A stretch of DNA of 64,000 bases from a phage. Location of the stretch: the sequence record PX423614.1. The stretch is one strand, 5' to 3'. The notes under the pieces are model-generated. The model saw only the letters and a list, made by a program, of their open reading frames with translations. It was not told where the DNA came from and ran no database searches. This document shows, piece by piece, positions 1 through 64,000 of the stretch; positions within the stretch are counted from its first letter, which is position 1, and the number at the start of each line of letters is the position of its first letter. A program made the position numbers and the translations under genes.

Positions 1-186
1 AGCCTCTGTTAAGGGGCTATAATAGTGACTATGATCAGGCTAATGATAACCTATGATAACTACTAGTAACACTATGCAACTATACCATTGATGACCATCC
101 CCCATAGTTTGAATGTAATAACTTATGTGATTATTCATGAGTGGATTATTGATGTATGTATCATTAGACTGGTAGTTGTTTACTTT

Positions 187-261
187 AGTTATTATTTTTA
201 TTCTTTCTTTTAATCTTTTTCTTTTATTCTTTTCTTTTTCAGCGTTTCTTTTTTCTTTTGA
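187..261. repeat. T/C-rich polypyrimidine tract near the window's left end
   Basis: ~75 nt composed almost entirely of T and C on the + strand; no ORF. Confidence 0.5.
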
Positions 262-330
262 TGAGTAGATTTTTGACTGGTAATTTACTACCGCATGGTC
301 TGACCTGTTACCTGTAACTAACTTACATTA

Positions 331-430
331 TATCCTACCCGTTTCCCCTTCCTCGTTAGGCTTCTTACCCATTGGCTAACCTATGCGGCACGTCTTACCC
401 ATCTATCTATCCCGTTGGTCTACTACCCGT
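331..430. repeat. iteron-like direct repeats YTACCC(A/G)T at ~30-bp spacing
   Basis: CTACCC/TTACCC copies ending at 340, 370, 400 and 428. Confidence 0.5.
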
Positions 431-547
431 TCTATAAGTGTTATAAAATTGTAAACTGTATCTCTGAATAAGAAAGTTTAGTAAATTAAATTCCTTTTAT
501 ATTCAGTGAGTTAGGATTATAAATCTAAATAGTTTGAAAATAAGTGG

Positions 548-575
548 TTGACATGTTTTTCCTTTAATGTATAGT
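548..575 (+). promoter_or_regulatory. sigma70-like early promoter
   Basis: TTGACA (548-553), 16-bp spacer, TATAGT (570-575) with TG immediately upstream; ~135 bp before the first gene. Confidence 0.5.
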
Positions 576-709
576 TGCAATCGTAGTTTGAATTATCGTT
601 AATGAAGCAGTGATGTAAAGTAGTTAGCGGTGATAGTGAGTAGTGAAGGTTGATCAGCCTAAGTAACTACACACAACAAACAATCTTTCATCTATCAGGA
701 GTAGTAATA

Positions 710-1210
710 ATGGCTATCAAAGCAATGCAGGCTATCAATCTAGCGTCTTATGCACTGGTTGCAGCTATCGGTGTTAGTGTTATCGCTACCAATGTTCAGG
801 CTAAAGATGATAAAGCGTTATCCGCTCCTACAGGTCTGCAATCCTTTGTTAGCACGTTTAAGAATGCTCCTGATATGGTCTGCCGTGACGTTGGTAGTGA
901 TGGTAATGATGCCTTCTGGAAGGTGCATTTTAACTCTGTAACCGTAAAAGATGTGCGTGTCACTCTTACCCCGTTGGACGAGAAATCTGGCACTCAATCA
1001 GTTATTAAATTGAAACGTGCTGATAGTGATCGTGATATGGTGACGTATTCTCTGTATCAGAAGATTGAGAAAGAGAAATTACAGTTTGTAACTAATCTCG
1101 TTAGTTATGGTGATGTAAGTGAAACCGTACTCGCTACTACTGCTTATCATGACGGTGTAGCAGTTTATACAACCTTTATTAACTTTGCTAATTGTGAGGC
1201 TATTCAATGA
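710..1210 (+). CDS. secreted/periplasmic early protein
   Basis: AGGAG RBS 8 nt before ATG 710; hydrophobic N-terminal signal-peptide-like segment ending VQA; ORF track frame. Confidence 0.55.
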   Translation: MAIKAMQAINLASYALVAAIGVSVIATNVQAKDDKALSAPTGLQSFVSTFKNAPDMVCRDVGSDGNDAFWKVHFNSVTVKDVRVTLTPLDEKSGTQSVIKLKRADSDRDMVTYSLYQKIEKEKLQFVTNLVSYGDVSETVLATTAYHDGVAVYTTFINFANCEAIQ

Positions 1211-1455
1211 ACGAATCATTTGCAACCGTGATAAACGCCTACATGTGCATCCAGCATGGTGATTTGGTTATCAGTGGCAAGTATGGGCTTGTATTGATTC
1301 CTATCCGTGCATTAGTAACCTTGTCTTCATTACGTGCACGCATGACCATTGCTCAGTTGTCCGGCCTTGACCCGATGGATGCTAGCGAGTATCGTGATTT
1401 GCTGGTTAAGTCTGGTTTATCGCTGGAAGAACTGTTAACCGTCGAGGATAATTAA
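1207..1455 (+). CDS. hypothetical early protein
   Basis: ORF with ATGA start/stop overlap to upstream gene. Confidence 0.5.
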   Translation: MNESFATVINAYMCIQHGDLVISGKYGLVLIPIRALVTLSSLRARMTIAQLSGLDPMDASEYRDLLVKSGLSLEELLTVEDN

Positions 1456-1457
1456 CG

Positions 1458-1730
1458 ATGGAAACTATTGCCATTATTGAAACACATAATTACGGTGTAG
1501 GCGTTACGCTGAATTATGACGCTATGGCTGACGTTGGTAATTTGTTATTGATCACCCCTAGCGATATGAAAATTATTGCCTTCACTGGTATTATGCTTAT
1601 TGGTGCGGATTATCTTGAGCTAGCCCAGTTCTTTGCCCGTAATGGCCTACTATTGGACATTGACGAGGTGCAAGCCATTTGTGAAACCTTTGATAACCAT
1701 CTAGATAAGGTAGTAAGTGGTGACTCATAA
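1458..1730 (+). CDS. hypothetical early protein
   Basis: ORF tightly packed after previous gene. Confidence 0.5.
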   Translation: METIAIIETHNYGVGVTLNYDAMADVGNLLLITPSDMKIIAFTGIMLIGADYLELAQFFARNGLLLDIDEVQAICETFDNHLDKVVSGDS

Positions 1731-1821
1731 GTATTTCTTGCATTGCCTGATTGCTTTCTGTATCATGTTATTTATCTATGACATGTTTTTCTTTGTTGCA
1801 CATTCTTCTTGAGGTTGAATC

Positions 1822-2148
1822 ATGAAAACTAAGTTAGCTGTATGTGCTGCCTTGTTCGCTATTTCTTCCGTGTCCTATGCTGCCGTATTCAATGAGTCTA
1901 GCCTTGATGGTCTGCAATGCACCTATCTAATGGAAAACTATGACACTGGCAAGAAGTCCAGCAAGGTAGTATTGATTGACCTGAATGACTATGATCATCG
2001 TGTCGTTGATGGCAAGTATGCGATGCTTGTTAATGAAACTACAGGCAAACAAATCACCATAGATCACATGATGCGGTCTAGTATGACGTTGTTCGACGAG
2101 TCGATGAACGAAATAGCATCAGGTAATGGCACTTGCACCAATCCGTAA
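1822..2148 (+). CDS. secreted early protein
   Basis: N-terminal signal peptide MKTKLAVCAALFAISSVSYA; RBS-like GAGG upstream. Confidence 0.55.
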   Translation: MKTKLAVCAALFAISSVSYAAVFNESSLDGLQCTYLMENYDTGKKSSKVVLIDLNDYDHRVVDGKYAMLVNETTGKQITIDHMMRSSMTLFDESMNEIASGNGTCTNP

Positions 2149-2167
2149 CTAATCCGTAAGACTTCCT

Positions 2168-2193
2168 AAGCGCCCTTTTGAGGCGCTTTTTTC
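2168..2193 (+). terminator. rho-independent terminator
   Basis: hairpin AAGCGCC...GGCGCTT followed by T-run. Confidence 0.6.
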
Positions 2194-2354
2194 ATTTCTA
2201 AGGTGATTGCACATCTTGCCCCTGTTTAGCTCGTTAGAACGCCTCCTGTATGCCTTATTTTCGATTATAGGGCTTGTTTTCTTCCTCCCCTGATGTTATT
2301 CGTGTGCGCGTTCCTCTGTACACAAAAGAAAGTGAAATTATTTTAGAAAAAGGC

Positions 2355-2382
2355 TTGCAACGGTTTTATAATAGTGTATATT
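2355..2382 (+). promoter_or_regulatory. sigma70-like early promoter
   Basis: TTGCAA (2355-2360), 16-bp spacer, TG + TATATT (2377-2382). Confidence 0.45.
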
Positions 2383-2422
2383 GAATCTTGTCAGGACGTG
2401 ATGCATTAAGTTACCTCCTGAT

Positions 2423-2455
2423 AGGCTAGATGTTTAGCCTTGCTCTTTAATAATT
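2423..2455 (+). promoter_or_regulatory. rrn-type antiterminator element (boxB-like hairpin + boxA-like TGCTCTTTAATAATT)
   Basis: hairpin AGGCTA...TAGCCT immediately followed by TGCTCTTTAATAATT, near-identical to the E. coli rrn boxA TGCTCTTTAACAATTTA. Confidence 0.5.
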
Positions 2456-2507
2456 CGATTAGTGTATCTTGATAAACTCCCAACCATGCCATAATGAGGA
2501 TTTATCA

Positions 2508-2708
2508 ATGAACGTGTATACCTTCTCAAGCAAAGACACGCAAATCACTTGCACTAGCATTAACGTTACTAACATGATTATGAGAATAGTCGGTAGTACG
2601 CTACAGCAAGCTAAAGAGATGATAGCCGATGCCGATAAAGGCAAATCTATCGCAGTGTTATCGCTGGTAAGTACGGATAAAGATTTAACCTTTAAGCGTA
2701 TGAACTAA
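2508..2708 (+). CDS. hypothetical small early protein (66 aa)
   Basis: GAGGA RBS before ATG 2508; in-frame within track ORF 2469-2708. Confidence 0.5.
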   Translation: MNVYTFSSKDTQITCTSINVTNMIMRIVGSTLQQAKEMIADADKGKSIAVLSLVSTDKDLTFKRMN

Positions 2709-2780
2709 GGTAAGGTAAGGTAAGGTTAGCGGCCTTAATGGTCGCTAGTTTATCAAGATGCATTAATCGAAAAATAGTTG

Positions 2781-2808
2781 TTGACACATCGAATCACTAT
2801 GATAAGAT
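2781..2808 (+). promoter_or_regulatory. sigma70-like early promoter with AT-rich upstream element
   Basis: TTGACA (2781-2786), 16-bp spacer, TGa + TAAGAT (2803-2808). Confidence 0.55.
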
Positions 2809-2840
2809 GTTCACACGGTCAGCGATGACATAAAACATCC

Positions 2841-2874
2841 GGCACTAAGTGCCCCGCTCTTTAATAATTTATCA
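2841..2874 (+). promoter_or_regulatory. rrn-type antiterminator element (hairpin + boxA-like CGCTCTTTAATAATTTATCA)
   Basis: hairpin GGCAC-taa-GTGCC then CGCTCTTTAATAATTTATCA; 18/20 identical to the rrn boxA region GCTCTTTAACAATTTATCA. Confidence 0.55.
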
Positions 2875-2939
2875 TCTTGCCCTTTCGCAAAGATTCACGC
2901 GAGATAAGGGAAAGAATTAAAAGAAGATGATAAAAAGAG

Positions 2940-2967
2940 TTGACAAGCTAACACGATGTGTTAAGCT
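2940..2967 (+). promoter_or_regulatory. sigma70-like early promoter with A-rich UP-like element
   Basis: TTGACA (2940-2945), 16-bp spacer, TGt + TAAGCT (2962-2967); A-rich tract upstream. Confidence 0.55.
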
Positions 2968-2981
2968 GAAAGTGTAGTAAC

Positions 2982-2997
2982 CGCTCTTTAAAAATAT
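2982..2997 (+). promoter_or_regulatory. boxA-like element CGCTCTTTAAAAATAT
   Basis: third copy of the CGCTCTTTAA core about 10 nt downstream of the predicted start site. Confidence 0.45.
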
Positions 2998-3097
2998 GAA
3001 TCAGAAAGTTAAGCGCAACCGCTTACAATCTTGTTAATCCAATACGCGATTAACTGGTCATTCGAAAGAATAGACGAGAAAAAGATTTAAAAAGTGG

Positions 3098-3126
3098 TTG
3101 ACACGCTAAACAGGATGATTCATAAT
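3098..3126 (+). promoter_or_regulatory. strong sigma70 consensus-like early promoter
   Basis: TTGACA (3098-3103), 17-bp spacer, CATAAT (3121-3126); A/T-rich upstream. Confidence 0.6.
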
Positions 3127-3207
3127 GAGCACTCACTAGGCAACTAGTGAAACGTGAAACCACGGCGAACGGTGGCGGGAAGTGAGAAAGCACTTCGATA
3201 GATTTAC

Positions 3208-3227
3208 CGCTCTTTAACAATTTAAAC
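3208..3227 (+). promoter_or_regulatory. rrn-type boxA-like element CGCTCTTTAACAATTTAAAC
   Basis: matches the rrn boxA core GCTCTTTAACAATTT exactly; preceded by hairpin CCACGGCGAACGGTGG. Confidence 0.55.
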
Positions 3228-3229
3228 TT

Positions 3230-4039
3230 CTTCCTATATCGGTTGAACATGGTGAGCAATAATAACCATTGCAAGCTATGCCAGATAAAACGATGTAAGG
3301 CGCTCTAGAGTATCAGAGGAAACCGCTTTACAATCCCTTACTGGAAACGACACCACTGATAAATGAAGTTATTGAGTACATGCAAGGCTTAAGCTAATCG
3401 CCTACGGTTAAAGGGTAGCGGCGGCGGTGCTAGTAAAGTGCTACAATAATAGACGTTTATCGGGGTAGTTAAGTCCGACGAATTAACGCTCAATAGCGAG
3501 CGGCGGGAGGGGGTTAAAGAATGGCAAATTGCTATTTAACAATAAGGTTTAAGCGTGAGTATTTACTAAGTGAGTGTTTTGATACACATCAATAGCGATG
3601 TGAGTACATAAACATGTAGTGTAGTAAATCGTGAGAGAGATAATCAAACGCCAAAGTATCAGGCGGTCAATGACTCTTTACCATATGCTTTCCCATAGTA
3701 GGCGATAAGCAGGTTTAGAGAGTTGATATAAAAGGGTATCACGAAGCGAAAGCAAAGTAAATAGTAATGCCATCGGCTAGAAATTTAGCTAATTAGAGAT
3801 GGACGCGCTTGCCTTATTGTGATGATTGATCATCGCTGGCAAATCGGCTTTGTTTATAGCGATTAGTTAAATCCACCAGATGAAACATCACGGCAAGTTA
3901 GGCGGCAAGGTTAACTCCTGATAAGACCGCCTGATTTACCACTGGTTACTAGTAGTTAGTGATTAGTGTTAAGTCATTGTGACTTGAATAGCTCATAGAG
4001 AGCGGCGCATAGTGCGTTTACAATTGAAAGGTGAATATC
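3230..4039 (+). other. ~800-nt untranslated leader / candidate non-coding RNA region downstream of tandem promoter-boxA modules
   Basis: no ORF of 60 aa or more on either strand in the track; recurring motif GC(G/T)TTTACAAT at about 3019, 3339 and 4011; GCGGCGG-rich segments. Confidence 0.35.
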
Positions 4040-4942
4040 ATGGCTAAAGTTTTTAATCTGGTTAACGAATCCGGCTTTAATGCACTGGCAAACAACATTC
4101 GTAGTAACAACGCGGCAATCAAACAAGATGTTTCTAACTTCTTGTTAGGCCATTTGCAGCACTTCCGCACTAACGGTAAGAAACTGGATGTATTGCAGTC
4201 GGCGGTTGATTTTCTGTTAACTGAACGTTACCGTGATTTAGATGTAATTTCGGTTGCAATCTCTTTCCTTACTCCTATCAAATATAACACTGACGGGGCG
4301 AACGGTAAGAAGAAATGGATTAATCTGGAAGGTGAAGCGAAAGCTAAAGAAGATGCTAAACCGGAACAGGTTAAATCTAAAATGGAACAAAACCGCGCCC
4401 GCTGGTCGAACTCCTTTGAACGCTTTGCTAAAGGTGAAGACGTGCAGGTTGATAACCCAGCATTCTACAAAGGTTGTAATGACAACGTTCCGGTAGCAAA
4501 TCAAATCAACCAGAAGGTTAACGAAAACTTTAATCAGGATATTTATGCACTGGTTGACCGTCTGGCTGCAATCCGTATTGAAGCGGCACTACTGGCAGAT
4601 GAACGCAATGGCGCATCTTCTGACAATACCATCGCGTTGAGTGAAGAGGTTGGCAAAGTTAAGAAAACTTTTGATTCACTCCTTAAGAAAGTAACCGCGT
4701 CAACCGTATCAATCAGCGATGACTACCTGATCAATGCGTCAATGAAAGAGCTTGAGTCGCTGGACTCTTACGCTGATGAAATGGAAAAGGCGATCAACGA
4801 AATGACTGAGAAATTATCTAACCTTCGCGGTCGTATCTCAAACGCCTCAACTGTTAAAGCTAACGAGAAAGCTGCGCAGGAAGAGGAAGAAGTATTGCGC
4901 AAGGCCGCTGAGATTATGGCAGCGCGTCAACTGGCAGCATAA
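4040..4942 (+). CDS. abundant early protein of unknown function (300 aa)
   Basis: AAAGGTG RBS before ATG 4040; long ORF; followed by strong terminator. Confidence 0.6.
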   Translation: MAKVFNLVNESGFNALANNIRSNNAAIKQDVSNFLLGHLQHFRTNGKKLDVLQSAVDFLLTERYRDLDVISVAISFLTPIKYNTDGANGKKKWINLEGEAKAKEDAKPEQVKSKMEQNRARWSNSFERFAKGEDVQVDNPAFYKGCNDNVPVANQINQKVNENFNQDIYALVDRLAAIRIEAALLADERNGASSDNTIALSEEVGKVKKTFDSLLKKVTASTVSISDDYLINASMKELESLDSYADEMEKAINEMTEKLSNLRGRISNASTVKANEKAAQEEEEVLRKAAEIMAARQLAA

Positions 4943-4961
4943 CCAACAATAAAACACATGA

Positions 4962-4994
4962 GGCGCTATTCGAAAGGGTAGCGCCTTTTTCTTT
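4962..4994 (+). terminator. rho-independent terminator
   Basis: hairpin GGCGCTA...TAGCGCC followed by TTTTTCTTTT. Confidence 0.65.
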
Positions 4995-5049
4995 TACTAG
5001 TGCATTGATTCAGTGTGCTAATCAAAGAAACTAAAAAGAGATAAACACC

Positions 5050-5274
5050 ATGCCAAAACTGAAAACAGAAGTTAAGATGTATCGTAACATTCTCAACAAC
5101 ATGACCTATCGTAAAACCGATAAATACGGAATCGAATGCAAATGCATTCTTACTGGCGAGTGGTATCCGTCGCCGATTCAAGAACAAGCATTGATTGAAA
5201 ACTCTGTTACTTACACTATCACGCAGGAAACTAAGCTAGGCCGATTCCTTCGTAAGCTGGGGTTACGCAAATGA
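5050..5274 (+). CDS. hypothetical early protein
   Basis: ORF track; AAGAG upstream. Confidence 0.45.
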   Translation: MPKLKTEVKMYRNILNNMTYRKTDKYGIECKCILTGEWYPSPIQEQALIENSVTYTITQETKLGRFLRKLGLRK

Positions 5275-5492
5275 TCTTAACTCAATCCCATTTGTGCCCT
5301 ATCTGTAAGAAAGCACGTGCTAATAACAACCATCGCAAATGTAGCAGAATACTACAGCGTCGTCGTAATGATGCCGAGATGGATAAGATTAAAAAGAATC
5401 AGCATGAGCACGAAAGAAAACAAGCGGCGATTAGTGCATCAACTGTTATGTATCGTCGTGTAAGATCACTCCAATATAAAGGGGCTATTTAA
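5271..5492 (+). CDS. hypothetical basic protein with CxxC motif
   Basis: ORF with 4-nt overlap to neighbour; CPIC motif. Confidence 0.45.
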   Translation: MILTQSHLCPICKKARANNNHRKCSRILQRRRNDAEMDKIKKNQHEHERKQAAISASTVMYRRVRSLQYKGAI

Positions 5493-5701
5493 TGACCAGC
5501 TTAAGCACGTTAGAGAAGAAAGCTACTCGTTTGTTAGGACGTCGTGTCCGCTATCACTACCTGAATAAAGGTAAGGCATTAACCGGACGTATTACCACGG
5601 TATCTAGTTGTCGTGGTAAACTGATCTCTGTAAGTGTTCTCTTTGATGGCGAAAAGGTAGCAATTACACGTAGTTGGAAGTCATTTAGTTTAATTGATTA
5701 A
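5492..5701 (+). CDS. hypothetical protein
   Basis: ORF track; start overlaps upstream stop. Confidence 0.45.
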   Translation: MTSLSTLEKKATRLLGRRVRYHYLNKGKALTGRITTVSSCRGKLISVSVLFDGEKVAITRSWKSFSLID

Positions 5702-5771
5702 GTTATTTGGTTAAGCCTTGCTGTGTGGTAAGGCTTGCACGATATAATTTATCAGCGAAAGGAATAAAGAA

Positions 5772-6215
5772 ATGGCTAAATCTAAAATCAGCATGAAAGG
5801 CGGACGAGTGTTCTCTATGAGTGAGCTGGAAAAAGAAAAGCCAGCCGCTGTTAACCATATTAGCAAACGTAGCCTTAAACGAAGAGCTATCAAACAAGCC
5901 GCTCAAGAACATAAGCCTTCTACCGTAGCGAAGGTGTTAGGTCGTCGTGTTCATCGTGCTGATGCGCTTCTTCTTGCTGATCACAAGCGTTCTCTGTTAA
6001 CCAACGGTGCAGCAAAAACAGAACAAGAAAAACGTTTAGAAATCTTTTGTAACGGTCGCACTAAAGGTAAGCAGAAGAATAAAGGTAGCACTAAGCCACC
6101 GAAAGCATTTCCTACTACTAGCCAATGTGCACCAGATGTTTTCTACGCTGATAGTAAACATAAGTGGGGAGTTGAAAAATATATTGACCCAATCAAAACA
6201 GCAAGAGTTAAGTAA
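5772..6215 (+). CDS. hypothetical highly basic protein
   Basis: GGAATAAAGAA RBS region; Lys/Arg-rich ORF. Confidence 0.5.
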   Translation: MAKSKISMKGGRVFSMSELEKEKPAAVNHISKRSLKRRAIKQAAQEHKPSTVAKVLGRRVHRADALLLADHKRSLLTNGAAKTEQEKRLEIFCNGRTKGKQKNKGSTKPPKAFPTTSQCAPDVFYADSKHKWGVEKYIDPIKTARVK

Positions 6216-6245
6216 GCCCCTTCTGTACCAGTAGTCAACTACTAT

Positions 6246-6293
6246 GACGCTCTTCTTGAGCGTCTTTGTCTGCCGCCTTTGTGCGGCTTTTTG
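6246..6293 (+). terminator. tandem terminator hairpins
   Basis: GACGCTC...GAGCGTC then GCCGCC...GCGGC followed by TTTTTG. Confidence 0.5.
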
Positions 6294-6452
6294 CGTAGCT
6301 AGTGATGCCTAAAGGGAACCCCCTTTGTGAATCATTGGCATGGTTCAATCCCTATTGGATGGTCATTTGACCGGGCCTTTAACGAGGCCTCTTTTTTAAG
6401 AGTCTTTACGAGGATTCTTAAATGAGTGAGGTCATGTTCACTCTTTCAGGTC

Positions 6453-6479
6453 GCCCCGTCTTCGGATGGGGCTTTTTTA
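6453..6479 (+). terminator. rho-independent terminator
   Basis: GCCCCgtcttcggatGGGGC followed by TTTTTT. Confidence 0.65.
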
Positions 6480-6530
6480 TGCCCGTAAAACAGGGGGTAG
6501 TAAGTTCTGATAACGACAGCCCAGCTACTT

Positions 6531-6917
6531 TTGACATTGACTATTTATTATGAGGCAGGGAATCAGCCAACCGCTTGCAAAGCATTAGTAGCGGATACCG
6601 TAATAAACAGAATGTCACAACGAAAACTGACTGCCGAGCAGGTTATAAATCAACGAAACCAGTTCGAGTGGATACCCGTCCTATTAAAGAAGGAGAAACC
6701 TTTTAAGCGTTATGTAAAGCTGATTCGTGATGATAATCCTCTGACGAAGAAGTCAATCAGAGAGAGCGAGTGGCTTGCAAGGCGTGCACTGAAGAAAGGT
6801 TATGTGCCTTTGTACAGCGGTACATACTTTCAGAGTAAGAGCGAAGGGGTGCCAAAGTGGTATACCAATCCGATGTATTGTGGTGATTTAGTGTTCAATA
6901 ATAGCTCCCGCGATTGA
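6531..6917 (+). CDS. CwlJ/SleB-like cell-wall hydrolase domain protein
   Basis: motifs IYYEAGNQ, VINRM, NQFEWI, WLARRALKKG and YF...WY resemble the CwlJ/SleB hydrolase family; only in-frame start is TTG 6531. Confidence 0.45.
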   Translation: MTLTIYYEAGNQPTACKALVADTVINRMSQRKLTAEQVINQRNQFEWIPVLLKKEKPFKRYVKLIRDDNPLTKKSIRESEWLARRALKKGYVPLYSGTYFQSKSEGVPKWYTNPMYCGDLVFNNSSRD

Positions 6918-7118
6918 TTCATAGGTGCCAAGATTGACAAACTAAATTTCCTTATAAATCACACACTTATGATTTTCTCTGTAAAAAGTGGAAGTGATTT
7001 GGGACCAGAGGTAATGACTGTATATAGACCTCTGAAAATTATTGATAGAAATTAAGTTTAGAAATAATAAATTCTAAATAATATTTCTTATAATATCTTA
7101 CTTTAAGAGGATAAAGAT

Positions 7119-7424
7119 ATGACTTTAGAGGTTTATAAATTCCTTCTCGTACTCACTGTAACGATCTCTACTCTGGGATTTATTGCTTTAAGTAATAAGT
7201 CAGCAAGCTGGAAGCGTCGTTATGAGTTCCTTCTTAAGCAAGAGGAAGTCTTTAATGCTGATGTTCGTTCCAAACTGTTCAAAATGCAGGAGCAAATTGA
7301 AGCACGTAACGATCGTTTGGCTTCTTTGGGTTGGGAGATTAAGCGTATTCAAGATCTCAATAAGCAACTCACTGAAGAAATTAAACGCCAGAATGAGGAA
7401 ACAGAGGATGCGCTCAAAGGTTAA
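7119..7424 (+). CDS. membrane-anchored coiled-coil protein
   Basis: N-terminal hydrophobic helix then charged coiled-coil-like sequence; RBS AAGAGG. Confidence 0.5.
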   Translation: MTLEVYKFLLVLTVTISTLGFIALSNKSASWKRRYEFLLKQEEVFNADVRSKLFKMQEQIEARNDRLASLGWEIKRIQDLNKQLTEEIKRQNEETEDALKG

Positions 7425-7584
7425 GTTTACCACTGGTAACACTGTCCGCCTTGTTGGCGGTACTCAAACAGGTGTTATTCGTCGGAGAACAACGATTGAT
7501 GGTGTTCTCTGTTATCTTGTTCAGTGGAATGGTGAGTCTTCTCCTTCCTTCGAACGTCGTACTGATTTGGTGCTAGTCAAATGA
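7408..7584 (+). CDS. small protein (58 aa)
   Basis: ATG 7408 in frame of track ORF 7222-7584; GAGGA RBS; overlaps previous gene end. Confidence 0.4.
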   Translation: MRSKVKFTTGNTVRLVGGTQTGVIRRRTTIDGVLCYLVQWNGESSPSFERRTDLVLVK

Positions 7585-7814
7585 AGATGAACTTCGAAAT
7601 CATCCCAAAGGTTAAAGAAAAGCAGCTAATCTTCAGTGATCTCTCTAACGGGGATATTTTTAAATTTAAGAATGTTGATGCTGATACTTATCTTTGGATG
7701 AAAATTGACAAACGGTCTGCCATGAAGTTAAGTGACACTTCTGACATCACTGATGTATTTATCCATTCTGAAGTCTCTAAGTACAAATACAAAATTATCA
7801 TTGAGGGTAAGTGA
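7581..7814 (+). CDS. small early protein, member of GDxF paralog family
   Basis: shares a conserved L..G[DE].F motif (here LSNGDIF) with six other ORFs in 7.8-13.1 kb. Confidence 0.5.
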   Translation: MKMNFEIIPKVKEKQLIFSDLSNGDIFKFKNVDADTYLWMKIDKRSAMKLSDTSDITDVFIHSEVSKYKYKIIIEGK

Positions 7815-8044
7815 TGAAAATTAATCTCTTCTCTGTAGTTGTTACTAAAAAGCTCAGTGAGTTACGTCCGGGTGATGTATTCCGTTTACCGACTAACTCT
7901 GAAAATGTCTACCTAAAGACAGACACTAGCCTTAACGATATGCATCGTGTGGTTGGTCTTAGTCAGGGGACACTGTTCCAATTACAGGAAGACCATGAAG
8001 TTATCCCTGTACCTGATGTTCAAGTAACTCATATTGGTGGTTAA
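7811..8044 (+). CDS. small early protein, GDxF paralog family
   Basis: LRPGDVFRL...VIPVP motif pattern shared with paralogs. Confidence 0.55.
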   Translation: MMKINLFSVVVTKKLSELRPGDVFRLPTNSENVYLKTDTSLNDMHRVVGLSQGTLFQLQEDHEVIPVPDVQVTHIGG

Positions 8045-8269
8045 ATGAAGATTGATATTGATAATACCCCAGCGGTTGTAACTCTCGGTGATCTGAATTC
8101 GGGTGAAGTCTTCCAGTTTAACTACAACGAAACTCAATATTACATGCGTACTGCCTGTTATGGGGAAAACAAAAACTACTTTGTTAACCTCTCCACAGGT
8201 AAACGTGACTCTGAGTGTAAATCAACAGTGGTGCAGCGTGTACCTAATGTTCGACTGACCAATAAGTAA
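8045..8269 (+). CDS. small early protein, GDxF paralog family
   Basis: LNSGEVFQF pattern. Confidence 0.5.
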   Translation: MKIDIDNTPAVVTLGDLNSGEVFQFNYNETQYYMRTACYGENKNYFVNLSTGKRDSECKSTVVQRVPNVRLTNK

Positions 8270-8278
8270 CATCGACTT

Positions 8279-8306
8279 ATAGCCCTTGTGTTTATCAGAG
8301 GGCTAT
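8279..8306 (+). repeat. conserved hairpin ATAGCCCT...AGGGCTAT (copy 1 of a duplicated intergenic module)
   Basis: 8-bp stem; same hairpin at 13084-13111; both followed ~80 nt later by AACATCCG..GATAG. Confidence 0.5.
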
Positions 8307-8571
8307 GTGAGGATGTTCCTCAATTAACTATACTCTCAACGCCATATGGCTCACCGCTAGGGCGAGACTTGTCTCAAACATCCGGTGATAGACTAAAACC
8401 TGTTAATTTTCGAACAGCTTTCCGATATGTAGGGGTATGTATCGGTTTGGGATAGAGAACAATCTAGGGGTAGAGAGTTCTCGACAGTTAGTACAAGCGG
8501 AAGCCTTAACGTGTAGGGCTTCCCTTTATATTAACTGGCAAACCTGCCTCCACCAACAAAGAGAGAACGAT

Positions 8572-8712
8572 ATGAAGAAGACAACCAAACGTATGAACCG
8601 TCCTGAACGTATGGATGCAGTAGCAAATGGTGCTCTGAAGATTGAGTCTGCCATGCTTCGTCTGACAACTAACATCCGTAAGCGTCAAGGTGATTGGTTC
8701 TACGGTGGATAA
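8572..8712 (+). CDS. small basic protein (46 aa)
   Basis: AGAGAG RBS-like before ATG 8572; in frame of track ORF. Confidence 0.35.
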   Translation: MKKTTKRMNRPERMDAVANGALKIESAMLRLTTNIRKRQGDWFYGG

Positions 8713-8721
8713 TTAATAATG

Positions 8722-8754
8722 GGCTGCCCTTCGGGGTGGCCTTTGTTGTTTTAA
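8722..8754 (+). terminator. terminator-like hairpin with ttcg loop
   Basis: GGCTGCCCttcgGGGTGGCC followed by TTTGTTGTTTT. Confidence 0.5.
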
Positions 8755-8795
8755 TTAAGGGACAACTCTTACTTAAACTAACAAGAGAGGTTGAT

Positions 8796-9047
8796 ATGTT
8801 CAATCGTTTATTTGACCGTAAAGGTCGCACTGACATACTGATACCTTCTATCGGTGTGCCAGCTAAGTTCGGTGAGATACGTGCTGGTGATTTCTTCATG
8901 GAATCAGGTCGTCTTCATCTGAAGATCAACCTCGATCACGCTGTTGAAATCCTCAGTGATGATAAGCCAATCATCGGCACTTCGGTGTACAGTGCAAACC
9001 ATACTGTATTTGTTGTCAATGTTCAGATTGAGATTAAATCACCATGA
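8796..9047 (+). CDS. small early protein, GDxF paralog family
   Basis: AGAGAGG RBS; IRAGDFFM pattern. Confidence 0.5.
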   Translation: MFNRLFDRKGRTDILIPSIGVPAKFGEIRAGDFFMESGRLHLKINLDHAVEILSDDKPIIGTSVYSANHTVFVVNVQIEIKSP

Positions 9048-9301
9048 AGACAAACTTCCGAGCAGCAGTTATTACGAAAGTAATAGCAGTTGGTGATGTA
9101 ATGATGCAAGTTCCTCTGAACACTCGTTACATTGCCATTGACCGAATGGGTTATGTGTGGGCTTGGAAGTGGAAGCCTACTTACAATAAACTGTTCGACG
9201 AATACCAGTGCGCTGGGCCTTACATGCCAACGTTGGTTGGTGTGTATGAAGACGGTCCTTGTCGTACTCCTCAGTTAATTGAACTACCGGCGTGTGCTTA
9301 G
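9044..9301 (+). CDS. hypothetical protein
   Basis: ORF track; overlapping start/stop with neighbour. Confidence 0.45.
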   Translation: MKTNFRAAVITKVIAVGDVMMQVPLNTRYIAIDRMGYVWAWKWKPTYNKLFDEYQCAGPYMPTLVGVYEDGPCRTPQLIELPACA

Positions 9302-9302
9302 T

Positions 9303-9467
9303 ATGATTAAATGGTTCAAGCGTCTTGTGCATCTGCATGATTGGGTAATCCTTGAAAAATATACGCTGAAGATTACTGACGATCACGGTGGGACAAAGCA
9401 CAAAGGTCTTCGCTATATTATGCAGTGTAAAGTGTGTGGTCATGTTACCAAGCGTGACATGATCTAA
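9303..9467 (+). CDS. small Cys-containing protein, tandem paralog 1 (MIKWFKRL...)
   Basis: N-terminus MIKWFKRL and C-terminal CKVCGH shared with the next gene. Confidence 0.5.
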   Translation: MIKWFKRLVHLHDWVILEKYTLKITDDHGGTKHKGLRYIMQCKVCGHVTKRDMI

Positions 9468-9476
9468 GGGATCATT

Positions 9477-9641
9477 ATGATTAAATGGTTCAAGCGTCTC
9501 TTTCATTTCCATGAGTGGGAAGATCTTTCTACTTATGAATTGACGATCACAAATAAACTTACTGACAGAGAGCGACAAGGGTTGCGTATCTACTCTCGCT
9601 GTAAAGTGTGTGGTCTGCACAAGAAAACAGATCTGATCTAA
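9477..9641 (+). CDS. small Cys-containing protein, tandem paralog 2
   Basis: MIKWFKRLFHFHEW...CKVCGLHKKTDLI, paralog of 9303-9467. Confidence 0.5.
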   Translation: MIKWFKRLFHFHEWEDLSTYELTITNKLTDRERQGLRIYSRCKVCGLHKKTDLI

Positions 9642-9649
9642 GGGGTGTT

Positions 9650-9859
9650 ATGTTCTTTCGTAAGAAAAAGCCCGAAGATTCTGGATGTAAACACGAGTGG
9701 GTGATCACTGAAAACCTACACATCACTCACGCTAAAGATACTCCAGTAGAGAGAAAAGAGTCTCGTGTATCTCGTGTCTGTAAGCGCTGTTTGAAAATAG
9801 AACAGCATAAAGTTCCCGGTCATATCGGTCATGATGTGGCCTTGCGTATTTTCACTTAA
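9650..9859 (+). CDS. small Cys-containing protein, distant paralog 3
   Basis: CKHEWVITE...CKRCL pattern; ATG 9650. Confidence 0.4.
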   Translation: MFFRKKKPEDSGCKHEWVITENLHITHAKDTPVERKESRVSRVCKRCLKIEQHKVPGHIGHDVALRIFT

Positions 9860-9868
9860 ACAAATCCA

Positions 9869-9944
9869 GCACCCTTAGCTCAATGGACAGAGCAGCGACC
9901 TTCTAAGTCGTTGGTTACAGGTTCGAATCCTGTAGGGTGCACCA
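9869..9944 (+). tRNA. tRNA-Arg (anticodon UCU)
   Basis: cloverleaf: acceptor GCACCCT/AGGGTGC, D-stem GCTC/GAGC, anticodon stem-loop with TCT at positions 34-36, T-arm ACAGG-TTCGAAT-CCTGT, encoded 3' CCA. Confidence 0.85.
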
Positions 9945-9962
9945 ATCAACGTAGGAGGGTTT

Positions 9963-10103
9963 ATGACCTCTGAGTTTAATGAGTGGTTCGATGATATCTT
10001 TACTTCTCCTTTGTTCAGCGAAGAAGAAAGAGAAGAACTTAAAACCTACCTATGGATGGCTTGGCGAGATAGCCGCCGTAAGGCGCTTCAGGAGGGATCA
10101 TGA
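9963..10103 (+). CDS. small acidic protein (46 aa)
   Basis: strong AGGAGG RBS before ATG 9963; stop overlaps next start. Confidence 0.45.
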   Translation: MTSEFNEWFDDIFTSPLFSEEEREELKTYLWMAWRDSRRKALQEGS

Positions 10104-10426
10104 GCTGGGGTGGTGTAATTACCTTAACCTGTATCTTTATCGCCTGTGTAGCTCTTACAGGCTGTGTACAGCATCGTCCTGATGGATGGTGTGCATTATC
10201 TGTAGAAGGTGTCTGTGTTTCCCGTTGGCATAGTGGGGAGAAGGTTCCTAGCGGTGAAATTGATATGCGTTATGCTGGCGCTTCTTGTTCAAATGGCGGT
10301 GCTGTTGATGAGAAGGCTTATGCAGGGCGTGATATGGAGACACAAGGTGATTGGTCGCGTTATGACTTTATCTCCCGTGGTGTACAGTGTAGTGGCTCTG
10401 TGACAACAACAGGTAAGGAGTGGTGA
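10100..10426 (+). CDS. putative lipoprotein
   Basis: signal peptide with lipobox-like LTGC; Cys-rich mature part. Confidence 0.5.
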   Translation: MSWGGVITLTCIFIACVALTGCVQHRPDGWCALSVEGVCVSRWHSGEKVPSGEIDMRYAGASCSNGGAVDEKAYAGRDMETQGDWSRYDFISRGVQCSGSVTTTGKEW

Positions 10427-10427
10427 T

Positions 10428-10682
10428 ATGTCTGGTCATTATTCTGATACGAAAGCATTGCTTGAAACAGCAGCTAAGACTTCATGCCAACAGCAAGTAA
10501 AAATGTTGTTGGTTGATATTAACAATCTGCGCTGGCTTATTAAAGAAGGTCATCTTGGAAACGCTGCCTATTACAACGTTAAAGATATCCTTCGCCGCCA
10601 GCACTTCCTTATCCACGGAAACGTGGTCACTCGCAACTACCAATGGAACGGTCAATGGTTACAGCAGCGTATGTCCTCCTGA
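10428..10682 (+). CDS. hypothetical protein
   Basis: ORF track; AGGAG RBS. Confidence 0.5.
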   Translation: MSGHYSDTKALLETAAKTSCQQQVKMLLVDINNLRWLIKEGHLGNAAYYNVKDILRRQHFLIHGNVVTRNYQWNGQWLQQRMSS

Positions 10683-10909
10683 TTTATGTTATTGGTTGGT
10701 GGTTGGCAGCCATTGTAGTTAAATGGTGCTTCAAAACCAATACACTCTACAACTTCTTCCATTCCTCATGGAGTGGTAAGCCTGATGAATACTCTATTTG
10801 GACGGTGATATTCTTCTGGCCTTTTATGCTGATCTTTATCCTCTTCTTACCTTTACTTATGTTGATAGGTTGGGTAATGGATAAGGTGACAATCTTTGTT
10901 ACTAAGTAA
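10643..10909 (+). CDS. small integral membrane protein
   Basis: two to three hydrophobic helices; true start uncertain. Confidence 0.4.
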   Translation: MERSMVTAAYVLLIYVIGWWLAAIVVKWCFKTNTLYNFFHSSWSGKPDEYSIWTVIFFWPFMLIFILFLPLLMLIGWVMDKVTIFVTK

Positions 10910-11185
10910 TATCGTGAAGGATTCTTACGAGAGTCCTTTGAGATAGGACTTCAGATCTCCTATCAACTAACCGCTCAATGTTGAGCATTTTATTCACATA
11001 AGCCCCTCATGGGCTGGGTTTAATGCCGGTAAGCGTTTTACGCTATCCACTACAGCATCGGATTGTTAGGTCTTACATGCAATATTAATTAATAGGATAT
11101 GGGAGGATTCGTCCCCTCCCCCTATTTATGAAAGCATTCTTCCGAGAGTTCTCTCATAAATTGGTCCATAACTAAAGGTGGTAAA

Positions 11186-11440
11186 ATGAAAGTTAACAAA
11201 CCAGCCAGTAAGAACGCAATACCACTCAGCGCTCTGCGTCTTGGGGATTGCTTCATGTACCCTAACAGTGAAGATGGTGATTTGTACATCTTACTGTCTA
11301 CCGAGTTCTCAACTCGACTCTGCATCAAGGGCGCGGACGAGCATAGACTTGTAGCCTGTCTTAACACAGGCCGAGCGACAGCTCCTCGTAAAGATGTTGC
11401 TGTTATTCCTATTAAAGCTGAAGCAACTATTAAGGAGTAA
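11186..11440 (+). CDS. small early protein, GDxF paralog family
   Basis: LRLGDCFMY pattern; AAAGGTGG RBS. Confidence 0.55.
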   Translation: MKVNKPASKNAIPLSALRLGDCFMYPNSEDGDLYILLSTEFSTRLCIKGADEHRLVACLNTGRATAPRKDVAVIPIKAEATIKE

Positions 11441-11443
11441 GCA

Positions 11444-11707
11444 ATGGCTCTGACCATTAACAAAACTCGTATTGCGGATATTCCTCTAATGGTGGCAGGT
11501 GTTTCTATCGGTTCTTTCTTTACTTTGAAAGAAGATAAAGAACAAACCATTTACATGAAAGTGAACAAAAGCTCTAATGGTTGTGAATACCACCGAGCTG
11601 TGTCTATGCAGAGTGGATACGTTCGTAATATGGCATCCAATATGCCAGTTGGTGTTGTGTTTGAATCAGCAACTCTGGATTTAGTGGAGAAGATCAGTGA
11701 AACATAA
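11444..11707 (+). CDS. small early protein, divergent GDxF-family paralog
   Basis: similar length and hydrophobic pattern; AAGGAG RBS. Confidence 0.45.
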   Translation: MALTINKTRIADIPLMVAGVSIGSFFTLKEDKEQTIYMKVNKSSNGCEYHRAVSMQSGYVRNMASNMPVGVVFESATLDLVEKISET

Positions 11708-11954
11708 AGACCATCCAAAGTATGTATCGCTATTGGATGCAGCCCTTCTCTGCACGTACTGGCTCCTTATTGTTATTGGGGTTGTGCTAATGATATGTGG
11801 TGTCGTACAGTTCTTTATGTATCTGCAAAGCGTGTTAGATATCACATTAGCTAACACTATAATCCTTGCAATTCTCGGTATTATTGCTTTCTGTGTGATT
11901 GTCTTCTTCGTTTGGTTATCTATGAACGACGACTCTACACACACCTTCTATTGA
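11697..11954 (+). CDS. small integral membrane protein
   Basis: two long hydrophobic helices. Confidence 0.45.
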   Translation: MKHKDHPKYVSLLDAALLCTYWLLIVIGVVLMICGVVQFFMYLQSVLDITLANTIILAILGIIAFCVIVFFVWLSMNDDSTHTFY

Positions 11955-11967
11955 CAGGAGAGAATCA

Positions 11968-12084
11968 GTGAGAAAACGTGCCTACTCTGAAGAAGAAATG
12001 GTTAACCTGAAAGGATTCGGTCAACGACAGCCCGATGGTTCAGTTATCTGGTACATTAACGGACAGAAAAAGGCAAGTAAATAA
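11968..12084 (+). CDS. small protein (38 aa), GTG start
   Basis: AGGAG RBS before GTG 11968; followed by terminator-like hairpin. Confidence 0.3.
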   Translation: MRKRAYSEEEMVNLKGFGQRQPDGSVIWYINGQKKASK

Positions 12085-12152
12085 GCCCTCTTCTCTCCTC
12101 CTTTTAACTACTATGACGCCTCTCTTTTCGGCGCTGTTTTGGAGCTTCAAAA

Positions 12153-12566
12153 ATGTCTGGGAAATTCCCTAACGTAAGCAAGAAATTGGCTTACTTAACG
12201 TATAAAGAAAACATTGACCTTCTGGTCAAGCTATATCCGGCTTCATTCAACAAGCAATTCCCTCTTCCTTTGGAGCCTAATGTCCACAAGGAAATCGCCC
12301 GCAAGACTGGTTGGTCAGCGGAGAAAACAAGCATGGTGCTCAACATCTGGACTACTCGTATGGAGTATGTGATGATGGCCTGTAGCACTGGTAAACGCTT
12401 CAAGCTGCACTCTGTAGCTATGAAGATTCGTAGCCCTATTGACCCTGAGCCGATGGCTGGCTTTATTAGCCGTCTGAAATCTTTCCGTGATCGTGGTCGT
12501 GTAGTGAAATTCAAGCATGACTTCTCTTACAAGTTTGGATACGAAGCGTTCCAATTTGTTGTTTAA
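12153..12566 (+). CDS. ProQ/FinO-domain-like RNA-binding protein
   Basis: N-terminal region aligns by eye with the ProQ/FinO domain (LYPASF, PLPL, WTTRMEYVMMACSTGKRFKLHS versus ProQ FPHCF, PLKIGI, YTSSWRYL...G.RVDL). Confidence 0.4.
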   Translation: MSGKFPNVSKKLAYLTYKENIDLLVKLYPASFNKQFPLPLEPNVHKEIARKTGWSAEKTSMVLNIWTTRMEYVMMACSTGKRFKLHSVAMKIRSPIDPEPMAGFISRLKSFRDRGRVVKFKHDFSYKFGYEAFQFVV

Positions 12567-12593
12567 TCTCTCTTTAATGTAAGGTAATAAAGC

Positions 12594-12827
12594 ATGTCTA
12601 AAGTTAGCGCAATTGATGCCATCCGTCAGCCGTTCCAGTTCCAGTCTAAATCAACTCAGACCCACAGCGAACCTAAACAGATTCGTCTGGGCGGTACAGA
12701 GAAGACTGTATTCGATATTGCGAAAAATAAAAGCGTAACCATCGTCGAAGGCGGCGAACTGGTTAATGTTTCCCACCGTATTCGCACTGGCAAGACTGCC
12801 AAAGATCGTGCTAAGAAAGGTTTGTAA
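12594..12827 (+). CDS. hypothetical protein
   Basis: ORF track; RBS-like AAGG. Confidence 0.45.
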   Translation: MSKVSAIDAIRQPFQFQSKSTQTHSEPKQIRLGGTEKTVFDIAKNKSVTIVEGGELVNVSHRIRTGKTAKDRAKKGL

Positions 12828-13078
12828 TGCAAATTTCCAATAAAACACCTCCTGAGCCTACTGTTCAAGTAAAAGATATGACACCGGGAGATGTGTTTCG
12901 TTCGGTTGAATATCCGGGGGAATTCTTTATCCGAATCCCTTCTGCCTCTGTTGCTGGTATCGCTAAGCCGGTAACAGCAGTTCAGTTGAGCACAGGTCAT
13001 CTCTTCCGTTTAGAGATTGACATGGCAGTTATTCCTGTTCCGACAGCAATCCTCCGCTTCGACGGAGATACAGAGTAA
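12827..13078 (+). CDS. small early protein, GDxF paralog family
   Basis: MTPGDVFRS...VIPVP; closest paralog of 7811-8044. Confidence 0.55.
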   Translation: MQISNKTPPEPTVQVKDMTPGDVFRSVEYPGEFFIRIPSASVAGIAKPVTAVQLSTGHLFRLEIDMAVIPVPTAILRFDGDTE

Positions 13079-13083
13079 CATCT

Positions 13084-13111
13084 ATAGCCCTCGTGAGTAT
13101 CAGAGGGCTAT
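13084..13111 (+). repeat. conserved hairpin ATAGCCCTC...GAGGGCTAT (copy 2 of duplicated intergenic module)
   Basis: 9-bp stem; homologous to 8279-8306; followed by GCTAGGGAGAG and GAACATCCG..GATAG as in copy 1. Confidence 0.5.
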
Positions 13112-13319
13112 GTGAGCTATTCTGGCTCAACTAACCTAATCTTAATTTAATCTTTCCCGTATGGGGCCGATGCTAGGGAGAGGAATAATCCTCGAACATC
13201 CGTCGGATAGAATATTTTAAGAGCAGGTTATCCACAGATATTGGGTGATATCTATTTAATTGGCCTTAAAGCTTGGCTCTCTTATGAGAGTCCTTTTTTA
13301 AGTTCAAAGAAGAGGTTGT

Positions 13320-13487
13320 ATGGATAATAAGTTGAAAGCTAAATTCTTATTGGCAGCAATCTTTATTTGCTTAGCCACTGTGGGGTTTGTCAGGATGTAC
13401 TCTTTTGCATCTTGCGAGTTAAGCAAGAATAACAGAGGGTCTTACAACTGGCTAACCAATCAATGTGACAAACAGGAGAAGTTATGA
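13320..13487 (+). CDS. small membrane/secreted protein (55 aa)
   Basis: AAGAGG RBS; hydrophobic N-terminus; stop overlaps next ATG. Confidence 0.4.
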   Translation: MDNKLKAKFLLAAIFICLATVGFVRMYSFASCELSKNNRGSYNWLTNQCDKQEKL

Positions 13488-13846
13488 ACCTACGCCCCAT
13501 TAAAGGCCATGTGAACCTGTCTACGCTTCATAAAGTAGCAAATGATTTAGGTGGTATGGATGAGGAAGATCTGAAACAGCAACTGCTTTGGATTTCTCAT
13601 GGTATCAAGGCGGCAAAGGCCAAAATGGCTCGTGCACAAGGTAAACTAAAAGCGAATAAATATCTTATTCGCCGTCGTAATACCTTACCTCAGGATGTGG
13701 TAAGTTTAGCTTTATCAGGATATAAAGCAGCAGAGGTAGAGCTTCAGGAAGCAGAGTTTGAAAAAATGCGCTTCCAAGAGAACTATCGAAACTTCCGTAG
13801 TATTGACTACATTCGCAAATCTCTGAGCCTTTTGGTAGCAGAGTAA
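13484..13846 (+). CDS. hypothetical protein
   Basis: ORF track; AGGAG RBS. Confidence 0.5.
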   Translation: MNLRPIKGHVNLSTLHKVANDLGGMDEEDLKQQLLWISHGIKAAKAKMARAQGKLKANKYLIRRRNTLPQDVVSLALSGYKAAEVELQEAEFEKMRFQENYRNFRSIDYIRKSLSLLVAE

Positions 13847-13856
13847 AGAGGTAAAA

Positions 13857-15074
13857 ATGTTCCCTGTAACACTTCAAAGCTGGAAAGAATCAGAAGACGT
13901 TGTAACTGTTTGGCCTCCTTGTTATGGTTTCCTGAAAGCAGGTTACTATCAGGGTGGTGATTATGGTGAAGATGAAGACGGTGATCCTGACTACTACTGC
14001 ACATACGACAGCAACTACGGCTGGAATATCCGCATTAAGGTGTGGAGTAAAAATATGATGGTTCGTCAAGGCACTGCCGAAGAGAACGTTCTCGAAAACA
14101 TGATGCCTATGTCCGAAATCAAGTACATCTGGAACTCTGGTACACACCTTCCCGCTTATGGTGTAAAACGCTATGGTGATAAAGAGCCTATTGCCACTCA
14201 ATATTTCCGTGAAGGGGTGGAGAATGGAGACCCTCGTCCACCTTCCCACGTAGAAACATGGGCAGAAGAAAACAACCGTCCTGATATTACTGATCGCGCT
14301 GTAATGGAAGCTTTTGAAGCATTCATGGATAAAGATTCTGACTCATGTCTGGTGTGGCATGAAGCAGGATTCATGGGTGTTTGTACTGATGGTTGTCCTG
14401 CTGATCGCGCTCTGTTCTATCTGATGCTGAATCGCACATTCTATACAGATGATGAAAAATCTGCTGTGTATGAAATGTTGAACAAGATGTATAAGAAGGG
14501 CTGGTCTCCTTTAGCCTCTCTTGCATTCAGCCGACTGATCAACTCTTCAGTGGATGTGTTCGGTAACGAACGTGTTGCTTTAACAGGGAATGATTATGAT
14601 TCCTGTATCTTCCAAGCATCTCTGTATACAGTGGGTGTTGGCAGTACAATGGTTGAACCTCGCCAGACCAAGTGGCGACAGTGTGAATACACCGAAGGTG
14701 AAGGGCATCTTCGTGATGAAGACTTCCCCAGTCTGCTCTACCGTAGTGAAGGTGTGCGAGACTGTCGAGTGAATAACTCAATGTTCTTACCAATCCTTCT
14801 TCCTCAGTATTGCAATCTGCCGAATGGTGAACGTCCGGTCATCACAGAGAAGTCACTCTTGGTTGAATTTATCCGAGAAGTGGCTGAATCTGAAACATCT
14901 TTTGATAAAATTGTGTTCGGTTATAACTGGAACAATGAAACAGCTTCAGCTCGAAGCTACAACACGTATAACATTATCAGTAGTATGTCCAATGGACTGA
15001 CAGGTAGTAATTATACAGTACGTCCCTCAGAAGAGTGGGAAACCATTATGGAAAAATTATTCTTTAATAAATAG
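13857..15074 (+). CDS. hypothetical protein (405 aa), first gene of ligase cluster
   Basis: long ORF with no motif I recognise; acidic Gly-rich N-terminus; co-oriented and tightly linked with the ligase genes. Confidence 0.55.
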   Translation: MFPVTLQSWKESEDVVTVWPPCYGFLKAGYYQGGDYGEDEDGDPDYYCTYDSNYGWNIRIKVWSKNMMVRQGTAEENVLENMMPMSEIKYIWNSGTHLPAYGVKRYGDKEPIATQYFREGVENGDPRPPSHVETWAEENNRPDITDRAVMEAFEAFMDKDSDSCLVWHEAGFMGVCTDGCPADRALFYLMLNRTFYTDDEKSAVYEMLNKMYKKGWSPLASLAFSRLINSSVDVFGNERVALTGNDYDSCIFQASLYTVGVGSTMVEPRQTKWRQCEYTEGEGHLRDEDFPSLLYRSEGVRDCRVNNSMFLPILLPQYCNLPNGERPVITEKSLLVEFIREVAESETSFDKIVFGYNWNNETASARSYNTYNIISSMSNGLTGSNYTVRPSEEWETIMEKLFFNK

Positions 15075-15082
15075 AGGCGAAT

Positions 15083-16033
15083 ATGTCAATCTCCGCATCG
15101 ATTGCTCCGGTAACACCGGCAGAGGATTTCGGTGAGTCAGTGTTCAAAGGAAGAGCTTGCTTTGGTACTTTTAACTGTATGCACATGTATTCTGTTACAG
15201 ACATTAACGGTGAAAGTCGTAACCGAACAAGCCTTCGTGATAGAACTTCAGAAATTGAAGTTATTAACTTCTGGCCTCACAATTTTTATGGCGTACCAGC
15301 TAAAGATATCGAAAGAGCTTTGGTTGAAGCAACAGACATTTTTAACTCAATGTCTTGCTATAAAGATATGTTCTCTGTCACTTCGGTGAACTCTATTGCC
15401 GTGAACCTTCGAAACCATCCAGCAGACAAGGTGTTTACTGGACTAATGACCATCCGTAGCTATTTGGATGGTGATTTTAATGGAATGGAGTTCCTTCAGG
15501 AAGGCGTACAAGACAAGGAAGAGTTGCTTAAGCGACAACGAATCGGTTTAGCTCTACGCCTAGCTGGTTTAAGTCGTAACTTCTTTGGTCGCTGGTGTTA
15601 TAGTAATGACGTAGACTCAACTGATGAGTCAGCAGCGACTTATTTTGATGGTGACATGAGTGCAATTGCATTTCTGCCACTAATTTGCACCACTGATGAA
15701 TTTTCTGAAAACGTATGGGTTCAGAATGTGTTCGGTGTTGATGATAACCGAGATGGTTATGTACGAAACCATAATGATGGAGTTCTCCGTCGTATGGCAC
15801 GTCGTCGTGACCAAGACCCTGACCATTACGAGAGTATGAGTGAATGGTTACGTCTCTGGTCAACTTGTGCAGGTCACAAGAGAGAAGTATTAGATCAGCG
15901 TATGGATAGAATTACTGTTCGTAGTTTTATTGAACGTCTGATGCAAGCAGTACCTTCCTCAATGACACCAGAAGAAGCTGGTGCCCGTGTTGTTTCCCTT
16001 TTTGATGAACTCGTGGAGTATTACAATGACTAA
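15083..16033 (+). CDS. hypothetical protein (316 aa), ligase cluster
   Basis: long ORF; no recognisable motif. Confidence 0.55.
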   Translation: MSISASIAPVTPAEDFGESVFKGRACFGTFNCMHMYSVTDINGESRNRTSLRDRTSEIEVINFWPHNFYGVPAKDIERALVEATDIFNSMSCYKDMFSVTSVNSIAVNLRNHPADKVFTGLMTIRSYLDGDFNGMEFLQEGVQDKEELLKRQRIGLALRLAGLSRNFFGRWCYSNDVDSTDESAATYFDGDMSAIAFLPLICTTDEFSENVWVQNVFGVDDNRDGYVRNHNDGVLRRMARRRDQDPDHYESMSEWLRLWSTCAGHKREVLDQRMDRITVRSFIERLMQAVPSSMTPEEAGARVVSLFDELVEYYND

Positions 16034-16832
16034 GCGCGCTTTCCTTATTGGCTCTGACCCTGAAATGTTTGTTCGTACTGCTTCCGGTATTATCACCTCT
16101 GTGGCTGGTAAGCTGGGCTGTTCTAAAGATAATAAAATTGATCTGGCTCCTGATGTTCGTCTTCAAGAAGACAACGTTCTGGCTGAGTTTGATATTAACC
16201 CACAGAAAGGGTTTGAAGCGTTTGATGATAATATTCAGCGTGGTATTGATCTGACTAACAAAGTTCTCAATGAACGTGGCATGGAGGCAGCACTTGGGAT
16301 TAGCTCTCATGTGTTCACTTCAGAAGAACTTGAATCATTCCACCCGTCAGCTTTTGTATTTGGCTGTACTCCTGATTTCAATGCCTTCACTGGACAAAAG
16401 AACCCTTCACCAGTCGCAACTGATAAGGGTTTGCGTACTGCTGGGGGTCATGTGCACCTTGGTGTCTCCGGGACTTTAGAGATTACTCGACAAACTCAAA
16501 TGATGTTGGGTGTGTTGTGTGATTACTTCCTGTCCTTGCCAGCTGTGATCATGGATAAAGACACTCGTCGTAAAGAGTTGTACGGAAAGGCTTCTGCCAT
16601 TCGCTACAAAGATTACGGTATTGAATATCGTTCTCTTTCTAACTTCTGGATTGGTGATAAGTCCACTCGCAAGTTTGTTTATGAGCAAGTGGATAAGGTT
16701 GTTCAGGGTTGTGATATGGAAGTGTTGATGTCACTTCACTCTCGCCTTCCAATTGAAAAGCTTCACAACATCATCAACAGCAACGATGTTAAAGAAGCGG
16801 ATAAATTCTCCTCTAAACTCCAGATTGTATAA
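16026..16832 (+). CDS. amidoligase-like protein, paralog A
   Basis: shares four ordered motifs with the 17465-18565 product: GSDPEMF/GIELEVEG, LAEFxxxP/CELVxxxP, GGHVH/STHVH, YGIEYRS/GSVEFRIS; start 16026 has a GGAG RBS. Confidence 0.4.
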   Translation: MTKRAFLIGSDPEMFVRTASGIITSVAGKLGCSKDNKIDLAPDVRLQEDNVLAEFDINPQKGFEAFDDNIQRGIDLTNKVLNERGMEAALGISSHVFTSEELESFHPSAFVFGCTPDFNAFTGQKNPSPVATDKGLRTAGGHVHLGVSGTLEITRQTQMMLGVLCDYFLSLPAVIMDKDTRRKELYGKASAIRYKDYGIEYRSLSNFWIGDKSTRKFVYEQVDKVVQGCDMEVLMSLHSRLPIEKLHNIINSNDVKEADKFSSKLQIV

Positions 16833-16841
16833 GGTGATATT

Positions 16842-17468
16842 GTGAGCTTGTTAAGAGATTTTCAACACTATTATTGTGGAACATGGATTGCTCAGCGATC
16901 ACCTGATGGTAAAAACCTCCCTCTATATGTGCTTGATGTTCGTCAGCAAGGTAACTTTGATATCGACGACTATTCACACGACGCTGAAATGTCTTTAGTG
17001 TTTGAGGCGGAACGCTGGACTAAAAACTCTGAAGGTCAGTTTGAACGTCAGGTTGTTAGTAATATCCCAGTGTTTGATCACAGCCTCATTCTGGAGTCTC
17101 CAGATGTAGGATACCTTCAGCATGGTAATAACATGGTGAGCTGGACCCATATCAACCCTGTTCGTCAGCGAGCTAAAGGCTTGATGGGGAATAAACTTCG
17201 TGGTGCTCCGCCTTCTCTCGGACGTTCGATTCCGGGTGATTTGGTGTACAACCTGTTTAATCCAGAGTTTGAAGGGTTGGTTACTCGTTTCATCTATATC
17301 AATCCTGTCGATGGAAAAGTTTATTACAAAGGAGCTTACGTTGGAAACGTGCTTCTTGAAGCTGGTTATGGCGACAATGGTCGTCAATCTTTAAACCTTC
17401 TGGAGAAGTTCAAGCATATTTCTTCAGACCTGTCATCATATAATGTAGAGTTGGTGGAATCATTATGA
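16842..17468 (+). CDS. hypothetical protein (208 aa), ligase cluster
   Basis: ORF track; between the two amidoligase-like paralogs. Confidence 0.5.
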   Translation: MSLLRDFQHYYCGTWIAQRSPDGKNLPLYVLDVRQQGNFDIDDYSHDAEMSLVFEAERWTKNSEGQFERQVVSNIPVFDHSLILESPDVGYLQHGNNMVSWTHINPVRQRAKGLMGNKLRGAPPSLGRSIPGDLVYNLFNPEFEGLVTRFIYINPVDGKVYYKGAYVGNVLLEAGYGDNGRQSLNLLEKFKHISSDLSSYNVELVESL

Positions 17469-18565
17469 CAACCGTAGCACAAGTTTTTGGATACCGTAAC
17501 CCTCGCTTATCTGAACCGCATCCAAGTATTGCTTTTCAGTGTGGTGTTGGTATTGAGTTAGAAGTCGAAGGTACAACTGACATTGACGCTGATATGTGGG
17601 TTTGTACTGAAGATGGCTCTCTTCGTGATGGTTGTGAATTAGTATGTGCACGACCTTACAACGGTGAAGAACTACTTCGTGCTATTAACAATCTGAGTGA
17701 AGCAGTACAGGATTCCGGAGCCGAGGGAACTTGGCGCTGCTCCACTCACGTTCATATGGATATGCGTGACGCTGATAGTAATATCCTTAAGAAAGTTATT
17801 CTTGGATGGACGTTCTATGAAAAGATGATGTTCAAATGTTCTGGATACCATCGCTATCGTAGCAACTTCTGTCCAGCTTTTGCTGTCGTTCAAGCACAAG
17901 TTATGAATGCTTCGTCAGCGTTCAACCGAGACGGGGAAGCTTTCTTCCACTCTCTTGTTAATAGCTGGGATAAATATACCTCCCTTAATCTTTTGCCTCT
18001 ATCTCAATTTGGTTCTGTTGAGTTCCGTATCTCAGAGCCGAAGTGGAAAAAGAGCCAACTTCTGAATCTGGTCAACCGCTTCTTGGTTCTCAAGAAACTG
18101 GCTGTTGAATATGCAGATTTAGACAATGAAGCTTATGTTGAGAAGTTGAATGAGCTGCGCTTCGCTCCTATGATTCAACATCTACCCCTAGACTATACTC
18201 CAAGAGACAGCGATCTCACTGAAGGGTATCGTCTTGCTCGTGATATTCTCTTCTGTCGTGAGCAATCTGTAACTTTGGTTGGTCGTGTTCGTGTGCAACA
18301 GACTGGCCCTGATGGTGAAGTCCTTATCAACTTACGTGATATGAATGACTTCTATGGTTTCTTGGGATATGTGCGCGGTAATGCCAACAGTGTCTACGAA
18401 GAGATCATGACCTACTACACCCCTCAGATTGAAAGCACTCGAATCGCAACGGTTCGTGAAATTCGTCACATATTTGCATTGATGCGTGAATCAGGTAGCA
18501 GTGATGATAACGTCACTGGTTATATTCCAGACCATCTGGAAATGCAATTAGAACGACTGCTGTAA
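17465..18565 (+). CDS. amidoligase-like protein, paralog B
   Basis: E-x-E, E, H-x-H and E-x-R motif series shared with paralog A; this pattern is typical of glutamine-synthetase-like carboxylate-amine ligases. Confidence 0.4.
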   Translation: MTTVAQVFGYRNPRLSEPHPSIAFQCGVGIELEVEGTTDIDADMWVCTEDGSLRDGCELVCARPYNGEELLRAINNLSEAVQDSGAEGTWRCSTHVHMDMRDADSNILKKVILGWTFYEKMMFKCSGYHRYRSNFCPAFAVVQAQVMNASSAFNRDGEAFFHSLVNSWDKYTSLNLLPLSQFGSVEFRISEPKWKKSQLLNLVNRFLVLKKLAVEYADLDNEAYVEKLNELRFAPMIQHLPLDYTPRDSDLTEGYRLARDILFCREQSVTLVGRVRVQQTGPDGEVLINLRDMNDFYGFLGYVRGNANSVYEEIMTYYTPQIESTRIATVREIRHIFALMRESGSSDDNVTGYIPDHLEMQLERLL

Positions 18566-18642
18566 CACAACGGGCGCTCTTATACAGGGCGCATTTAAAG
18601 GTTAATTAGATGAAAGGGTTTACCCTTCAGGTGGATTAGAAA

Positions 18643-20676
18643 ATTTGTGGTATCGTATTAGCTGGCGGCAACATGACCTCAGCAGATTTGGACATTTTCA
18701 ACCAACTTCTGTATGCTGGTGTTTTCCGTGGACAGCACTCAACTGGTGTGTTTGGTCAGCGTAAAGGTGAAAAGCAAGTCTTCTCTTATAAAGAAGCTCT
18801 TCCTTCTTATGCTTTTATGCTCCAGACAGAATATACAAATATTACCAAAGGGCTTACGAACTACGTAGTTCCTCCTTCGTGGATTGTTGGTCACAGCCGA
18901 CATGCCACTCGTGGGGCTGTCAATGCTCGAAATGCTCACCCATTTACTCACGGGGATATTACTCTGGTTCATAATGGAACCCTGTTAGATCAAGATCTCC
19001 TTCCTGACAGTAAGCGTTTCGAAGTTGATAGTGAAAACATCTGCCACTCAATTAACACCATTGGAGCAGCAGAGACTATCCAAAAACTGGATGGTGCATT
19101 CACTTTGATTTGGCATGATGCTAAAGACAACACGCTTCACATTATCCGTAATGATGAGCGTCCTTTCCACCTAGCCCGCTGTGGTTTGGATTGGTTTGGA
19201 GCTTCTGAAGAAGCTATGCTTATGTGGATTTTAGAGCGTTCTAAGTCCCATAAGAACCGTATCAATGACCACTTCGAATGTAAAGTGGGAACTGAGTATA
19301 TCTTTGATGTGTCTAACAGTCGTATGACTCTGGTTCAAGAGGTGGAGCACACGCTTCCGGTTTTTACGGTAACGAGTCGCTGGGGCGGCTATTACTCGAA
19401 CTCCTCTCTTTATCAGAACCAACAGACAAACAAATCAAGCAGCAGCACAAGCGACATTTACGGAAACAAAGACGACAAGCCCGGCGTGACAAGCGGAGAC
19501 ATTCGTCGTCGTAAAGCGATTGAAGACCAGAACAAACTGGCTGCCGATCGTGGTCTTCCTTATCGTCGTGATGGTCGTGTGGATATTATTCCTCATGAGT
19601 TCCATGCTTATAACAACACAGATCGTGGTAAGATGGTTGGTTACATCTACGATGATAAAGCTCAAGAGTATGTCGAAGGGGATGTTCACAACGTAGCCAA
19701 AGATGAATATCTTAAGGCTCTTGAAAACCCAAAGGTAGTATATCGCGGGACGATTGCTTGTATCTCCGAAGTGGACAGTATGATTCGCCTCGTACTAACT
19801 TCAGGGCTGTTTGTTGATGCTACAGATAAGGAGCCTCAAAGCACTACTGCTGATTTTGATGATGATATCCCTTTTGATGCAGAGGACTCCTTCATCACTA
19901 AGAATGGTGTAGAAGTCACTCGTAAGTTCTGGGAATCTCACTCTCATGGTGACTGTGGTGGTTGTGATAAGCACATTGACTGGAAAGATGCTCGTAAGGC
20001 TGTGTTTGCTTATCAGGCATACTGGCATCCAGAATGCTTCGAAGCGTTATCTAAAACCTCTGAAGAGGAAGAAGATGTGCCTTTGGGTGTATGTGCTATC
20101 TGTGGTGAAGTCAAGACTGATTTCGAGTTTGACAACGAAATGAGTAAACTTCGTGGTGAAGACGTTTGTTATATCTGCTCCAAAGAAATCAAAGATAAAG
20201 TAAAGAATGTTACTCTATCTGAAGGTTATATTTGGACTAAAGCAGTAGACACAACCAACCCACGTCGTCCTGAAGTAGCTGTTCGTGTTGATGAACGTAT
20301 GCTTAGCCGTATGATTGTAATGGTCAGCTCAGCAAAACGTTCAGGGGATATTACACTTGCAGATGTTCCTAATTCGTATTTGGAAAAACGTGGTGGTGAT
20401 ACTTATGCCATCTCTGTTTATGGTCCAAAGAATTCCCCAAAGGAGGTACCCGCTGAGAAAGCGGAGACATTTCCAGAAAAGTCAACCTCTCTCCGAAAAA
20501 CAGTTGTCAGTTATGATGGACAACGAACAGCTGAGTTTACAAAAGCCCTCTGGACTTCAATTGGGTTTTGTGCAGTCTGTTATAAACAAATTCCGTGGCG
20601 TGATGCAGAAACTTGCTCACTGAACAAAGAAAACAGGGTGATCTGTAATTCAGATTACTGTAAAGGTAAACACTAA
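18643..20676 (+). CDS. class-II glutamine amidotransferase-like domain fused to Cys-rich zinc-ribbon-like C-terminal region
   Basis: in-frame upstream extension encodes CGIVLAGG, matching the N-terminal nucleophile block (M)CGIVG of PurF/GlmS/AsnB; RG..STG, GHSRHATRG, NAHPF and VHNG motifs; C-terminal CGGC, CAICGE, CYICSKE, CAVCYKQ clusters; first in-frame ATG is at 18673. Confidence 0.55.
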   Translation: MCGIVLAGGNMTSADLDIFNQLLYAGVFRGQHSTGVFGQRKGEKQVFSYKEALPSYAFMLQTEYTNITKGLTNYVVPPSWIVGHSRHATRGAVNARNAHPFTHGDITLVHNGTLLDQDLLPDSKRFEVDSENICHSINTIGAAETIQKLDGAFTLIWHDAKDNTLHIIRNDERPFHLARCGLDWFGASEEAMLMWILERSKSHKNRINDHFECKVGTEYIFDVSNSRMTLVQEVEHTLPVFTVTSRWGGYYSNSSLYQNQQTNKSSSSTSDIYGNKDDKPGVTSGDIRRRKAIEDQNKLAADRGLPYRRDGRVDIIPHEFHAYNNTDRGKMVGYIYDDKAQEYVEGDVHNVAKDEYLKALENPKVVYRGTIACISEVDSMIRLVLTSGLFVDATDKEPQSTTADFDDDIPFDAEDSFITKNGVEVTRKFWESHSHGDCGGCDKHIDWKDARKAVFAYQAYWHPECFEALSKTSEEEEDVPLGVCAICGEVKTDFEFDNEMSKLRGEDVCYICSKEIKDKVKNVTLSEGYIWTKAVDTTNPRRPEVAVRVDERMLSRMIVMVSSAKRSGDITLADVPNSYLEKRGGDTYAISVYGPKNSPKEVPAEKAETFPEKSTSLRKTVVSYDGQRTAEFTKALWTSIGFCAVCYKQIPWRDAETCSLNKENRVICNSDYCKGKH

Positions 20677-20687
20677 GAGGTATAGTT

Positions 20688-20921
20688 ATGGAAGTTCGTA
20701 AACTGATGTTGGATAACGTGGTAACTACCCGCCGTATTCCGATGACAAGCACAGGATGTGATAACCTCCGAGCAATTCAGAAGTGGATGCAAGAAGGTAT
20801 TGGGAAGCTGGTTGACTCTCCAGTAGAAATCCCTTTTCCAACCGTTATCAATAACGTGTTGGCTGACTATGTTAAAATGAAGGGGATTAAAGTTGAGCCT
20901 CATGTCAAGCAAGGGAGCTAA
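20688..20921 (+). CDS. hypothetical protein
   Basis: ORF track; GAGG RBS. Confidence 0.45.
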   Translation: MEVRKLMLDNVVTTRRIPMTSTGCDNLRAIQKWMQEGIGKLVDSPVEIPFPTVINNVLADYVKMKGIKVEPHVKQGS

Positions 20922-21123
20922 GCCTCACCTGACAATGCTGGAGTATCAACAACTCCGACTTCAACAACTGGTAACGGAGCAGCGAAAGCTGTATCCGTTT
21001 GCTTTTAACTTAATCGACTCTCCAAGCGATGCCCAAGAAGACGAAATGTTCGCTGAGTATTGGGCAATCGAAGCTAAAATTCAATCCTGTCGTAACGAAA
21101 TTCTTAAACTAAAAGGTATCTAA
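20893..21123 (+). CDS. hypothetical protein
   Basis: ORF track. Confidence 0.4.
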   Translation: MSLMSSKGAKPHLTMLEYQQLRLQQLVTEQRKLYPFAFNLIDSPSDAQEDEMFAEYWAIEAKIQSCRNEILKLKGI

Positions 21124-21125
21124 AA

Positions 21126-22361
21126 ATGACTACTCGTATCCGTGTTCTTCCGTATGGCCCGTCTGATTCTGTTAACGCTCTGGTATCTGCTATCAGTGAT
21201 ACTATCCGTGATGAACGCATCAATGCTAACGTGATGGGGCTTCTTTCAGAGAATAGCCGCTGGCGTTCTCGTGAAGGTGATGTGGTTGTTAACTACGGGA
21301 ACCGTCGCTATCCTGAATCATTCTTTGGTTCTGCAACCGTCCTTAACCGTACCGCAGCCTTATATATGGCAGCGAACAAACGTCGTGCTTTCAGTGTGAT
21401 GGACCAAGCAGGTGTTAAAACTGTGGAATACACAGATGTTCAAGAGACTGCTCAGGAGTGGTCAAACACTGGTAATATTGTGTATGAGCGCCATGAGCTG
21501 ACTGGTCACTCTGGTTCGGGCATTGTTGTTGTAGAACCGGGTGATTCAATTGGTCAAGCTGAACTGTACACCAAAGGTATTCAAGGCCCACGTCGTGAAT
21601 GGCGTGTCCATGTGTTCAAAGGTGTAATCACCTATGTTCAGAAGAAGATTCGTCGCAATGGTTATCGCGAAGACCCTAACTATCGTGAAGATATTCGTAA
21701 TCACCACACTGGCTGGGTTTACTCAAGCTCCTTCACAGATGCTCCGAATGACGCCTCTCTGATCAATGCAGTGAAAGCTGTTGAATCAATGGGTCTGGAT
21801 TTCGGTGCAGTTGATATTATCACCAAAGGTCAAGAAGCGTGGGTACTGGAAGTTAATACAGCACCGGGCCTGACTGGTACAACTCTGGATACTTACCGTC
21901 ATAACATTCTTGAGTTTGTTAAAGCTCAAAACCCTCTCTATACTCCTCAGTATAAAGTGGTTTACCAGACTCCGATTGAAGATGGAGACGGTGAGTTGGT
22001 GGATGATATTGAAAGTGCTGATGATGAAAACTTTGCACTGGAAGGACAAGTAGCACAGCCGATTGATTCAGTTGATGTGGTTCCTGAAGAAATGCAACTG
22101 GAAGGTCAGATGAATACTCAAACTATTCGTAATGCACCTACTGGCTACACTTTGTCTCGTGGCTACTGGATTGCAAATATCCGTCATGTCCACAACAACC
22201 TGCAACCGAATGCAATGTCTGCCAATGTCATCCTGTTCTGTGATGGTCGTAACTTCTACCGCAGTGGTTGGAACGTTCCGGTCAATCCAGTCCAGATTCA
22301 TAACCCTCGCAAGTTAGAGTCTGTCAATGTTGAAGGTAGCGAAGTAGCAGTAACTCTGTAA
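21126..22361 (+). CDS. ATP-grasp family ligase (RimK-like)
   Basis: GSGIVVV, E-W-R-VHVF and the DFGAVDII...VLEVNTAPGL block typical of ATP-grasp enzymes such as RimK, glutathione synthetase and D-Ala-D-Ala ligase. Confidence 0.6.
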   Translation: MTTRIRVLPYGPSDSVNALVSAISDTIRDERINANVMGLLSENSRWRSREGDVVVNYGNRRYPESFFGSATVLNRTAALYMAANKRRAFSVMDQAGVKTVEYTDVQETAQEWSNTGNIVYERHELTGHSGSGIVVVEPGDSIGQAELYTKGIQGPRREWRVHVFKGVITYVQKKIRRNGYREDPNYREDIRNHHTGWVYSSSFTDAPNDASLINAVKAVESMGLDFGAVDIITKGQEAWVLEVNTAPGLTGTTLDTYRHNILEFVKAQNPLYTPQYKVVYQTPIEDGDGELVDDIESADDENFALEGQVAQPIDSVDVVPEEMQLEGQMNTQTIRNAPTGYTLSRGYWIANIRHVHNNLQPNAMSANVILFCDGRNFYRSGWNVPVNPVQIHNPRKLESVNVEGSEVAVTL

Positions 22362-22387
22362 TTAAATTAAACAAAAAGGAATTTGTA

Positions 22388-22630
22388 ATGTTGTCTATCG
22401 AAGATTTGATCAGCCGTGGAATGACCGAAGAAAAAGAGCCTCTGATTGTAGGCTCTCGTAAAGCTATCAACCAACTCTGTGAAGAGTTCGGTATCACAAA
22501 TAAGAGAATGATTGGTAATCAGTTCTCTGCAATCATCACCTTCCTCAAACGAGGTGATAAATGTTCAATGGAATGTGCTGAGCGTATCATCGCAATTGCA
22601 CAAGCAGATAAGGGAGTAACAAGTCTGTGA
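22388..22630 (+). CDS. hypothetical protein
   Basis: ORF track; AAAGGAA RBS. Confidence 0.45.
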   Translation: MLSIEDLISRGMTEEKEPLIVGSRKAINQLCEEFGITNKRMIGNQFSAIITFLKRGDKCSMECAERIIAIAQADKGVTSL

Positions 22631-22812
22631 ATAAATACACAATCATGTTTCGTACAATGTCAGCAGAAGGAAATATTCAATCTCTGGACATTCAAGCAGA
22701 TCGCTTTGAATCACTTGGAACAAGTGTTAACTTCTTCCGAGGTACAGAGCTAGTGGGTACATTCCAATCTGATGTGTTGACTGGTGTGATCAAACACTTC
22801 GAAGTAGAATAA
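22627..22812 (+). CDS. hypothetical protein
   Basis: ORF track. Confidence 0.4.
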   Translation: MNKYTIMFRTMSAEGNIQSLDIQADRFESLGTSVNFFRGTELVGTFQSDVLTGVIKHFEVE

Positions 22813-22869
22813 TTTGCTTTAGCCTCTTCGAAAGAGGAGGCTAGTTCGAATTTAACTAGAGGTTGTAAA

Positions 22870-23286
22870 ATGGTTAATAATAAACTGGATATGTTTAAAA
22901 GTCGTATCTTAGATGTAGAGTATTCCAAAAACCTCTTTGAGAAGCACAAGAAAGAGGCAAAGGAAGAGTTAGAAAGTCTTCTGAAAGATGAAGAGATTCC
23001 TCTCTTTGATCGTTGGTGCTTGTTTCTGGAACACGGTGACTTATTTCCTGTAGCTTCAAGTGTAATTAGTAGAGCTGTTACAAGTGCAGTGGAAGGTTTT
23101 TATGACTTGGAAAGATACCGAACTTATATCTTCTCTGATATTTTTGAAGAATACTGGTTTGGTGAAAAAGAGTCAATTTCTGATGAAACCAAGAAAGCCA
23201 TTAAGGGATGTTTTGAAGAATTCCCTGAAAAGCCAATCCGATCAATCATCTTCTCTGGATATTCTGGTTTCCAACATGATTGGTAA
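22870..23286 (+). CDS. hypothetical protein
   Basis: ORF track; GAGG RBS. Confidence 0.5.
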   Translation: MVNNKLDMFKSRILDVEYSKNLFEKHKKEAKEELESLLKDEEIPLFDRWCLFLEHGDLFPVASSVISRAVTSAVEGFYDLERYRTYIFSDIFEEYWFGEKESISDETKKAIKGCFEEFPEKPIRSIIFSGYSGFQHDW

Positions 23287-23292
23287 GCAGCC

Positions 23293-23490
23293 ATGAAAAA
23301 GATTCTATTTTTCCTCTCCTTATTCAGTGTGTCAGCGATCGCCGCTGATGAATGCATCTCTAAAGATTCAGGGAGAGGTCAAATCATAACTCAATGCGGC
23401 AGCCATGTAACAGTTGTCGATTCTATAACTCAAACAGTTCTCGTGTGTAACGGGACTTCTTGTACAAAAGAAATTTTAAACAAAAGGTAA
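23293..23490 (+). CDS. small secreted protein
   Basis: signal peptide MKKILFFLSLFSVSAIA. Confidence 0.45.
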   Translation: MKKILFFLSLFSVSAIAADECISKDSGRGQIITQCGSHVTVVDSITQTVLVCNGTSCTKEILNKR

Positions 23491-23494
23491 TGTA

Positions 23495-23926
23495 ATGTCT
23501 GATAAAGTATTAGTTGCAACGTATGGTTCTCTTCGTAAAGGTCAACACAACCACGCTATCAATGCTCGTGCAGGTGGTGTGTCTATTGGTGAAGGGTGGA
23601 CAGTAAACAACTGTAACCTGTATCAGTATTGCACAGCATACTTCCCAAGTGTATCTTTGGAGCATGACAGCAATGGTAAGCCTGTTCGTGTAGAAGTCTT
23701 TGAAACAACCCAAGCTGGTCTGGAAGGTCCGTATGACGGTCTGGAAGGTCATCGTGGTAATGATAACCCATACACCTTTTACAAGCGTACACTGATTCCA
23801 GTATTATTGGACAGCGGTGAAACTGTGGAAGCGTGGATTTATCACATCGACGAAGAACAAGATGTTCTGGTTGAATCTGGTGACTGGACAGCATATCTGG
23901 CAGGTGAGAAGGATGACAGTAACTGA
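23495..23926 (+). CDS. gamma-glutamyl cyclotransferase-like (AIG2/GGCT family) protein
   Basis: N-terminal YGSLRKG motif, LEGPYDGLEGH...Y.R and C-terminal AWIY match the AIG2/GGCT fold signature. Confidence 0.6.
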   Translation: MSDKVLVATYGSLRKGQHNHAINARAGGVSIGEGWTVNNCNLYQYCTAYFPSVSLEHDSNGKPVRVEVFETTQAGLEGPYDGLEGHRGNDNPYTFYKRTLIPVLLDSGETVEAWIYHIDEEQDVLVESGDWTAYLAGEKDDSN

Positions 23927-24119
23927 CAGGCAGAAGTTAAGAAAGCTGGAATCTGACTACTTGAAGATGCGGTGGAAGATTAATCGTTATGAAAAGTTTG
24001 TCAGTATGCTCACACCTGATAAGCACTCTGAAGAATTTATTCACAGAACAAAGCAAACCTTGCAGGGTTTTAGAAACTTGCAAGATGATGTGTGGGAAGA
24101 AATACGATCGTTTTACTAA
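23913..24119 (+). CDS. hypothetical protein
   Basis: ATG 23913 within track ORF; AAGG RBS. Confidence 0.35.
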   Translation: MTVTDRQKLRKLESDYLKMRWKINRYEKFVSMLTPDKHSEEFIHRTKQTLQGFRNLQDDVWEEIRSFY

Positions 24120-24154
24120 GAAGATTGCTCAAGGAATTCCAAGGAGGATAGAGC

Positions 24155-25945
24155 ATGTCAAAGATCATTTTGGGAGACACAGGCTGTAAAGAGTGTATCT
24201 CTCATGGTCGTGATAAGACCCGCAATCACATGATTCTCTTCCGAAATGAAGAGTCCGGTGAGGAGTGGGGTTCATGTAACAGATGTGGTGCGTATGAAAT
24301 CTTCGAGAAAGGAATGACGCCCACTCCTAATGAAAAGAAAGAGCTGTCCCCTGAAGAACTCCGAGAAGTCTTAGACGATTGCTTAGAGCTTCCTCAGGGA
24401 GAGTTGACCCGTCGCTTAATTCCTAAAGCTGTATCTGAACGCTATGGATGCCGTATTGGTTTAAGTCAAACAGACGGTCAAACTCCTGACAGCTACTTCT
24501 TCCCTCGCGAACGTGATGGGAATATTGTTGGATATGAAGTAAAACTTCTAGACAGCAAGAAATTCTATTATGTAGGTAATGTGAAAGAAGCCGACTTATT
24601 TGGTATGGCTCAAGCACAACGTGGCGATGTTTACAATAAGAAGCTCTTCATCTTTGAAGACCCACTCTCTTGTATGTCTGGATTCCACGTACTTACTGCG
24701 TTCACAAACGCAACTAATATCAAACCTGCTTGTGTCTCTCTTCCGTTCGGTGCAGGTTCAATCTCTTCTGTGTTGTCAAGAAATCGTGATTTTATTAATG
24801 GTTTCGAGGAGATTGTACTCTGCATGGACAATGATGATGCAGGCGAGATTGCATTGACTAAAGGTCGTTCTCTGTACCCACATGTCAAGTTTGCAAGAAT
24901 TCCAAAAGGTACGTTTACTTACAACGGACAGGAAAAGGAAATCAAAGATGCAAACGACATGTTACTGGCAGGGAGAGGTCAAGAGCTTTTCAATAATCTG
25001 AAGTATTCAGCTAAGCGGGAATCTCCTGCTGGAGCTGTTACAGTTTTTGATTGTCTTGAAGACGCTCTGAAGAAAGCGGAATGGGGTATCCCTTATCCGT
25101 GGAAAACTCTCAATGACATGACCTTTGGTATTCGTTGGGGGGAGATGGTTGCAATCGGCGGTGGTGTTGGTTCAGGTAAAACCTTAATCGCACACGAACT
25201 GGTAGCATGGCTTTGCCTTGAGCATGGTTTTAATGGTGGTGGCTTCTTCTTGGAAGAGAAGGTAGGCATGTCTGTTAAGAACATTGCTGGCAAGTCTGCA
25301 TCTGTTCCATTTCACCGACCGGATGTTGAGTATGAAGAAAGTCAGCTACGAGATGAAGCACTTCGATACGCTGATAAGTTTTTCTTGTACGACAACTTTG
25401 GACAGAATGAGTGGGAAGACATTAAGCAGTGTATTCGCTTTTGGGTAGTTGAGAATCAATGTAAGTTTATCATCCTTGATAACATCACTGCATTGGTATC
25501 TCACTTAACTCCATCCGAAGTGAATACAGAAATCAGTAAGATTGCTTCAGAGCTTGCTGGTATGTGTAAGGAATTAGACTTCACTGCTTTTGTGTTATCT
25601 CACTTGAATGCTCCGGCGGGCGGTGCCCCTCACGAAGAAGGTGGTCAGGTTAAAGAAGTACAGTTTACTGGCTCACGTTCATTAATGCGCTGGTGTCAAT
25701 GTATTATCGGTTTCGAACGTAATAAACAAGCGGATGGGTTAGGTAAAAACTTGTCAATCATACGTCTGCTCAAAGAGCGTAACTATGGACAGACGGGGGT
25801 TTGCTATACCAAATATATTAACGAAACAGGTCGTCTTGTAGAACGAGAAGATCATGAAGTTGATGAAGATAATCCGTTTACAGTCACCAACGGAGAAGAT
25901 GCAGCTTCCTTACTTTCACAAGAAGGGGAGGCACGTCCGTGGTAA
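24155..25945 (+). CDS. bifunctional DNA primase/helicase (T7 gp4-like)
   Basis: N-terminal Cys4 zinc ribbon (CKEC...CNRC), primase-type acidic motif MDNDDAGE, Walker [10 protein letters not shown], Walker B IILDN. Confidence 0.8.
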
Positions 25946-26487
25946 AGAAACTGTATGCGTTTGATATTGAAGGTGATAACCTCTATGACGGTATTCAGAA
26001 TGTCTGGTGTATATGGATATTTGATGTACTGTCTGGAGAACGGTGGGGGTATCGCCCTCACCAAATTGAAGAAGCACTACACAAACTGAAAGAAGCTGAT
26101 GTAGTAATAGGTCACAATATTATTGATTTTGACCTTCCTGCTTTGTTTAAATTCTACTCTCATGTGATACCTTTTCGTTTTAATGTCTTTGATACCCTGT
26201 GCCTGAGTCGATACCTCAAGCCTGACCGTATTGGTGACAGTCCAGAATACCCCAAAGGCGACCCTAGACATGGCCCTCGCGGTCATGGCCTCAAGCAATG
26301 GGGCGAATTTCTGGGAGAGCTGAAGGGTGATTATGGCGAACAGGAAGAAGCATGGGATGCATTCACTGAAGACATGTTCACATATTGTGAGCAAGACGTT
26401 AACTTGACAGTTAAGGTTTACATGTGTCTTTGCCAAATGGCAGGATTTGATTATAGAAATCCCCCATCTCTCAACTGGAAAATGTAG
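25939..26487 (+). CDS. DNA polymerase family A 3'-5' exonuclease domain, encoded as a separate gene
   Basis: Exo I FDIEGD, Exo [10 protein letters not shown], Exo III YCEQDV; aligns with T7 DNA polymerase residues ~1-190; GTG start overlapping helicase stop; TAG stop at 26485. Confidence 0.75.
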
Positions 26488-26489
26488 AA

Positions 26490-27962
26490 ATGATTAAGAT
26501 TCCATTGTCTGAATTGAACCTTCAAGAAGGAGAAGCCCTCAGTGTAGGGCTTGACCTGATTCGTAATTTGATCAGAGATAACGTAGTCCCTGATGGCATC
26601 TATCCTGTTATTGCAGGTGGTGCTATCCGTGATACGTTCTTCCAAAATAGAACTCCGAATGATGTTGATATCTTCCTAGTTCAAGGAGGGTTTCGTTGGA
26701 ACACTCGTCAGGAAAACAGCCCTGCTAACGTAGGTAATGCTGCACTTTTCCTTGACAACTTCTTATCTTGGACAGAAAGTAAGGGGCTTCAGGTTACATC
26801 TCGACTAATTCAGCCTGTTAACGGGACAACCTATGCTGAAGCGCTTTTCACTTTCCAAGAGATTCTGGAAATTGAGATTGATCAAGTTAAAATCCAGATG
26901 ATGATTAATCTACCTTTGGATATGGATACTTTAAGCCGTCGCTTCCCTATGATCTGTCAAGGGTTTATGACTCTTGGTAATCTGTATGTGTCAAACGAAG
27001 GTTTGTTTGCAATGTCATACACTCGTGACATTCCTGTGGTATCTAGTCGTGAAATGAAGTACGTTCACAAGAAGTGGCCTGAAGCAACTGTTGCAGTTTA
27101 TAGCAGTTCTACCGAATATATGCACCTTGCAATGGGAGCTTTCGGTGAGCCAGAAGTTCACCTGATTAGTGATTTAGTTGGACCTATGGCTGGTGTAAAT
27201 TTATATCAGAATCAGCGTCGTCATTATACCCTGAAGATGATGGAAACTATATTAAACATTCCTCAGGAAAGGGGTCGTAGTTATCTGGACGAGGAAGTTA
27301 ACCTACAGACAGAATGGTCTAGTGGATTAACCACTATAGGTGCTGAAGCAATCACGCAGCCTTGGACTCCGGGAACTAACAGACGAGATCTTCAAGCTTT
27401 TAATGAAGAAACTTCTCGAACAGTTCGAGGAGGTGTTGTAGGGTATAACGTACAACCTCATGAAAGACCTCGTGACACTTTCACTGGCAGTTTTGGTAGT
27501 GCACGCTCTTCTGGAGTGGATACTCGTACATGGCATGTCCAAGGAGGAACTGCTCGTCCTATTCCCTCTCCGTCAATGGATGATTTGCAGCGTTCTCGTC
27601 GTTCATGGGAAACAGTAAGCTCTGTTGTTCAGGGTCTACGTGCTAGAGATATTGAACGTGTAGAAGTTGGTGATTTGCCAACCCCTACAGAAGATCGAGT
27701 ATCAGCTATAGCGGCTCGTGAAGCTGCTCATATTGGTTTTGCATCATTAACTAATGACGCTAACGAAGCTCCTCGACCTGTTGGTCGTCGTAATGGTCTA
27801 GCTCACTCTGACACTGCACTTGGTGCAGAACTACGAGCAGCAGCTCGTGAGCTATCTGGTGAGCTTCACAACAACCTAGCAGGTGTTACACTATCTCGTG
27901 AAACAGCTCGTAATATGATTAATAATTTGGCATCATCTGTACAAGGAAACAGAAACTCATGA
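26490..27962 (+). CDS. polymerase-beta superfamily nucleotidyltransferase with disordered Arg/Ser/Thr-rich C-terminal half
   Basis: VIAGGAIRD...NDVDIF matches the GG...DxD head-domain signature of CCA-adding/poly(A) polymerase-type nucleotidyltransferases. Confidence 0.45.
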   Translation: MIKIPLSELNLQEGEALSVGLDLIRNLIRDNVVPDGIYPVIAGGAIRDTFFQNRTPNDVDIFLVQGGFRWNTRQENSPANVGNAALFLDNFLSWTESKGLQVTSRLIQPVNGTTYAEALFTFQEILEIEIDQVKIQMMINLPLDMDTLSRRFPMICQGFMTLGNLYVSNEGLFAMSYTRDIPVVSSREMKYVHKKWPEATVAVYSSSTEYMHLAMGAFGEPEVHLISDLVGPMAGVNLYQNQRRHYTLKMMETILNIPQERGRSYLDEEVNLQTEWSSGLTTIGAEAITQPWTPGTNRRDLQAFNEETSRTVRGGVVGYNVQPHERPRDTFTGSFGSARSSGVDTRTWHVQGGTARPIPSPSMDDLQRSRRSWETVSSVVQGLRARDIERVEVGDLPTPTEDRVSAIAAREAAHIGFASLTNDANEAPRPVGRRNGLAHSDTALGAELRAAARELSGELHNNLAGVTLSRETARNMINNLASSVQGNRNS

Positions 27963-28492
27963 GTCTTTTAGGTTCTCAAGAATTACACAGCGTTATCGAT
28001 AATGGCTTTTTAGATGCGGAGCATAAATATGTTAACGCTGCTAGCGTGGATATCCGTATTGGTGATACTATCCTTGTTGAAGAACAGGCTGATGGTATTG
28101 TTGACATTGATGCTAAAGAAAACCTCAAGTGGAAAGAAGTGAAAATCCCTGAAGATGGCATTGTCATTACTCCGGGACAGTTCTTCTTAGCTCACTCTAT
28201 GGAAGAATTTAACCTTCCAGACAATATTTCAAGTCTGTTTGTACTCCGCTCCTCAATGGCTCGTTGTGGTTTAAACCACTTACATGCTGGGTGGGCTGAT
28301 GCAGGGTTTAACAGCAGTAAGCTAACCTTTGAGTTCCATAACGTTACCCACAATCACAGCTTACGAGTTCGTGCTGGGATGCGTGTTGGTCAAATGGTTA
28401 TGTTTGAACACTCTCACGCTGGTGATGATTCCTATGCAGTGAAGGGTCGTTATAATAACTCTGATGGGGTTGTTGCTTCTAAAGGCGTATAA
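27959..28492 (+). CDS. dcd: dCTP deaminase (Dcd)/dUTPase superfamily protein
   Basis: aligns with E. coli Dcd: ASVDIRIG, ITPGQFFLAHS, RSSMARCGL, AGWADAGF, catalytic-Glu block TFEF, GMRVGQMV. Confidence 0.65.
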   Translation: MSLLGSQELHSVIDNGFLDAEHKYVNAASVDIRIGDTILVEEQADGIVDIDAKENLKWKEVKIPEDGIVITPGQFFLAHSMEEFNLPDNISSLFVLRSSMARCGLNHLHAGWADAGFNSSKLTFEFHNVTHNHSLRVRAGMRVGQMVMFEHSHAGDDSYAVKGRYNNSDGVVASKGV

Positions 28493-28708
28493 TTGATGGA
28501 GTTTGGAACAATGAAAAGACGTTGGGTAGTCCGCGTTCACTGGAGCAGTGGTACAGAATCAATGGGTATCAGAAACACTCGTCAAGAAGCTCGCGCTCAT
28601 AAGAAGTTCTTATTAAGCTGCGAAAGTACTATTGACAAGATCACTATCCACAAAGCTCAGGACTTTAAATCAGGTCGTTTCTATATCAGCGGAAAGGTAC
28701 ATTACTAA
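28493..28708 (+). CDS. small protein, KVHY-tail family copy 1
   Basis: W.VRV.W...TRQEAR...I.IHK...KVHY pattern shared by four ORFs. Confidence 0.5.
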   Translation: MMEFGTMKRRWVVRVHWSSGTESMGIRNTRQEARAHKKFLLSCESTIDKITIHKAQDFKSGRFYISGKVHY

Positions 28709-28914
28709 TGGCTAAATTATGGGCAGTTCGTGTTAAATGGGCTAACAAAGATCTTGGTGGTGATTGTCTTAAACTGTTTGACACACGACAAGAAGCTCGT
28801 CTTGCTAAGAAAGCTACAAAAGCTTTAGGTCTCGCTGAAAAAGTAGAGATTCATCGTTGGTTTCAAAATGATAATAACAGTGCAGGATCCTTGACTAGCA
28901 AGGTTCATTACTAG
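28708..28914 (+). CDS. small protein, KVHY-tail family copy 2
   Basis: LWAVRVKW...TRQEARLAKKA...SKVHY. Confidence 0.5.
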   Translation: MAKLWAVRVKWANKDLGGDCLKLFDTRQEARLAKKATKALGLAEKVEIHRWFQNDNNSAGSLTSKVHY

Positions 28915-28966
28915 TTGGTAGTAGATATGATAACTCTCAAATGTATATACAGTATAAGAATATTGT

Positions 28967-29314
28967 ATGAAACAGGAGAGAGTTATGTTAGATTTGAGTA
29001 AAGTGGCCCCGCCATCTGAAGAGATTAGCAAAGCTAAAGTTATGCAGCAGTTCTATCATCGTGATATGCTTGGTCGTTATATCAAGAATCGTGATGTTGT
29101 TGCATGGTCTATTGGAAATCAAGGTTATCTTCTCAAAGTGTTGCAAGTTACTGGCTCAACAGCCAAGCGAGTCAAAGTCTATGACCCTGAAATGGGGCGT
29201 TCTAAATCAGTAGACCCTCAGAATTGCATTGTTATCACACAACAGGTCATGGATAACATTGCTCGTAATGTAGCTAATTCAACTAACTTAGAAGGGGATG
29301 CACCTAATGCATAA
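28967..29314 (+). CDS. hypothetical protein
   Basis: ORF track; AAATGTATATA motif about 25 bp upstream. Confidence 0.45.
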   Translation: MKQERVMLDLSKVAPPSEEISKAKVMQQFYHRDMLGRYIKNRDVVAWSIGNQGYLLKVLQVTGSTAKRVKVYDPEMGRSKSVDPQNCIVITQQVMDNIARNVANSTNLEGDAPNA

Positions 29315-29873
29315 TAATGTCTTCGACTTACCTGAACTAACACGAGTGGGTTCTAGCAACCCATTCTCTACTACTGACTCTTCTATCTCTCGTCTTGAGG
29401 GAATGAATAAACTGATTAGCGGTAACAGCTTAGAACACATCTTGTGTGGTGTGCAAGCTAACCTTGAACTTCTACACATCAAAGCAAAGAACTACCACTG
29501 GAACGTCTCTGGAGCTGGTTTCCAAGGTGTTCATGGTATGTTCGATGAGTTAGAAGATTATGCTCGTGAGGCAGGCGACCGAATAGCAGAGCGTATGCGC
29601 TTTCACTGTGTTAAAGTGGATGCTACTGCTAGTAACTATTTAGGTCATGCTTGGTTCCGAGAAGGTAACGCTGATCTCGACATGGACGGTATGCTTTCCG
29701 ACATGTGCATGACTCTGATGTGTATCATTGAAAAGATGGACGAGTTTGATTCAGACTTGTGCACTTATCCAGTTGACCAGAGTATGCTTCAAGAAATTAA
29801 TGAAGGTCTTGGCAAGTTCTGCTACTTCGTCAAGAGCAACATGTCCCACTCCAGTGGTGACGTGTCTTACTAA
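29298..29873 (+). CDS. Dps-like ferritin-superfamily protein
   Basis: HWNVSGAGFQGVHGMFDELEDYAREAGDRIAER matches the Dps signature H-W-N-V-x-G...H...F.E...E; alternative internal start at 29403 possible. Confidence 0.55.
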   Translation: MHLMHNNVFDLPELTRVGSSNPFSTTDSSISRLEGMNKLISGNSLEHILCGVQANLELLHIKAKNYHWNVSGAGFQGVHGMFDELEDYAREAGDRIAERMRFHCVKVDATASNYLGHAWFREGNADLDMDGMLSDMCMTLMCIIEKMDEFDSDLCTYPVDQSMLQEINEGLGKFCYFVKSNMSHSSGDVSY

Positions 29874-29930
29874 TCAAACCTCCGCCCTGTCTCTTTGTTT
29901 AAGAGGTGGGGCGAACTTCTTTATAAGGAT

Positions 29931-30116
29931 ATGAGTATGTTTTCAGCAATCGTATGGTCTGTATGGGCAATTCTTGTTGGTGGTATCGTTTATCTGGCTC
30001 AGAAGCAGATGCTTAAAGAGAATCCGAATGATGCTAAACCTATTAAACATGGCAGCATTGCTCTGGTAATTTTCTCTGTTGTTATTCCTTTCCTTCTCCA
30101 CCTGTTGACTGCATAA
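29931..30116 (+). CDS. small membrane protein (two helices), tandem paralog 1
   Basis: AAGGA RBS; hydrophobic helices; paralog of the following interrupted gene. Confidence 0.5.
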   Translation: MSMFSAIVWSVWAILVGGIVYLAQKQMLKENPNDAKPIKHGSIALVIFSVVIPFLLHLLTA

Positions 30117-30125
30117 GGGTTTGAT

Positions 30126-30315
30126 ATGATTTCACTGATTGTGTGGGCCGTGTGGTCGTTAATAGTTGGTACTGTTATATATATATAAAGCTCGAAATTT
30201 AGCAATTAAAGAAAACCCAGCAGAAGAGGATGTTAAAGCTATCAAGCTAGGTAGTGTTGTTCTGGTACATTTTGCTATAACACTACCTCTTGTTATTATT
30301 CTTTGTATGCTATAA
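30126..30315 (+). pseudogene. frameshifted tandem paralog of 29931-30116 (interrupted at an (AT)5 tract)
   Basis: frame 0 stops after 20 codons within ATATATATATA (30177-30187); a +1 shift restores a C-terminal half similar to the upstream paralog. Confidence 0.4.
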
Positions 30316-30505
30316 GGAATCCAAAGAGTGAAACTAAACCTACCTGAAGAATTACAAGCACATGCCATTATCGTTAGTGGCTGTGTGATGGGTCTTGGTC
30401 AGACAAAGAAGATTGCTCATGACTTAGCAAAAGGTCAGTATAAATCTTTTATTGTTGTTCCTGCTACCCAGCGTCATATCAACCTGTTTATTAACAAGGA
30501 ATAGA

Positions 30506-30781
30506 ATGAGTAAAGTAATTAAGTTTTATAGTAATTCATGTGCTCCGTGTGCAGCTATGGCTCCTGTGTTTAAGAAGGTTGTGGCTGACTATAGTGTAGA
30601 AGTTGAAGAAGTAAATATCTCTGAAGGTGATGGTCGAGAGCGAGCCGTTGAATATGGTGTTCGCAGTATCCCAGCCTTTGTCGTCCCTGATAAGAACAGT
30701 GGTGCTCATTATAGTTTATCAGGTATGCAAACTGAATCTAATCTCCGTGCATTTTTAGACACGGCTCTGAAAGGTATTTAA
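30506..30781 (+). CDS. thioredoxin/glutaredoxin-like protein (CxxC active site)
   Basis: KFYSNSCAPCAAMAP CxxC motif in thioredoxin-fold position; downstream IPAFVV cis-Pro-like motif. Confidence 0.5.
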   Translation: MSKVIKFYSNSCAPCAAMAPVFKKVVADYSVEVEEVNISEGDGRERAVEYGVRSIPAFVVPDKNSGAHYSLSGMQTESNLRAFLDTALKGI

Positions 30782-30782
30782 T

Positions 30783-30998
30783 ATGGAAAAGAAACCTTGG
30801 ATTACTTTTTGGGTAGTTAAGTGGTTTAATTTTGATAGCACAATCCCTAGCCTCTCCTCGTACACAACACGGAGAGAGGCTCGCCGCTTTAAGCGAGCTT
30901 TAAAAATTGCTAACACTGGTGCTTCTAAGATCACAATCCAGAAAGGGATTGAAACAGAAAGTGGAAGCAATCTGATTTATAAAAAGATTTACTATTAA
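30783..30998 (+). CDS. small protein, KVHY-tail family copy 3
   Basis: WVVKW...TRREARRFKRALK...ITIQK...KKIYY. Confidence 0.5.
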   Translation: MEKKPWITFWVVKWFNFDSTIPSLSSYTTRREARRFKRALKIANTGASKITIQKGIETESGSNLIYKKIYY

Positions 30999-31013
30999 AG
31001 AATAGGTGCTATT

Positions 31014-31226
31014 ATGACTCAAGGAAAAGATGTGTATTTTTGGGCTGTTGTTTCTGAATATCCAGAGATGGAGTATCCAAGGGTTAACACGTGTGCTACT
31101 CGTAAAACTGCACGATGCACTAAACGTGCCCTCAAGAAGATGGGTCGTGATTCGAAGATTTCAATCCACCGTGCATATATGACAGCAGCGGGTTTCATTG
31201 TAGTAACACCAAAAGTTTATTATTAA
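31014..31226 (+). CDS. small protein, KVHY-tail family copy 4
   Basis: FWAVV...TRKTARCTKRALK...ISIHR...PKVYY. Confidence 0.5.
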   Translation: MTQGKDVYFWAVVSEYPEMEYPRVNTCATRKTARCTKRALKKMGRDSKISIHRAYMTAAGFIVVTPKVYY

Positions 31227-31240
31227 GGAAGAGTTCAAGG

Positions 31241-31891
31241 ATGAATGAACAATTACAAGCAACACTAATTGAAGCAATGGGAAATGACAAAACCGTTGTT
31301 AACGCAGCTCGGGTTTCTTTTGGAGTCACTCGTGAAGGAGAGTTAAATGAACGTGATGAACGCCTTATCAAATTCCTTGCCAGAGAAAAACACTGTACAC
31401 CATTCCGTCATCCGACAATTAGCTTCCGATGCAAAGCGCCAATCGCAATTGCGAGGCAGCTGGGCAAGCATCAAGTTGGATTCTCGTGGAACGAAATGTC
31501 CCGGCGGTATAAAGATGGAGCAGTTGAACTCTTCATCCCTAAAGAGATTTTTGAAAGACCTTCGGACCTCCATGCAGGTGCGGGGAATCTCCTCACCACA
31601 GGAGCACAAAACTCTGCACTAGTCCTGATTAATCGGGCATATGAAACAGCTCTTGAGTCATATGATGAGTTGATTAAGTTCATCGCTCCAGAGCAAGCTC
31701 GATTCGTACTACCTCAGGGAATGATCACTGAGTGGGTGTGGACAGGCTCTTTATATGGTTGGTCAGAGTTGTGTCGTCAGCGACTGTCCGACCATGCTCA
31801 GTATGAAGTACGAGTGTTCGCATCAACGGTCGATGAAGAGCTTCGTAAACTTTTCCCAATCTCATGGGACGCACTACGTGAAGCCCACTAA
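31241..31891 (+). CDS. thyX: ThyX-like flavin-dependent thymidylate synthase homolog with divergent RHR motif
   Basis: KHQVGFSWNEMSRRY resembles the ThyX signature RHR-x-x-S-xxxx-S-x-RY but RHR is replaced by KHQ. Confidence 0.5.
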   Translation: MNEQLQATLIEAMGNDKTVVNAARVSFGVTREGELNERDERLIKFLAREKHCTPFRHPTISFRCKAPIAIARQLGKHQVGFSWNEMSRRYKDGAVELFIPKEIFERPSDLHAGAGNLLTTGAQNSALVLINRAYETALESYDELIKFIAPEQARFVLPQGMITEWVWTGSLYGWSELCRQRLSDHAQYEVRVFASTVDEELRKLFPISWDALREAH

Positions 31892-32063
31892 AGTGTGTAG
31901 CTTCTGTCAAAAGCAGAAGCTTCTTATCAATTTCAAGCTGAACGAGGAAACAGGTTTGGGTCATGCTTTTTGTCATGATTGCAGGTACTACCTTGAACAG
32001 AAGCAACACATAAACTGGTTGCATTACTACAAACCTAACACCTACAAGCACAAGGTTATCTAA

Positions 32064-32543
32064 ATGAAAGCTATTTTTGAAGGAAGAGAATATGATGTTC
32101 CTGAGTGGACCAAATACATAGCCCGCGATTGTGATAATCAGGTTTGGGCATATGGAAATACACGACCTATGTTTAATGAAAACACTGGCAGTTGGTCTAA
32201 TATGTCAAAACTACCGGGATATATTCGGTTGCTTGGTTCTTCTAGGCGTCCTGTAGGTTTCGCTGCTGACTCTCTTGTTGAGGTCGGTGTTGAAAAAGGG
32301 GTAGACAAGCCAGAAACAATTTGGGTATTGTCTTCGAGTACTCCAATCAAAGGGAGTCGTGGGATTTCCTTCTACGTTGAGCCTGTCGCTTACTTCAAAA
32401 AGAAGCCAACCACCAACTCTCTGATGTTAAAGAACATTCCTTATTCCCAAGTTGCTACTCTGTTAGATAATGGAACAGTGCTTGTTGAGAATAATGGGAC
32501 AAATCAAATCTTTTATGATTTAGAAGAAAGGGTTTTGGAATGA
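32064..32543 (+). CDS. hypothetical protein
   Basis: ORF track. Confidence 0.5.
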   Translation: MKAIFEGREYDVPEWTKYIARDCDNQVWAYGNTRPMFNENTGSWSNMSKLPGYIRLLGSSRRPVGFAADSLVEVGVEKGVDKPETIWVLSSSTPIKGSRGISFYVEPVAYFKKKPTTNSLMLKNIPYSQVATLLDNGTVLVENNGTNQIFYDLEERVLE

Positions 32544-32860
32544 TCAACAATAATACATTTAGGACTGGTAACGGAAATGAAATCAGTCCTGCTGAAGTGA
32601 TTAAACGACACAGAACACAGATGCTTATCCACTCCTATTTGTATTATTGGTTGGATGACCCAATCTGGTCTGACGATAAGTGGCAACAAGTGGCTGATGA
32701 CTTAACCACCTTGCAAGAGATGTATCCTGAGCCTATTGGATTCTTCGATTCAGAGTTCAATGGATGGAATGGCTCCACTGGTATGCATCTTCCTCATGAC
32801 GAGCGTATAGCTTGTATGGCTACTGAAGTATACCGTTTACATAAGGACAAATCAATCTGA
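32540..32860 (+). CDS. hypothetical protein
   Basis: ORF track; overlapping start/stop. Confidence 0.5.
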   Translation: MINNNTFRTGNGNEISPAEVIKRHRTQMLIHSYLYYWLDDPIWSDDKWQQVADDLTTLQEMYPEPIGFFDSEFNGWNGSTGMHLPHDERIACMATEVYRLHKDKSI

Positions 32861-33038
32861 AATGTTTTAAATGTGAATCAACTCTTCTCCATTTGGACTC
32901 GAAAGTAATACGGGAGCTTGCCAAAGGCTCCCCGACTAAAGGGAAGAATAAGAAGTTTGTCGAAATTAAGGTTATAGGTATCCATTGCTCAGAGTGTAAA
33001 TCCTGTAGCTTCTTATATGAAGAACACGGAGGTAGGAA

Positions 33039-33776
33039 ATGAGTCGTAGAGAATCTCGGAAAGCATCACGGAGAGAATTACGTCGTGAAGCTCTCGTCAC
33101 CAAGAAAGGAAAGCGGGAATTTGAAGAAGTAGTTCTTGCTAAGCCGGTAGTACCTCAGAACCAATTCCAGAGTGAGCTGCTTGATGCAATTAAAACCAAA
33201 CAGGTTGTATTCACAGATGCTCCTGCTGGTTGTGGTAAGACCTTCGTAATTACTTCTACAGTAATTGATGCTCTGAAGAGTGGGAAGATTGAGAAGATTA
33301 TCCTAAGCCGGCCTGCTGTTGGTATGGGTAATAGTCTTGGATTACTTCCCGGTGGGCTTCGTGAGAAGTTTGAACCATACCTAATGCCAATCGTTGATGT
33401 TATTACTCAGCGCTACGGTAAAGGTTTCTACGAATGTCAAGTAGGTAATGGTAATATTGAGTTCGTACCTCTGGAATATCTACGTGGTCGCTCGTTCAAC
33501 GATGCTGTCGTGATTGTTGATGAGTTCCAGAACACTACTCCTGATGAAGCATATTCAATCATGACACGTCTTGGTGAAACCTCTCAGATGTTCTGCATGG
33601 GGGACACTAACCAGCACGACATGCGTGGTGAGAGCGGTCTTGATTGGGCTACTGATTTCATCTACCGTCACCAGTTATTTGAGTTTGCCGCTCTAGTAGA
33701 TGGCGAATCAGATGATATTGTTCGTTCAGGTTTCTGTAAAGCTATTGTTAAAGCAATGGAATCTGAAAAATCATAA
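33039..33776 (+). CDS. phoH: PhoH-like ATPase
   Basis: Walker A DAPAGCGKTF, Walker B VIVDEFQN and overall PhoH-family pattern. Confidence 0.7.
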   Translation: MSRRESRKASRRELRREALVTKKGKREFEEVVLAKPVVPQNQFQSELLDAIKTKQVVFTDAPAGCGKTFVITSTVIDALKSGKIEKIILSRPAVGMGNSLGLLPGGLREKFEPYLMPIVDVITQRYGKGFYECQVGNGNIEFVPLEYLRGRSFNDAVVIVDEFQNTTPDEAYSIMTRLGETSQMFCMGDTNQHDMRGESGLDWATDFIYRHQLFEFAALVDGESDDIVRSGFCKAIVKAMESEKS

Positions 33777-33823
33777 ACATAATGTATACTCCTTAGTGTA
33801 CACTGATATGTTAAGGAGTTGTG

Positions 33824-34138
33824 ATGACCGATAAGGCGAAACGTGATTATGCACAAGAACGAAGAACTGCAATCGCAAGGGGTGAGACCGGCGTTGGTAG
33901 CAAGAGCGGAGATGCTCAGCGCCACCGTGCACGTCGCATCGTTGAAAAGCGCGATGGAAAAGCTGCTGTCCGAGGTAAAGATGTTGGACACAAACGATCA
34001 ATCAAGTCGGGAGGTTCTAATGCGTCAAGTAACTTACGTGTTGAATCAGTCTCTCGAAATCGCTCGAACGGCGGCAAAAGTGGAGATCGTGCTGGAAAAT
34101 CAGCAGGCGGTCGCAAAGGAGCTTTAAGCTCAAGTTGA
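33824..34138 (+). CDS. highly basic Arg/Lys/Gly-rich protein
   Basis: AAGGAG RBS 9 nt before ATG; TAATGTATA motif 36 bp upstream; an alternative overlapping frame (33843-34127) also stays open. Confidence 0.45.
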   Translation: MTDKAKRDYAQERRTAIARGETGVGSKSGDAQRHRARRIVEKRDGKAAVRGKDVGHKRSIKSGGSNASSNLRVESVSRNRSNGGKSGDRAGKSAGGRKGALSSS

Positions 34139-34143
34139 TATAA

Positions 34144-34174
34144 GGCTACCCATTTCGGGTGGCCTTTTCTTTTA
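34144..34174 (+). terminator. rho-independent terminator
   Basis: GGCTACCC-atttc-GGGTGGCC followed by TTTTCTTTT. Confidence 0.6.
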
Positions 34175-34194
34175 TAGAACCTAAGGTAATAAAT

Positions 34195-34446
34195 ATGTCT
34201 AAAGTAACTTATATCACTGTAACTGATTTCCTCCCTTCTCTGAACACAACTGAGAGCTATACTTTTCCTGTAGAAAATGTTACAAGCTCTGTTGAAATGA
34301 TTAAGTTTAATCAAACAACAGCTCGTACTAACGTGGCTCTTCGTGGTCCTGATGGCAAGTTCATCTCCTTCCGTGATAAGGTTGTTCCTAAGCGTATTGC
34401 TAAATCTATTGAAAATCTGAAACCTTTCCCTAACTTTGGTGCATAA
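34195..34446 (+). CDS. small protein, tandem paralog 1 (TARTNV...GKF...NLKPFP)
   Basis: shares TARTNVALRGPDGKFISFRD and NLKPFP with the next gene. Confidence 0.5.
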   Translation: MSKVTYITVTDFLPSLNTTESYTFPVENVTSSVEMIKFNQTTARTNVALRGPDGKFISFRDKVVPKRIAKSIENLKPFPNFGA

Positions 34447-34447
34447 T

Positions 34448-34705
34448 ATGAAGATTAGCTTAATCCAAATTCGTGATCATCTCTTTAATGGTGACGCTCA
34501 GACTCATGACTACAAGGTTAATCAAGGACAACACCCTACCAATCACCTGATTGGAGGGATTTCTTTATTACCTAATAAAACAGCACGGACTAATGTAATG
34601 ATTCGTGGTAAGGATGGTAAATTCCTCTCTTATCGTGACCCTGAAATCTGTGCTATTGTTCGTACAGCCATGAACAACCTAAAACCATTCCCGACAGTGG
34701 AGTAA
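34448..34705 (+). CDS. small protein, tandem paralog 2
   Basis: TARTNVMIRGKDGKFLSYRD...NLKPFP. Confidence 0.5.
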   Translation: MKISLIQIRDHLFNGDAQTHDYKVNQGQHPTNHLIGGISLLPNKTARTNVMIRGKDGKFLSYRDPEICAIVRTAMNNLKPFPTVE

Positions 34706-34708
34706 GTT

Positions 34709-35062
34709 ATGCCAGTACCTCAACGCCTAGAACGTCACTGCGTTCTCAAATGGGATAATATTCATGATAACCTCTCTATTCAAGAGTTTCGTCAGTTTAT
34801 CGAATTGACAGCGAAGATTAACCGAAACCAACCAGCTCGAAACTTTGTGGTGGTTAGCGATAAGTATCCAGAGCTGTATGAGCAGGTGTGGGGGATGAAA
34901 CTAGCACAGGTTCAGAGGAATAGTAATGAACGGAGAGAAGCTCGTAGACAGCGAGCAGAAGATGTTCCAGCAGTCTTTTATGTGGATGAATTGGCTGATT
35001 CATATGAAGCTTTAGATATTGTTGAAGACAACCAAGCATTCACAGATTTAATATACCAATAA
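34709..35062 (+). CDS. hypothetical protein
   Basis: ORF track. Confidence 0.5.
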   Translation: MPVPQRLERHCVLKWDNIHDNLSIQEFRQFIELTAKINRNQPARNFVVVSDKYPELYEQVWGMKLAQVQRNSNERREARRQRAEDVPAVFYVDELADSYEALDIVEDNQAFTDLIYQ

Positions 35063-35075
35063 CTATAAGGAGTGG

Positions 35076-36770
35076 GTGATGGATAACCCTGATAAGTTAC
35101 CTTTCATAACGGAGATGACAGTCGCTGATATAATCTCAAAACAGGCGAAGCATGGAGTCAACTTCAACAGAAGAAACGCTCGGTGGTTTGTTCACCTTCT
35201 CAAAGAGATTATTGTCAATATTGATAAAGAACTGATTCCTCTCCTCCCCAAAATGCGGGTGGATGGTTCAACTTATTCCAAACCTTTTAAGAAGTCCGGT
35301 GCTTTACAGAAGTGGCCTCAACTCTATTGTGATAGGGTTGGTCTTAAAAGAGAAGATATCGGTGGGGCGTTTACTTGCGTTGAGTATGTAGACTTTGACC
35401 CATCAAAAGATGCACGTATCAAAGAAGCCTTGATGGATGAAGGTTTTATACCTCCAGAGTGGAATTATTCTAAGAAACCTTGGAATACTTTTGAAATTCG
35501 TAAAGCTATGAAGAAGTATGGTACATACTCTGCATGGTATTCTGCTTGGATTCGAGGTAACGCTAAAGAGAAACAGACAGCAGAGATGATAGATGCTGAT
35601 ATCCGAAGGTTTTTGGATAAACACTTCCGTTATCATACTGTCAATTATATGAAAGCCTATGTCAGCGGTTTAGGTCTTAACCCTAACAGGAAGAAGCCTG
35701 TAACCTTTGATGAAATCAAAAAAGTTTTGGCTACATCAAACAAGTGGCCTACAGCCCCTACAAACCTTGAGGAGACTCTTGAAGAGGGGCTTGGGGGTGA
35801 GCTAGGGGGTGTAGGAAGTTTGCTTAAGAGACGCGTTGTAGCGGCTCACAGGCTAGGTTTGATTAGCGGGCTTATCGACAAGGAACGTAAAGATGGTAAG
35901 TTGTCCGCCGAAGCTAATAGCTGCGCTACTCCGACATTTCGTTTTAAACATCGCATTGTTGTTAATATTCCTTCTCGCGGTTTGTTTGGTCACGAGTGCC
36001 GCAGTCTTTTTCAATCTGACTATTCCTCAGACGATAGTCATAACCATCCTTTCATCATTACCAACCATATCCCTGATGGGTGTTACGTACGAAAGGGTAC
36101 TAACATTATCTATGAAATGGGAAAACCGGGCAAGAAAGACAAACCAATAGGTGCTTATAAATTTTATGTACCTGCTGGTCGTGAAGTCTTCTTAGGTTAT
36201 GATGGCTCTGGTCTTGAGCTGAGGATGCTCGCTCACTACCTTATCAAAGAGTGTCGTGAGATGCTCGCTGAAGCAGAGCGGGAAAACAACCCAGCTAAGA
36301 AACGGGAAGCTGAACGCGGTCTAGCTTCTGCTGTTATGTACAGAGATATTCTTTTAGAAGGAGATATTCACTCACATAACCAAAAACTTGCTGGCCTTCC
36401 TACTCGTGATAATGCTAAAACATTTATCTACGCATTCAACTACGGAGCTGGTGACGCTAAGTTAGGAAGCATCGTAGGTGGTGGCTCTGACGAAGGGGCT
36501 ATCATGAGAGCAAGATTCTTAGCAGAGAATCCTTGTATTGCAATCCTTATTGAACGTATGACAGAGAAAGCACAAAGTGGATATATCTACGGTGTGGATG
36601 GACGTCGTATTACAATGAGAAGAGATGCAACTGGAAAGGTTATGGTCCATAAAGCCTTAAATACGCTCCTACAGAGCGCTGGGGCGATTGTTATGAAGTA
36701 TGCAATGCTATTCCTCAATAAATGGATTGAGCGTGATGGTGTTCGTTGTGCGAAGGTTATCGACATGCAT
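35076..36770 (+). CDS. DNA polymerase family A polymerase domain, exon 1 (thumb, palm, fingers through motif-C His)
   Basis: aligns with T7 DNA polymerase and Klenow: motif A DGSGLELR, motif B RDNAKTFIYAFNYGAG, KALNTLLQSAGA; exon ends at the motif-C His codon CAT at 36768-36770. Confidence 0.8.
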
Positions 36771-37378
36771 AAACTTTCATTGTGCATGTAAAAGTTGGTG
36801 AACTCGGTGAAACCCTACCATTAAGTTGGGGGCAATACCGAGCTAAGCTATTAGGAGATGATATGGCTAAGAAAACTCTTGTTTTGGAAACAACCGAAAC
36901 AGGGTGTATCATCCCTATCTCACACAAACTTAACAAAGATGGTTATTTCAGAAAAGTAATAGATGGCAAATGGGTCATGTATCATAGATATGTTTGGGAA
37001 GAATCTTTTGGTTCTATTCCTGATGGTTATGAAATAAATCACAAATGCAAGAATAGGGCTTGTTCCAATCTTGAGCACTTAGAAATGATTGAAGGTTCAG
37101 AACATGCAATAGAATCAAACACTGGAAGAAATGGAGATAGACAAGAAGCTGCAAGGCTTTATTGGCTAGAAACAGAATGCTCTGGTGTACATCTTGCAGA
37201 GAAGTTTGGTGTGAGCTTCGGAATCGGTTGTAGATGGATTCGGAAGTGGAAAGTGTAGAGACTATCCTAAGGGAGTAGGGGGTTAACAGGGAAACCCTCG
37301 AAGCGCCAACAACAGCAAATTAGCTATGCTGTTATGATATAGTCCGATACCCGAAGTAATTTGGGAATAACATAAATG
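36771..37378 (+). mobile_element. group I intron interrupting the polymerase gene at motif C
   Basis: 5' exon ends in U that can pair with intron GUGCAU to form P1 with a U-G wobble; intron ends in G; R-like AGACTA and S-like GATATAGTCC core elements; exon 2 resumes with DEGQFTVHRDDV matching Klenow DELVFEVHKDDV. Confidence 0.65.
36864..37258 (+). CDS. intron-encoded HNH homing endonuclease
   Basis: GYEINHKCKNRACSNLEHLE HNH motif; TAGGAG RBS; located inside the intron. Confidence 0.65.
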
Positions 37379-37531
37379 GATGAAGGCCAGTTCACTGTAC
37401 ATCGTGATGATGTTAATATTCTGCGCACTCTCACTGAAGAGTGTGTCCGTAAAGCAGGGGAATACCTCAAGATGGAATGTCCTCTTGCATCAGATTGTAA
37501 GATTGGGCTTAACTGGAATCATACTCACTAA
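37379..37531 (+). CDS. DNA polymerase family A, exon 2 (C-terminal 50 aa)
   Basis: DEGQFTVHRDDVNIL...GLNWNHTH aligns with the polymerase C-terminus (T7 ...GPNWAICH). Confidence 0.65.
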   Translation, partial: DEGQFTVHRDDVNILRTLTEECVRKAGEYLKMECPLASDCKIGLNWNHTH

Positions 37532-37842
37532 TGATTGATATCAAAACTGAAGTTAAATATAATCCCAAGCTCAATTTTGATGCTTGGGCAAAACTGATTC
37601 TTGATATACCTCTCCAAGATGTGGGTTACACACAAGTAACCTGCACAGCAGAAATTCCTACTCATGGGTTACGTCCGTGGAAAGGCGTATCAGTTGTAGA
37701 TGTGATAAAAGAGATGGTTAAAAGATGTGCCACTCAGTACGGAGGTGCATTAGAAGGTCGTCATTTCTACTACACCCGTAAGCAGGAGTCAACACAATAC
37801 GAAACTTTCATTGAAGTTAACCTCTTTGTGGTGGAGAAGTAG
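37531..37842 (+). CDS. hypothetical protein
   Basis: ORF track; start overlaps polymerase stop. Confidence 0.45.
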   Translation: MIDIKTEVKYNPKLNFDAWAKLILDIPLQDVGYTQVTCTAEIPTHGLRPWKGVSVVDVIKEMVKRCATQYGGALEGRHFYYTRKQESTQYETFIEVNLFVVEK

Positions 37843-37882
37843 TGACTAGTTCAGTGGAAGAGTTGAATGGTATTACGAAATG

Positions 37883-37909
37883 AACTAGTCTTATTGATTA
37901 GTTCTTTTT
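37883..37909 (+). terminator. rho-independent terminator
   Basis: GAACTA...TAGTTC followed by TTTTT. Confidence 0.5.
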
Positions 37910-38224
37910 AAGGAGACAAGGAAGTGGAAGAAGTAAAAAGTTCTGAATGGTGCTTGAAGCAACAAAAGCTCGCACAGGATGAAGGTCGTTTTGAAGACGC
38001 TAAAGCTTATGGTGAATTATTTCAAACATGGGTAGAACGAGAGGAGAAAGCTAAATGATGGACCTGATTCGTAAACCCGCCCCAAAGTGGAACATCTATT
38101 ACCAAGATTCCACTGGTAAATTTCATAACCAACTGGTTTATACTGATGAAGAGCGCGATGAAGTCGTTGCTCAGATTGAAGCAGATGGTGGTACAGTTCT
38201 CAAAATCTACGAAAGGAATTAATA

Positions 38225-38467
38225 GTGACTCTAACCTCTAAAGAATTAAAAGAAACTCTGGAAACAACCGAAGGTAAACAACATCTCCTTGCACAGATTC
38301 ACTCTATGGGTAAGGATACCTTACGTCAAGCTTTGTATGAACTGACTACTGCTGTTATCCAGATTGAAGCTAACGCTGAAGAAAGTTTGATTAAGTTAGA
38401 AGCTGCTAATGCAGAAATCAATGGATTGAAGGTTCGTATTATCGAGCTGGAAACACAAAATAAATAA
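38225..38467 (+). CDS. coiled-coil protein
   Basis: ORF track; heptad-like sequence. Confidence 0.45.
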   Translation: MTLTSKELKETLETTEGKQHLLAQIHSMGKDTLRQALYELTTAVIQIEANAEESLIKLEAANAEINGLKVRIIELETQNK

Positions 38468-38490
38468 GCTACCTTCGGGTGGCTTTTCTT
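38468..38490 (+). terminator. terminator with ttcg tetraloop
   Basis: GCTACC-ttcg-GGTGGC followed by TTTTCTT. Confidence 0.55.
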
Positions 38491-38505
38491 GTCTAAGGAG
38501 CTGGT

Positions 38506-38898
38506 ATGAAGATTGGCTTAGATTATGACGACACTTTTACAGCGGACAAAGAGATGTGGACACATATCATAGGACTTATGAAGTCCCGTGGTCATGATGT
38601 TCGTATCGTGACTTACCGATTCGCTGAACCTAATGGGTATACAAATGAAGAACTACTGGCAGATGCAGCAAGTCTAGATATTCCTGTTATCTTTTGCAAC
38701 GGTGTTCAGAAGGATTCCGTCACTCAGAGCTTGGGTTTCTTTGTGGATGTTTGGATTGATGACTTCCCTGTAGGTATCCCTAAAATGGACCACCTAGATG
38801 GTATGCTGAAGGGCGTAAGGCTTAATGACCTTAGAGCAGCACCTCCGGTAGAAATAGCCTCTCCTGTATACTCTGAAGAGCCTCTGGTGATACGATGA
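38506..38898 (+). CDS. HAD-like phosphatase candidate
   Basis: N-terminal GLDYDDTFT resembles HAD motif I DxDxT; weak. Confidence 0.3.
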   Translation: MKIGLDYDDTFTADKEMWTHIIGLMKSRGHDVRIVTYRFAEPNGYTNEELLADAASLDIPVIFCNGVQKDSVTQSLGFFVDVWIDDFPVGIPKMDHLDGMLKGVRLNDLRAAPPVEIASPVYSEEPLVIR

Positions 38899-39085
38899 AG
38901 AAGTTTCTAATCTGGTCTATTGTAATTGCTCTGTTTCTTTGGGTGATGGATGCTCTTGGAGATTACAGTAAAGAAGATTGCGAGACTCGAATCTCAAAAG
39001 AGTTTAAATCAGAGACCAAGTGGGTTGATGGTCGCTGTTATGTTGAAGGTTGGAGTCGTACTACAACTCGTTAATAAGGATTAAA

Positions 39086-39310
39086 ATGATTTACGTTCAC
39101 ACCTATAAGATTGGAAAGAAAATAGTTGACCGAATTCACTATGATGAAGCGGAAGCTCAGGCTTCTCTAGCGGTTCTTGGTGGCAAGGTTAAGAATTACA
39201 TAGAGGCTGATAAACCGACTAAGGGCGTCCCTATTCTAGAGTATCTCGGGACAAACAACCCAGTAACAGCGATGACTGTTATCAACAGTAAACAAAGGGA
39301 GTTGCTATAA
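39086..39310 (+). CDS. hypothetical protein
   Basis: AAGGA RBS before ATG 39086. Confidence 0.45.
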   Translation: MIYVHTYKIGKKIVDRIHYDEAEAQASLAVLGGKVKNYIEADKPTKGVPILEYLGTNNPVTAMTVINSKQRELL

Positions 39311-39513
39311 TGTCTAATGAATATATTATTAAAAATGATGCGACAGGTTTGTTTCAATTTATCACAGATGCGACAGATTATGGGCAACTTATCAACTTTG
39401 TAGAGCTTGCAAAGCTCAAGGAAGAAATTGATGCTTTATATGCCGATGAGCAATCTCGTCTCTTACAAGAATCCTTGAGTGGAGATTATATCTGCGATGG
39501 TTGCACTATCTAA
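39310..39513 (+). CDS. hypothetical protein
   Basis: ORF track. Confidence 0.45.
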   Translation: MSNEYIIKNDATGLFQFITDATDYGQLINFVELAKLKEEIDALYADEQSRLLQESLSGDYICDGCTI

Positions 39514-39656
39514 ACGGTATAAAGTCTGGCTAGACGAAGGGGCTGAGTATTCTGAGGGTTTTGGCTGGAGAGTTATTTTAGAAACAGACGATAGGGAGGA
39601 GGCTGAAACGAAAGCTGAATCCTTCAACTACTCATATTACGAGGACACATACGAGA

Positions 39657-40277
39657 ATGGCTGAAGTTTATTTTGCAGGTGATGGTCACCTAGGCCATCG
39701 TAACATCTGTAAATTTAGGAAGAAGTTTAGTAGTATTGAAGAACATGATAAAGCTATCTTAGCAGCGTTTGATCATGTTACTAAACGCGATAAAACTTTC
39801 TTTACAGGTGACTGGGTGTTTGAGAAGTATGCACTTGATATTATCGCTGAAGTAAAGGGAGAGAAACATCTTGTCTTAGGGAACCATGACAGATTAGAAC
39901 TTCTCCCTGATATGATGAAAGTCTTTAGACACATCAGTGGTGATTATAAATACAAAGAATTTTGGGTAACTCATATTCCTATTCACTCTGATGAAATGAG
40001 AGGGAAGTATAATATCTATGCTCATACTCATAATTCTACTATTAGAGATTGGAGATACTTTTGTACTTCAATGGAACAAATTGATTACAGAGCTGTGTCT
40101 CTGCAAGAAATTAGAAAAGAATTAGAAAGTAGGAAAGATTGGGTAGCTTCTTTATTACAAAAAGATTATCCAGTTACTGATAAAGTACAAGAGATGTTAA
40201 GCAAACAAGCAGAATCTAACTTACCTTATCAGAGAACAGTAGAACAAACCAGTTTTAAAGGTCTTTTAGAATGGTAG
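39657..40277 (+). CDS. calcineurin-like metallophosphoesterase
   Basis: GDGHLGH and LGNHD motifs match the GDxHG / GNH[DE] phosphoesterase signature. Confidence 0.55.
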   Translation: MAEVYFAGDGHLGHRNICKFRKKFSSIEEHDKAILAAFDHVTKRDKTFFTGDWVFEKYALDIIAEVKGEKHLVLGNHDRLELLPDMMKVFRHISGDYKYKEFWVTHIPIHSDEMRGKYNIYAHTHNSTIRDWRYFCTSMEQIDYRAVSLQEIRKELESRKDWVASLLQKDYPVTDKVQEMLSKQAESNLPYQRTVEQTSFKGLLEW

Positions 40278-40610
40278 AAGTTATTGTTTTAAGTTAAGTT
40301 TTCTTTTGATTTTAATAGAGAATCAAAGTCCTAGGAGTCCTCAACCTAAATCAAGGATTTCCTTAATTCTCTATTTTTATCTCGCAGGTGTCTCCTGCCC
40401 TTCGGTACTTGCAAGGGTTACAATGATTGCCCAATATACAAGCCTGCAATAGCTTTACTAGCTATACCATATATACATTACTACTTGTCATTATCTACTA
40501 CCAAAAAGGTTATAGTATAATAGAACCTTATCTGTATAAGTGTAATGTATATAGTATACAAACCGCTCAAAGAGAGCAACAATCTTAAATCTATATAAGG
40601 AAATATTAAT

Positions 40611-41351
40611 ATGTCTATGATCCCTGAACTGTCTGTATCCCGTAAATCCAACTACGATGTAATCCCTGATGGTGAGTACGAAGCACGTATTGTTCGTGTT
40701 GTAGGTTTGGGTGTTCACAATCGTGACCCTTGGATTGACCCTAAAACCAAAGCAGTTACTCCTAAGAACCCAGCTTTCCGTATGGACTTAGCTTTTGAGC
40801 TGATTGGCGTAGATGCAACAGGGACTGATAATGAAGGCAAACCTCTGGACCCTCGTCCTGCTTGCCAGTTTAAATCTTTTGATGTAAACCCACGAGCTAA
40901 GAACTCTGGTATTCTAAATCTGATTAAAATGATCGACCCAAGTGTTCAAGCACTGAAAGGTGATTTGGGTTGGTTTAAAGATATGCTGTTAGGTCAGCCT
41001 GTTAACATTCTGGTTAACTCTTACACCAATAAAGCTGGTGAGAAGAAAAACTCCATTAAAAGCATCACTCCAATCCCGACTAAATATCGTGACGCGGTAG
41101 GTGCTCCTCGTAGTGAGTTGATCTTCTTCGAACCATATGCTGAGACTGATGCTAACTTAGCTGCTTATCAAGCAATCTTCCCATTCCAACGTAACCTCTT
41201 GACTCAAGCTAATGATGCTAAGAACATTCCTCTGGCTGGTCGTGAAGTTACCAAAGCTTCTGACACTGAACAGAAGGACGCAACTCCGAGTATCCCTACT
41301 ATTAATGAAGAGCCGCAGTCTACCTTTGAAGAGGACGACTCTCCATTCTAA
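40611..41351 (+). CDS. putative single-stranded DNA-binding protein (T7 gp2.5-like architecture)
   Basis: acidic C-terminal tail ending in Phe (EEDDSPF); strong RBS, upstream TAATGTATA motifs and strong terminator downstream; assignment by architecture only. Confidence 0.35.
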   Translation: MSMIPELSVSRKSNYDVIPDGEYEARIVRVVGLGVHNRDPWIDPKTKAVTPKNPAFRMDLAFELIGVDATGTDNEGKPLDPRPACQFKSFDVNPRAKNSGILNLIKMIDPSVQALKGDLGWFKDMLLGQPVNILVNSYTNKAGEKKNSIKSITPIPTKYRDAVGAPRSELIFFEPYAETDANLAAYQAIFPFQRNLLTQANDAKNIPLAGREVTKASDTEQKDATPSIPTINEEPQSTFEEDDSPF

Positions 41352-41373
41352 GAATCTCTCCTTGTAATAGCTT

Positions 41374-41397
41374 AGCCACCTTCGGGTGGCTTTTTTC
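41374..41397 (+). terminator. rho-independent terminator
   Basis: AGCCACC-ttcg-GGTGGCT followed by TTTTTT. Confidence 0.7.
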
Positions 41398-41409
41398 GTT
41401 GGAGTTAAA

Positions 41410-41757
41410 ATGGAAAACCTTAAACACACTATAGGTTTTATAGTCTTCATAGCTCTTGTTTTCTTTGGAGGTGTTAGGTTCGAGCAACTTCGAAATGACA
41501 GTAAAGCTCTTGACCAAGAGAAGAAACAACAAGAGATAGAGATTGAGAGAGCTAAGGCTGCTGATGAAGTGGCTCAGAGAGTTCTGACTGGTTTATCAAA
41601 CTGGAAGAAGAACACGGAAACTATTTACAAAGAGATGCATTATGAAAAAACTAAGCCAGTTTTTTACAATGTGTGTGCTAGCGATGAGTATGTCAGCTTG
41701 TTCAACGAGCGACAACAGCAGGCAGTTAGTGCCCTTACCAACAAACCTAAAAACTGA
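41410..41757 (+). CDS. i-spanin-like protein (N-terminal TM helix, periplasmic coiled coil)
   Basis: hydrophobic helix IGFIVFIALVFFGGV then charged helical region; an embedded out-of-frame lipoprotein ORF begins inside it. Confidence 0.5.
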   Translation: MENLKHTIGFIVFIALVFFGGVRFEQLRNDSKALDQEKKQQEIEIERAKAADEVAQRVLTGLSNWKKNTETIYKEMHYEKTKPVFYNVCASDEYVSLFNERQQQAVSALTNKPKN

Positions 41758-41902
41758 GTGTGATGTAGACCTCCCTTTACTTCAGAGTGGACAGGGAGTA
41801 GCACTTGCAACAACACTTGAGTGGTATCAGGATAATTATATAACCTGTGCTGCTAATCACAATGGTTTACTTAAAGCTCTCAAAGAGAGAGGGATACAAT
41901 GA
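41642..41902 (+). CDS. o-spanin-like lipoprotein, overlapping i-spanin in another frame
   Basis: signal peptide with lipobox MSACS; overlaps 3' end of previous gene. Confidence 0.5.
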   Translation: MKKLSQFFTMCVLAMSMSACSTSDNSRQLVPLPTNLKTECDVDLPLLQSGQGVALATTLEWYQDNYITCAANHNGLLKALKERGIQ

Positions 41903-42123
41903 TAAGAGCAGAACTTACAATACCAGAAGGCGTTACTCAACTTCATGCAGTATGGGAATACAACAATCAAGTTTGGGGACGAACCTTTAAGTTCTTTGTA
42001 GATGGAGATCAATCCTATTGGGCCTATTATGACTCTGAAGAAGATATGTGGATTAAGGTAAGTGGTATTCAGACAGCCATTCCTTGTCCTGACACAGCAA
42101 TGTATCTATTCTGTGTAGCCTAA
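41899..42123 (+). CDS. hypothetical protein
   Basis: ORF track. Confidence 0.45.
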   Translation: MIRAELTIPEGVTQLHAVWEYNNQVWGRTFKFFVDGDQSYWAYYDSEEDMWIKVSGIQTAIPCPDTAMYLFCVA

Positions 42124-42147
42124 CATAAAGTAAGTTAAGGACGACTT

Positions 42148-42798
42148 ATGAAGAAGAAGACAACACCCACACGCTATCGTATTCATGGCATTCCTATTAA
42201 ATATTATCCAACCTTCGATGAATTTTATCGAGAGAACTGGAAAGTTGTGCATAAGTATTTTATGTATGACATTAAAGATTATCACGAGGCAGAGGATGTT
42301 GCTCAGGAAGTGTTACTGAACGCTTGGCGTTTTGTATTTGCAAAGCAAGAAGAACTTCTGCTCACTGATGAAAAAGATATTGAGCACATGACTTATCGTG
42401 TCAAGAATATCATCTGGTCGATTCGTTCTAATCGTCAGACAGTTGGAGACCGACGTATCTACTCTATTCCAGAAGCTGATATGTTTAGACCTCCTGAGAT
42501 GAATTCATGGGAAAGTCCTTTAGAGATTGCGATGGATAAGCATGATTCTACTGGAGACCCGTTCTTGGAATCTAGAATCTTTTTCTTCTTCCAAGACCTG
42601 AGTGACATTATGGAAAACCGTAAGATGGCAAGCATGTTCTCAATGCTCTTTCTCGGCATCCCACATGATCACATCCAGCAAGAGTTGGGAATTTCACACG
42701 GAACCTTCTATCGTCGTTATTCAGAGAATCGTGATCTGTATGAAGCGGTAGTAGAGAAGCACTTTGATAAAGAAGATCTTCAAGGGATGATTCAATAA
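42148..42798 (+). CDS. phage-encoded ECF-like sigma factor
   Basis: region-2-like [15 protein letters not shown] and C-terminal region-4-like helix-turn-helix [20 protein letters not shown]. Confidence 0.55.
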
Positions 42799-43394
42799 TG
42801 AGTAAACCATTAGTAGTAATTCTGAATGGACCACCGGGTTGTGGTAAAGATACAATCGCTAATTCTTGGTTAGAGAAAACACTTGGTAACACCGAGTTTA
42901 GGCCGCATGTAAAGGCTTTTAAGGAGCCTATGTATCGAGTGGCTGCTGCTGCATTAGGTCTACCTCTTTATGAGTTCATGGAGCTGTACAACGACCGTGA
43001 GTGGAAAGAACATAGCCGTCCTGAATGGGACGGTAAGTCAGTTCGAGACTTGATGATTGCAACTAGTGAGAACTATCTGAAGCCCATGTTTGGTGAGACC
43101 TGCATGGGTAAACTTGCTGTTAGCAGTATTCAACAACGCACCCCAACACAGAATGATGTTATTGTATTCTCTGACGGTGGGTTTAAAGCAGAAGTTGAAG
43201 AACTGGAAAAACATTTCCATGTTCGAGTAGTTCAGATTCTCCGAGATGGATGCTCCTTTGAAGGGGACTCCCGTTCTTATATCGAAGGAATAAACCTACC
43301 AACCTACCTCCTCTTTAATGACCGTTCTGTAGAAGAGGCAGTGGAGGATTTGGAGTGGATTATTGAGGGGACACGGAGAGGTCTCTATGTCTGA
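42798..43394 (+). CDS. P-loop nucleotide kinase (dNMP kinase-like)
   Basis: Walker A LNGPPGCGKDT at N-terminus; size and pattern like phage dNMP kinases. Confidence 0.45.
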   Translation: MSKPLVVILNGPPGCGKDTIANSWLEKTLGNTEFRPHVKAFKEPMYRVAAAALGLPLYEFMELYNDREWKEHSRPEWDGKSVRDLMIATSENYLKPMFGETCMGKLAVSSIQQRTPTQNDVIVFSDGGFKAEVEELEKHFHVRVVQILRDGCSFEGDSRSYIEGINLPTYLLFNDRSVEEAVEDLEWIIEGTRRGLYV

Positions 43395-44208
43395 TGTAGT
43401 CTATCCTGAAGTAGCAATTGTGGATGCAGATGTTCTACGGTATGAAGTTGGTGCTCTTACACAAGAGCATCCATTCCTAGATACAGGTCGTGTTCCGGTT
43501 GATTATGGATTCTTAATTGAACGTCTCCAACACAAAATTGATGTAATCATTGCAAGGTCAGGTTGTGAGAAAATAATCTTTTACTTCAGTGAAGGTGGTA
43601 ATTTTCGGTTTGATATTGCTAAGCAGCAAGGTTATAAAGCTAATCGACCACCGGGAGAAAGACCTCACCACTGGCAAAATGTTAGTGACTACATTAAAGA
43701 GAATTACGAATACGTAGAAGTTTTTGGGAGAGAGGCAGATGATGCCTTAGCTGAAAGACAGAGACGTGATAAGAACACTATCATTTGCACCCGTGATAAA
43801 GACTTGTTAATCACTCCCGGATGGCATTACCGTTGGGCTTGCGGGGAGAGACAGAAAGAGGTACCTCCTCATTATGTATCAGAGGAAGTAGCATGGCAGA
43901 ACTTCTTCTACCAGATGCTGATCGGGGATAGCACAGATAATATTCCCGGATGTGGTGAGAAGGTTGAAATGATGTGGGGTGGCAATCTAGTAATGCGTCG
44001 TAAAGGCATTGGTAGTAAGGCTGCAATCAAACTTATTGAGAAGGTATTCGATAAGTGGACTCTTTATCATATTATACGAATGGAATACTATAAAAGGTTC
44101 GAGGAAGAAGCAGAAGATAAGATGTTAGAAAACGCTCGATTGCTCTTCGTTGGACAAGCTGAAGGTGACCTCTTTGATTGGTCATGGTTAGATAAAACTT
44201 GGGAATAA
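43387..44208 (+). CDS. 5'-3' exonuclease (FEN family, T7 gp6-like)
   Basis: GYKANR, EADD, TRDKDL and GDSTDNIPG motifs align with T7 gene 6 exonuclease; track ORF begins at 43363. Confidence 0.65.
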   Translation: MSDVVYPEVAIVDADVLRYEVGALTQEHPFLDTGRVPVDYGFLIERLQHKIDVIIARSGCEKIIFYFSEGGNFRFDIAKQQGYKANRPPGERPHHWQNVSDYIKENYEYVEVFGREADDALAERQRRDKNTIICTRDKDLLITPGWHYRWACGERQKEVPPHYVSEEVAWQNFFYQMLIGDSTDNIPGCGEKVEMMWGGNLVMRRKGIGSKAAIKLIEKVFDKWTLYHIIRMEYYKRFEEEAEDKMLENARLLFVGQAEGDLFDWSWLDKTWE

Positions 44209-44218
44209 GGATATTATA

Positions 44219-44410
44219 ATGGGTAAATTTGACTATCGTTCGTATGATGAAAACTCCTCTACTCGTGAATCTCGTAAAGATCAAAAGATTAAGCACCAAG
44301 CATTTGATCGTCGCACAGGTCGTATCCCTCGTGCTGATAAAGAATCACACCGAGTCAATAAACGCATTTGGGAAGACGCTGATATGGATGTAGGTTATGG
44401 CGAAAGCTGA
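44219..44410 (+). CDS. hypothetical basic protein
   Basis: ORF track. Confidence 0.4.
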   Translation: MGKFDYRSYDENSSTRESRKDQKIKHQAFDRRTGRIPRADKESHRVNKRIWEDADMDVGYGES

Positions 44411-44801
44411 GAAGACAAGATGCTCTGGTCAGTGGACTGAAGCACGTTATAACTCCTTCATTAAGTCAGGGATTCGTTCTCTGACTAGGAAATGGAAACC
44501 TATGTTTGATTCTCTCAAAGAAGCTCAGACAGAACGTAAAATCAACCCTAAAACTGGCAAACTGGCAATGCACTATAAGTGTGCTATGTGTGGTAATGAT
44601 TCTCCTCTTAAAGACGTAGCAGTAGACCATATAGAGCCTATTGTTCCAGTGGACCATGAAGCTACTTGGGATGAAATCATCGAGAGGGCTTTAGTTGAGA
44701 AAGATGGTTTTCAAGTCTTATGCAAAGAGCCTTGCCATAAGATAAAAACTAAGGAAGAGAATGATGCAAGACGCGAATTTAAAAAATCTAGAGACTCCTG
44801 A
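44397..44801 (+). CDS. HNH endonuclease
   Basis: CAMCG...VDHIEP...CKEPCH HNH/zinc motif. Confidence 0.55.
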   Translation: MAKAEKTRCSGQWTEARYNSFIKSGIRSLTRKWKPMFDSLKEAQTERKINPKTGKLAMHYKCAMCGNDSPLKDVAVDHIEPIVPVDHEATWDEIIERALVEKDGFQVLCKEPCHKIKTKEENDARREFKKSRDS

Positions 44802-45063
44802 AGAAAGAGAAGTCTTTGAATCTATGAACAAGGAAAACACACATGATCAAGTATCTACGAAACAAGTTCTTCGCTTTAGCTATCGTAATTGGAGAGGCGA
44901 AGTTGCAGACCGCTCCGTTATTCCTTTACGAACCTCAGTTGCTTCTTCCCGTTATCATAATGGGGGCAAACCTTGTTGGATAATGACCGCTTGGGACAAC
45001 GACAAGAACGACATTCGAGAGTTCAAACTCTCTGATATTATTAAGTATTATGATTTAATCTAG
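44761..45063 (+). CDS. hypothetical protein
   Basis: ORF track. Confidence 0.45.
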   Translation: MMQDANLKNLETPEEREVFESMNKENTHDQVSTKQVLRFSYRNWRGEVADRSVIPLRTSVASSRYHNGGKPCWIMTAWDNDKNDIREFKLSDIIKYYDLI

Positions 45064-45253
45064 GAGATTTTATGATTGAAGAAGAAAATTGGGATGTATG
45101 ACGAATTTGATGGATTCTAGTAGCCTTGGGTTTTCTCTTTGTTCTAATAGTTCCTATTAAGAGTAAGGACACACCCCTACTGTACAGTAGATATGGCAAG
45201 AGAAGTGATAAAGGTTTGATATAAAACGTCGAACCTGTATCTAGAAATAAAGA

Positions 45254-45289
45254 AGCCCCCTTCCTTTTTACAGGTTGGGGGCTTTTCTT
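45254..45289. terminator. bidirectional terminator between convergent + and - strand modules
   Basis: AGCCCCC...GGGGGCT hairpin flanked by an A-run upstream and T-run downstream. Confidence 0.6.
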
Positions 45290-45291
45290 GT

Positions 45292-48200
45292 TTACTCCTT
45301 AGCTCGAACTCTAACACGAAGTTTAGCTTGACGCTTACTTCTCTCCAACTTGTCAGACAGAGAACCACGTTTGACTTTCAACTCTCCCTCGTCATTATAC
45401 TTCTCCAAGAACTGTAAATACTCTTGTCGAGTAGTTGTCTTGTAAGAAGGAATCTTAGCATTAGGATTCGCTTCAATCACACGTCTAATCTTAGCTACAT
45501 CATCCCTCCCTAAAAGTTTCCCTTTAGCTTGTTCTGCTGTAGAACCAAAGATTTTCTCAAGTGCTCGAGATTTGTTACCACCTGCTGAAGCAGCACCAAG
45601 TTTCGCAATAGCAGAATAATCATCAGCACTAAACCAAGCCACTGGATTATCTCCATAACGTTTCTTGTTCTCAGCAGCAGTCTGTAGAGCACGCACAAAT
45701 CGACGGTTGTTACCAGCCTTATCTGCACCATGAACCCTATCTAGAACCTCTGCAACACTCGCCAACTCCTGCAAGTCTTTCCCTTCAATAAAAGCTTTCT
45801 CTGCTTTGTTAGCAAAGTCATCTTCCTGCTTCTTAATACTTTCAAGAATATCAGAGTTAGCCTGAGATCTTTCATCCTCAGGTAGAGCCGAACGAATCTT
45901 CTCCATTTCTTTCTCTTCATCTAAAAGTTTCTTAAAGTCAGAATCAACTTTACGAGCATCTTCGATAGCTTTTGATGTTTCTGCATCAAGGTCAGAAGCT
46001 TTCCCATCTGCATCACCAGTTGCCTTAGCAATCTCTCTTTCGATTGGAGTAGCTGTTTCATACTTCTTAACAAACTTCTCTACGTCAGATTCGATACGAG
46101 CACGAGCATTCTGATGTTCCACTGGAGTCATAGGTTTCTCTAACAAAGCATACCGATTGTCCATATAAGAACCAGCATACGCTTCAGCATCCTCCCTAGA
46201 AACCCCCTTCTCTTCCAGAGTATTGACTAAACGCTTATGAATGTCATCACGTTGACGTTGAACTGCCATTAGGTCATTCTCTCGTTCCTGAGCTTCTTTC
46301 AGAGCCTTATCTCTCTTCACTCTAGAATCAATATCAAACCTACGGTTCATTTCCTCAGCCTGTTCATACATCCTATTCCACTTAGCCTCACGAGCATCTT
46401 CCTCTGCTTCGGTCAAACGACGTTTGCGATCGAGATAATCACTCTCAGCGTTGTGAATACGTTCAATAATACTACGGAAACGCTCTGGTGGTACTGGAGA
46501 GTTTTTATCGTGGTGAGCAGCAAGCTGTTTCAAAGTACGACCTTCCTGAGCTTCTCTGACACTTTCAGGCAATTCTTTGAACATCTTCTCCATCTCGGAT
46601 TTCTGAGCCGCTATAGCTTCCAAGGACTGCTTTTCAGCTTCCATAGCTGCCTTGGCATCATTACGAGCCTTAGCTCTGTTACGGAGCGTCTCAAGACGTT
46701 CTTGACGTGCTTGCAAGTGTTTAGCCGCTGCTTCGTATTGAGAGTTCTTGTTAGCCTTGTTGAACATGTTAACTTCTCGGTTATAGGTATTAATAAACCC
46801 ATCCCACACATCCTTCATTTGACCAACTTCCAAAGCCTCAACCCTTCCAGCTTTCTCTGAAGATTTAAACTTACTCTCCACAAAGTCTTCCATGATCTTA
46901 CGCATAGCATCTTTCTGAGCAGGACGTAAAGGTTCTGCATCAAGCAGTGTACCAATTTCATCCTGAAGCTCTTTCTTCTGATCTACCAGTTTAGGAGCAT
47001 CTTTCTTGTCAAACGCTTTATTCTCTTCCAGAGCCTCTCGATAGAGACGGTCAAATTCATCATCTCTCTGTTTCTGATATAAACGTTCAGCTCTTCGTTT
47101 CAGTGAATCTAGGCTTGTGACGTTTCCACCCAAACCCTTCTCTTCAGCACGTAAAGCCTTAGTAGCAATATCAGAAGGCAATCCACGCTCTTTTACCCAA
47201 TCAGCAAAAGAAGAACGAACATGTTGAGACTTAGCAGAAGCAATACCTTGCTGTGAAGCTAGCTGGTTTCTAGCCATCTCTTCATGACGCTGTGTGTTGT
47301 TTGCTTGGTCTTCCTGACGGATACGACGCATAAGCTCTTTAGGGTCTCCTTTATAAGAAAGGAAGTTTTCCGCAGTAGCTTTAGCTTTAGCAGCAGCCGA
47401 ATACAAAGAACGAGCAAATCGGTCAGCACGATCTTTTGTTGCCTGACGGGCAGCAGTTGACATGGAAGCCAGACGCTCTACACCGAGTGATGGTTTAACA
47501 GGCTCAGGAGCCTTCTCAGGAGCTTTAGGCGCACGAGCAGGTAATGGCTCAGGTTTCTCTTGAGGTTCCTCTACGGTCTTCTCAGGAGCTTCTTTGGCAC
47601 GTTCTGCTTCCTCTGCTTCTTGACGTTTCTTCGCTTCTGCTACAGCCCTGCGCTGAGCTACTAGCTCTCTCGCTGTCAATGCTTCTTGCTGTGGTTCAGG
47701 TTCTGGAGTAGTGCTTTCTTGAGCCTGAGCAGCTTCCGCTTCTTGACGTCTAAGTTCTGCTTGTTGTAGAGCACGTCTTTGAGCAACTAAATCTCTTGCC
47801 GTAAGAGGTGTTTCAGTAGGAGCTGGAGAGGAAGGAATTTCTTCCGTCACAGTAGTAGCAGAAGGCTCCTCACGAACCGGTTCGGAAGGGGCATCATTTT
47901 GGGTACGGAATTTGATGTCTTCTGTGGTTGGTTCTTCTTCCATTTTTGCTCTTGCTTCTTCGGCTTGAGTTCTAGCTCGTTGTACTTCTAAATCCGCTCT
48001 AGCCAAAGAACGAATAGCTTCACTATTAGCTGACTGTTGTTTCTCTCGTTGAGCACGAGCACGGTCAGAAGTGAAACGATTAAGCACATACTTAGCCGCA
48101 CCAAGAGGATTCTTAACCAAGACAGGAGCTGGAGCTTCACGGAAACCATCATCAGTCAGAGAGGTCCAACCGCGATCTTGGTTGCTCATGAACTTAGCCG

Positions 48201-49737
48201 TGTTATTTAAAGTGAAAGCATCTTGAATAGGATTAAACCCTTCAGGCATACCTTTCAGTTTCTTCAACCCACCAATAGCCTTCTTCATCTCTGGAGAAAC
48301 ATTCTCAGAGAGTTTTTGCAACTGAGTAGCTTTATCAATAAAGTTATTTAGATCTTCACCATCACGAGCTTTGAAACGATTTGCTTCACTGTAGAAGGTC
48401 TTGTAGGCATCAATAAAGTCACGGTCAGCTTGTGTACGATTCTTAATGTCAATAGCACTACCGGTAAAGTCACCACTCGCTCGGAGAGCTACTAACTCTC
48501 GGTCTAGGTTGTCTAGAACATCAGTAAGAGCTTTGGTGTTGTCTTTAGTGTAGTCAGCCATCGCATCTTTCATTGCTACAGCTTGTTTCTGGTTATACTC
48601 ATTGTCAGCAAAAGCTTTACCTTGAGTCTTCTTAGGAGAAGCTAAAGGATTGAGACCGGGAACGTTAGAACTGTCTTTCTGAACAGTAGCAGCCTTCTCT
48701 GCACGACTTTGGTCTGTATTTAAGATGCGCTGAACAGCAGGAGAATCCATAGCAACTGCATCAGTGATACGGAAACCGTTTTCATCTAGAAGATTTAAAG
48801 CAGAAGCAGCATTAGCATTCTCAGCTTTAGAGTAGGCTTCACGAAGTTCATCAGCATTAGCAGCTTTACGAATCACTTCATCTTCAGCAGCAATGTCAGT
48901 TTTAACATGCTCAGGAGTACGGTCAAATACTTGAGGGCTAGAACGACTTATCAATCCATGAACCCCACCAATTGCCCCACCATAAGCAGCACCAAGTGCA
49001 CCCTCTTCAATAGCCCCTTCTAAGACATTAGCGAGAGTAGTATCATCCCCATGTTTGTTCTGAGCTTCAGCAGCACCTACAATAGCACCACCCTTAGCAC
49101 CCGCAACTGCGTTGGAAGCTACGCTCTGTCCTACACGACCAAGAGTCGTAGAAGCTGTACCAGTCATACCCGGAAGGATTTTCTGAGCAGCGTAGTTAGC
49201 GCCACCAACAAGAGCAGCATCCAGAACTGATTTGTCTTCATCTTCTTTTGGAGTTTGGTCAGCATATGCACGACCTGTTTCACGAGCCGCAATAACAGCA
49301 GCAGCAACAGCAGGGTTTGCAACTGTCAAACCAATATCAGCAGCAACTCCAGCATACTGACCAGCTGTTTTACCAAAACCATCTTCTATCTTAGATAAGC
49401 GCTCTTCCAACAATTGCTTGGAGTTCTCTTGAATACGCTTACCGTAGCTTGTTTCTGAACCAGTTAAGTTTTCACCAATCTCTACCAGCCCACCTATACC
49501 TCTAGCAGCACTAGCTGCAATGTTAGCACCACCAGATTGAAGAGCGTTAGACACACCTTGAGCAAACTCCCCAATAGCACCTCGTTCTTCTTGTTGTGGT
49601 TGCTCTTGTGGTTGAGTCTCAGGAATAGTGCCCCCTGCTGCCTTGTATTGTTCTCTCATTTGAGCCTGTTGCTCTGGAGAGGCATTCAGATACGCAGGAG
49701 CTTTGGAAGCTTCTTCCCACGATTTTAAATTAGCCAT
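45292..49737 (-). CDS. large internal virion protein (1481 aa)
   Basis: very long ORF with Ala/Gly-rich N-terminal region and extensive charged helical segments; TAATGTATA motif about 50 bp upstream on the - strand. Confidence 0.6.
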   Translation of the reverse strand: MANLKSWEEASKAPAYLNASPEQQAQMREQYKAAGGTIPETQPQEQPQQEERGAIGEFAQGVSNALQSGGANIAASAARGIGGLVEIGENLTGSETSYGKRIQENSKQLLEERLSKIEDGFGKTAGQYAGVAADIGLTVANPAVAAAVIAARETGRAYADQTPKEDEDKSVLDAALVGGANYAAQKILPGMTGTASTTLGRVGQSVASNAVAGAKGGAIVGAAEAQNKHGDDTTLANVLEGAIEEGALGAAYGGAIGGVHGLISRSSPQVFDRTPEHVKTDIAAEDEVIRKAANADELREAYSKAENANAASALNLLDENGFRITDAVAMDSPAVQRILNTDQSRAEKAATVQKDSSNVPGLNPLASPKKTQGKAFADNEYNQKQAVAMKDAMADYTKDNTKALTDVLDNLDRELVALRASGDFTGSAIDIKNRTQADRDFIDAYKTFYSEANRFKARDGEDLNNFIDKATQLQKLSENVSPEMKKAIGGLKKLKGMPEGFNPIQDAFTLNNTAKFMSNQDRGWTSLTDDGFREAPAPVLVKNPLGAAKYVLNRFTSDRARAQREKQQSANSEAIRSLARADLEVQRARTQAEEARAKMEEEPTTEDIKFRTQNDAPSEPVREEPSATTVTEEIPSSPAPTETPLTARDLVAQRRALQQAELRRQEAEAAQAQESTTPEPEPQQEALTARELVAQRRAVAEAKKRQEAEEAERAKEAPEKTVEEPQEKPEPLPARAPKAPEKAPEPVKPSLGVERLASMSTAARQATKDRADRFARSLYSAAAKAKATAENFLSYKGDPKELMRRIRQEDQANNTQRHEEMARNQLASQQGIASAKSQHVRSSFADWVKERGLPSDIATKALRAEEKGLGGNVTSLDSLKRRAERLYQKQRDDEFDRLYREALEENKAFDKKDAPKLVDQKKELQDEIGTLLDAEPLRPAQKDAMRKIMEDFVESKFKSSEKAGRVEALEVGQMKDVWDGFINTYNREVNMFNKANKNSQYEAAAKHLQARQERLETLRNRAKARNDAKAAMEAEKQSLEAIAAQKSEMEKMFKELPESVREAQEGRTLKQLAAHHDKNSPVPPERFRSIIERIHNAESDYLDRKRRLTEAEEDAREAKWNRMYEQAEEMNRRFDIDSRVKRDKALKEAQERENDLMAVQRQRDDIHKRLVNTLEEKGVSREDAEAYAGSYMDNRYALLEKPMTPVEHQNARARIESDVEKFVKKYETATPIEREIAKATGDADGKASDLDAETSKAIEDARKVDSDFKKLLDEEKEMEKIRSALPEDERSQANSDILESIKKQEDDFANKAEKAFIEGKDLQELASVAEVLDRVHGADKAGNNRRFVRALQTAAENKKRYGDNPVAWFSADDYSAIAKLGAASAGGNKSRALEKIFGSTAEQAKGKLLGRDDVAKIRRVIEANPNAKIPSYKTTTRQEYLQFLEKYNDEGELKVKRGSLSDKLERSKRQAKLRVRVRAKE

Positions 49738-49807
49738 AACGTCTCCTTATAAATAAAAATGTCCTACCTCCTATATACATTATAAGAGATAGGACTTAGG
49801 TCTTAGA

Positions 49808-51475
49808 TTACTGGAACATCCAACTCGTATCTGCCGCTGAAGAAGAAAGAGCACCTGTTAAGCGAGGATTTGTAGTATCTCCACCAACAGCTGCTTCGGC
49901 TTCATTCTCAAACGTACCGAATGGGTCATAGAAACCAGCAGAGGGGATAGCACGGTTGACAAGAGCTGTAGCTCTTTTCTTATCCATACCAGAACCGATA
50001 TATGCCTCAATTGTTGCTTTCTTAGCATCCTTCACACCTTTCTCAGCGGAAGTAGCACCAACAGTTGCCTGCTTACGAGCATACGACAGAGCAGCATCAG
50101 AAGGACGATAGCCTGCTTTAAGGGACCAAGTATTACCAACCTTAACAAAGATTGACGGGTCTTCTGCAAAGTGAGCCAAGTCATCAGCTTGGAGAGAGCG
50201 GTTAGCACCAATTTCTGCCCTTGCGGAGTTCATGATAGCCTGCATGTAAGCAGAACGAGCAGTTTGATAATCCTTATCTTTAACAGCTTTGTCAGCTAAA
50301 TCCAAGTCTTTATGAGACTGATTAAACAGACCCGCTTTTTCTGCCCACTGCTTAGCAACGGTACCTTCTGCTGTGTTCTGAGCCAGACGAACTTCTTTAG
50401 GGTTGAAAGTAAAGCTCTGAGCAGCTTTCTCTGCACGCTCTGCTTTAACTTGATCACGATATCCAATAAGTTCTTTCTGTTTCTCGAACTGAGCATTAGC
50501 ACGTTCTTCAGCAGCACGACGAGTTTCAGCAGCACGTTCCCGCATCGAATTCTCTTGAATCTGTTGACGTCTATCCCACTCACGATTGGCACGTTCTTCA
50601 TCCTGAGCAGCAAGAGCCATTTTCTCCTGAGGACTCATCTGACGCATCTTGAGAAGAGAAGGATCTCCCGAAGCAATTGCAGCAGCAACTGAATCTTGAG
50701 AGTAGCCTTGTTCTAACAGAGCATCACGGTTGGCTTCTAGTTGTTGTTTAGTTTCATCCTGAGCAGCTAAGCCAGAACCAATCTGGAAAGCTTCAATAGG
50801 GGATTTACCTGACATAATAGAAAGACCAACACCCATTAAGCCAGTGTAGAAACTAGACTTCTGGTAGAACGGTTGCTTCTGAAGCTCATTCCAAGCTTGT
50901 GCTGGATCTTTAGCTTTAGCTACTTCCATAATATCATTATTAATACGTTCTTGGTCTTTAGCACGAGTTGCACCAGCCATACCTTCAGGAGCTGGATTAC
51001 TATTAGCTAGAGTGTTAATAACATTCTGAGCCTGTTCCACTTGAACTGGAGAGAACTCTTTATCTGTTTCTTCCAGAGGTTTACGAGGAGGAGTAACAGG
51101 AAGCGGGTCACTAGGCATCAACCCAGCAGCTTGTAGACCCTCATCAGAGGATAGATCTGGGTTATTTATAGCAGGAGCTGGTTCGCCAATATCAATACCC
51201 TGAAGGCTTGTAGGAGTCCCTTGATTCTCTGCTTCCATAAGGCGCTGTCTAAATCCCGGATTTAACATAGCTTCTTGGTCTTCTTGAGCATTGGCAACAA
51301 GAGAAGACAAACCTACAGGAGAAGCAGGAGGTCTCCGGTTATACATAGAAACATCAGCAGCTGGATAAGCAGGTCTTGCCATGTATGGAGAGGCCGAAGC
51401 GGCCCCTTGTTTAACACCATAAATCTGATTTCTTGGGTCTTGACTGCGAAGATACGCATAAGAAGTTTGTTGCAT
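49808..51475 (-). CDS. virion internal protein (555 aa)
   Basis: ORF track; part of co-directional late operon. Confidence 0.55.
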   Translation of the reverse strand: MQQTSYAYLRSQDPRNQIYGVKQGAASASPYMARPAYPAADVSMYNRRPPASPVGLSSLVANAQEDQEAMLNPGFRQRLMEAENQGTPTSLQGIDIGEPAPAINNPDLSSDEGLQAAGLMPSDPLPVTPPRKPLEETDKEFSPVQVEQAQNVINTLANSNPAPEGMAGATRAKDQERINNDIMEVAKAKDPAQAWNELQKQPFYQKSSFYTGLMGVGLSIMSGKSPIEAFQIGSGLAAQDETKQQLEANRDALLEQGYSQDSVAAAIASGDPSLLKMRQMSPQEKMALAAQDEERANREWDRRQQIQENSMRERAAETRRAAEERANAQFEKQKELIGYRDQVKAERAEKAAQSFTFNPKEVRLAQNTAEGTVAKQWAEKAGLFNQSHKDLDLADKAVKDKDYQTARSAYMQAIMNSARAEIGANRSLQADDLAHFAEDPSIFVKVGNTWSLKAGYRPSDAALSYARKQATVGATSAEKGVKDAKKATIEAYIGSGMDKKRATALVNRAIPSAGFYDPFGTFENEAEAAVGGDTTNPRLTGALSSSAADTSWMFQ

Positions 51476-51489
51476 AATTATTCTCCTAA

Positions 51490-52458
51490 TTAAGAGCTAG
51501 CTAAGCCACCGATAACACCGCCAGCTAAAGCACCCCAAGGGCCAAAAGCTGAACCAGCAGCAGCACCACTAGCAGCACCACCTAGGAAGCCTCCGCTACC
51601 ACCAGATGTTTTAGTAGTTGTGGTTGTCCCTAAAGCTCCATTAAGAACCCCGGCAGCACCTAGTTGATTGTTAATATCCTGCCAACCCCAATTAGCAGCA
51701 TTCTGAGCATTCTCATAAGCATTGTTCAAATCAGACTGCTGTTGTTGCTGCTGTTGCAGTCCTGCATTCCACTGATTCATCATTTGCTGTTGTGATAACT
51801 GACCAGCTTGGTTTCCTAGATTAGCAAGATTGGAGCCAATGTTAGATAAACCACCCAAAGCAGATGCTTGTGTTTGTCTATTACCAGAAAGAATGTTCTG
51901 TGCTTGAGTTAGAGCGGAGTCATAAGCACTATTAGTAATATTGGTTGCTGTGTTCTGCATCTGGTTCAGAGCATCACCTTGAGCAAAAGATTTAGCCATA
52001 CGTGCACCAGAACCTTGCTGACCAGCAAACTGCTGAGAAATTTGAGGAAGTGCATTCCTAGCCAAACTCTGTTGGGTTTGTTCATTATTCGCTGCAATAG
52101 CTGCTTGCACAGCCTCATCGTCATAGAGCTGGCCTGCAAGAGCACCAATCTGTTCTCCAGTGATTTGACCAGAGTTTGCAAGGTTGTTGTATCCAGAGTA
52201 TGCGTTATCTAGATACCCTAAACCAGATTGGGCAGCATCCATGTATTGAGAAGAAAGTGCACCTAATGCACCAGATTGTGATAGATTGTTCAGAGCCTCT
52301 TGCTGGTTTTGATTAAGTCCAACATTTTCTCGATACACATAATCGCCTGAACTAGTGTTATTAACCTGATTGACCAACTGATCAATATAGGATTGAATGT
52401 AGTCAGGTCTTGTCATTTTAGAAGTAGTCTTGCTACTCCCACCACCAAATAAAGCCAT
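51490..52458 (-). CDS. Gln/Asn/Gly-rich virion protein, paralog 1
   Basis: N-terminus MALFGGGSSKTT and Q/N-rich repeats shared with the next gene. Confidence 0.55.
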   Translation of the reverse strand: MALFGGGSSKTTSKMTRPDYIQSYIDQLVNQVNNTSSGDYVYRENVGLNQNQQEALNNLSQSGALGALSSQYMDAAQSGLGYLDNAYSGYNNLANSGQITGEQIGALAGQLYDDEAVQAAIAANNEQTQQSLARNALPQISQQFAGQQGSGARMAKSFAQGDALNQMQNTATNITNSAYDSALTQAQNILSGNRQTQASALGGLSNIGSNLANLGNQAGQLSQQQMMNQWNAGLQQQQQQQSDLNNAYENAQNAANWGWQDINNQLGAAGVLNGALGTTTTTKTSGGSGGFLGGAASGAAAGSAFGPWGALAGGVIGGLASS

Positions 52459-52467
52459 AGCTCCTCC

Positions 52468-53520
52468 TTAATTTGCTCCAAAGGCTCCTAGAACACCACC
52501 TAAGATATTACTCCCTGCGGTAGATAACCAGTTGCTCTGACCGTTCTGTTGAGACAGGTTTGAGCCACCAATCATAGGACCAGCCATCCCAGCTTGACCT
52601 CCAGAAGCATTGTACGAATTCCAAGCATTAGTAGTTTGCTGGTTAGGGGTAAAAGCACCTAGACGACCAGCAATACCAAGACCAGTAACCCCAGCACCAA
52701 GGATTTGTTGTGAAGCATTAGGGGCAGCACCTCTATTAGTAATAGTGTACCCAGCCATTGGACTTACTGAGTTTAATACATTAAGCTGATTGTTAAGCTG
52801 ATTCCAACCATACTGCTGACTGCCAATATCATTCTCCCAATTGTTGTTAGCTTGGAGTTGATCTTGCTGCTGTTGAAGGTTTCCAGCAGTGAGCTGATTC
52901 TGTATTGCCTGTTGACCAGCTTGCACCCCAGCAGCTCCTAGGTTCAGATTCTGATTTGCTAAACCAGACTGAGCATTGAGCAAACCTTGCTGATAAGAGT
53001 TGTTATTCAGAAGATTACTAACACCCATATTTTTACCCTGAATAGAGCGAGAGAGGTTAGTATTCGCTGAAGAAAGAGCAGCACCTTGAGCAGCAGCGCG
53101 TCTCAGAGAGCCTGAGTCAGAGCCATTGCCAAGAGATACATTAGCAGCAGCTTTGCCTGTAGACTTAGCTAGTGCAGAGTTATTTAATCCAGAACTAAAG
53201 TTATTAACATCTTGAGCAGAGATACCACCTTTATTGACTAGGTTTTGGTATTTCTGAGCCAACTCATTCATCTGGTCTAGCCCTTGTTGAGTCCGAGGGG
53301 TATACATCTGACTGAGTTGGTTAAGTGTGTTAGAGTTTGCTAAATTAGAAAGAGCTGCCGTTTGGCCTTCATTGAAGCCCGCTATATTGCGACTGATGAA
53401 CCCTTGGTCATTTTGATTCATAGCTTGGGCATTGGCTACAATCTGTTTCAGAAGAGCATCAACCTGAGAAGACGGAGCTACCGTAGTCTTAGATTTAGGA
53501 GCAGAACCGAAAAGAGACAT
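52468..53520 (-). CDS. Gln/Asn/Gly-rich virion protein, paralog 2
   Basis: N-terminus MSLFGSAPKSKTT; Q/N-rich. Confidence 0.55.
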   Translation of the reverse strand: MSLFGSAPKSKTTVAPSSQVDALLKQIVANAQAMNQNDQGFISRNIAGFNEGQTAALSNLANSNTLNQLSQMYTPRTQQGLDQMNELAQKYQNLVNKGGISAQDVNNFSSGLNNSALAKSTGKAAANVSLGNGSDSGSLRRAAAQGAALSSANTNLSRSIQGKNMGVSNLLNNNSYQQGLLNAQSGLANQNLNLGAAGVQAGQQAIQNQLTAGNLQQQQDQLQANNNWENDIGSQQYGWNQLNNQLNVLNSVSPMAGYTITNRGAAPNASQQILGAGVTGLGIAGRLGAFTPNQQTTNAWNSYNASGGQAGMAGPMIGGSNLSQQNGQSNWLSTAGSNILGGVLGAFGAN

Positions 53521-53529
53521 ATGTCCTCC

Positions 53530-54327
53530 TTATCTGTAAATGTCAGTACCTATGCTAGACAGACGTCTCAGCACAGCTTGTGTTTGTGGACTATATCGAG
53601 AACCTGCTTGAGTAGGGGCATGTGCTCTCTGTACAGTTTGAGAGTTAGGCTGTTTTCCTGCAAGCATAGAAGCAGCTGCCAACACAGCATTACCAAAGTT
53701 CTGTTGAGGTTTTTGATCTTCTCCAGACTGTTGTTCATCAGAGTAAAACTCAACAGGACGACCACCCAAAGCCCCAGCCTTGCTTGCAGCCATCTCTGCT
53801 TGAGTGGGAGCATTTGCAGCACCTTCTCTGGCCAATGTGTTAGGGTCAAACTGGTCCACAGGTTGTACTGCTTTCAAAGCACCTACAGGATTAGCCACTT
53901 GTGCCGCTGCTGTGTTCTTATCAAAGAATGGTAGGAACAGCTTATTATTCATTGAATCTAAAGCTTGAGGTGTAAACCCTTTCTTACCAGCAAACATTTG
54001 CTTAGCACCACCAGTCCCTTCTGAATATCCCACCAAAGCCTTCCTCACATCACCGTCAAAAGCTTTCAGGTTATCTCTTAAATATCTAGCACCCATGTCA
54101 ATATTCTTTGCAGGGTCTAACCTATCTTCAAGTTTATATCCATAATCTTTAGCCAACCCCTTACTGATTTGCATTAAACCTACTGGCCCTGTACCAGATT
54201 CAGCAGAAGGTCTTCCACTAGACTCTCTCTGAATAACTGCGTGAATGAGAGCAGCAGGAATGCCATATTTCTTAGAAGCTTGCTGAACCAAAGGGTCAAG
54301 CTCCGACACTCCTAGTATCTTTGTCAT
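53530..54327 (-). CDS. virion-associated lytic transglycosylase (SLT domain)
   Basis: QRESSGRP...GPVGLMQISKGLAKDYGY matches the SLT catalytic E-S...GLMQ motif. Confidence 0.7.
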   Translation of the reverse strand: MTKILGVSELDPLVQQASKKYGIPAALIHAVIQRESSGRPSAESGTGPVGLMQISKGLAKDYGYKLEDRLDPAKNIDMGARYLRDNLKAFDGDVRKALVGYSEGTGGAKQMFAGKKGFTPQALDSMNNKLFLPFFDKNTAAAQVANPVGALKAVQPVDQFDPNTLAREGAANAPTQAEMAASKAGALGGRPVEFYSDEQQSGEDQKPQQNFGNAVLAAASMLAGKQPNSQTVQRAHAPTQAGSRYSPQTQAVLRRLSSIGTDIYR

Positions 54328-54339
54328 AAAAACTCCTTA

Positions 54340-55371
54340 TCATAAACCTGCAAAAATCTTAGCAGCGTTGATTACAGGGATGGAGATATTAACAGCAGCA
54401 TTAGAACCTAAGTCATAGCTGTTAGACCATTGGAACATATATCTACCATATCCAGTTCCTATTGAAGATCCTGACATGGTATGAGAACGCATTTGTTGAT
54501 AATACCAACCACCCCCACTTCCTCTAATAGCTCCAACTCCAGAAGACAGAGGAATCATAGGATAAGCTAAGCCAGTATCTCCACCTGCTGAGCCTACGAA
54601 AGTGTCTACTGTAAAAGGAGACCTATAAGTAGAGAATACGCACTGAGTAGTTCCGGGAGAGTATATATTTAAACCGCCGTTGTGTTCAGGAACCCCAGCA
54701 CCATTACAAAATACAGCAACCCTAGCAAACACAGAACCACCTTCATTAGTGTTGCCGTTGTTATAAGACCTGTTTTGATAAACTCGAATCACCCTATCTC
54801 CTGATGTATAAGATAAACCAACACCACCATCAGACCAGTTAGCAAAAACTACAGCATTAGGCATATAGAAACCACCAATATCAGGTATCTGTAGAGCGTT
54901 GTTTATAGTTCCTTGCCAAGCCCAGATACATTGACCCACAACCCCAGCATCTGAGATAGAGAAGTAGTCAGCTGTATTAGAGAAGGTTATTCCATAGTTC
55001 CTATCAGCTCTTGGGTAGATTTGATATATATTGAAACCACAGTCAAACAAGGGGTTGCTTCCCGGATTTTGATTTAATGTAACCCTGAACGATGTGTTAT
55101 TCTCTACATAAATATTGTTGACACAATATACATCAGGAATTAAGTTAGGAGGAACCTCCCATTGCCAACAAAGAGATCCTGTTGGTACAATCACTATCTG
55201 ACCACTCCCATCCCACCCGCTAATAGGAAAAGACCTTCCAGCCCCATTAAAGTTAAAACTCCCACTTATTGAATTTTTTATTTGAGGAAAAGTACTTCCG
55301 CTATCAATAAAGAGAGGAGCCGGGGAAGCTGGTCCCGGTCCTACAGGTTGACACCATATTCCATAAGCCAT
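54340..55371 (-). CDS. tail-associated protein
   Basis: ORF track; Gly/Ser/Asn-rich. Confidence 0.5.
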   Translation of the reverse strand: MAYGIWCQPVGPGPASPAPLFIDSGSTFPQIKNSISGSFNFNGAGRSFPISGWDGSGQIVIVPTGSLCWQWEVPPNLIPDVYCVNNIYVENNTSFRVTLNQNPGSNPLFDCGFNIYQIYPRADRNYGITFSNTADYFSISDAGVVGQCIWAWQGTINNALQIPDIGGFYMPNAVVFANWSDGGVGLSYTSGDRVIRVYQNRSYNNGNTNEGGSVFARVAVFCNGAGVPEHNGGLNIYSPGTTQCVFSTYRSPFTVDTFVGSAGGDTGLAYPMIPLSSGVGAIRGSGGGWYYQQMRSHTMSGSSIGTGYGRYMFQWSNSYDLGSNAAVNISIPVINAAKIFAGL

Positions 55372-55372
55372 A

Positions 55373-56353
55373 TTACCAACTCCCTATCCTGATTCTCAGT
55401 GCACCACTCCCGTCATAGAAATCGATTCTGTTCCCATTCATCCAGAGCTGTGCTCCACCTGTACCACCCATCACAAAATCCCCACCAACAGTAAGTCTCC
55501 AGTTTGAACCACTCATAGAGCCAGCAGTGATCTTGTTAGCTGTAAGATTGGCAATCTGACCATCAGTAATCCACACGTTATCTATCTGAGCAAACTGGAT
55601 ACGAGCATTAGCAATCTGAGCAGTTGTGATATTGACGTTCTTAATATCAGCAAACTCTATCTTAGCTCGACCTCCTTCAAATACAAAAGGTGTATTACCC
55701 GAGTTACCATCACCTACAACAAACTTATCAGCTGTAACTTGGAACTGACTATTCGTGCCGTTGTTAGTTAGTTTGACACCAGCATACCTACCGTTGACAT
55801 TTGAGTTAATTCCCCACGTAGCTTCGTAGTCAGATAGCTTCATATAAGAAGATAGACTGCTGTTAATGTTGGAGATCTCTGTTTGAACTAAGCCAATTTC
55901 CTCTCCCTGCTGGTTTACGATTCCCTCAACAGATTGTATCTTAACCTCATTACCTTCTATAGAAGTTTTAAACCCTGCCATAGAACTTTCTAGCTTAACT
56001 GGCGGTTGTACTGAATTATCCCAAATATCTTCAGTGGACAGATTGCCCATCTGTGTTTGAATATCAGCAATAGCTGTTTCGATCTCTGTAGTAATTCTGT
56101 TTTCAAGTTCATCAAATTGAAGATTCATTGCATTAAGAGCTTTAATCCTAACATCAATTTCTTCATGTATTTCATCAATGGCTTGAAACATCTGATTAGT
56201 TGCTGTACTAACTTTTTGTAGTTCATCATAGACGGCAACGTTGTAAGTTTCTGTATCCTGCACATTGTTTAGAAAACCAACATTGTACGGAAGTGTGGTG
56301 TTGTTTCTACCAGTATTCTTTCGAAAACCTCCAGCACCCATAAGTACCTCCAA
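55373..56353 (-). CDS. tail-associated protein
   Basis: ORF track; N-terminal helical region then beta-rich. Confidence 0.5.
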   Translation of the reverse strand: MEVLMGAGGFRKNTGRNNTTLPYNVGFLNNVQDTETYNVAVYDELQKVSTATNQMFQAIDEIHEEIDVRIKALNAMNLQFDELENRITTEIETAIADIQTQMGNLSTEDIWDNSVQPPVKLESSMAGFKTSIEGNEVKIQSVEGIVNQQGEEIGLVQTEISNINSSLSSYMKLSDYEATWGINSNVNGRYAGVKLTNNGTNSQFQVTADKFVVGDGNSGNTPFVFEGGRAKIEFADIKNVNITTAQIANARIQFAQIDNVWITDGQIANLTANKITAGSMSGSNWRLTVGGDFVMGGTGGAQLWMNGNRIDFYDGSGALRIRIGSW

Positions 56354-56355
56354 TT

Positions 56356-56383
56356 AAAAACAATAAAAGGGGCCGAAGCCCCT
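56356..56383 (-). terminator. intra-operon terminator/attenuator hairpin on - strand
   Basis: on - strand GGGGC-ttcg-GCCCC followed by TTTTATTGTTTTT, between two late genes. Confidence 0.45.
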
Positions 56384-56388
56384 ATTTG

Positions 56389-59300
56389 TTATCTTCGACC
56401 GCCAACACTAAACTCTATGGTTAAACCATTCATAGAAGCATTACTGTTAACATCATTATCTATAACATTATAGAATAGGTATGGATGGTTCAGTCTCACG
56501 GATACATGACGATCTGAGCCTACCCTAAACTCTTTAGTTGAGTGATTGTGTCCATACTCGTTTGAGAATTGACTTCCACCGACTTCAAAAGTATAAGTAC
56601 CTGTACCAGTAACTTGAGGTCTAAATCTATTAATATGTTTTTGATTCCACTCATTAGTGACATTATCAAAATCAATACCAGTTCTTTCTAACCTCATTTC
56701 TAAAGGTTTTTCTATAATCCTATCATTGGTTCTATCATAGATGTAGTCCAGAGCACCAACATCCACTTGATAGAATCCCTTCAGGAAAGAGCCAACTATT
56801 GTAATCCTTTGACGGAAGTTATTAGCATCCTTTCTCCAGACTAATTGGTTAATAGAGGGATCATCCCAAGTGATCTCTTGAAAATCTGCCCAGATTGGAC
56901 CTCTCTCAAGAACTGGTGGATCGACTAACCCAATACACTGAGCATATGGTATTGTACGGAAAGACCAAGTGTCAAACTCATAATTCCAAACAGCGGCTTT
57001 ATTACAAGCAAAACTCTCTTTAGGCTCTCCCGGACCTACATATAAAACCCAAACCTCTTTCTTGTCTTGGTGTAGGTGAACTCTAGTAGCTAGAGGGTTT
57101 ACTAGACAGATCTCATTAATGAGAAGATTCTTGACTCGGTTAGATGCTATAGATTTTTTAGATGCACCATTATGTAAGATCACATCATTTTGAGTTACTA
57201 CGAAGTGTCCACCTTCGACTTCAACTGCACACTCAGGAGCAAGTATGCCAGAGTCATTAAACAGTTTCTTAAACATAAGGGGCTGATATGTGTTATTGGT
57301 TGGAGAACCAATGTAGGTTTCGAACTCCGTGTAAACAAAAAGGTAATCTTTCAGAGGAAGTACATCAATCAAGCTTCCGTTAGAATCTGCTAAATCTATA
57401 TACCCAGCGTACCCATTTTCCAAAGCCTCAGTTTGACCAACAATGTTTGCTGATAGGTCTGAAGTTGTTAAACGATCATAAGCATAATCATCCCAAAGAG
57501 ATGGAGCTTTGTTTTCGTTAGCGAAATTCGACCACCGAAGTCTTAGAGGGTAGTGAGTAGTTACACCAGATGCATTAGATTCCCTCATATTCAGAGCAAA
57601 AAGTCTGTTGTTGAATGCACGAATACGCTCACACTTCCAGTTAAATTTCTTAACAGAAGGGTTGCCATCATTATCAACGACTGTTTGCTCACCCCATCCC
57701 GGAAGATCTACGAAATACTCAGATTCAAACTCTTTGACCTGTGGTGTTTCATAATGAGTGGTAGCCACTGCACAGTTAGAGATTATGGTGTGATACCAAG
57801 GATAGTCGTCAAAAGCATCATAATCTTTCTGAGTCATTTGACTAGCAGTACAAGTAACTTTGATCTCACCTTTACGAATAGCTGTCAGTTTTAGAGATTT
57901 CCCGGTAGTAGATGTGGTTGAAACATATCCTGCTTTGTCCACTGTCCACTGATAGAAATACTCTCCCTCAGGCAAAGCATTGGCTGTAATTACAATATCT
58001 TCCCCAACATCAAGAGAGGCATCGATGATATCTAGTGATAAAGATTGCAACGGAGTATCGCTGGACATGAGTGCAGCTCGTGCAAAACCTTCCATATCAT
58101 TGACGTTTGAGTAATCATAGAAGTTGTTACCTTCATACATTCCTGAGGTATCAACTCCAGATGGCTCATTAACAAAATATAAAACCTCTTCTGATTCGAT
58201 AGGAACATTATTGGTTTCTTCTCGTATAGAATCTACTACAGGTTCTGATAAGGTCATTGCAGAAGTTCGCATCATTCTCCCAGCTAAATCAACCCTCACT
58301 GTACAGGTTGCTGATCTATCACCCTCTTGAGTAACAGCTGTGATTTCAGTAAACCCAGCTAGTAACCCTGTTATTACCGCTTCTGTACTATTTCCAGAAA
58401 CTGTGGCAATGGTAGGATTAGAGGAAGTCCAAGTTATGCTTTTATTGGGAGCATCTGAAGGATTAACCGTAGCAGTTAAAACATACTGAGTACCTCTGCT
58501 CATTTGAACGCTTGTCTGACTCAGAGTGATACTGTCTATCTGAGGTATAACAGTAACTTGACAAGAAGCACTCTTAGTTCCGTTATCAGCAGTTATTGTT
58601 ACAGTACCCTCACCATTAGCAGACAAAGTAGCTGTCAGTGTATTAGCATTAGGTGTTACAGACACAACAGAAGCATTACTAGAGACCCAAGTTACAGGAG
58701 TTTTTCCAGTAACAGCAGTTAGCGTTGTGTTACCACCTTTGCGGACAGTTATTGTATCCTGACTTAAGAAGATACCAGAATCACCATCTATGATGTTTAC
58801 TGCAATCTGAGTACTAATAGATTTATCAGCTGTTGATACAGTAACTACTAAATTCCCTTCTTTTTCATAAGACGTCAAGGTTGCAGTTTTAGAGTTCTCG
58901 GTGTCAGCTTCTACTTTACCATAAGAAGAATTACTAACCTCCCAAACTAAAGCTGTGTTATTAGCATCTTCAGGAAGAATAGAAACTTCCAAGGTTTTAG
59001 TTTGATTGAAATTCATTGAAATAGAAGTTTCTTTAGGAACAATCTGAGAAACAACCGGATATATCTTAATAGAAGCGGAAGCTCTTTTTGTGACAGTAGC
59101 AACCTTTCGGCTAATATCTGTCAAACTTTCATCTGTTAGCTTGTATAGCTTTTTGTCTGTACCAACAATCAGAAAGCTATTACCTGCACTATAGTAGTCA
59201 AAAGGCATTGATATAAAAGAAAGTGGTGTAATCTCTTTATCTTCTTCTACATAAGAAAGAGGGGCATTGCCCCCCGTCTTAAAAACTCTTTGCTCTACAA

Positions 59301-59406
59301 AGCGGGCATTGATAGCATTAGTGAAAGCATTAGGTGCTAAATCAGTTGGAGCTTGGTCAGCAATAACCCCTACAGCCCCTAAAGATTTTATTGGATAAAG
59401 CGCCAT
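56389..59406 (-). CDS. large tail protein with bacterial Ig-like (Big_2-type) domains
   Basis: two segments with the Big_2 pattern (TVTITADNGTKSASCQVTV; EITAVTQEGDRSATCTVRV). Confidence 0.55.
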   Translation of the reverse strand: MALYPIKSLGAVGVIADQAPTDLAPNAFTNAINARFVEQRVFKTGGNAPLSYVEEDKEITPLSFISMPFDYYSAGNSFLIVGTDKKLYKLTDESLTDISRKVATVTKRASASIKIYPVVSQIVPKETSISMNFNQTKTLEVSILPEDANNTALVWEVSNSSYGKVEADTENSKTATLTSYEKEGNLVVTVSTADKSISTQIAVNIIDGDSGIFLSQDTITVRKGGNTTLTAVTGKTPVTWVSSNASVVSVTPNANTLTATLSANGEGTVTITADNGTKSASCQVTVIPQIDSITLSQTSVQMSRGTQYVLTATVNPSDAPNKSITWTSSNPTIATVSGNSTEAVITGLLAGFTEITAVTQEGDRSATCTVRVDLAGRMMRTSAMTLSEPVVDSIREETNNVPIESEEVLYFVNEPSGVDTSGMYEGNNFYDYSNVNDMEGFARAALMSSDTPLQSLSLDIIDASLDVGEDIVITANALPEGEYFYQWTVDKAGYVSTTSTTGKSLKLTAIRKGEIKVTCTASQMTQKDYDAFDDYPWYHTIISNCAVATTHYETPQVKEFESEYFVDLPGWGEQTVVDNDGNPSVKKFNWKCERIRAFNNRLFALNMRESNASGVTTHYPLRLRWSNFANENKAPSLWDDYAYDRLTTSDLSANIVGQTEALENGYAGYIDLADSNGSLIDVLPLKDYLFVYTEFETYIGSPTNNTYQPLMFKKLFNDSGILAPECAVEVEGGHFVVTQNDVILHNGASKKSIASNRVKNLLINEICLVNPLATRVHLHQDKKEVWVLYVGPGEPKESFACNKAAVWNYEFDTWSFRTIPYAQCIGLVDPPVLERGPIWADFQEITWDDPSINQLVWRKDANNFRQRITIVGSFLKGFYQVDVGALDYIYDRTNDRIIEKPLEMRLERTGIDFDNVTNEWNQKHINRFRPQVTGTGTYTFEVGGSQFSNEYGHNHSTKEFRVGSDRHVSVRLNHPYLFYNVIDNDVNSNASMNGLTIEFSVGGRR

Positions 59407-59415
59407 AGTTCCTCC

Positions 59416-60219
59416 TTAGCTAATACGTCTCCAGATATGCGCTGCTCTGAAAGGCGGCAAAGTGTTGATAGGTTGTCTCGATACATCATCACGTCCAAAA
59501 CTAACAGAACCTGTAATCGAGTGAGAGTGAGTGTTAGTATCAGTTACCTGAGTATAACCACCACCCGGACTATACCAATTAGGACTGCTGTTGTGACCGC
59601 TAGCATCCCCACGACCCATCGTGATATTATGTGAGTGAGAATAAGAACTAACTTGAAAACTGGAACCATTGATTGTAGTAAGAGGCATATTGTCAGCACG
59701 GATTGTGTTGAATACTCGACCTCCTGTGCCACCTGCTTGGAATTCCACACGCTGGGCGTTAGGAACCGAACCGTCAGGGTTAACAACACCAGTACCCATA
59801 ACAACACCAGTTACTTTAGCCCAAGAACCGAAGCCAAGAGAGCTGGAGTCTCCCGGATTAATATCTTCTTCAGTGATGTAATAAGAACCAATACGGTATA
59901 GTTTATTTTGCATCCAATTCAACATGAAAGCTTCCATCTGACCTTTGGTTACAGCATCTTTATCACCAGTTCCCGGAGTTAAGTTTTTGATCATCAAACC
60001 TCCAACATCCATAGAATCTCCAGTAAAGGAGACCTTGTTTGCTAGGATGTTGAAAGAATCTGAGTCAAGTTGAACCGGCTCTGTGATGTTAGGGAAAGTG
60101 TTAATTAAGACTTGTTTGACCAGTCGTATCTGGGCAGCCCCTTCATAAAGATAGTCCCTATCCCGTGGGTATAGGGGGTTTAAATCGGTAGTAACTACCG
60201 CAGTTGTTTCGATAGCCAA
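59416..60219 (-). CDS. tail fibre-like protein
   Basis: DAVTKGQMEAF motif resembling tail-fibre N-terminal attachment region; Gly/Ser/Thr-rich distal part. Confidence 0.45.
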   Translation of the reverse strand: MAIETTAVVTTDLNPLYPRDRDYLYEGAAQIRLVKQVLINTFPNITEPVQLDSDSFNILANKVSFTGDSMDVGGLMIKNLTPGTGDKDAVTKGQMEAFMLNWMQNKLYRIGSYYITEEDINPGDSSSLGFGSWAKVTGVVMGTGVVNPDGSVPNAQRVEFQAGGTGGRVFNTIRADNMPLTTINGSSFQVSSYSHSHNITMGRGDASGHNSSPNWYSPGGGYTQVTDTNTHSHSITGSVSFGRDDVSRQPINTLPPFRAAHIWRRIS

Positions 60220-60231
60220 AAGGCACCTCCA

Positions 60232-60723
60232 TTAATATTTTCCTGTAGTGTATAGATTTGCTTCTGCAACCCTGCGATTGTGAAGTCCCGGACTCCGCTG
60301 CTTTACACCTTTAACAGTTATCTTATCCCAACGTAAGAACTCTGAGTAAACATCACCCTTCACATCTCCGTTGATCACTTTCCTAAGTTTTGAAGCTGAC
60401 AAAGCACCACCACCAACATTAAAGTTGAAAGAAGTGACAGCATCAAATTCATGAGCTAGCATAGGAACTCTTATGTTTTTCTGAGTAGCACGAACAGAGT
60501 CTTGTGTGTCTCTATCTAGCAGAGCTAGACAATCCTCTATAGAATACGTTAATCCCTGTCTAACTGGATACCCATTCATATCGCGCGTAGCCCCAACACA
60601 TATCGTCCAGATACCTGCGGAATCTTGGTAAGCACGAGTTCTCATACCTTCATGCTTCATGATGAATTCCATCCCTTCTGGGCTTAAGCTCAGTTGTATC
60701 GGTGGCAATGCGACATTATCCAT
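60232..60723 (-). CDS. lysozyme (glycoside hydrolase family 24-like)
   Basis: EGMRTRAYQDSAGIWTICVG matches the T4/lambda-type lysozyme catalytic block EGxxxxAYxDxxGxWTIGxG. Confidence 0.7.
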   Translation of the reverse strand: MDNVALPPIQLSLSPEGMEFIMKHEGMRTRAYQDSAGIWTICVGATRDMNGYPVRQGLTYSIEDCLALLDRDTQDSVRATQKNIRVPMLAHEFDAVTSFNFNVGGGALSASKLRKVINGDVKGDVYSEFLRWDKITVKGVKQRSPGLHNRRVAEANLYTTGKY

Positions 60724-60753
60724 TTTTCACCTCCCTTTCTAGTTAGCCCTAAG

Positions 60754-60972
60754 TTACTGAAGCATGTTTCTCAGAGCACTAGAATCAGAGTCCGGACAAA
60801 TAACCACAAGATTATTTTGAATTGTACGCTGCTTACATGATGCACTTAACTTCTCAATTGGTGCAGGTTGTGTTACCAGAGGATGCACTGCGTTAACAGG
60901 AACAGCCACTGACACAGCAAAACCGGTAGCAACACAAGCTAACCCATAACTGATTTGTTTCATCATTTTCAT
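60754..60972 (-). CDS. small lipoprotein
   Basis: signal peptide with lipobox-like GLAC. Confidence 0.45.
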   Translation of the reverse strand: MKMMKQISYGLACVATGFAVSVAVPVNAVHPLVTQPAPIEKLSASCKQRTIQNNLVVICPDSDSSALRNMLQ

Positions 60973-61066
60973 CTTCGTATCTCCTATGTGTATTCCTTTT
61001 GTGATATAGTAGTTTCATTACTTCTTGAACATACTTACTACTAAAGCCCCCAAAGGGGCTATTAGA

Positions 61067-63256
61067 CTACTTACTAGACTTAAGCTCTGACACCTCTTTC
61101 TTAAGATCTTCAACCTGCTTCATAAGTTCAAGAATAGCTTCATGGTGCAACGCAGCAGCAACGCCCGTGGTGTTAACTGACTTTACGTTATCCAACACAG
61201 ATCCGTCTCGCAGAGTGACTGGTGAAGCCTTTGTTTCTGATACAGCTTCAGGAAAATCCTTCTCTACGTCCTGTGCGATGAATCCGTACCCTGTTGAGCC
61301 ATTGGTTTCCAGAACCCATGAAACCCCCTTGATATTCTTCATCTTAGAGAGTGGGTCACTGATGCGCTCAATATTGCTTTTAACTCGTTCATCAGATGTA
61401 CTTCTCCATTCTTGGCATCTTGCTATACCATCAGATCCAAATAAGTATGAGGCACTGCTACCAAGCCCATCATAGACGTTAATCTGCACGCGGTCCAATG
61501 CTGTTGTGCCACTTCTGACTCCGCCAAGTAACCAATTCCCGTCATACCAGTCGCCGCCAACGGAGTTTATATAACCTCCTTCCGGCACATTCGCGTAGTT
61601 TATCATCCTGATGGCGTTTCTTTCTGAAGCTGCGACCCCAACAGAGTTTAATGGTTGTACAATGACATCATTCGGTCTGACGTATGCGTCAATATGTAAT
61701 GCGCCATCAGGCCGTAGTGTGCCAATCTGAGTCTCTGCGCTTGGGAAGTACAAAGTACCAGCTTGGTTGAATGACCATTCTTGCACCCCATTGGATACCA
61801 CAGCGCCTTGTTCAGATGCCAACCCACCAATTCTCCCATATGCCTGAAGATATGCTTGATACCTTAGGCTTGTACCAATCTTATATTCAGATTTGACACT
61901 ACCACCCCTGACAACCGTTCCGGATGCAGGTTCTGTCGAGTCACTATTAATAACAGACCAAGAAGTATTAGCAGCAGTAAATCCACCGTGTGCACGGATA
62001 GTCCAAACACCAATAAAGTTACGAGGTATGGCATTTGCAGTAATACCGTATCTACCATATGTTAGATCAGATTGACTTGCATCAAATCTAATATTAGTAT
62101 ACAGCCCGGCACCACCAGAAACAGGCCACACACCTTGAGTTGAAGTTGTAGAGGTAAAAGCTCCATCAGTAGCTACTTGACCTTGAGAACTAGCTGCGGT
62201 AAGAAGAGTATGGGCAGTGTAGGCAACAATGTTAGGCAGTGCAGCATCATAAGCCAACCCATTATTAACAGAGTATCCTCCATCACCACGAGCAAACAAT
62301 TCTTTAAGAGAGCCAGCCTGAACACCATTTCGGTCAGGCACACGGAAGGTTGTCGTACCGTTCCCTGTAGAGTATTTCCCTCTTTGCTGAGCATCAGCCA
62401 ACCAAGCAGAATCGCTAATAGGTGTTAGTAATTGAGCATAAGCCCATAGGTCTGGATAGTCAGCACGATTGAGAAGCTGCCCGTCTGAAGGTACTTCAAA
62501 AGCTGGGATGAAAGCACGACTGTCACGTAGGTGAAAATCACCAATACCAAAGTTAGAAATACCACTCATGGTAGGACCACCAGAACCACCACCACTATTA
62601 CGAAGCTGTCTCAGTGTCACTGCATCATAATCACCAACTGCATCAGGGACAGTTACTGGTTGAGTGAAAGTAACTTTCTGTGTGAGCTGTTTGATATCAG
62701 AGTTAATACCAGTACGAGTTACACCAATGGTACGCCCTTTGGAATCTTTGACGTAGGAACCAATTGAAGCGAAAGGTAAATCCTCAACTTCTGGGCGATA
62801 TCTTTTGGAGTATACCGGGTATTTAGTTTCGACTCCAGAATCGTTCTGATCAACAACCTGAAGACGACCAGCAGAATGAATCTCAACCCCCTGAACAGAA
62901 GAAGCATAACTTCCAAGTTTGATGGTGTTCTCAGGGGTGACTTTAATCATATCTACCGATTCAACACCATTACCACCGCCAGAGCGAATAGGTGTGTCAT
63001 TATTAACAAAGGGGTCATCTTTAAAAAGAGCATTTGTCATAATGGGATTGATAGCGTCGGTTACATATTGCTTAGTAGCCCCTTCTGCTTTCGTTTGATA
63101 GGTTGCTTCAGCGTCAGACTTCTGAAGATATTTTTCTGTTAAGTTGATAGCACCAGCGGCCCCATCTACAGTAGATACACCCACAACTGCGGCATCTCTA
63201 GTAACTACCACGTGAGGCATCATTATCCCAGATTTGGGCATTAATTCTCTAGACAT
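61067..63256 (-). CDS. tail fibre/spike with C-terminal intramolecular chaperone (peptidase S74-like) domain
   Basis: C-terminal SDERVKSNIERI...GYGFIAQDVEKDFPEAV matches the self-cleaving chaperone domain of endosialidase-type tail fibres. Confidence 0.65.
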   Translation of the reverse strand: MSRELMPKSGIMMPHVVVTRDAAVVGVSTVDGAAGAINLTEKYLQKSDAEATYQTKAEGATKQYVTDAINPIMTNALFKDDPFVNNDTPIRSGGGNGVESVDMIKVTPENTIKLGSYASSVQGVEIHSAGRLQVVDQNDSGVETKYPVYSKRYRPEVEDLPFASIGSYVKDSKGRTIGVTRTGINSDIKQLTQKVTFTQPVTVPDAVGDYDAVTLRQLRNSGGGSGGPTMSGISNFGIGDFHLRDSRAFIPAFEVPSDGQLLNRADYPDLWAYAQLLTPISDSAWLADAQQRGKYSTGNGTTTFRVPDRNGVQAGSLKELFARGDGGYSVNNGLAYDAALPNIVAYTAHTLLTAASSQGQVATDGAFTSTTSTQGVWPVSGGAGLYTNIRFDASQSDLTYGRYGITANAIPRNFIGVWTIRAHGGFTAANTSWSVINSDSTEPASGTVVRGGSVKSEYKIGTSLRYQAYLQAYGRIGGLASEQGAVVSNGVQEWSFNQAGTLYFPSAETQIGTLRPDGALHIDAYVRPNDVIVQPLNSVGVAASERNAIRMINYANVPEGGYINSVGGDWYDGNWLLGGVRSGTTALDRVQINVYDGLGSSASYLFGSDGIARCQEWRSTSDERVKSNIERISDPLSKMKNIKGVSWVLETNGSTGYGFIAQDVEKDFPEAVSETKASPVTLRDGSVLDNVKSVNTTGVAAALHHEAILELMKQVEDLKKEVSELKSSK

Positions 63257-63296
63257 TTAAATCTCCTTAAAGCTCCCCGAAGGGAGCATTGTTAAA

Positions 63297-63932
63297 TTAC
63301 TCAGAAGGCATTTCAACACGAACTGAAATAAAAGCATCACTCGGGATATCAATAGGATCGCCGTCAGAGAAACCTTCTATCTCATTTCTAGCAAAAACCG
63401 GAGAGGTTGGATGGGTTCTGTGATAGGTTTTAACTAAAATAGAACCATCTTCTTTAATCTCATAGTCCAACCAAATCCTAGGTTGTTTGTTGCGGTCAGT
63501 AGGAATTTCAAAGCCGCCGTCAATGCCTCCCCATTTTGCATCTGCGTTTAAGCCAAGGCAACCGGTAATCAAGTACTCACCAACACTTTGCCGAATGACA
63601 TTAACCCCCTCAGATTCCTCGTTCGTCTCATATCGACCGTTGGAGTAAATATGAACTACCGGAGATGCCGCTTTGATAAATCCGTTTACATCAACAGTGG
63701 TGTTTTTGTTTGTAAAACAATGGACATATTTTGTTGTTCCGTCTGCAATCCTTATTGCGTAAGTTATACGACCATAGTCTGAGGCTTCGCCATTAGACCC
63801 TGCATATGATACACCGTGGGCAACCCAGAAGTTAGTATCCTCTGGCTGCATATACCAGTAGCAGTTAAACATGTCTAAAGTAAACAGTCCATTCCCGGAG
63901 GCATGTTGGACGCGATTACCAGAACCACCCAC
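63297..63932 (-). CDS. hypothetical virion-module protein
   Basis: ORF track. Confidence 0.5.
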   Translation of the reverse strand: MGGSGNRVQHASGNGLFTLDMFNCYWYMQPEDTNFWVAHGVSYAGSNGEASDYGRITYAIRIADGTTKYVHCFTNKNTTVDVNGFIKAASPVVHIYSNGRYETNEESEGVNVIRQSVGEYLITGCLGLNADAKWGGIDGGFEIPTDRNKQPRIWLDYEIKEDGSILVKTYHRTHPTSPVFARNEIEGFSDGDPIDIPSDAFISVRVEMPSE

Positions 63933-64000
63933 ACCTGTGTTTGATGGAGTGGTACTTAGCGCTCCAATATTGAACCTTGCACCAGCAGCATCCCCAGCAC

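Follow-up and report, generated by a model that had tools for sequence, protein, structure and literature searches.

Consensus boxA elements behind tandem early promoters precede a conserved structured leader RNA in a phiEco32-like coliphage

Results

The early locus

The window, i.e. the whole 64-kb stretch of DNA that was analysed, comes from a virulent phage that infects E. coli and belongs to the phiEco32 group (phiEco32-like coliphages, Gordonclarkvirinae); its early transcription runs along the + strand. The first early operon consists of a promoter at 548-575 and genes at 710-2148, contains no boxA and closes with an intrinsic terminator for which matching annotations exist in SU7 and SU10. 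An unannotated gap of 1.6-3 kb opens the early region in 30/30 genomes examined. From the first terminator onwards the locus holds the following features:

2168..2196, + strand: intrinsic terminator at the end of the first early operon (stem 2168-2188 and T-run)
2344..2382, + strand: P1, sigma70-like promoter with an A-rich tract upstream; kept in NC-B, SU7 and MLP3
2423..2440, + strand: hairpin AGGCUAGAUGUUUAGCCU in the boxB position, adjoining boxA#1
2441..2453 (core 2442-2452), + strand: boxA#1, TGCTCTTTAATAA, perfect GYTCTTTAANA
2508..2708, + strand: small ORF of 66 aa with RBS, between cassettes 1 and 2
2781..2808, + strand: P2, TTGACA (2781-2786), 16-nt spacer, TG-extended TAAGAT (2803-2808); A/T-rich tract upstream
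2818..2853, + strand: leader hairpins of cassette 2, GUCA-GCGA-UGAC (2818-2829, GNRA loop) and GGCAC-UAA-GUGCC (2841-2853, adjoining boxA#2)
2855..2874 (core 2856-2866), + strand: boxA#2, CGCTCTTTAATAATTTATCA, perfect GYTCTTTAANA; its flank TTATCA is that of the rrnB leader
2940..2967, + strand: P3, TTGACA (2940-2945), 16-nt spacer, TG-extended TAAGCT (2962-2967); A-rich tract upstream
2982..3002 (core 2983-2993), + strand: boxA#3, CGCTCTTTAAAAATATGAATC, perfect GYTCTTTAANA, at about +10 from the P3 start
3098..3126, + strand: P4, TTGACA (3098-3103), 17-nt spacer, CATAAT (3121-3126), 11/12 matches
3131..4039, + strand: conserved, ORF-free, multi-domain structured leader RNA that spans the ~0.9 kb between the P4 start and the gp124 ATG
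3179..3196, + strand: hairpin GAAGUG-AGAAAG-CACUUC in the boxB position, 11 nt 5' of boxA#4
3208..3227 (core 3209-3219), + strand: boxA#4, CGCTCTTTAACAATTTAAAC, perfect GYTCTTTAANA
3530..3542, + strand: internal boxA-like TGCTATTTAACAA with A in place of C4; does not vary and is paired in the consensus fold
4040..4942, + strand: homolog of phiEco32 gene 124 (gp124), 300 aa, the first translated gene past the leader
4960..4997, + strand: strong intrinsic terminator (12-bp stem and T-run) that closes the leader-gp124 unit

The small ORF is annotated in SU7 and MLP3 and is missing from phiEco32-type spacers; Pfam and PHROG searches with it returned no match. For gp124 there was no Pfam match, the sole PHROG match has no assigned function, and the AlphaFold model (pLDDT 81) had no neighbour in PDB or BFVD beyond its own family.

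Over the next 20 kb, the + strand carries no strong sigma70 promoter (24 promoter-like sites vs 38 in shuffles) and several strong terminator-like hairpins. ARAGORN reported a tRNA-Arg at 9869 as its sole match.

Promoters and hairpins

P1 can be read in two registers, either as TTGCAA at 2355 with TATATT at 2377 (16-nt spacer) or as TAGAAA at 2344 with TATAAT at 2367 (17-nt spacer). A sequence-only reading of this DNA had assigned A-rich tracts to three of the promoters; we find one at all four, P4 being preceded by the UP-like tract GAAAAAGATTTAAAAAG. P4 is kept in 25/25 close relatives and recognisable in five divergent metagenomic phages (L028-L032). P3 and P4 are the same promoters as '73668' and '73511', which were predicted independently for SU10 (Table S2 of that study), and the promoter cluster as such has been published for both SU10 and phiEco32. 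The boxAs, for which the earlier reading knew of no description in this group, were not found in the searchable literature.

A hairpin lies directly 5' of boxA#1 (2423-2440), boxA#2 (2841-2853) and boxA#4 (3179-3196), which bears out the earlier claim of three such hairpins; there is none at boxA#3. The GCGA-loop hairpin of cassette 2 recurs in the divergent L028 with a compensatory change of the stem, CUUCA-GCGA-UGAAG. The stem of the hairpin ahead of boxA#4 covaries (double changes at 3/6 pairs, 100% paired) while its A-rich loop is nearly invariant, and divergent versions of this hairpin also occur.

boxA copies in the window

The functional gamma-proteobacterial boxA consensus GYTCTTTAANA is experimentally derived (Baniulyte et al., 2017; PMC5725501). 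It has five matches in the 64-kb window, where 0.64 are expected. One is at 32435 on the - strand; the other four are the copies behind P1-P4, all perfect, on the + strand and inside 778 bp, which confirms the proposal that each of four tandem promoters is followed by a boxA. The exact GCTCTTTAA occurs four times in the 64 kb, always on the + strand (2442, 2856, 2983, 3209; 0.92 expected). By arithmetic from the consensus count, four matches would share one strand and a stretch of 778 nt by chance with a probability of about 1e-9, scanning taken into account.

All four copies are located on the transcribed strand, 10-85 nt past the sequence-predicted starts of sigma70-type promoters. The distance of 40-80 nt given previously does not apply to boxA#3, which begins only about 10 nt past the P3 start. 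When the alignment with rrn leaders that had been suggested was run, boxA#4 turned out to be identical to the rrnB leader boxA GCTCTTTAACAATTTA at 16/16 positions, the flanks of boxA#2 resembled the rrnB leader, and boxA#3 with its flanks was similar to the boxA of the rrnB 16S-23S spacer, TGCTCTTTAAAAATCTGGATCA. Direct reading alongside the rrnB leader revealed no GU-rich UGUGUGGG-like element (boxC) 3' of any copy. Antitermination is not known to require boxC. Sequence and folds of the window likewise contain no consistent hairpin 3' of the boxAs, where a boxB of the nut type would lie.

Conservation in related phages

We examined 30 relatives, 25 related phages and the five divergent metagenomic ones. 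Perfect boxAs are present in the same spacer of 30/30, with two to five copies per genome. The spacers of the 25 related phages hold 101 consensus boxAs, 67 of them with a promoter scoring at least 9/12 within 130 nt upstream. Each of the five divergent phages, whose neighbouring protein is only 45-67% identical, carries two to three boxAs and TTGACA promoters of its own, and the last boxA lies 901-936 nt ahead of the gp124 ATG. In these phages the boxA core is invariant and the flanks have diverged.

We also considered the positions that the search pattern leaves free. Across 86 unique instances, position 0 was Y and position 10 varied; A occupied position 11 in 86/86 and position 12 in 85/86, and T occupied position 13 in 71/86, which matches the rrn pattern YGCTCTTTAANAAT. 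An IMG/VR pattern scan gave matches in four contigs only. Salmonella phage 7-11 (Grimontviridae) lacks a boxA consensus oriented with early transcription, and its leader and gp151 show no homology to the present system; the boxA-leader system appears, by sequence comparison, to be limited to Gordonclarkvirinae-like phages.

The leader RNA

The sequence-only reading had placed an untranslated region of ~800 nt behind the promoters. An ORF-free stretch is indeed there, with 831 nt between boxA#4 and the ATG at 4040, but it is a structured RNA and no inert spacer. The leader is ruled out as coding sequence: its three frames together contain 86 stop codons, and no ORF exceeds 25 aa. Its consensus fold comprises 235 predicted pairs, 99.2% paired. 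Compensatory changes were detected at 72/235 of these pairs compared to 5-8 in slid controls, and GU/UG combinations filled 580 cells vs 19 for AC/CA.

Rfam 15 produced no match with E <= 1 in positions 1-8000 and only noise (E > 3) in 2300-4100; as judged against this collection, the leader belongs to no known RNA family. A search of 5,426 E. coli genomes gave no similarity at E <= 0.01, which rules out the recent capture of an rrn segment.

BoxA#4 sits at the 5' root of this RNA. Its core is unpaired in the covariation-supported consensus fold, bar two nucleotides in an unsupported helix; boxA#1-#3 are unpaired in single-sequence folds. We dropped the internal TGCTATTTAACAA at 3530 as a Nus site: it is off-consensus at the critical position 4 and base-paired in the consensus fold, so that it is probably a structural element. 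We also rejected a 5'-3' closing helix proposed by RNAalifold between ATTTACC, just 5' of boxA#4, and the Shine-Dalgarno region of gp124, as it shows no covariation and is absent from the five divergent phages. These genomes directly show the boxA motifs with position, strand and conservation, as well as the structure of the leader RNA.

Discussion

GCUCUUUAANA is the binding site of NusB-NusE/S10 in rRNA operons. The four sigma70 cassettes would place this host boxA in the first ~10-85 nt of the transcript, usually just 3' of a small hairpin. We consider it probable that rrn-type, N-independent Nus-factor antitermination shields the leader RNA and the gp124 gene from Rho. The nascent boxA would recruit NusB/S10, which together with NusA, NusG, SuhB and S4 would turn the host RNA polymerase into an rrn-type elongation complex that is Rho-resistant, elongates fast and needs no N-like protein of the phage. 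The modified polymerase would cross about 0.9 kb of ribosome-free structured RNA, with boxA#4 single-stranded at its root, and then reach the gp124 gene and the terminator at 4960. Folding of the leader RNA may likewise profit from the complex, which has this role in the case of rRNA. What we infer is the binding of Nus factors, the resistance to Rho and any chaperone effect.

What this rrn-type reading predicts at the sequence level was found in each instance, boxC aside: the consensus, the strand, the order of elements, the conservation and the unpaired boxA#4. It is further favoured by the promoter at 548, which feeds translated genes and has no boxA, and by the noncoding, structured nature of the client, which resembles the boxA clients rRNA and CRISPR arrays. 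That the leader needs protection from Rho is our assumption by analogy with rRNA; being poor in C (17%), rich in G (24%) and heavily paired, it is not an obvious rut substrate. According to the 2025 Rho review, boxA may also act in the opposite sense, with suhB and hisG as examples of Rho termination being promoted or translation being repressed.

Every transcript would already be served by a single boxA downstream of the whole promoter cluster; the presence of several copies calls for a further explanation, for example early loading, cassette duplication or weak binding. Moreover, rrn-type complexes are not expected to override the terminator at 4960, and the roughly 20 kb of promoter-poor early genes are thus not explained by them alone.

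Since the presumed untranslated region proved to be a large conserved structured RNA, the purpose of the system can be viewed differently. We tentatively entertain, at somewhat less than an even chance, that the locus imitates an rRNA operon in miniature. In Kuravirus-like phages, tandem UP-element promoters and boxB/boxA would load the host rrn antitermination and RNA-chaperone complex, which would make and fold a ~0.9-kb, multi-domain structured RNA outside all known RNA classes, with an early function of its own beyond serving as the gp124 5' UTR.

The promoter-poor 20 kb would be accounted for if the boxA complex acted in lambda-like processive antitermination with a phage N-like factor, perhaps on the hairpin with the A-rich loop. 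Polymerases from P1-P4 would then read through the terminators at 4960, 6246-6287, 6453 and 8721 and drive the whole early region. The lack of a strong promoter over a stretch that nevertheless holds several strong terminator-like hairpins fits this idea, as do the A-rich purine loop and covarying stem 5' of boxA#4, features to be anticipated if a protein binds the loop; for phage 7-11, a distant relative, an undefined antitermination strategy has been postulated in the published study. We nonetheless regard a lambda-like mechanism as unlikely: the boxAs have the full rrn-type consensus rather than the weakened lambda form, the order of hairpin and boxA is the reverse of that in nut sites, the hairpins vary from cassette to cassette, and an N-like family match was obtained for none of the four ORFs scanned, although the phage may have a novel N analogue.

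The copy number would also suit a decoy. Transcripts bearing as many as four boxAs each would flood the cell from four strong promoters, titrate NusB/S10/SuhB from the host rrn operons and contribute to shut-off of the host, instead of or besides acting in cis. Four to five boxAs, each near a strong UP-element promoter, exceed what cis protection strictly needs, and their flanks mimic rrn leader and spacer boxAs alike. Yet sigma70 transcription is already shut off by gp79, and in every relative the last boxA is found at one and the same place, the root of the structured RNA, which speaks for a role in cis. We judge titration to be quite improbable.

Slightly more doubtful still is negative regulation, although it is documented for suhB, where boxA favours Rho termination and represses translation (Baniulyte et al., 2017; PMC5725501). 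NusB/S10 at boxA would in this case repress translation of the small ORF at 2508 or of gp124 and promote Rho termination, as an early attenuator. The ATG of the small ORF does lie 55 nt downstream of boxA#1, and the RNAalifold helix would bring the Shine-Dalgarno region of gp124 together with the sequence immediately ahead of boxA#4. Against this, the helix neither covaries nor is kept in the divergent phages, boxA#2-4 are distant from any start codon, and phiEco32-type spacers keep their boxAs without the small ORF. Finally, modularity and duplication of the cassettes are evident from their 4-5 copies in variable order, but it is most improbable that the motif arose by chance or as a DNA-level repeat without RNA function (for example a site for a DNA-binding protein, or what is left of duplicated cassettes), as it equals the host consensus down to the single free position, has every copy on one strand, keeps its core across diverged flanks in 30 genomes and is clustered far beyond chance.

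The rrn-type reading can be compared with known systems. The phage elements share with E. coli rrn antiterminators the boxA itself (16/16 for boxA#4), leader- and spacer-like flanks and the order of hairpin and boxA, and with rrn operons the tandem strong promoters with A-rich UP-like tracts, the long untranslated structured RNA behind them and, in principle, independence of a phage factor. In contrast to rrn, where boxB, boxA and boxC act with NusB/E, NusA, NusG, SuhB and S4, the phage lacks boxC; it has four to five boxAs, one per promoter, instead of a single shared leader boxA; and its RNA is without similarity to rRNA, in a unit that ends in a protein gene and in the context of a virulent phage. 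Lambdoid nut sites (lambda, P22, phage 21) engage host Nus factors via a boxA directly past early promoters to protect early transcription, much as we propose here. There, however, boxA precedes the boxB hairpin with its GNRA-like pentaloop, whereas the hairpin comes first here, and the weakened, N-dependent boxA of lambda differs from the full consensus found in a non-temperate phage in which scanning of four ORFs found no N homolog.

The A1-A2-A3 promoters of T7 are tandem strong promoters for host RNA polymerase near the genome end with the early genes and start the early programme, with a short leader and translated genes soon after. The present cluster of strong host promoters serving early genes is similar; we know of no description of a boxA in the T7 leader. 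HK022 put RNA, of about 70 nt, acts directly on RNA polymerase without Nus factors or boxA. Like put, the phage leader is a structured RNA past early promoters that would be linked to termination resistance, but no similarity between the two was detected and the leader has no Rfam match. Put and other cis-acting antiterminator RNAs are mentioned in work on CRISPR arrays (PMC7665894), in which boxA protects a long untranslated RNA from Rho (Stringer et al., 2020). The arrays of Salmonella and others also have a consensus boxA shortly past the promoter of such an RNA; unlike the phage locus with its multiple boxAs and folded 0.9-kb RNA, they are chromosomal and have a single boxA and a repeat-spacer product (Stringer et al., 2020; PMC7665894). 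The suhB 5'UTR provides another non-rRNA boxA of the same GYTCTTTAANA consensus, positioned within 50 nt of the start codon, while most phage copies are far from ORFs (Baniulyte et al., 2017; PMC5725501).

The boxA-leader system would provide a rationale for the unannotated early gap of 1.6-3 kb in an abundant, poorly studied group of phages. The cases of boxA/Nus antitermination described to date are rRNA operons, CRISPR arrays, a few autoregulated genes and, together with N, lambdoid phages. If our reading is correct, several full-strength copies of the host rrn signal in a virulent phage, used apparently free of N, would represent a new exploitation of the host transcription machinery. A search of the literature accessible to us, which did not extend to the primary phiEco32 papers, found no paper that links phiEco32 to boxA. 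To our knowledge, the abstracts of Savalia 2008 and Pavlova 2012 on phiEco32 do not mention boxA. The 2025 Rho review contains no case of a boxA in a lytic phage, and no description of the leader RNA was found in the searchable literature. The analysis has thereby uncovered a large conserved structured RNA outside known families. Large structured RNAs are rare, and several of the known ones are associated with phages. The proposed mechanism is open to experiment: the BASEL isolates Bas86-94 of the same subfamily grow on O-antigen-restored E. coli K-12, a host whose standard tools include bicyclomycin and alleles of nusB, nusE and suhB.

Four promoter-boxA cassettes in the early region

Window 2100-4100 had matches in 98 phage records, every one from a phiEco32-like podovirus of E. 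coli or Shigella; this group corresponds to the Gordonclarkvirinae (Kuravirus, Suseptimavirus). The closest relatives were phages NC-B and vB_EcoP_PAS59 (~95% identity). Annotations of the relatives place the window start near the early-gene genome end and make the + strand the direction of early transcription. According to published work, early genes of the phiEco32 group are transcribed by the host sigma70 RNA polymerase, followed by a switch to the phage sigma factor gp36 and shut-off of sigma70 by gp79. The relevant features are:

2442, + strand, boxA#1, downstream of promoter P1
2856, + strand, boxA#2, downstream of promoter P2
2983, + strand, boxA#3, downstream of promoter P3
3209, + strand, boxA#4, downstream of promoter P4
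3131-4039, + strand, leader between the P4 start site and the ATG of gp124
4040-4942, + strand, gene for gp124 (300 aa), homolog of phiEco32 gene 124 (phi32_124)
9869-9944, early-region gene for tRNA-Arg(TCT), in agreement with reports on SU7 and SU10

A scan of the 64 kb for exact GCTCTTTAA gave four hits, always on the + strand, confirming the four boxA copies named in the sequence-only reading. All four match GYTCTTTAANA perfectly, a consensus that Baniulyte et al. (2017) built on functional boxAs of E. coli and on mutagenesis. The number expected for both strands of the window is just 0.64, and arithmetic from this rate gives a probability of ~1e-9 for a same-strand cluster of four in 778 nt; in the rest of the window, matches with a single mismatch were at background level. 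Isolated consensus matches on the - strand (window 32435; L004 4268, L005 6193, L011 6175 and L015 6192 in relatives, these four within the phi32_120 homolog) are probably coding coincidences.

Alignment with host rrn sequences showed similarity reaching past the boxA core (window 2867-2874 and 2994-3002; L002 417-436; L033 342-365). boxA#4 is identical to the rrnB leader boxA at 16/16 nt, and the boxA#2 flank (2867-2874) has TTATCA in common with the rrnB leader flank. boxA#3 resembles the rrnB 16S-23S spacer boxA TGCTCTTTAAAAATCTGGATCA, with 8 of 10 downstream positions matching and a flank (2994-3002) that fits AT.TG.ATCA.

The four promoters were also borne out. The -35 element is a perfect TTGACA in P2, P3 and P4, whose spacers measure 16-17 nt; P2 and P3 carry a TG-extended -10, and P4 scores 11/12; P1 is weaker and ambiguous in register. 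A-rich tracts, previously noted at three promoters, lie upstream of all four. The proposed promoter-boxA distance of 40-80 nt fails for boxA#3, which starts ~10 nt past the P3 start site. Hairpins adjoin boxA#1, #2 and #4, in line with the three claimed. The one 11 nt 5' of boxA#4 (3179-3196) contains three covarying pairs and a near-invariant A-rich loop, GAGAAAGC, which we compared with rrnB boxB, UGAGAAAAAGC; a hairpin at this position is kept in divergent relatives, where stems differ and loops are A-rich. The early promoter at 548 has no boxA and feeds translated genes in a unit ending at a terminator at 2168.

boxA copies are conserved upstream of gp124

The corresponding spacer was retrieved from 24 additional phages throughout the subfamily. 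In every genome, an unannotated gap of 1.6-2.1 kb lies upstream of the phi32_124 homolog, with 2-5 perfect + strand boxAs per gap, mostly four or five. Among the 101 boxAs in total, 67 have a promoter score of at least 9/12 within 130 nt upstream. For 86 unique instances we analyzed positions outside those forced by the search pattern: position 0 is a pyrimidine in 82/86, position 11 is A in 86/86, position 12 is A in 85/86 and position 13 is T in 71/86, while position 10 is free. These unforced positions follow the rrn boxA pattern, and the upstream flanks of the 86 instances hold almost no information.

A gp124 protein search retrieved metagenomic relatives with only 45-67% identity. Five of their contigs (L028-L032) each have a 3-kb gap without genes, 2-3 perfect + strand boxAs and their own TTGACA promoter with an A-tract in otherwise diverged flanks. 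Their last boxA lies 901-936 nt upstream of the ATG, versus 831 nt in the window, and the leader-type boxA flank reappears in L028 and L029. In L030, ~7 tandem CTTTACA(A/T) copies are located upstream of the cassettes (4551-4625); a related (C)TTTACAAT follows three window hairpins (3018-3031, 3322-3333 and 4013-4022).

gp124 occurs only in these phages and in their metagenomic relatives. The protein is largely helical, with an extended helix at the C-terminus. Beyond its own family, no relative turned up in Pfam, PDB or BFVD, and no clue to its function emerged. The distantly related Salmonella phage 7-11 has neither the boxA consensus nor a homologous leader. Its last ~1050 nt, in early direction, comprise ~1 kb of non-coding G-rich sequence before the first early gene, gp151, without detectable homology to the kuravirus leader or gp124.

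The cassettes precede a conserved structured RNA

The ~800-nt untranslated region proposed earlier is indeed non-coding (longest ORF 25 aa; 86 stop codons over three frames), and it is a conserved structured RNA as well. The leader is conserved in 98/98 records (73-97% identity). Folding an alignment of 25 phages (A1, 949 columns) yielded a consensus structure of -248.6 kcal/mol; 72 of its 235 pairs keep pairing via changes on both sides. When partners were slid by 1-3 columns, paired cells dropped from 99.2% to 33-46% and covarying pairs from 72 to 5-8; none of 500 shuffles reached the observed values. The reverse-complement alignment folded much more poorly (-158.5 kcal/mol), and the excess of G-U/U-G over A-C/C-A cells (580 vs 19) identifies the structure as + strand RNA. 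Long-range helices covary (columns 107-120/396-410, 237-268/329-361, 431-458/651-718 and 521-526/633-638), indicating a multi-domain fold, not a string of hairpins.

nhmmer found the leader RNA in 5/5 divergent relatives (E 1e-10 to 1e-103); it is present in 30/30 relatives examined. Rfam gave no match, and none of 5,426 E. coli genomes showed similarity. At the 5' root of the structure, the core of boxA#4 is left unpaired. An invariant boxA-like TGCTATTTAACAA within the leader (3530-3542) differs from the boxA consensus once, at the critical position 4, and is paired in the consensus fold; we treated it as structural.

A proposed rrn-type antitermination model

The best-supported explanation is that the cassettes mediate rrn-type Nus loading and thereby Rho-resistant leader/gp124 transcription; the earlier Nus-antitermination interpretation is supported as far as sequence evidence reaches. 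Each cassette would load host NusB/S10-NusA-NusG-SuhB-S4 onto RNA polymerase when the transcript is only tens of nucleotides long. Now resistant to Rho, the complex would finish the ~0.9 kb of RNA that no ribosome covers and arrive at the gp124 gene. More speculatively, and again in analogy to rRNA, the tethered factors might help the structured RNA to fold. The sequences directly show the identity of the motif, its strand, its closeness to promoters, its conservation and accessibility, and a structured untranslated client; binding of Nus factors, resistance to Rho and a chaperone effect, if any, are inferred. Protection of untranslated RNA by a boxA complex is established logic for rRNA and CRISPR arrays, and K-12-infecting isolates of this subfamily exist (BASEL collection).

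Several points count against this explanation. Being poor in C, rich in G and tightly folded, the leader is not an obvious Rho loading substrate. boxA is also capable of negative action, as in suhB. None of the four boxAs comes with a boxC, and a single copy common to the four promoters would in principle be enough.

A phage factor might instead upgrade the Nus complex to lambda-like terminator read-through. This alternative, which we consider unlikely, is raised by a strong intrinsic terminator (4960-4997) following the gp124 gene and by the next 20 kb of early genes: the + strand of window 4900-24899 contains no strong sigma70 promoter (24 promoter-like sites vs 38 in shuffles), and strong terminator-like hairpins lie at 4960, 6246, 6272, 6453 and 8721. 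Downstream early genes may depend on read-through from the P1-P4 cluster. However, the full-consensus boxAs and the order hairpin then boxA differ from lambda nut and make the arrangement rrn-like; N protein is in principle not needed. It is improbable that the cassettes serve as a Nus-factor decoy, and marginally more so that they act in suhB-like attenuation. That the motif is just a DNA-level repeat is highly improbable.

The promoter cluster itself is already known: the SU10 paper reports three sigma70 promoters in this spacer, as in phiEco32, and its Table S2 includes counterparts of P3 and P4. In the literature searched, which did not include the two primary phiEco32 papers, neither boxA nor antitermination nor a structured RNA was mentioned for the phiEco32 group. 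Papers retrieved for boxA and lytic phages dealt solely with rrn, lambda, suhB and CRISPR, and the boxA functions given in a 2025 Rho review are limited to rrn, lambdoid phages, hisG and suhB. A virulent phage that appears to use rrn-type boxA antitermination, with multiple promoter-boxA cassettes and apparently without N, would be new; the ~0.9-kb structured RNA served by the cassettes is the more novel by-product.

Further sequence motifs were observed. GTTACCTCCTGATA in the P1 leader hairpin (2410-2423) resembles GTTAACTCCTGATA in an invariant leader-RNA hairpin (3910-3923), and their ACCUCCU part resembles the 16S rRNA 3' end. A repetitive T-rich tract (181-290) and a recurring CTTACCC-like motif (300-430) precede the first early promoter, near the genome end.

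Follow-up and report, generated by a model that had tools for sequence, protein, structure and literature searches.

A conserved multi-domain RNA of about 0.8 kb lies behind rRNA-type boxA signals upstream of gene 124 in a virulent enterobacterial phage

The 64,000-nt stretch of phage DNA analysed here (sequence record PX423614.1), referred to as the window, is almost entirely coding, with ORFs of at least 60 aa covering 91% of its length. The largest gap without such an ORF on either strand (3275-4030, 756 nt) precedes the homologue of gene 124. An initial annotation had described 3230-4039 as free of ORFs of at least 60 aa, and this is borne out, as the longest ORFs entirely within these limits are of 25-34 aa; the sole longer ORF that touches them, of 74 aa on the minus strand (3050-3274), overlies promoter P3 and a boxA. 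The non-coding block is nevertheless larger than was first described, spanning 2709-4039; its homologue in phage phiEco32, from gene 125 to gene 124, measures 1,944 bp. The region lies ~3-4 kb from a genome end, and the terminal 650 bp are likewise ORF-free.

The features that we recognized are collected in Table 1. Together they make up a transcription unit, which opens with three sigma-70 promoters in tandem, a boxA behind each, and continues with the RNA, gene 124 and a terminator. The gene 124 homologue is the only protein gene of the unit and belongs to PHROG 13018, a family of unknown function; it has no Pfam match, and its AF2 model (pLDDT 81.8) gave no informative structural match and a fold without any hint of RNA binding. 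The terminator that ends the unit is annotated at the corresponding place in SU7 and WFI101126, and a scan of the window found none between the RNA and gene 124.

Table 1. Features of the early transcription unit, in window coordinates.
Feature	Coordinates	Strand	Basis or remark
P0, promoter-like TTGCAA-16-TATATT	2355..2382	+	consensus scan; upstream of boxA copy 1
boxA copy 1 (GCTCTTTAATAAT)	2442..2454	+	preceded by hairpin 2423-2440; fits GYTCTTTAANA
Uninterrupted 23-bp long-range helix	2456-2478 with 2747-2769	+	begins 2 nt past boxA copy 1
Early promoter P1, TTGACA-16-TAAGAT, extended-10 TG	2781..2808	+	consensus scan
boxA copy 2 (GCTCTTTAATAAT)	2856..2868	+	preceded by hairpin GGCACTAAGTGCC at 2841-2853
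Early promoter P2, TTGACA, extended-10 TGTTAAGCT	2940..2968	+	sequence inspection
boxA copy 3 (GCTCTTTAAAAAT)	2983..2995	+	13/13 identical to E. coli rrnB 16S-23S spacer boxA
Early promoter P3, TTGACA-17-CATAAT, A/T-rich upstream tract	3098..3126	+	scan; 11/12 matches
Two leader hairpins	3160-3163/3172-3175, 3179-3184/3191-3196	+	covariation
boxA copy 4 (GCTCTTTAACAAT), last before the RNA body	3209..3221	+	rrnB leader comparison
Domain I	3221..3518	+	closing helix 3221-3234/3505-3518, starts directly past boxA copy 4
Domain I inner helices	3239-42/3475-78, 3248-53/3275-80, 3281-84/3341-44, 3295-3306/3315-31	+	RNAalifold, pair counts
Domain I 26-bp extended helix with small loops	3349-3379/3438-3470	+	RNAalifold
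Domain I hairpin	3487-91/3498-3502	+	RNAalifold, pair counts
Hairpin 3519-3526/3530-3537 and boxA-like GCTATTTAACAAT at 3531-3543	3519..3543	+	
Domain II	3539..3820	+	closed by 3539-3548/3811-3820 and 3553-3557/3804-3808
Domain II inner helices	3560-66/3757-63, 3575-87/3600-14, 3629-34/3739-44, 3649-52/3662-65	+	RNAalifold, pair counts
Domain II inner helices, continued	3666-76/3718-27, 3688-94/3701-09, 3770-80/3785-3802	+	RNAalifold, pair counts
Inter-domain tertiary pairing, 9 bp	3397-3405 (AUCGCCUAC) with 3698-3706 (GUAGGCGAU)	+	covariation
Extended rod	3817..3893	+	3817-3824/3886-3893, 3831-3834/3879-3882, 3837-3839/3873-3875, apical hairpin 3842-3849/3858-3864
Three hairpins	3899..3986	+	3899-3905/3927-3933, 3940-3949/3959-3968, 3970-3975/3981-3986
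Twin operator-like hairpins	3991-3994/4000-4003, 4004-4008/4014-4018	+	20-35 nt upstream of the gene 124 start
Ribosome-binding site (AAGGTG) and gene 124 homologue	4026..4942	+	300 aa, ATG at 4040
Strong intrinsic terminator, 12-bp stem, T-run	4960..4997	+	ends the unit

The initial annotation had placed the stretch behind a strong promoter set, and both the promoter scan and the boxA matches agree with that location. P3 is kept in every aligned phage, and its transcripts would start near 3133, judging from the promoter sequence; TTGACAAGCTAAC of P2 is kept in most relatives. P0 belongs to a variable module present in some phages only, 2236-2810 being alignable in part of the relatives. Within this module the 23-bp helix encloses a 66-aa ORF (2508-2708) and is paired in all ten module-bearing sequences, with two G-U pairs, although its invariant sequence yields no covariation signal. 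A paper on SU10 reported three sigma-70 promoters in the corresponding spacer (PMC4281155).

GYTCTTTAANA, the gamma-proteobacterial boxA consensus (PMC5725501), is matched perfectly four times (2442, 2856, 2983 and 3209), always on the plus strand, and sites with at most one mismatch number five, on one strand and within 1.1 kb, when 0.63 would be expected across 64 kb. Their agreement with the host signals is close: copy 2 shares 18 of 19 positions with the boxA and flank of the rrnB leader, and copy 4 shares 16 of 16 with the E. coli rrnB leader (GCTCTTTAACAATTTA). AGATTTACCGCTCTTTAA of copy 4 is invariant, as is CGCTCTTTAA of copy 3 in 26 phages. The 16-nt boxA word occurs in at least 120 contigs of IMG/VR, which are a mixed set. 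Copies 1, 2 and 4 directly follow hairpins (2423-2440, 2841-2853 and 3179-3196), which is the arrangement of rrn operons, where boxB precedes boxA in the reverse of the lambda order (PMC8632103). The hairpin at 3179-3196, GUG-AGAAAG-CAC, is boxB-like and, as in rrn operons, 5' of boxA (the rrnB boxB loop being GAGAAAAA); three of its six pairs have undergone double changes, and one position shows four pair types. No GU-rich boxC is visible 3' of boxA, the phage having TTTAAACTTCTTCC where rrnB has TGTGTGGG, and this position is taken by the 5' strand of the helix that closes domain I. The boxA-like motif at 3531-3543, in which GCAAATTGCTATTTAA is invariant, has a single mismatch, but at the critical position 4, and is therefore probably not a functional boxA; a C4T/T6C double mutation in the suhB boxA abolishes association with SuhB (PMC5725501). 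RNAalifold also predicts helices further upstream, at 2850-3130, which overlap the promoters, are for that reason nearly invariant, and count as putative only; a candidate helix at 2868-2878/2924-2934 was rejected, having a single covarying pair in an unstable alignment.

The region behind the last boxA is non-coding, and is neither spacer nor a protein gene. Variable sites are evenly spread over the three codon phases (163:159:156, p=0.93), when the same test on gene 124 recovers a strong codon periodicity (60:344:91, p=1e-64), and none of the 90-nt windows of the RNA region shows periodic substitutions. Selection acts on it nonetheless: 47% of its columns vary, as opposed to 82% at third codon positions, its sequence is as strongly conserved as the adjacent gene, and 25 of 26 phages keep its length within 804-815 nt. 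Several translated small proteins, the outcome that would have spoken against the initial annotation, find no support in either the absence of periodicity or the small-ORF survey, where no ORF joined a Shine-Dalgarno sequence to a conserved start and a conserved frame.

To evaluate the fold we used an alignment of 30 distinct sequences, with RNAalifold and pair counts (the length comparison above having used 26 phages). The 229 predicted base pairs are paired in 99.3% of cases over the 30 sequences, and held-out sequences retain 226 of them. Compensatory double changes occur at 77 pairs, compared with a shuffled mean of 40.9 and with 7-10 in slid controls, although such changes are inherited within clades, and the cell counts thus overstate the number of independent events. 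Covariation scored 0.254, with slid controls at 0.03-0.06. The alifold energy is -237.8 for the plus strand and -145.2 for the minus strand, the single-sequence folding z-scores are -4.45 and -2.1, respectively, 22 pairs are mostly G-U, and G-U cells outnumber A-C cells by 724 to 23; given this G-U excess, the fold belongs to the transcribed strand, as RNA. Further helices are also supported, the 9-bp inter-domain pairing among them. The locus therefore encodes a conserved structured RNA on the transcribed strand, as the initial annotation had proposed in preferring a structured leader or non-coding RNA over spacer, a preference favoured by the lack of coding signal, by selection with a fixed length and by covariation.

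The body of this RNA consists of two domains, each closed by a long-range helix, followed by a rod and five hairpins. Helix 3629-34/3739-44 of domain II has double changes in six of six pairs, and ~3639-3690 is a variable arm, with an insertion or replacement in the LAMP clade. The two domains are joined by a pairing of the domain I apical region with a hairpin loop of domain II, which is 100% paired in the 30 sequences, with two double-change pairs. The rod shares 3817-3820 with the 3' strand of the helix closing domain II, and the apical segment of hairpin 3899-3933 (GCAAGGUUAACUCCUGAUAAGAC) is near-invariant. The stems of the twin hairpins covary (GCUC/GAGC, CCCC/GGGG, UCUC/GAGA, GCGC/GCGC and ACUC/GAGU), while their (A)AUAG-type loops are the same in all 12 lineages. 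Some candidates were discarded: an 11-nt perfect long-range repeat (I15, 3658-3668/3925-3935) was replaced by two local covarying helices, and better-supported alternatives were preferred to the RNAalifold hairpins 3400-03/3413-16 and 3879-82/3886-89.

This architecture also accounts for inverted repeats pointed out in the initial annotation, which are present and turn out to be conserved RNA helices. The GCGGCGG-rich segments are likewise real, with three copies in the window, all at 3418-3506 and invariant among homologues; 0.95 copies were expected, and 8 of 100 shuffles reach three. The proposed recurrence of a GC(G/T)TTTACAAT motif was not confirmed: as written it matches only at 4014-4024, the other two sites being shorter variants at ~3017-3026 (GCTTACAAT) and 3325-3334 (GCTTTACAAT; previously placed at 3339), and two matches with at most one mismatch, versus 2.76 expected, are not above chance. 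The first half of the motif forms one side of a covarying hairpin, and for that reason differs in the other clade (GCCCTTACAAT).

Through gp124 homologues we found 11 distant relatives (43-61% identity), exclusively in SRA and metagenome assemblies, and the unit architecture is conserved in them. In all 11, no genes are called over the 1.4-3 kb that precede the gene, and each has one to three boxA copies, on the plus strand only, the last of them 870-936 nt upstream of the gene; the terminator behind the gene is found as well (4967-4992 in L169, 4975-5004 in L173). An nhmmer search with the A1 profile matched distant relatives with E-values down to 1e-106. The preservation of the fold, both here and in the held-out sequences, lends further support to the structured-RNA reading: 70% of the model's pairs are kept, compared with 36-42% when slid, and many helices are 92-100% kept despite different sequence. 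The helix closing domain I differs in sequence in every distant lineage and retains its complementarity, and the inter-domain pairing is 99% paired (n=99 cells, 11 relatives). The rod helices are 92-100% paired, with 6, 4, 2 and 7 double-change pairs, and hairpin 3940-3968 is 96% paired with both sides changed in nine of ten pairs. Several domain I helices, in this sequence-based alignment, are only 27-57% paired, owing perhaps to misalignment, perhaps to genuine differences.

The RNA of ~0.8 kb is previously undescribed and belongs to no known family. The covariance models of Rfam 15 returned nothing relevant for positions 1-8000 at E-values up to 1, and only two chance-level matches of 15 bits for 3130-4060 at E-values up to 10; at gathering thresholds the whole window yields only tRNA-Arg. 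No match was obtained to GOLLD, ROOL, OLE, HEARO, group I/II introns, RNase P, tmRNA, 6S, riboswitches or r-protein leaders in Rfam 15. Searches of 5,426 E. coli genomes at E-values up to 10 revealed no similarity, and therefore neither a host copy nor a spacer-sized match, and a 27-nt core motif has no exact match in 185,579 species-representative genomes. Mimicry of rRNA at the sequence level was considered and rejected, since outside boxA only chance words of 9-11 nt are shared with the rrnB operon. The searchable literature, outside which two key phiEco32 papers lie, holds no RNA-seq, Northern blot or primer-extension data for the region, and the literature searched makes no mention of boxA, a non-coding RNA or transcript mapping there. 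A large phage survey lists motifs of 29-151 nt only (PMC10690425), so that fragments of this RNA could sit there unrecognised as one RNA.

We propose that this multi-domain RNA (~3221-4018) is the first, untranslated part of the early unit and probably serves as an abundant scaffold or decoy within a ribonucleoprotein. Host RNA polymerase coming from the early promoters would acquire the Nus-factor/SuhB complex at boxA, as on rRNA operons, and polymerase loaded in this way would resist Rho across 0.8-1.2 kb of untranslated RNA. The part of the transcript that immediately follows boxA may then be held at the RNA exit until its partner emerges ~285 nt later, upon which domain I would close; the published model of the rRNA elongation complex likewise brings the strand that follows boxA to a distant partner (PMC8632103). 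Domain II, the 9-bp inter-domain pairing, the rod and the five hairpins would form afterwards. The folded RNA would itself be the product, made before or together with the first phage protein, and gp124 is a candidate partner, its start codon being preceded by the two operator-like hairpins. We infer Nus recruitment, Rho resistance and chaperoned folding, and it is tempting to speculate about release of the RNA from the mRNA, about its partner and about action in trans. The sequence itself carries no sign of the RNA being cut free or acting in trans.

As no terminator separates the RNA from gene 124, a purely cis-acting leader, serving the gene 124 mRNA and without an independent RNA product or trans function, fits the same data, and we regard it as a somewhat doubtful but considerable alternative. 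Such a leader could provide 5'-end protection, sites for RNase III or RNase E, or, via the twin hairpins, a setting for the level of gene 124 translation; these hairpins stand 20-35 nt from the start codon in every lineage, and a single-gene unit implies that RNA and gp124 are always co-expressed. RNase III requires helices of ~20 bp or more, and in the modelled fold both the 26-bp helix of domain I (3349-3379/3438-3470) and the upstream 23-bp helix (2456-2478/2747-2769) would be candidate substrates. However, ~250 conserved pairs, two domains spanning 285 nt, a tertiary pairing and many invariant single-stranded segments far exceed what known stabilising or processing leaders need, and the length is conserved within 1% among close relatives, with the whole architecture kept at 43-61% identity. 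A bolder version of the scaffold proposal, which we consider unlikely, is that the phage mimics an rRNA operon, adopting the style of the host's rRNA promoters and using the host antitermination and chaperone complex to build a compact two-domain RNA particle that acts in trans as an effector of host takeover or anti-defence. This particle would be made seconds after infection, before any phage protein, possibly with gp124, and might sequester a host RNA-binding factor, a nuclease or components of ribosome biogenesis.

Three other explanations fare worse on the same evidence. A replication element, mentioned as an alternative in the initial annotation, would have its transcript prime or activate an origin via an R-loop, as with ColE1 RNA II or the origins that T7 and T4 link to promoters; strong promoters in front, G-rich RNA segments (GCGGCGG, three copies) and a GC skew of +0.15-0.18, highest in the first 10 kb, would suit it. 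Yet there is no AT-rich unwinding region, GC content (0.40-0.41) equals that of the surroundings, no family of iterons could be identified, the G-rich segments belong to the RNA fold as paired or invariant pieces, the G-U pairs point to RNA, and gp79 shuts off early sigma-70 transcription before the replication (middle) genes act (PMC8948821), all of which makes this explanation very improbable. The G-U pairs bear equally on a DNA-level element, be it a signal for packaging or injection, an array of protein-binding sites or a cruciform, in which case the RNA would have no function. The location ~3-4 kb from a genome end with 650 ORF-free terminal bp would agree with such an element, and in podoviruses such as T7 transcription of the leading end pulls the DNA into the cell; but 22 mostly G-U pairs and the 724 G-U versus 23 A-C cells fit a single-strand RNA fold only, and compensatory changes keep pairing rather than sequence, leaving it a negligible probability. 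Translated micro-ORFs below ~25 aa, overlooked by gene callers, we hold to be scarcely credible. Seven tiny ORFs are called here in one GenBank record, a 14-15-aa ORF at 3819/3822-3866 retains start and length in 29 of 30 sequences, and a 24-aa ORF at 3521 has GGAGG 9 nt upstream. Codon periodicity, however, is absent throughout, and in most distant relatives gene callers find nothing. A 1-nt indel throws the 3521 ORF out of frame in the other clade, and a 19-aa ORF at 3249 lacks ATG in two phages and differs in 9 of 19 residues between clades. The sole amino-acid change of the 3822 ORF, W to Y (TGG to TAT), goes with a compensating CCA to ATA change beyond the ORF, which indicates a constraint on RNA.

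A close parallel to the unit is found in the leader and spacer of the E. coli rrn operon, with their nut-like boxB-boxA-boxC sites, antitermination complex and leader-trailer helices. The unit shares with them boxA copies identical to those of the host leader and spacer, a boxB-type hairpin 5' of boxA, tandem strong promoters with A/T-rich upstream tracts, and a long, untranslated, highly structured transcript. In both, the strand directly behind boxA pairs hundreds of nucleotides downstream to close a domain, and a second boxA-like motif stands at the entry to the second domain of the phage RNA. Unlike rrn, the phage RNA has no rRNA similarity beyond boxA and no boxC, is followed by a protein gene, and its Nus binding is putative. 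Lambda nut/N antitermination and the HK022 put RNA also place a signal for termination-resistant host polymerase in an early phage transcript, and lambda N employs boxA and Nus factors as well (PMC8632103). Here, in contrast with lambda nut, boxB comes before boxA and a large folded domain, not a short signal, lies downstream; with all genes of the unit located behind the signal, there is no N-like protein that could act. The T7 early leader has promoters A1-A3 and the RNase III site R0.3 before gene 0.3. T7 is comparable in being a virulent podovirus whose leading end carries three strong host-type promoters in tandem, with an untranslated leader ahead of the first early gene, but that leader has ~400 nt and, as its known structured element, a single RNase III hairpin, as opposed to ~250 conserved pairs and two closed domains. 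ColE1 RNA II is a long (~550 nt) folded primer transcript with G-rich segments, whose conformation is essential; the phage RNA differs in lacking origin features, in having a translated gene downstream, and in that no antisense partner was found.

To our knowledge, very few classes of bacterial or phage RNAs above 500 nt with a conserved tertiary architecture have been recognized, and several of them (GOLLD, ROOL, OLE and raiA) still lack a function. Like GOLLD, ROOL and OLE, which measure ~600-800 nt, the RNA described here is large, intricate, non-coding and discovered through covariation, and GOLLD and ROOL are often borne by phages or prophages (PMC12286853). It differs from these in matching no Rfam model even at E-values up to 10, in occurring in virulent phages of Enterobacteria, and in residing within an mRNA leader behind boxA, not beside tRNAs.

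The phages concerned, phiEco32-like coliphages, are a common and easily grown E. coli group that includes isolates plating on K-12 (BASEL collection), which makes genetics, structure probing, cryo-EM and pull-downs immediately feasible. For annotation, the finding implies that the "empty" region of 1.3-3 kb in ~100 GenBank genomes is an RNA gene, and that the tiny ORFs which some records place in it are probably spurious. If the trans-effector reading were true, virulent coliphages would have their first described large structured effector RNA. The unit would also show clearly how a virulent phage copies the host rRNA antitermination signal for a long untranslated RNA, and would offer a natural system in which the proposed RNA-chaperone role of the rRNA elongation complex operates on a non-ribosomal substrate.

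The region between 3230 and 4039 contains no internal ORF of at least 60 aa, as the initial annotation had it, and 3275-4030 is the largest gap without such an ORF in the 64-kb window, the rest of which is 91% covered; the next-largest gaps, counting both strands, are 1-649, which is the genome terminus, 13079-13483 and 37843-38224. The window belongs to a phiEco32-like podophage (Gordonclarkvirinae, Kuravirus), whose closest records over the RNA region are phage NC-B and vB_EcoP_PAS59 (96-99% identity), and the RNA region is flanked by a small variable ORF (2508-2708) and by the homologue of phiEco32 gene 124 (ATG at 4040). The counterpart gap in phiEco32, namely, 1,944 bp between genes 125 and 124, carries no annotation, nor does that in the SU7 and PAS59 records, and one GenBank record annotates seven tiny ORFs there, on both strands. 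The GCGGCGG-rich character and the inverted repeats that had been pointed out are real, the window's three GCGGCGG words all falling in this region and the repeats being recovered by sequence scan. The proposed recurring motif GC(G/T)TTTACAAT did not hold up: its sole match is at 4014-4024, with shorter variants, slightly shifted in position, at the other two sites, and it occurs no more often than chance predicts. The first half of this motif forms one strand of a covarying hairpin and for that reason differs in other clades.

The entire 810-nt stretch is present in all 98 related GenBank records, at 73-99% identity. In an alignment of 26 phages, variable sites of the RNA region are distributed by position modulo 3 as 163:159:156 (p=0.93), with no codon periodicity in any 90-nt window, whereas in the adjoining gene 124 the distribution is 60:344:91 (p=1e-64). 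Constraint is nonetheless evident, since 47% of non-coding columns vary, compared with 82% at third and 19-28% at first and second codon positions, and the region measures 804-815 nt in 25 of the 26 phages. The alternative that several small proteins are translated from micro-ORFs, which the initial annotation had named as a possible refutation, is contradicted by the coding tests and very unlikely: of all plus-strand ORFs of at least 8 codons, not one has a ribosome-binding site together with a start and a frame that are both conserved. The small ORF that is kept best (3822-3866, 14 aa) lies within a nearly invariant stretch, and its single notable amino-acid change has a compensating change outside the ORF, which implies constraint on the RNA.

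What is conserved is a structure. From 30 distinct sequences (GenBank, IMG/VR and metagenomes), the RNAalifold consensus has 229 pairs, 77 of them with compensatory double changes, as against a shuffled mean of 40.9 and 7-10 with slid partners, although clades share these changes, so that cell counts overstate the number of independent events. Paired cells amount to 99.3% (shuffled, 93.1%, with none of 500 shuffles reaching the observed value; slid partners, 34-47%), and the covariation score is 0.254 (shuffled, 0.129; slid partners, 0.03-0.06). Five held-out sequences keep 226 of the 229 pairs or, for those of the LAMP clade, 205-206 of the 209 that can be aligned. A scan for stacked covarying columns gave helices absent from the nested model, namely the inter-domain pairing and the long rod, which pair counts confirmed. 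Many single-stranded segments are invariant in the same 30 sequences, as would fit tertiary contacts or the binding of partners. Thus, the reading of the region as a structured leader or non-coding RNA is sustained, and we are nearly certain that it is a conserved structured RNA.

The structure belongs to the transcribed strand. G-U cells number 724 and A-C cells 23, with 22 pairs being mainly G-U; this asymmetry contradicts an element acting at the DNA level. Consensus folding gives an energy of -237.8 for the plus strand, compared with -145.2 for its reverse complement, and single-sequence folding z-scores are -4.45 and -2.1 on the plus and minus strands, respectively. A replication element, which the initial annotation had also entertained, is not supported either, as scanning the region revealed neither an AT-rich region nor iterons.

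Features of the transcription unit and of the structured RNA, in window coordinates.
Feature	Coordinates	Strand	Remarks
Intrinsic terminator	2168-2188		End of preceding operon
Weaker promoter	2355	+	Within variable module
Consensus promoters	2781, 2940, 3098	+	
Two leader hairpins	3160-3196	+	Pair counts
boxA, last copy	3209-3221	+	
Domain I	3221-3518	+	Closing helix 3221-3234/3505-3518
Hairpin between domains	3519-3537	+	
Domain II	3539-3820	+	Closed by 3539-3557/3804-3820
Inter-domain pairing, 9 bp	3397-3405 with 3698-3706	+	Domain I apical with domain II hairpin loop
Long rod	3817-3893	+	Covarying-column scan, pair counts
Three hairpins	3899-3933, 3940-3968, 3970-3986	+	
Twin hairpins	3991-4018	+	Directly 5' of gene 124 ribosome-binding site
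Strong terminator	4960-4987	+	Downstream of gene 124

The supported fold runs from 3130 downstream, and parts of domain I within it are tentative. The stems of the twin hairpins covary and their (A)AUAG loops are conserved in all 12 lineages; these hairpins look like a putative protein-binding operator. In phage TH42 (L010), a G to A change at 3819 is mirrored by C to U at both 3540, its candidate partner in the closing helix of domain II, and 3891, its candidate partner in the rod; these two helices overlap at 3817-3820, and the double match may reflect alternative conformations. The 67-69-kb Kuravirus clade (LAMP, L025; Bas93, L164; Bas92, L165) has a different, longer segment at ~3639-3690, in place of hairpin 3649-3665 and the sequence around it; in LAMP, the total length comes to 844 nt. 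The segment is a variable arm of domain II. Some phages (L011, L031 and L043) carry a mosaic RNA, with the 5' two-thirds of one clade and a 3' part (3830-4039) like that of the window's clade, in which the hairpin array and the start of gene 124 are nearly identical; hence, recombination break-points lie inside the RNA.

As had been pointed out, the RNA lies 3' of the consensus promoters, each followed by a boxA; annotation of SU10 and phiEco32 places three sigma-70 promoters in this region (PMC4281155). Upstream, ORF 1822-2148 (108 aa) is labelled 'terminase' in several GenBank records and PHROG 13168, which is implausible at this size; with its signal-peptide-like N-terminus (MKTKLAVCAALFAISSVSYA), the protein looks secreted. 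The early region also holds a tRNA-Arg (anticodon TCT) at 9869-9944, and a weak Rfam match at 6403-6480 (anti-hemB, 20 bits, E=0.34), a hairpin and U-run after a 147-aa gene, is probably an intrinsic terminator rather than anti-hemB RNA.

Four boxA copies, all on one strand (2442, 2856, 2983 and 3209), match GYTCTTTAANA, the gamma-proteobacterial consensus (PMC5725501), with 0.63 sites in 64 kb as the number that chance would give. Relative to E. coli K-12 rrnB, the copy at 3209 shows no mismatch to the leader boxA and flank across 16 nt, that at 2856 matches the same element at 18 of 19 positions, and that at 2983 is identical to the boxA of the rrnB 16S-23S spacer. A boxA-like motif at 3531 was not counted as a fifth copy because of its mismatch at position 4, which is among the two positions altered in a mutant that lost boxA function (PMC5725501). 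Three of the four copies have a hairpin on their 5' side; boxB before boxA is the order of rRNA (rrn) operons, not of lambda (PMC8632103). The phage signal thus copies the sequence of the E. coli rrn nut-like site, with two of its three sequence features, and by analogy would work alike; it differs in that no GU-rich boxC is present behind boxA. In each case, the sequence right behind boxA is also the 5' strand of a helix with longer range. The clearest example is an uninterrupted 23-bp helix (2456-2478/2747-2769, two G-U pairs) that begins 2 nt after the first copy, brackets the 66-aa ORF 2508-2708 and is present in all ten phages with the variable module; its length would suggest a fit to RNase III.

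The last boxA is also complementary, over 10 nt of 3207-3216 (CCGCUCUUUA), to UAGAGAGCGG at 3995-4004, near the RNA 3' end. The minimum-energy fold pairs the two, enclosing the entire RNA; both partners are invariant and the pairing, beyond the reach of covariation, rests on this single-sequence fold. In such a model, 3995-4004 could be an anti-boxA element releasing the Nus complex. The complement of the boxA 5' end is present in all three 'AGCGGCGG' repeats, including 3416-3424 and 3498-3506.

Searching with the gene 124 product (gp124) yielded homologues of 45-69% identity on 6-100-kb contigs from SRA and ENA assemblies. These distant contigs (L168-L180) have no counterpart among 50,697 GenBank phage records, and look like an uncultivated sister group of Gordonclarkvirinae with gene-free leaders that are longer still, up to ~3 kb. 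Every contig examined has 1.4-3 kb without called genes upstream of the gp124 gene, except that in three of them a small ORF or two is called there. These leaders carry one to three boxA copies, on the coding strand only, the last lying 870-936 nt upstream of the gene. The RNA profile matches these leaders full-length (E 1e-106 to 1e-15) at pairwise identities of 43-61% to the window. In a plain sequence alignment, 70% of model pairs are standard, compared with 36-42% when partners are slid. Pairing is retained at 92-100% in many helices, in which most pairs have changed at both positions, and at 99% in the inter-domain helix. The helix directly behind boxA differs in sequence per lineage and retains complementarity (TATCTGAC/GTCAGATA, ATTCTTTC/GAAAGAAT, CTTTG/CAAAG). 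Pairing is poor for several helices of domain I in this sequence-based, not structure-aware, alignment, which may reflect misalignment or true divergence. The layout of promoter, boxA, RNA, gene and terminator is present in the most distant relatives too. An untranslated, highly structured RNA of ~0.8 kb, behind host-type promoters and exact copies of host rRNA boxA, is conserved across deep divergence.

By analogy with rRNA operons, this RNA quite probably uses rrn-type antitermination. From the established behaviour of boxA (PMC5725501, PMC8632103), RNA polymerase would acquire a NusB/E-NusA-NusG-SuhB complex there, which would shield it from Rho on untranslated RNA and keep the 5' nut-like element tethered where the RNA exits. 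Tethering in rRNA operons is thought to bring the post-boxA strand to its complement beyond 16S rRNA (PMC8632103); in the phage, the corresponding strand would be the 5' side of the helix closing domain I, with its partner emerging ~285 nt later. A purely cis-acting leader, governing stability, processing and translation, fits the operator-like hairpins and the lack of any terminator between the RNA, which continues into the gene, and gene 124, but leaves the scale of the structure unexplained. The many conserved pairs, together with the tertiary contact and loops that do not vary, lead us to speculate that the fold has a function of its own, as scaffold or decoy, although we lean somewhat against its acting in trans as a separate particle. 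As the only protein of the transcription unit, gp124 is the obvious candidate partner of the twin hairpins; it is predicted to fold into helices, the C-terminal one being 65 residues long (pLDDT 81.8), and its predicted structure retrieved no informative structural relative.

Covariance-model search places the RNA body in no Rfam family, and apart from boxA nothing in it resembles host DNA or rRNA. The searchable literature, a scope that excludes the two primary phiEco32 papers, yielded no description of it, and the RNA motifs reported in a large phage survey measure only 29-151 nt. Closest in kind are GOLLD and ROOL, large ornate RNAs, often phage-borne, of unknown function (PMC12286853), although it is a member of neither. 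We therefore class this phage RNA as a new family of large structured RNAs, and its coupling to rrn-type antitermination as new too.

Follow-up and report, generated by a model that had tools for sequence, protein, structure and literature searches.

Seven diverged genes of a phiEco32-like coliphage belong to a large family of small phage proteins with a predicted SH3-like fold

Our main finding is that seven small ORFs in the putative early block of a phiEco32-like coliphage are homologous, and belong to a family far larger than the seven ORFs of the initial annotation. Clustering at 50% leaves 323 representatives of the family; N4 gp21 is among them, as are fusions of two domains and proteins with multiple repeats, which reach 5-6. 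One superfamily now unites the seven genes, the 5-9 copies in each related phage that was examined, several hundred metagenomic clusters and N4 gp21. The early genes of virulent phages are mostly unannotated singletons. The superfamily has a confident predicted fold, a defined scaffold-versus-surface pattern and a clear accessory behavior. The data are best explained by a large and uncurated family of cytoplasmic phage proteins of about 75 aa, for which a host-takeover or anti-defense role is a plausible hypothesis.

Results

Seven homologous genes in a putative early block

The window, that is, the whole 64,000-nt stretch of DNA that was analyzed, derives from a phiEco32-like coliphage (Gordonclarkvirinae) with 96% identity to PAS59. 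All seven ORFs are on the + strand, encode 74-87 aa and, as judged by synteny and homologous flanking genes (phi32_91-116 and SU10 CDS 69-125), lie within the counterpart of the block that experiments have defined as the early class in phiEco32 and SU10. In phiEco32-like phages, the early class is assigned to a sigma-70-transcribed block (PMC8948821, PMC4281155), and homology to phiEco32 and SU10 suggests that the seven genes are expressed early in the window phage as well. [quoted passage not shown]

The members are listed below. E values refer to a distant-only profile, made of 112 distant representatives from the database and none of the window sequences, and scanned against 400 window ORFs; percentages are hhalign probabilities.

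m1: 7581-7814, + strand, 77 aa, phrog_10911 type, C-terminal half divergent; E 2.8e-10, 96.5%
m2: 7814-8044, + strand, 76 aa from the ATG at 7814, phrog_16423; E 1.3e-19, 99.1%
m3: 8045-8269, + strand, 74 aa, directly abutting m2, phrog_9955; E 1.3e-18, 98.9%
m4: 8796-9047, + strand, 83 aa, phrog_22099, the most divergent member of the family
m5: 11186-11440, + strand, 84 aa, phrog_7832, the first gene past a 275-bp intergenic region; E 7.9e-18, 98.8% across 80 columns
m6: 11444-11707, + strand, 87 aa, in tandem with m5, phrog_12612; E 2.8e-12, 96.2%
m7: 12827-13078, + strand, 83 aa, phrog_6570; E 3.3e-18, 98.9%

The start of m1 overlaps the stop of an upstream 58-aa gene (ATGA), and that of m7 the stop of an upstream 77-aa gene. 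For m2, the mechanical ORF start is a GTG at 7811, giving 77 aa; the ATG at 7814 was preferred because of the orthologues and of a GAGGG Shine-Dalgarno sequence upstream. The ATG at 8796 is supported as the start of m4 by orthologues of 83-84 aa. Annotation of SU7 places a promoter in the 275-bp region before m5.

The proposal that seven related ORFs share length and motif was borne out by profile and hhalign scores far beyond chance. Six of the seven matched the distant-only profile (E from 1.3e-19 to 2.8e-10), and the next window ORF in the scan was m4, with an E value of 0.045. The latter has a 19-aa N-terminal extension, and keeps GDFF while its L-x-T-G turn is gone. Taken with its orthologues, m4 matched the family in hhalign with a probability of 95.3% (E 2e-8, 57 columns) and a score of 38.2, compared to 9.4 +/- 2.2 (maximum 18.6) in 200 column shuffles (z about 13); its TH34 orthologue gave an hmmsearch E value of 3e-4. 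The AlphaFold model of m4, made from its own 5-sequence alignment, has no confident fold (pLDDT 41), and its membership therefore rests on profile-profile evidence. That the genes are diverged paralogues, with pairwise identities of 13-31%, was also upheld; pairwise phmmer comparisons gave 1e-7 for m2-m7 and 7e-6 for m2-m3. Sequence comparison thus confirms the homology of the seven ORFs, m4 being a divergent member. The 58-aa gene at 7408-7584 was ruled out as an eighth member (hhalign probability 0.6%), and no further members were found in the 64-kb window.

A coincidental motif in small ORFs that are unrelated or non-coding could account for the low pairwise identity, for invariant residues that amount to G and F only, and for the fact that five of the seven copies lack a significant pairwise phmmer match to another window copy. 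It is hard to reconcile with profile E values down to 1e-19, or with the clean gap that separates the family from 18 other early-region proteins (every one below 3.4% hhalign probability), from the 393 other window ORFs and from the whole phage T7 genome, in which no member was found. The shuffle score of even the weakest member, the purifying selection described below and the confident fold prediction speak against it as well. This reading, to which we give practically no credence, is rejected by the profile scores, dN/dS, hhalign, and the shuffle and neighbor controls.

Conserved positions and predicted fold

The family fold is predicted to be a single SH3-like domain: modeling yields a small, five-stranded, partly open beta-barrel with SH3 topology. 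The five-strand barrel is seen in the AlphaFold model (pLDDT 82.1) of m2, which is the copy closest to the consensus and the hub of the family. Members share a format of about 70-90 aa in a single domain, with a G-[DE]-x-F turn around residues 20-25, a Y-[MIL]-[KR] strand and, close to the C-terminus, a V-x-[PV]-V strand; the C-terminal motifs of m1 and m4 are degenerate. About 18 conserved positions form the scaffold (the N-terminal MKI, [F/L]-x-D-L-x-x-G-D-V-F, Y-M-K, A-V-x-L-x-T-G and V-x-x-V), and the variable parts are the N-tail, the loops and the C-tail, with an insertion hot spot past residue 42. Polar residues that are conserved are D17, D22, K36, N46/N49 and T52. The motifs initially described hold in part. 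For L..G(D/E).F, the G..F core is invariant in all seven, and D or E follows the G in six (m6 has G-S-F-F); the VIPVP-like motif is exact in m2 and m7, reads VIPIK in m5, and is degenerate in the other ORFs.

Relatives in other phages and searches for a function

By sequence profile, N4 gp21 and PHROGs 6570, 7832, 7431, 8365, 9955, 12612, 16423, 10911, 34455 and 22099 are the same family: N4 gp21 matches the family profile with an E value of 5e-16, the PHROGs cross-match, and predicted structures give TM scores of 0.74-0.77. They resemble the window genes in size, in the MKI...GDxF...YMK...NAVNL-TG...VIPV pattern and in their non-structural neighborhood. In N4, the 20 kb examined contain one copy, which lies in the gp15-44 region and outside gp1-14, whereas the window has seven. 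Several copies are also present in unrelated phage contigs. Single-sequence tblastn, with the consensus or N4 gp21 as query, recovers close relatives only, and PHROGs splits the family into about 10 groups, all of 'unknown function'.

Pfam, NCBIfam, PADLOC, PHROGs, a PDB sequence profile and the source names of more than 100 homologues returned nothing or 'unknown function'. PADLOC gave no match at E<=0.1, nor did Pfam, which has entries such as Gad2, Ocr and Tad; these negatives rule out membership in described anti-defense families, but not an anti-defense function. No description of the family was found in the literature on phiEco32, SU7, SU10, N4 gp21 and the paralogues. Pfam FeoA (PF04023) was not matched at E<=1 by window members, distant members or the consensus, and unlike FeoA or the C-terminal SH3-like domain of DtxR-IdeR-MntR, the family is phage-only and has no iron-transport or regulator context. 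As Pfam, NCBIfam and PDB hold nothing for the family, a curated entry is merited.

Turnover of copies and selection

Ten Gordonclarkvirinae genomes contain 5-9 copies each, of 20 types overall, and the presence of copies varies even between near-identical genomes. The variation in related genomes anticipated by the initial annotation is therefore present: m1, for which 17 orthologue clusters exist, is missing from SU7, and m3 from both SU7 and PAS59. Single copies are replaced by 60-70% identical alleles, while the surrounding flanks are 88-100% identical; the m7 allele of SU7, for example, is 61% identical between flanks that are 100% identical. The ECBP2 allele of m3 is 62% identical, and the m6 alleles of TH34 and ECBP2 are 66% and 100% identical, respectively. 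The m6 type is also found in Lundtoftevirus/Salmonella phages, and m7 alone among the window types recurs in an early region of Kuravirus type (phage 4E8).

Gene-wide dN/dS ratios, calculated pairwise between orthologues by the Nei-Gojobori method, were 0.03-0.31 for family members (ortholog-averaged); flanking genes ranged from about 0 to 0.57, with most values at 0.04-0.4. Values were 0.11 for m1 versus TH34, 0.14-0.43 over m2 orthologue pairs and 0.03-0.07 for m5; the sole ratio above 1 (m7 versus PAS59, 1.96) rests on about 7 substitutions. These ratios show purifying selection and coding constraint, and we take the seven ORFs to be selectively maintained. The diversifying selection suggested at the outset is not supported by this gene-wide pairwise comparison, family values being the same as those of neighboring genes. 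The pattern, as read from these alignments, combines an old divergence, in which dS is saturated, with gains and losses of genes and cassette-like recombination; positive selection is not demonstrable.

Discussion

The explanation we favor, tentatively and as somewhat short of probable, is that the paralogues form an SH3-like repertoire of early binders of host or defense proteins. The seven ORFs would be expressed accessory early genes, part of a repertoire of 5-9 per phiEco32-like genome in which copies are gained, lost and, in cassette-like fashion, exchanged for other alleles. As small stoichiometric binders, the copies may each block or redirect a different host protein soon after infection, be it a housekeeping target of takeover or a defense protein specific to a strain; the conserved barrel would serve as scaffold and the variable surfaces would presumably set the target. 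Small single-domain phage inhibitors include T7 Gp2, T7 Gp5.9, T4 Dmd, Ocr and anti-CRISPRs, and paralogous small-gene arrays are also known in the early regions of virulent phages. The family resembles these in that its members are small and dispensable, hold an early or accessory position, occur patchily and turn over rapidly; Pfam, PADLOC and PDB searches found no relation to the named inhibitors by sequence or structure.

The fold would also suit small nucleic-acid binders of the KOW, Tudor, Sm or uL2 SH3-like kind, regulating transcription, translation or RNA stability by acting on RNA or DNA of the phage or the host, with paralogues differing in the sequence or structure recognized. The best structural neighbors are indeed RNA- or DNA-contacting SH3-like domains (uL2, EF-P/eIF5A domain I, KOW, PWWP-ssDNA, HspQ/YccV), m1, m3 and m5 are mildly basic, and the ProQ/FinO-like and tRNA genes reside in the same early block. 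However, the structural matches are weak and at fold level only (4-17% sequence identity for uL2/KOW/Tudor-type domains), members are mostly acidic (median pI 5.4; 56% below 6), and the 18 conserved columns hold no basic patch, K36 being their sole basic residue. Their aromatics amount to a single conserved pair, F24 and Y34; neither the KOW signature nor the aromatic cage of Tudor domains is apparent in these columns, and Pfam gave no match to Tudor, KOW or chromo-like domains. We thus consider nucleic-acid binding unlikely, though it is the foremost of these alternatives. A lower probability goes to the idea that all copies bind one conserved host machine, such as RNA polymerase or the ribosome, and provide dosage, redundancy or graded tuning instead of a range of targets. 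Machine binders with comparable domains are the Tudor-like domains of CarD, UvrD, Mfd and RapA, and NusG KOW. The domains uL2, KOW, Tudor, PWWP, EF-P/eIF5A domain I, CarD, the UvrD C-terminal domain and RapA are parts of larger cellular proteins, whereas the family consists of stand-alone multicopy phage genes.

Equally improbable is a function in competition between phages or with other elements, by superinfection exclusion or by neutralizing toxin-antitoxin or abortive-infection toxins, in place of a general host takeover: matches bearing on it are far below significance, the proteins lack the membrane or export features that characterize exclusion proteins, and it largely overlaps the anti-defense branch of the favored explanation. 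Virion parts do include some small proteins of SH3-like or beta-barrel type, and one BFVD homologue is labeled 'endolysin', probably an annotation error. A role as virion or morphogenesis components (decoration, assembly chaperones) is nevertheless very improbable, given copies that are variably present in an early block opposite to the late genes, and 34 proteins identified by mass spectrometry in SU10 phage preparations that include no homologue of about 8-9.5 kDa.

A bolder form of the early-binder explanation, possible but rather doubtful at present, sees one scaffold with dozens of specificities, shuffled as cassettes among phages, each neutralizing a different defense system or host factor; it can be likened to the multigene families by which large eukaryotic viruses evade immunity. 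If true, the 323 sequence clusters, N4 gp21 among them, would add a large untapped anti-defense or takeover class. Cultured natural presence/absence variants (SU7, PAS59, ECBP2, BASEL Bas86-88 and N4) constitute a tractable experimental set, which allows one to ask what small early proteins do and whether differences in repertoire explain differences in host range or defense sensitivity.

Under the same bolder reading, the two-domain fusions and the proteins of 5-6 repeats might be multivalent binders. The long multi-repeat members contain no Pfam domains, and P0068 was discarded as a fusion, its FG-GAP/flagellin match being a false positive. One KTSC-domain fusion only was identified (P0185).

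Seven early-region genes form one paralogous family

All seven small open reading frames (ORFs) that the initial annotation had grouped by a GDxF motif were found on the + strand at the starts it proposed, that of the second probably needing a small correction:

7581..7814 (+), family copy m1
7814..8044 (+), family copy m2
8045..8269 (+), family copy m3
8796..9047 (+), family copy m4
11186..11440 (+), family copy m5
11444..11707 (+), family copy m6
12827..13078 (+), family copy m7

The orthologues of m2 are 76 amino acids (aa) long and its ATG at 7814 is preceded by GAGGG; this ATG is therefore probably the true start, not GTG 7811. When the seven were aligned with MAFFT, M1, the G and the F were the sole invariant residues, and the other copies were 13-27% identical to the first sequence, so that the significance of their similarity needed testing. 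Pairwise phmmer comparisons linked only m2 with m7 (1e-7) and m2 with m3 (7e-6). An HMM seeded with m2, m3 and m7 gained m5 and m1 on iteration over the 400 ORFs of the window, the next two ORFs being m6 and m4 (E 0.05 and 0.09). Common PHROG matches (6570, 7832, 7431, 9955, 16423, 12612 and 10911) cross-link m1, m2, m3, m5, m6 and m7; m4 matches phrog_22099 only. A profile was also built from distant members alone (112 database representatives, none of which reached 40% identity with a window copy across 50 residues). Within the window, it recovered the same six copies at E 1.3e-19 to 2.8e-10, with m4 again the next-ranked ORF (E 0.045). Profile-profile comparison decided the membership of m4: its orthologue alignment (5 sequences) matched the 95-sequence family alignment (hhalign 95.3%, E 2e-8) over 57 columns, nearly the whole domain, with a score of 38.2 compared to 9.4 +/- 2.2 (maximum 18.6) over 200 column shuffles. 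As a specificity control, the other 18 proteins of the 5.7-13.9 kb block all remained below 3.4% probability, compared to 65-99% for the seven copies. The similarity is thus significant, for m4 by hhalign, and the set initially annotated is exactly the family complement of the window, with no other member in the 64 kb.

Orthologues of matching length exist for every copy among related phages and in metagenomes (61 + 5 clusters at 90% identity). Most copies either follow a Shine-Dalgarno sequence or overlap the preceding gene's stop codon. Nei-Gojobori dN/dS of the family copies against SU7, PAS59, ECBP2 and TH34 is 0.03-0.31; flanking genes span about 0 to 0.57 (mostly 0.04-0.4), a range that includes these values. 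The diversifying selection first suggested is not borne out by these gene-wide values, which resemble those of the neighbours; turnover and recombination of old alleles are supported instead. The seven copies are a genuine, ancient and selectively maintained paralogous family, and chance resemblance is effectively excluded. A 142-aa antisense ORF over m5 and m6 (11122-11550, -) was rejected as a coding frame; the + frame is under strong purifying selection (dN/dS 0.03-0.07), which marks the antisense ORF as a shadow ORF.

Copy number and alleles turn over among relatives

Megablast with window positions 7000-13500 matched 108 phage records, nearly all from podophages of Escherichia in the phiEco32-like subfamily Gordonclarkvirinae (C3 morphotype); the closest was vB_EcoP_PAS59 (96.4% identity, 96% of the query), followed by SU7, EK010, ECBP2 and BASEL Bas86-88. 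A family HMM scan of ten Gordonclarkvirinae early regions, with matches clustered at 45% identity, gave 20 types and 5-9 copies in each genome: 5 in SU7; 6 in 4E8; 7 in the window, PAS59 and ECBP2; 8 in TH34, MN05 and TH38; 9 in SGF2 and in phiEco32 (gp95-98, 104, 109, 113-115). Genomes with a Kuravirus-type early region (4E8, MN05, SGF2, TH38 and phiEco32) have almost no types in common with those of Suseptimavirus type, the two groups being bridged by m7's type, in 4E8, and by the phi32_104 type, in PAS59. Even where identity to the window reaches 90% or more, SU7 lacks m1 and m3 and PAS59 lacks m3, and PAS59 and TH34 each carry one extra copy. The copy number of the family, one of the points on which the initial annotation was to be judged, thus varies across these ten genomes.

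Single copies are also replaced by divergent alleles, at which dS is saturated, between flanks 88-100% identical at the protein level. Such alleles were seen for m1 (65-70% identical in ECBP2 and TH34), m3 (62% in ECBP2), m6 (66% in TH34) and m7 (61% in SU7). The family therefore shows both copy-number variation and cassette-like exchange of alleles.

The family extends far beyond one phage lineage

Searched exhaustively with HMMER and a profile built without m4, a set of 1.84 billion representatives yielded 323 proteins at E<=1e-3. Most of the best matches (123/150) are single-domain proteins of 68-105 aa with a strikingly uniform consensus, MKI..(8-10)..tF.DLkpGDVF.f.....YMK......NAVNLetGel..f..d.eVIPV.aelvi. 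The family also includes two-domain fusions (111-170 aa), a single domain fused to a KTSC domain (P0185, 167 aa) and metagenomic proteins of 387-679 aa with 5-6 tandem domain repeats behind a common N-terminal region (P0070, P0074, P0085 and P0092). In P0085, inspection by eye suggests a vWA/MIDAS site (motif D-x-S-x-S). A small number of long repeat matches, among them the FG-GAP flagellin P0068, were discarded as false positives.

A BFVD structure search found predicted structures in the Gordonclarkvirinae ECBP2, Paul, NJ01, 172-1 and LAMP, and in unrelated phages: N4 (gp21, confirmed by sequence at E 5e-16), EP335 (three matches), Serratia Hera, Proteus Myduc, Erwinia Cronus, Morganella MP2, and Pseudomonas tf and PaP3. 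The type of m6 is also carried by Lundtoftevirus and Salmonella phages. Among environmental contigs, L013 has four family genes, three of which are adjacent and which together encode five domains, and L014 has three; multi-copy arrays are thus not limited to the Gordonclarkvirinae. In the T7 genome, no ORF scored below E 1 with the family profile. The family is thus widespread in phages, without a member in T7.

Distant members lie in long one-directional runs of small genes of unknown function, typical of accessory or early regions. The gene directly downstream of one of them, P0080 (122 kb contig), has Gad2 (anti-Gabija, PF26128) and PolyA_pol matches, and further 79-82-aa genes lie beside P0080, an accessory or anti-defence-like setting.

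No model covering any member was found in Pfam, NCBIfam or PADLOC, in PHROGs the members are spread over about 10 groups, each labelled 'unknown function', no source gave a functional name for any homologue, and literature searches returned no description of the family. It is a superfamily without curated entry or description in the sources searched, and far larger than one phage lineage. Expanded families of small accessory genes in early regions are already familiar, as is the fold class described below.

A predicted SH3-like barrel with variable segments

The structure prediction proposed with the initial annotation succeeded for m2: an AlphaFold2 model from a 52-sequence family alignment (mean pLDDT 82.1, pTM 0.67) is all-beta, with five strands (23-26, 29-41, 44-49, 54-59 and 63-66). 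A model of m4 from five sequences was unusable (pLDDT 41). Structural matches of the m2 model, with scores in brackets, were the DtxR/IdeR/MntR C-terminal domain (4.7-5.9), VapX (5.5), EF-P domain I (5.4), HspQ (5.2), Tudor domains (about 5), Spt5 KOW (5.0), CarD and the UvrD C-terminal domain (4.9) and FeoA (4.4-4.9). Foldseek against the full PDB returned the same fold class with nothing below E 0.035, and the family profile had no significant match among all PDB sequences. From these matches and null searches, the family is predicted to adopt an SH3-like barrel without a close solved relative.

The family alignment has eighteen conserved columns. They include, in m2 numbering, M2 K3 I4, F/L15, D17, L18, G21 D22 V23 F24, Y34 M35 K36, A47 V48, L50, T52 G53, V64 and V67, and lie within or beside predicted strands and tight turns. 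Variable segments are the N-tail (5-12), 27-32, 38-46, 54-63 and the C-tail, with an insertion hot spot after residue 42. Polymorphic sites inside orthologous types avoid the conserved columns (24% versus 60%, odds ratio 0.21, p 7e-11). Members differ greatly in net charge (pI 5.0-8.8 in the window; median 5.4 in distant members).

Possible roles

Phages of the phiEco32 type have opposed early/middle and late transcription blocks (PMC8948821), and the window's GC skew, positive until about 44 kb and negative beyond, agrees. The block holding the family is early by experiment in phiEco32 and was assigned as early in SU10 (PMC8948821, PMC4281155), whose genome paper remarks only on 'many short CDSs' there (PMC4281155). 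No family homologue was detected among the proteins of SU10 particle preparations, and a virion role is effectively excluded.

Homology, fold and accessory-gene character, taken alone, are highly probable. Beyond this, each protein could be a small binder in the cytoplasm, its barrel conserved and its surfaces variable, with which the phage would block or redirect host or defence proteins early in infection; we give this whole picture slightly less than an even chance. Nucleic-acid binding is an unlikely alternative role for the barrel. A single target common to the copies, RNAP or the ribosome, is improbable, and equally so are toxin neutralisation or competition between phages. That the family forms a repertoire of binders is doubtful; if true, it would add a new and fairly large class to the takeover or anti-defence proteins.

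Other features of the early block

7119-7424 (+), 101-aa protein upstream of the array
7408-7584 (+), 58-aa gene
9303-9467, 9477-9641 and 9650-9859 (+), tandem paralogues of 54, 54 and 69 aa
9869-9944 (+), tRNA-Arg (anticodon TCT)
12153-12566 (+), 137-aa early protein

Several records name the 101-aa protein, which has homologues in ECBP2, 4E8 and phiEco32, a 'DNA helicase'; a helicase would be far larger and no Pfam match backs the label, which is probably a propagated mis-annotation. The 58-aa gene is translationally coupled to m1 by an ATGA overlap, looks beta-rich and has a weak Pfam match to Mtf2_C (E 0.004); it was rejected as a family member (hhalign 0.6%), and its position is held by a true member in genomes with a Kuravirus-type early region. 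The tRNA is annotated likewise in SU7, ECBP2, MN05 and phiEco32. The 137-aa protein, 96-97% conserved in relatives, may be a phage ProQ-like RNA chaperone, to judge from a ProQ/FinO match (PF04352, E 5e-5, 23.6 bits) below the gathering score of 27.

Terminator-like hairpins are commoner than expected on the + strand of the window (16 versus 6.5): four lie inside 230 bp (6246-6472), one just upstream of m4 (8721-8742) and one just downstream of m7 (13275-13292). Sigma-70 consensus sites are rarer than expected (6 versus 19).

The tandem trio is a second paralogue family, with the common pattern M..F....H.W...L.IT....R....CK.C and no Pfam match; its H/C...C..C pattern is possibly zinc-ribbon-like. 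Its first copy is only 50-55% identical to the best SU7, ECBP2 and TH34 matches, so that divergent alleles occur in this family too.
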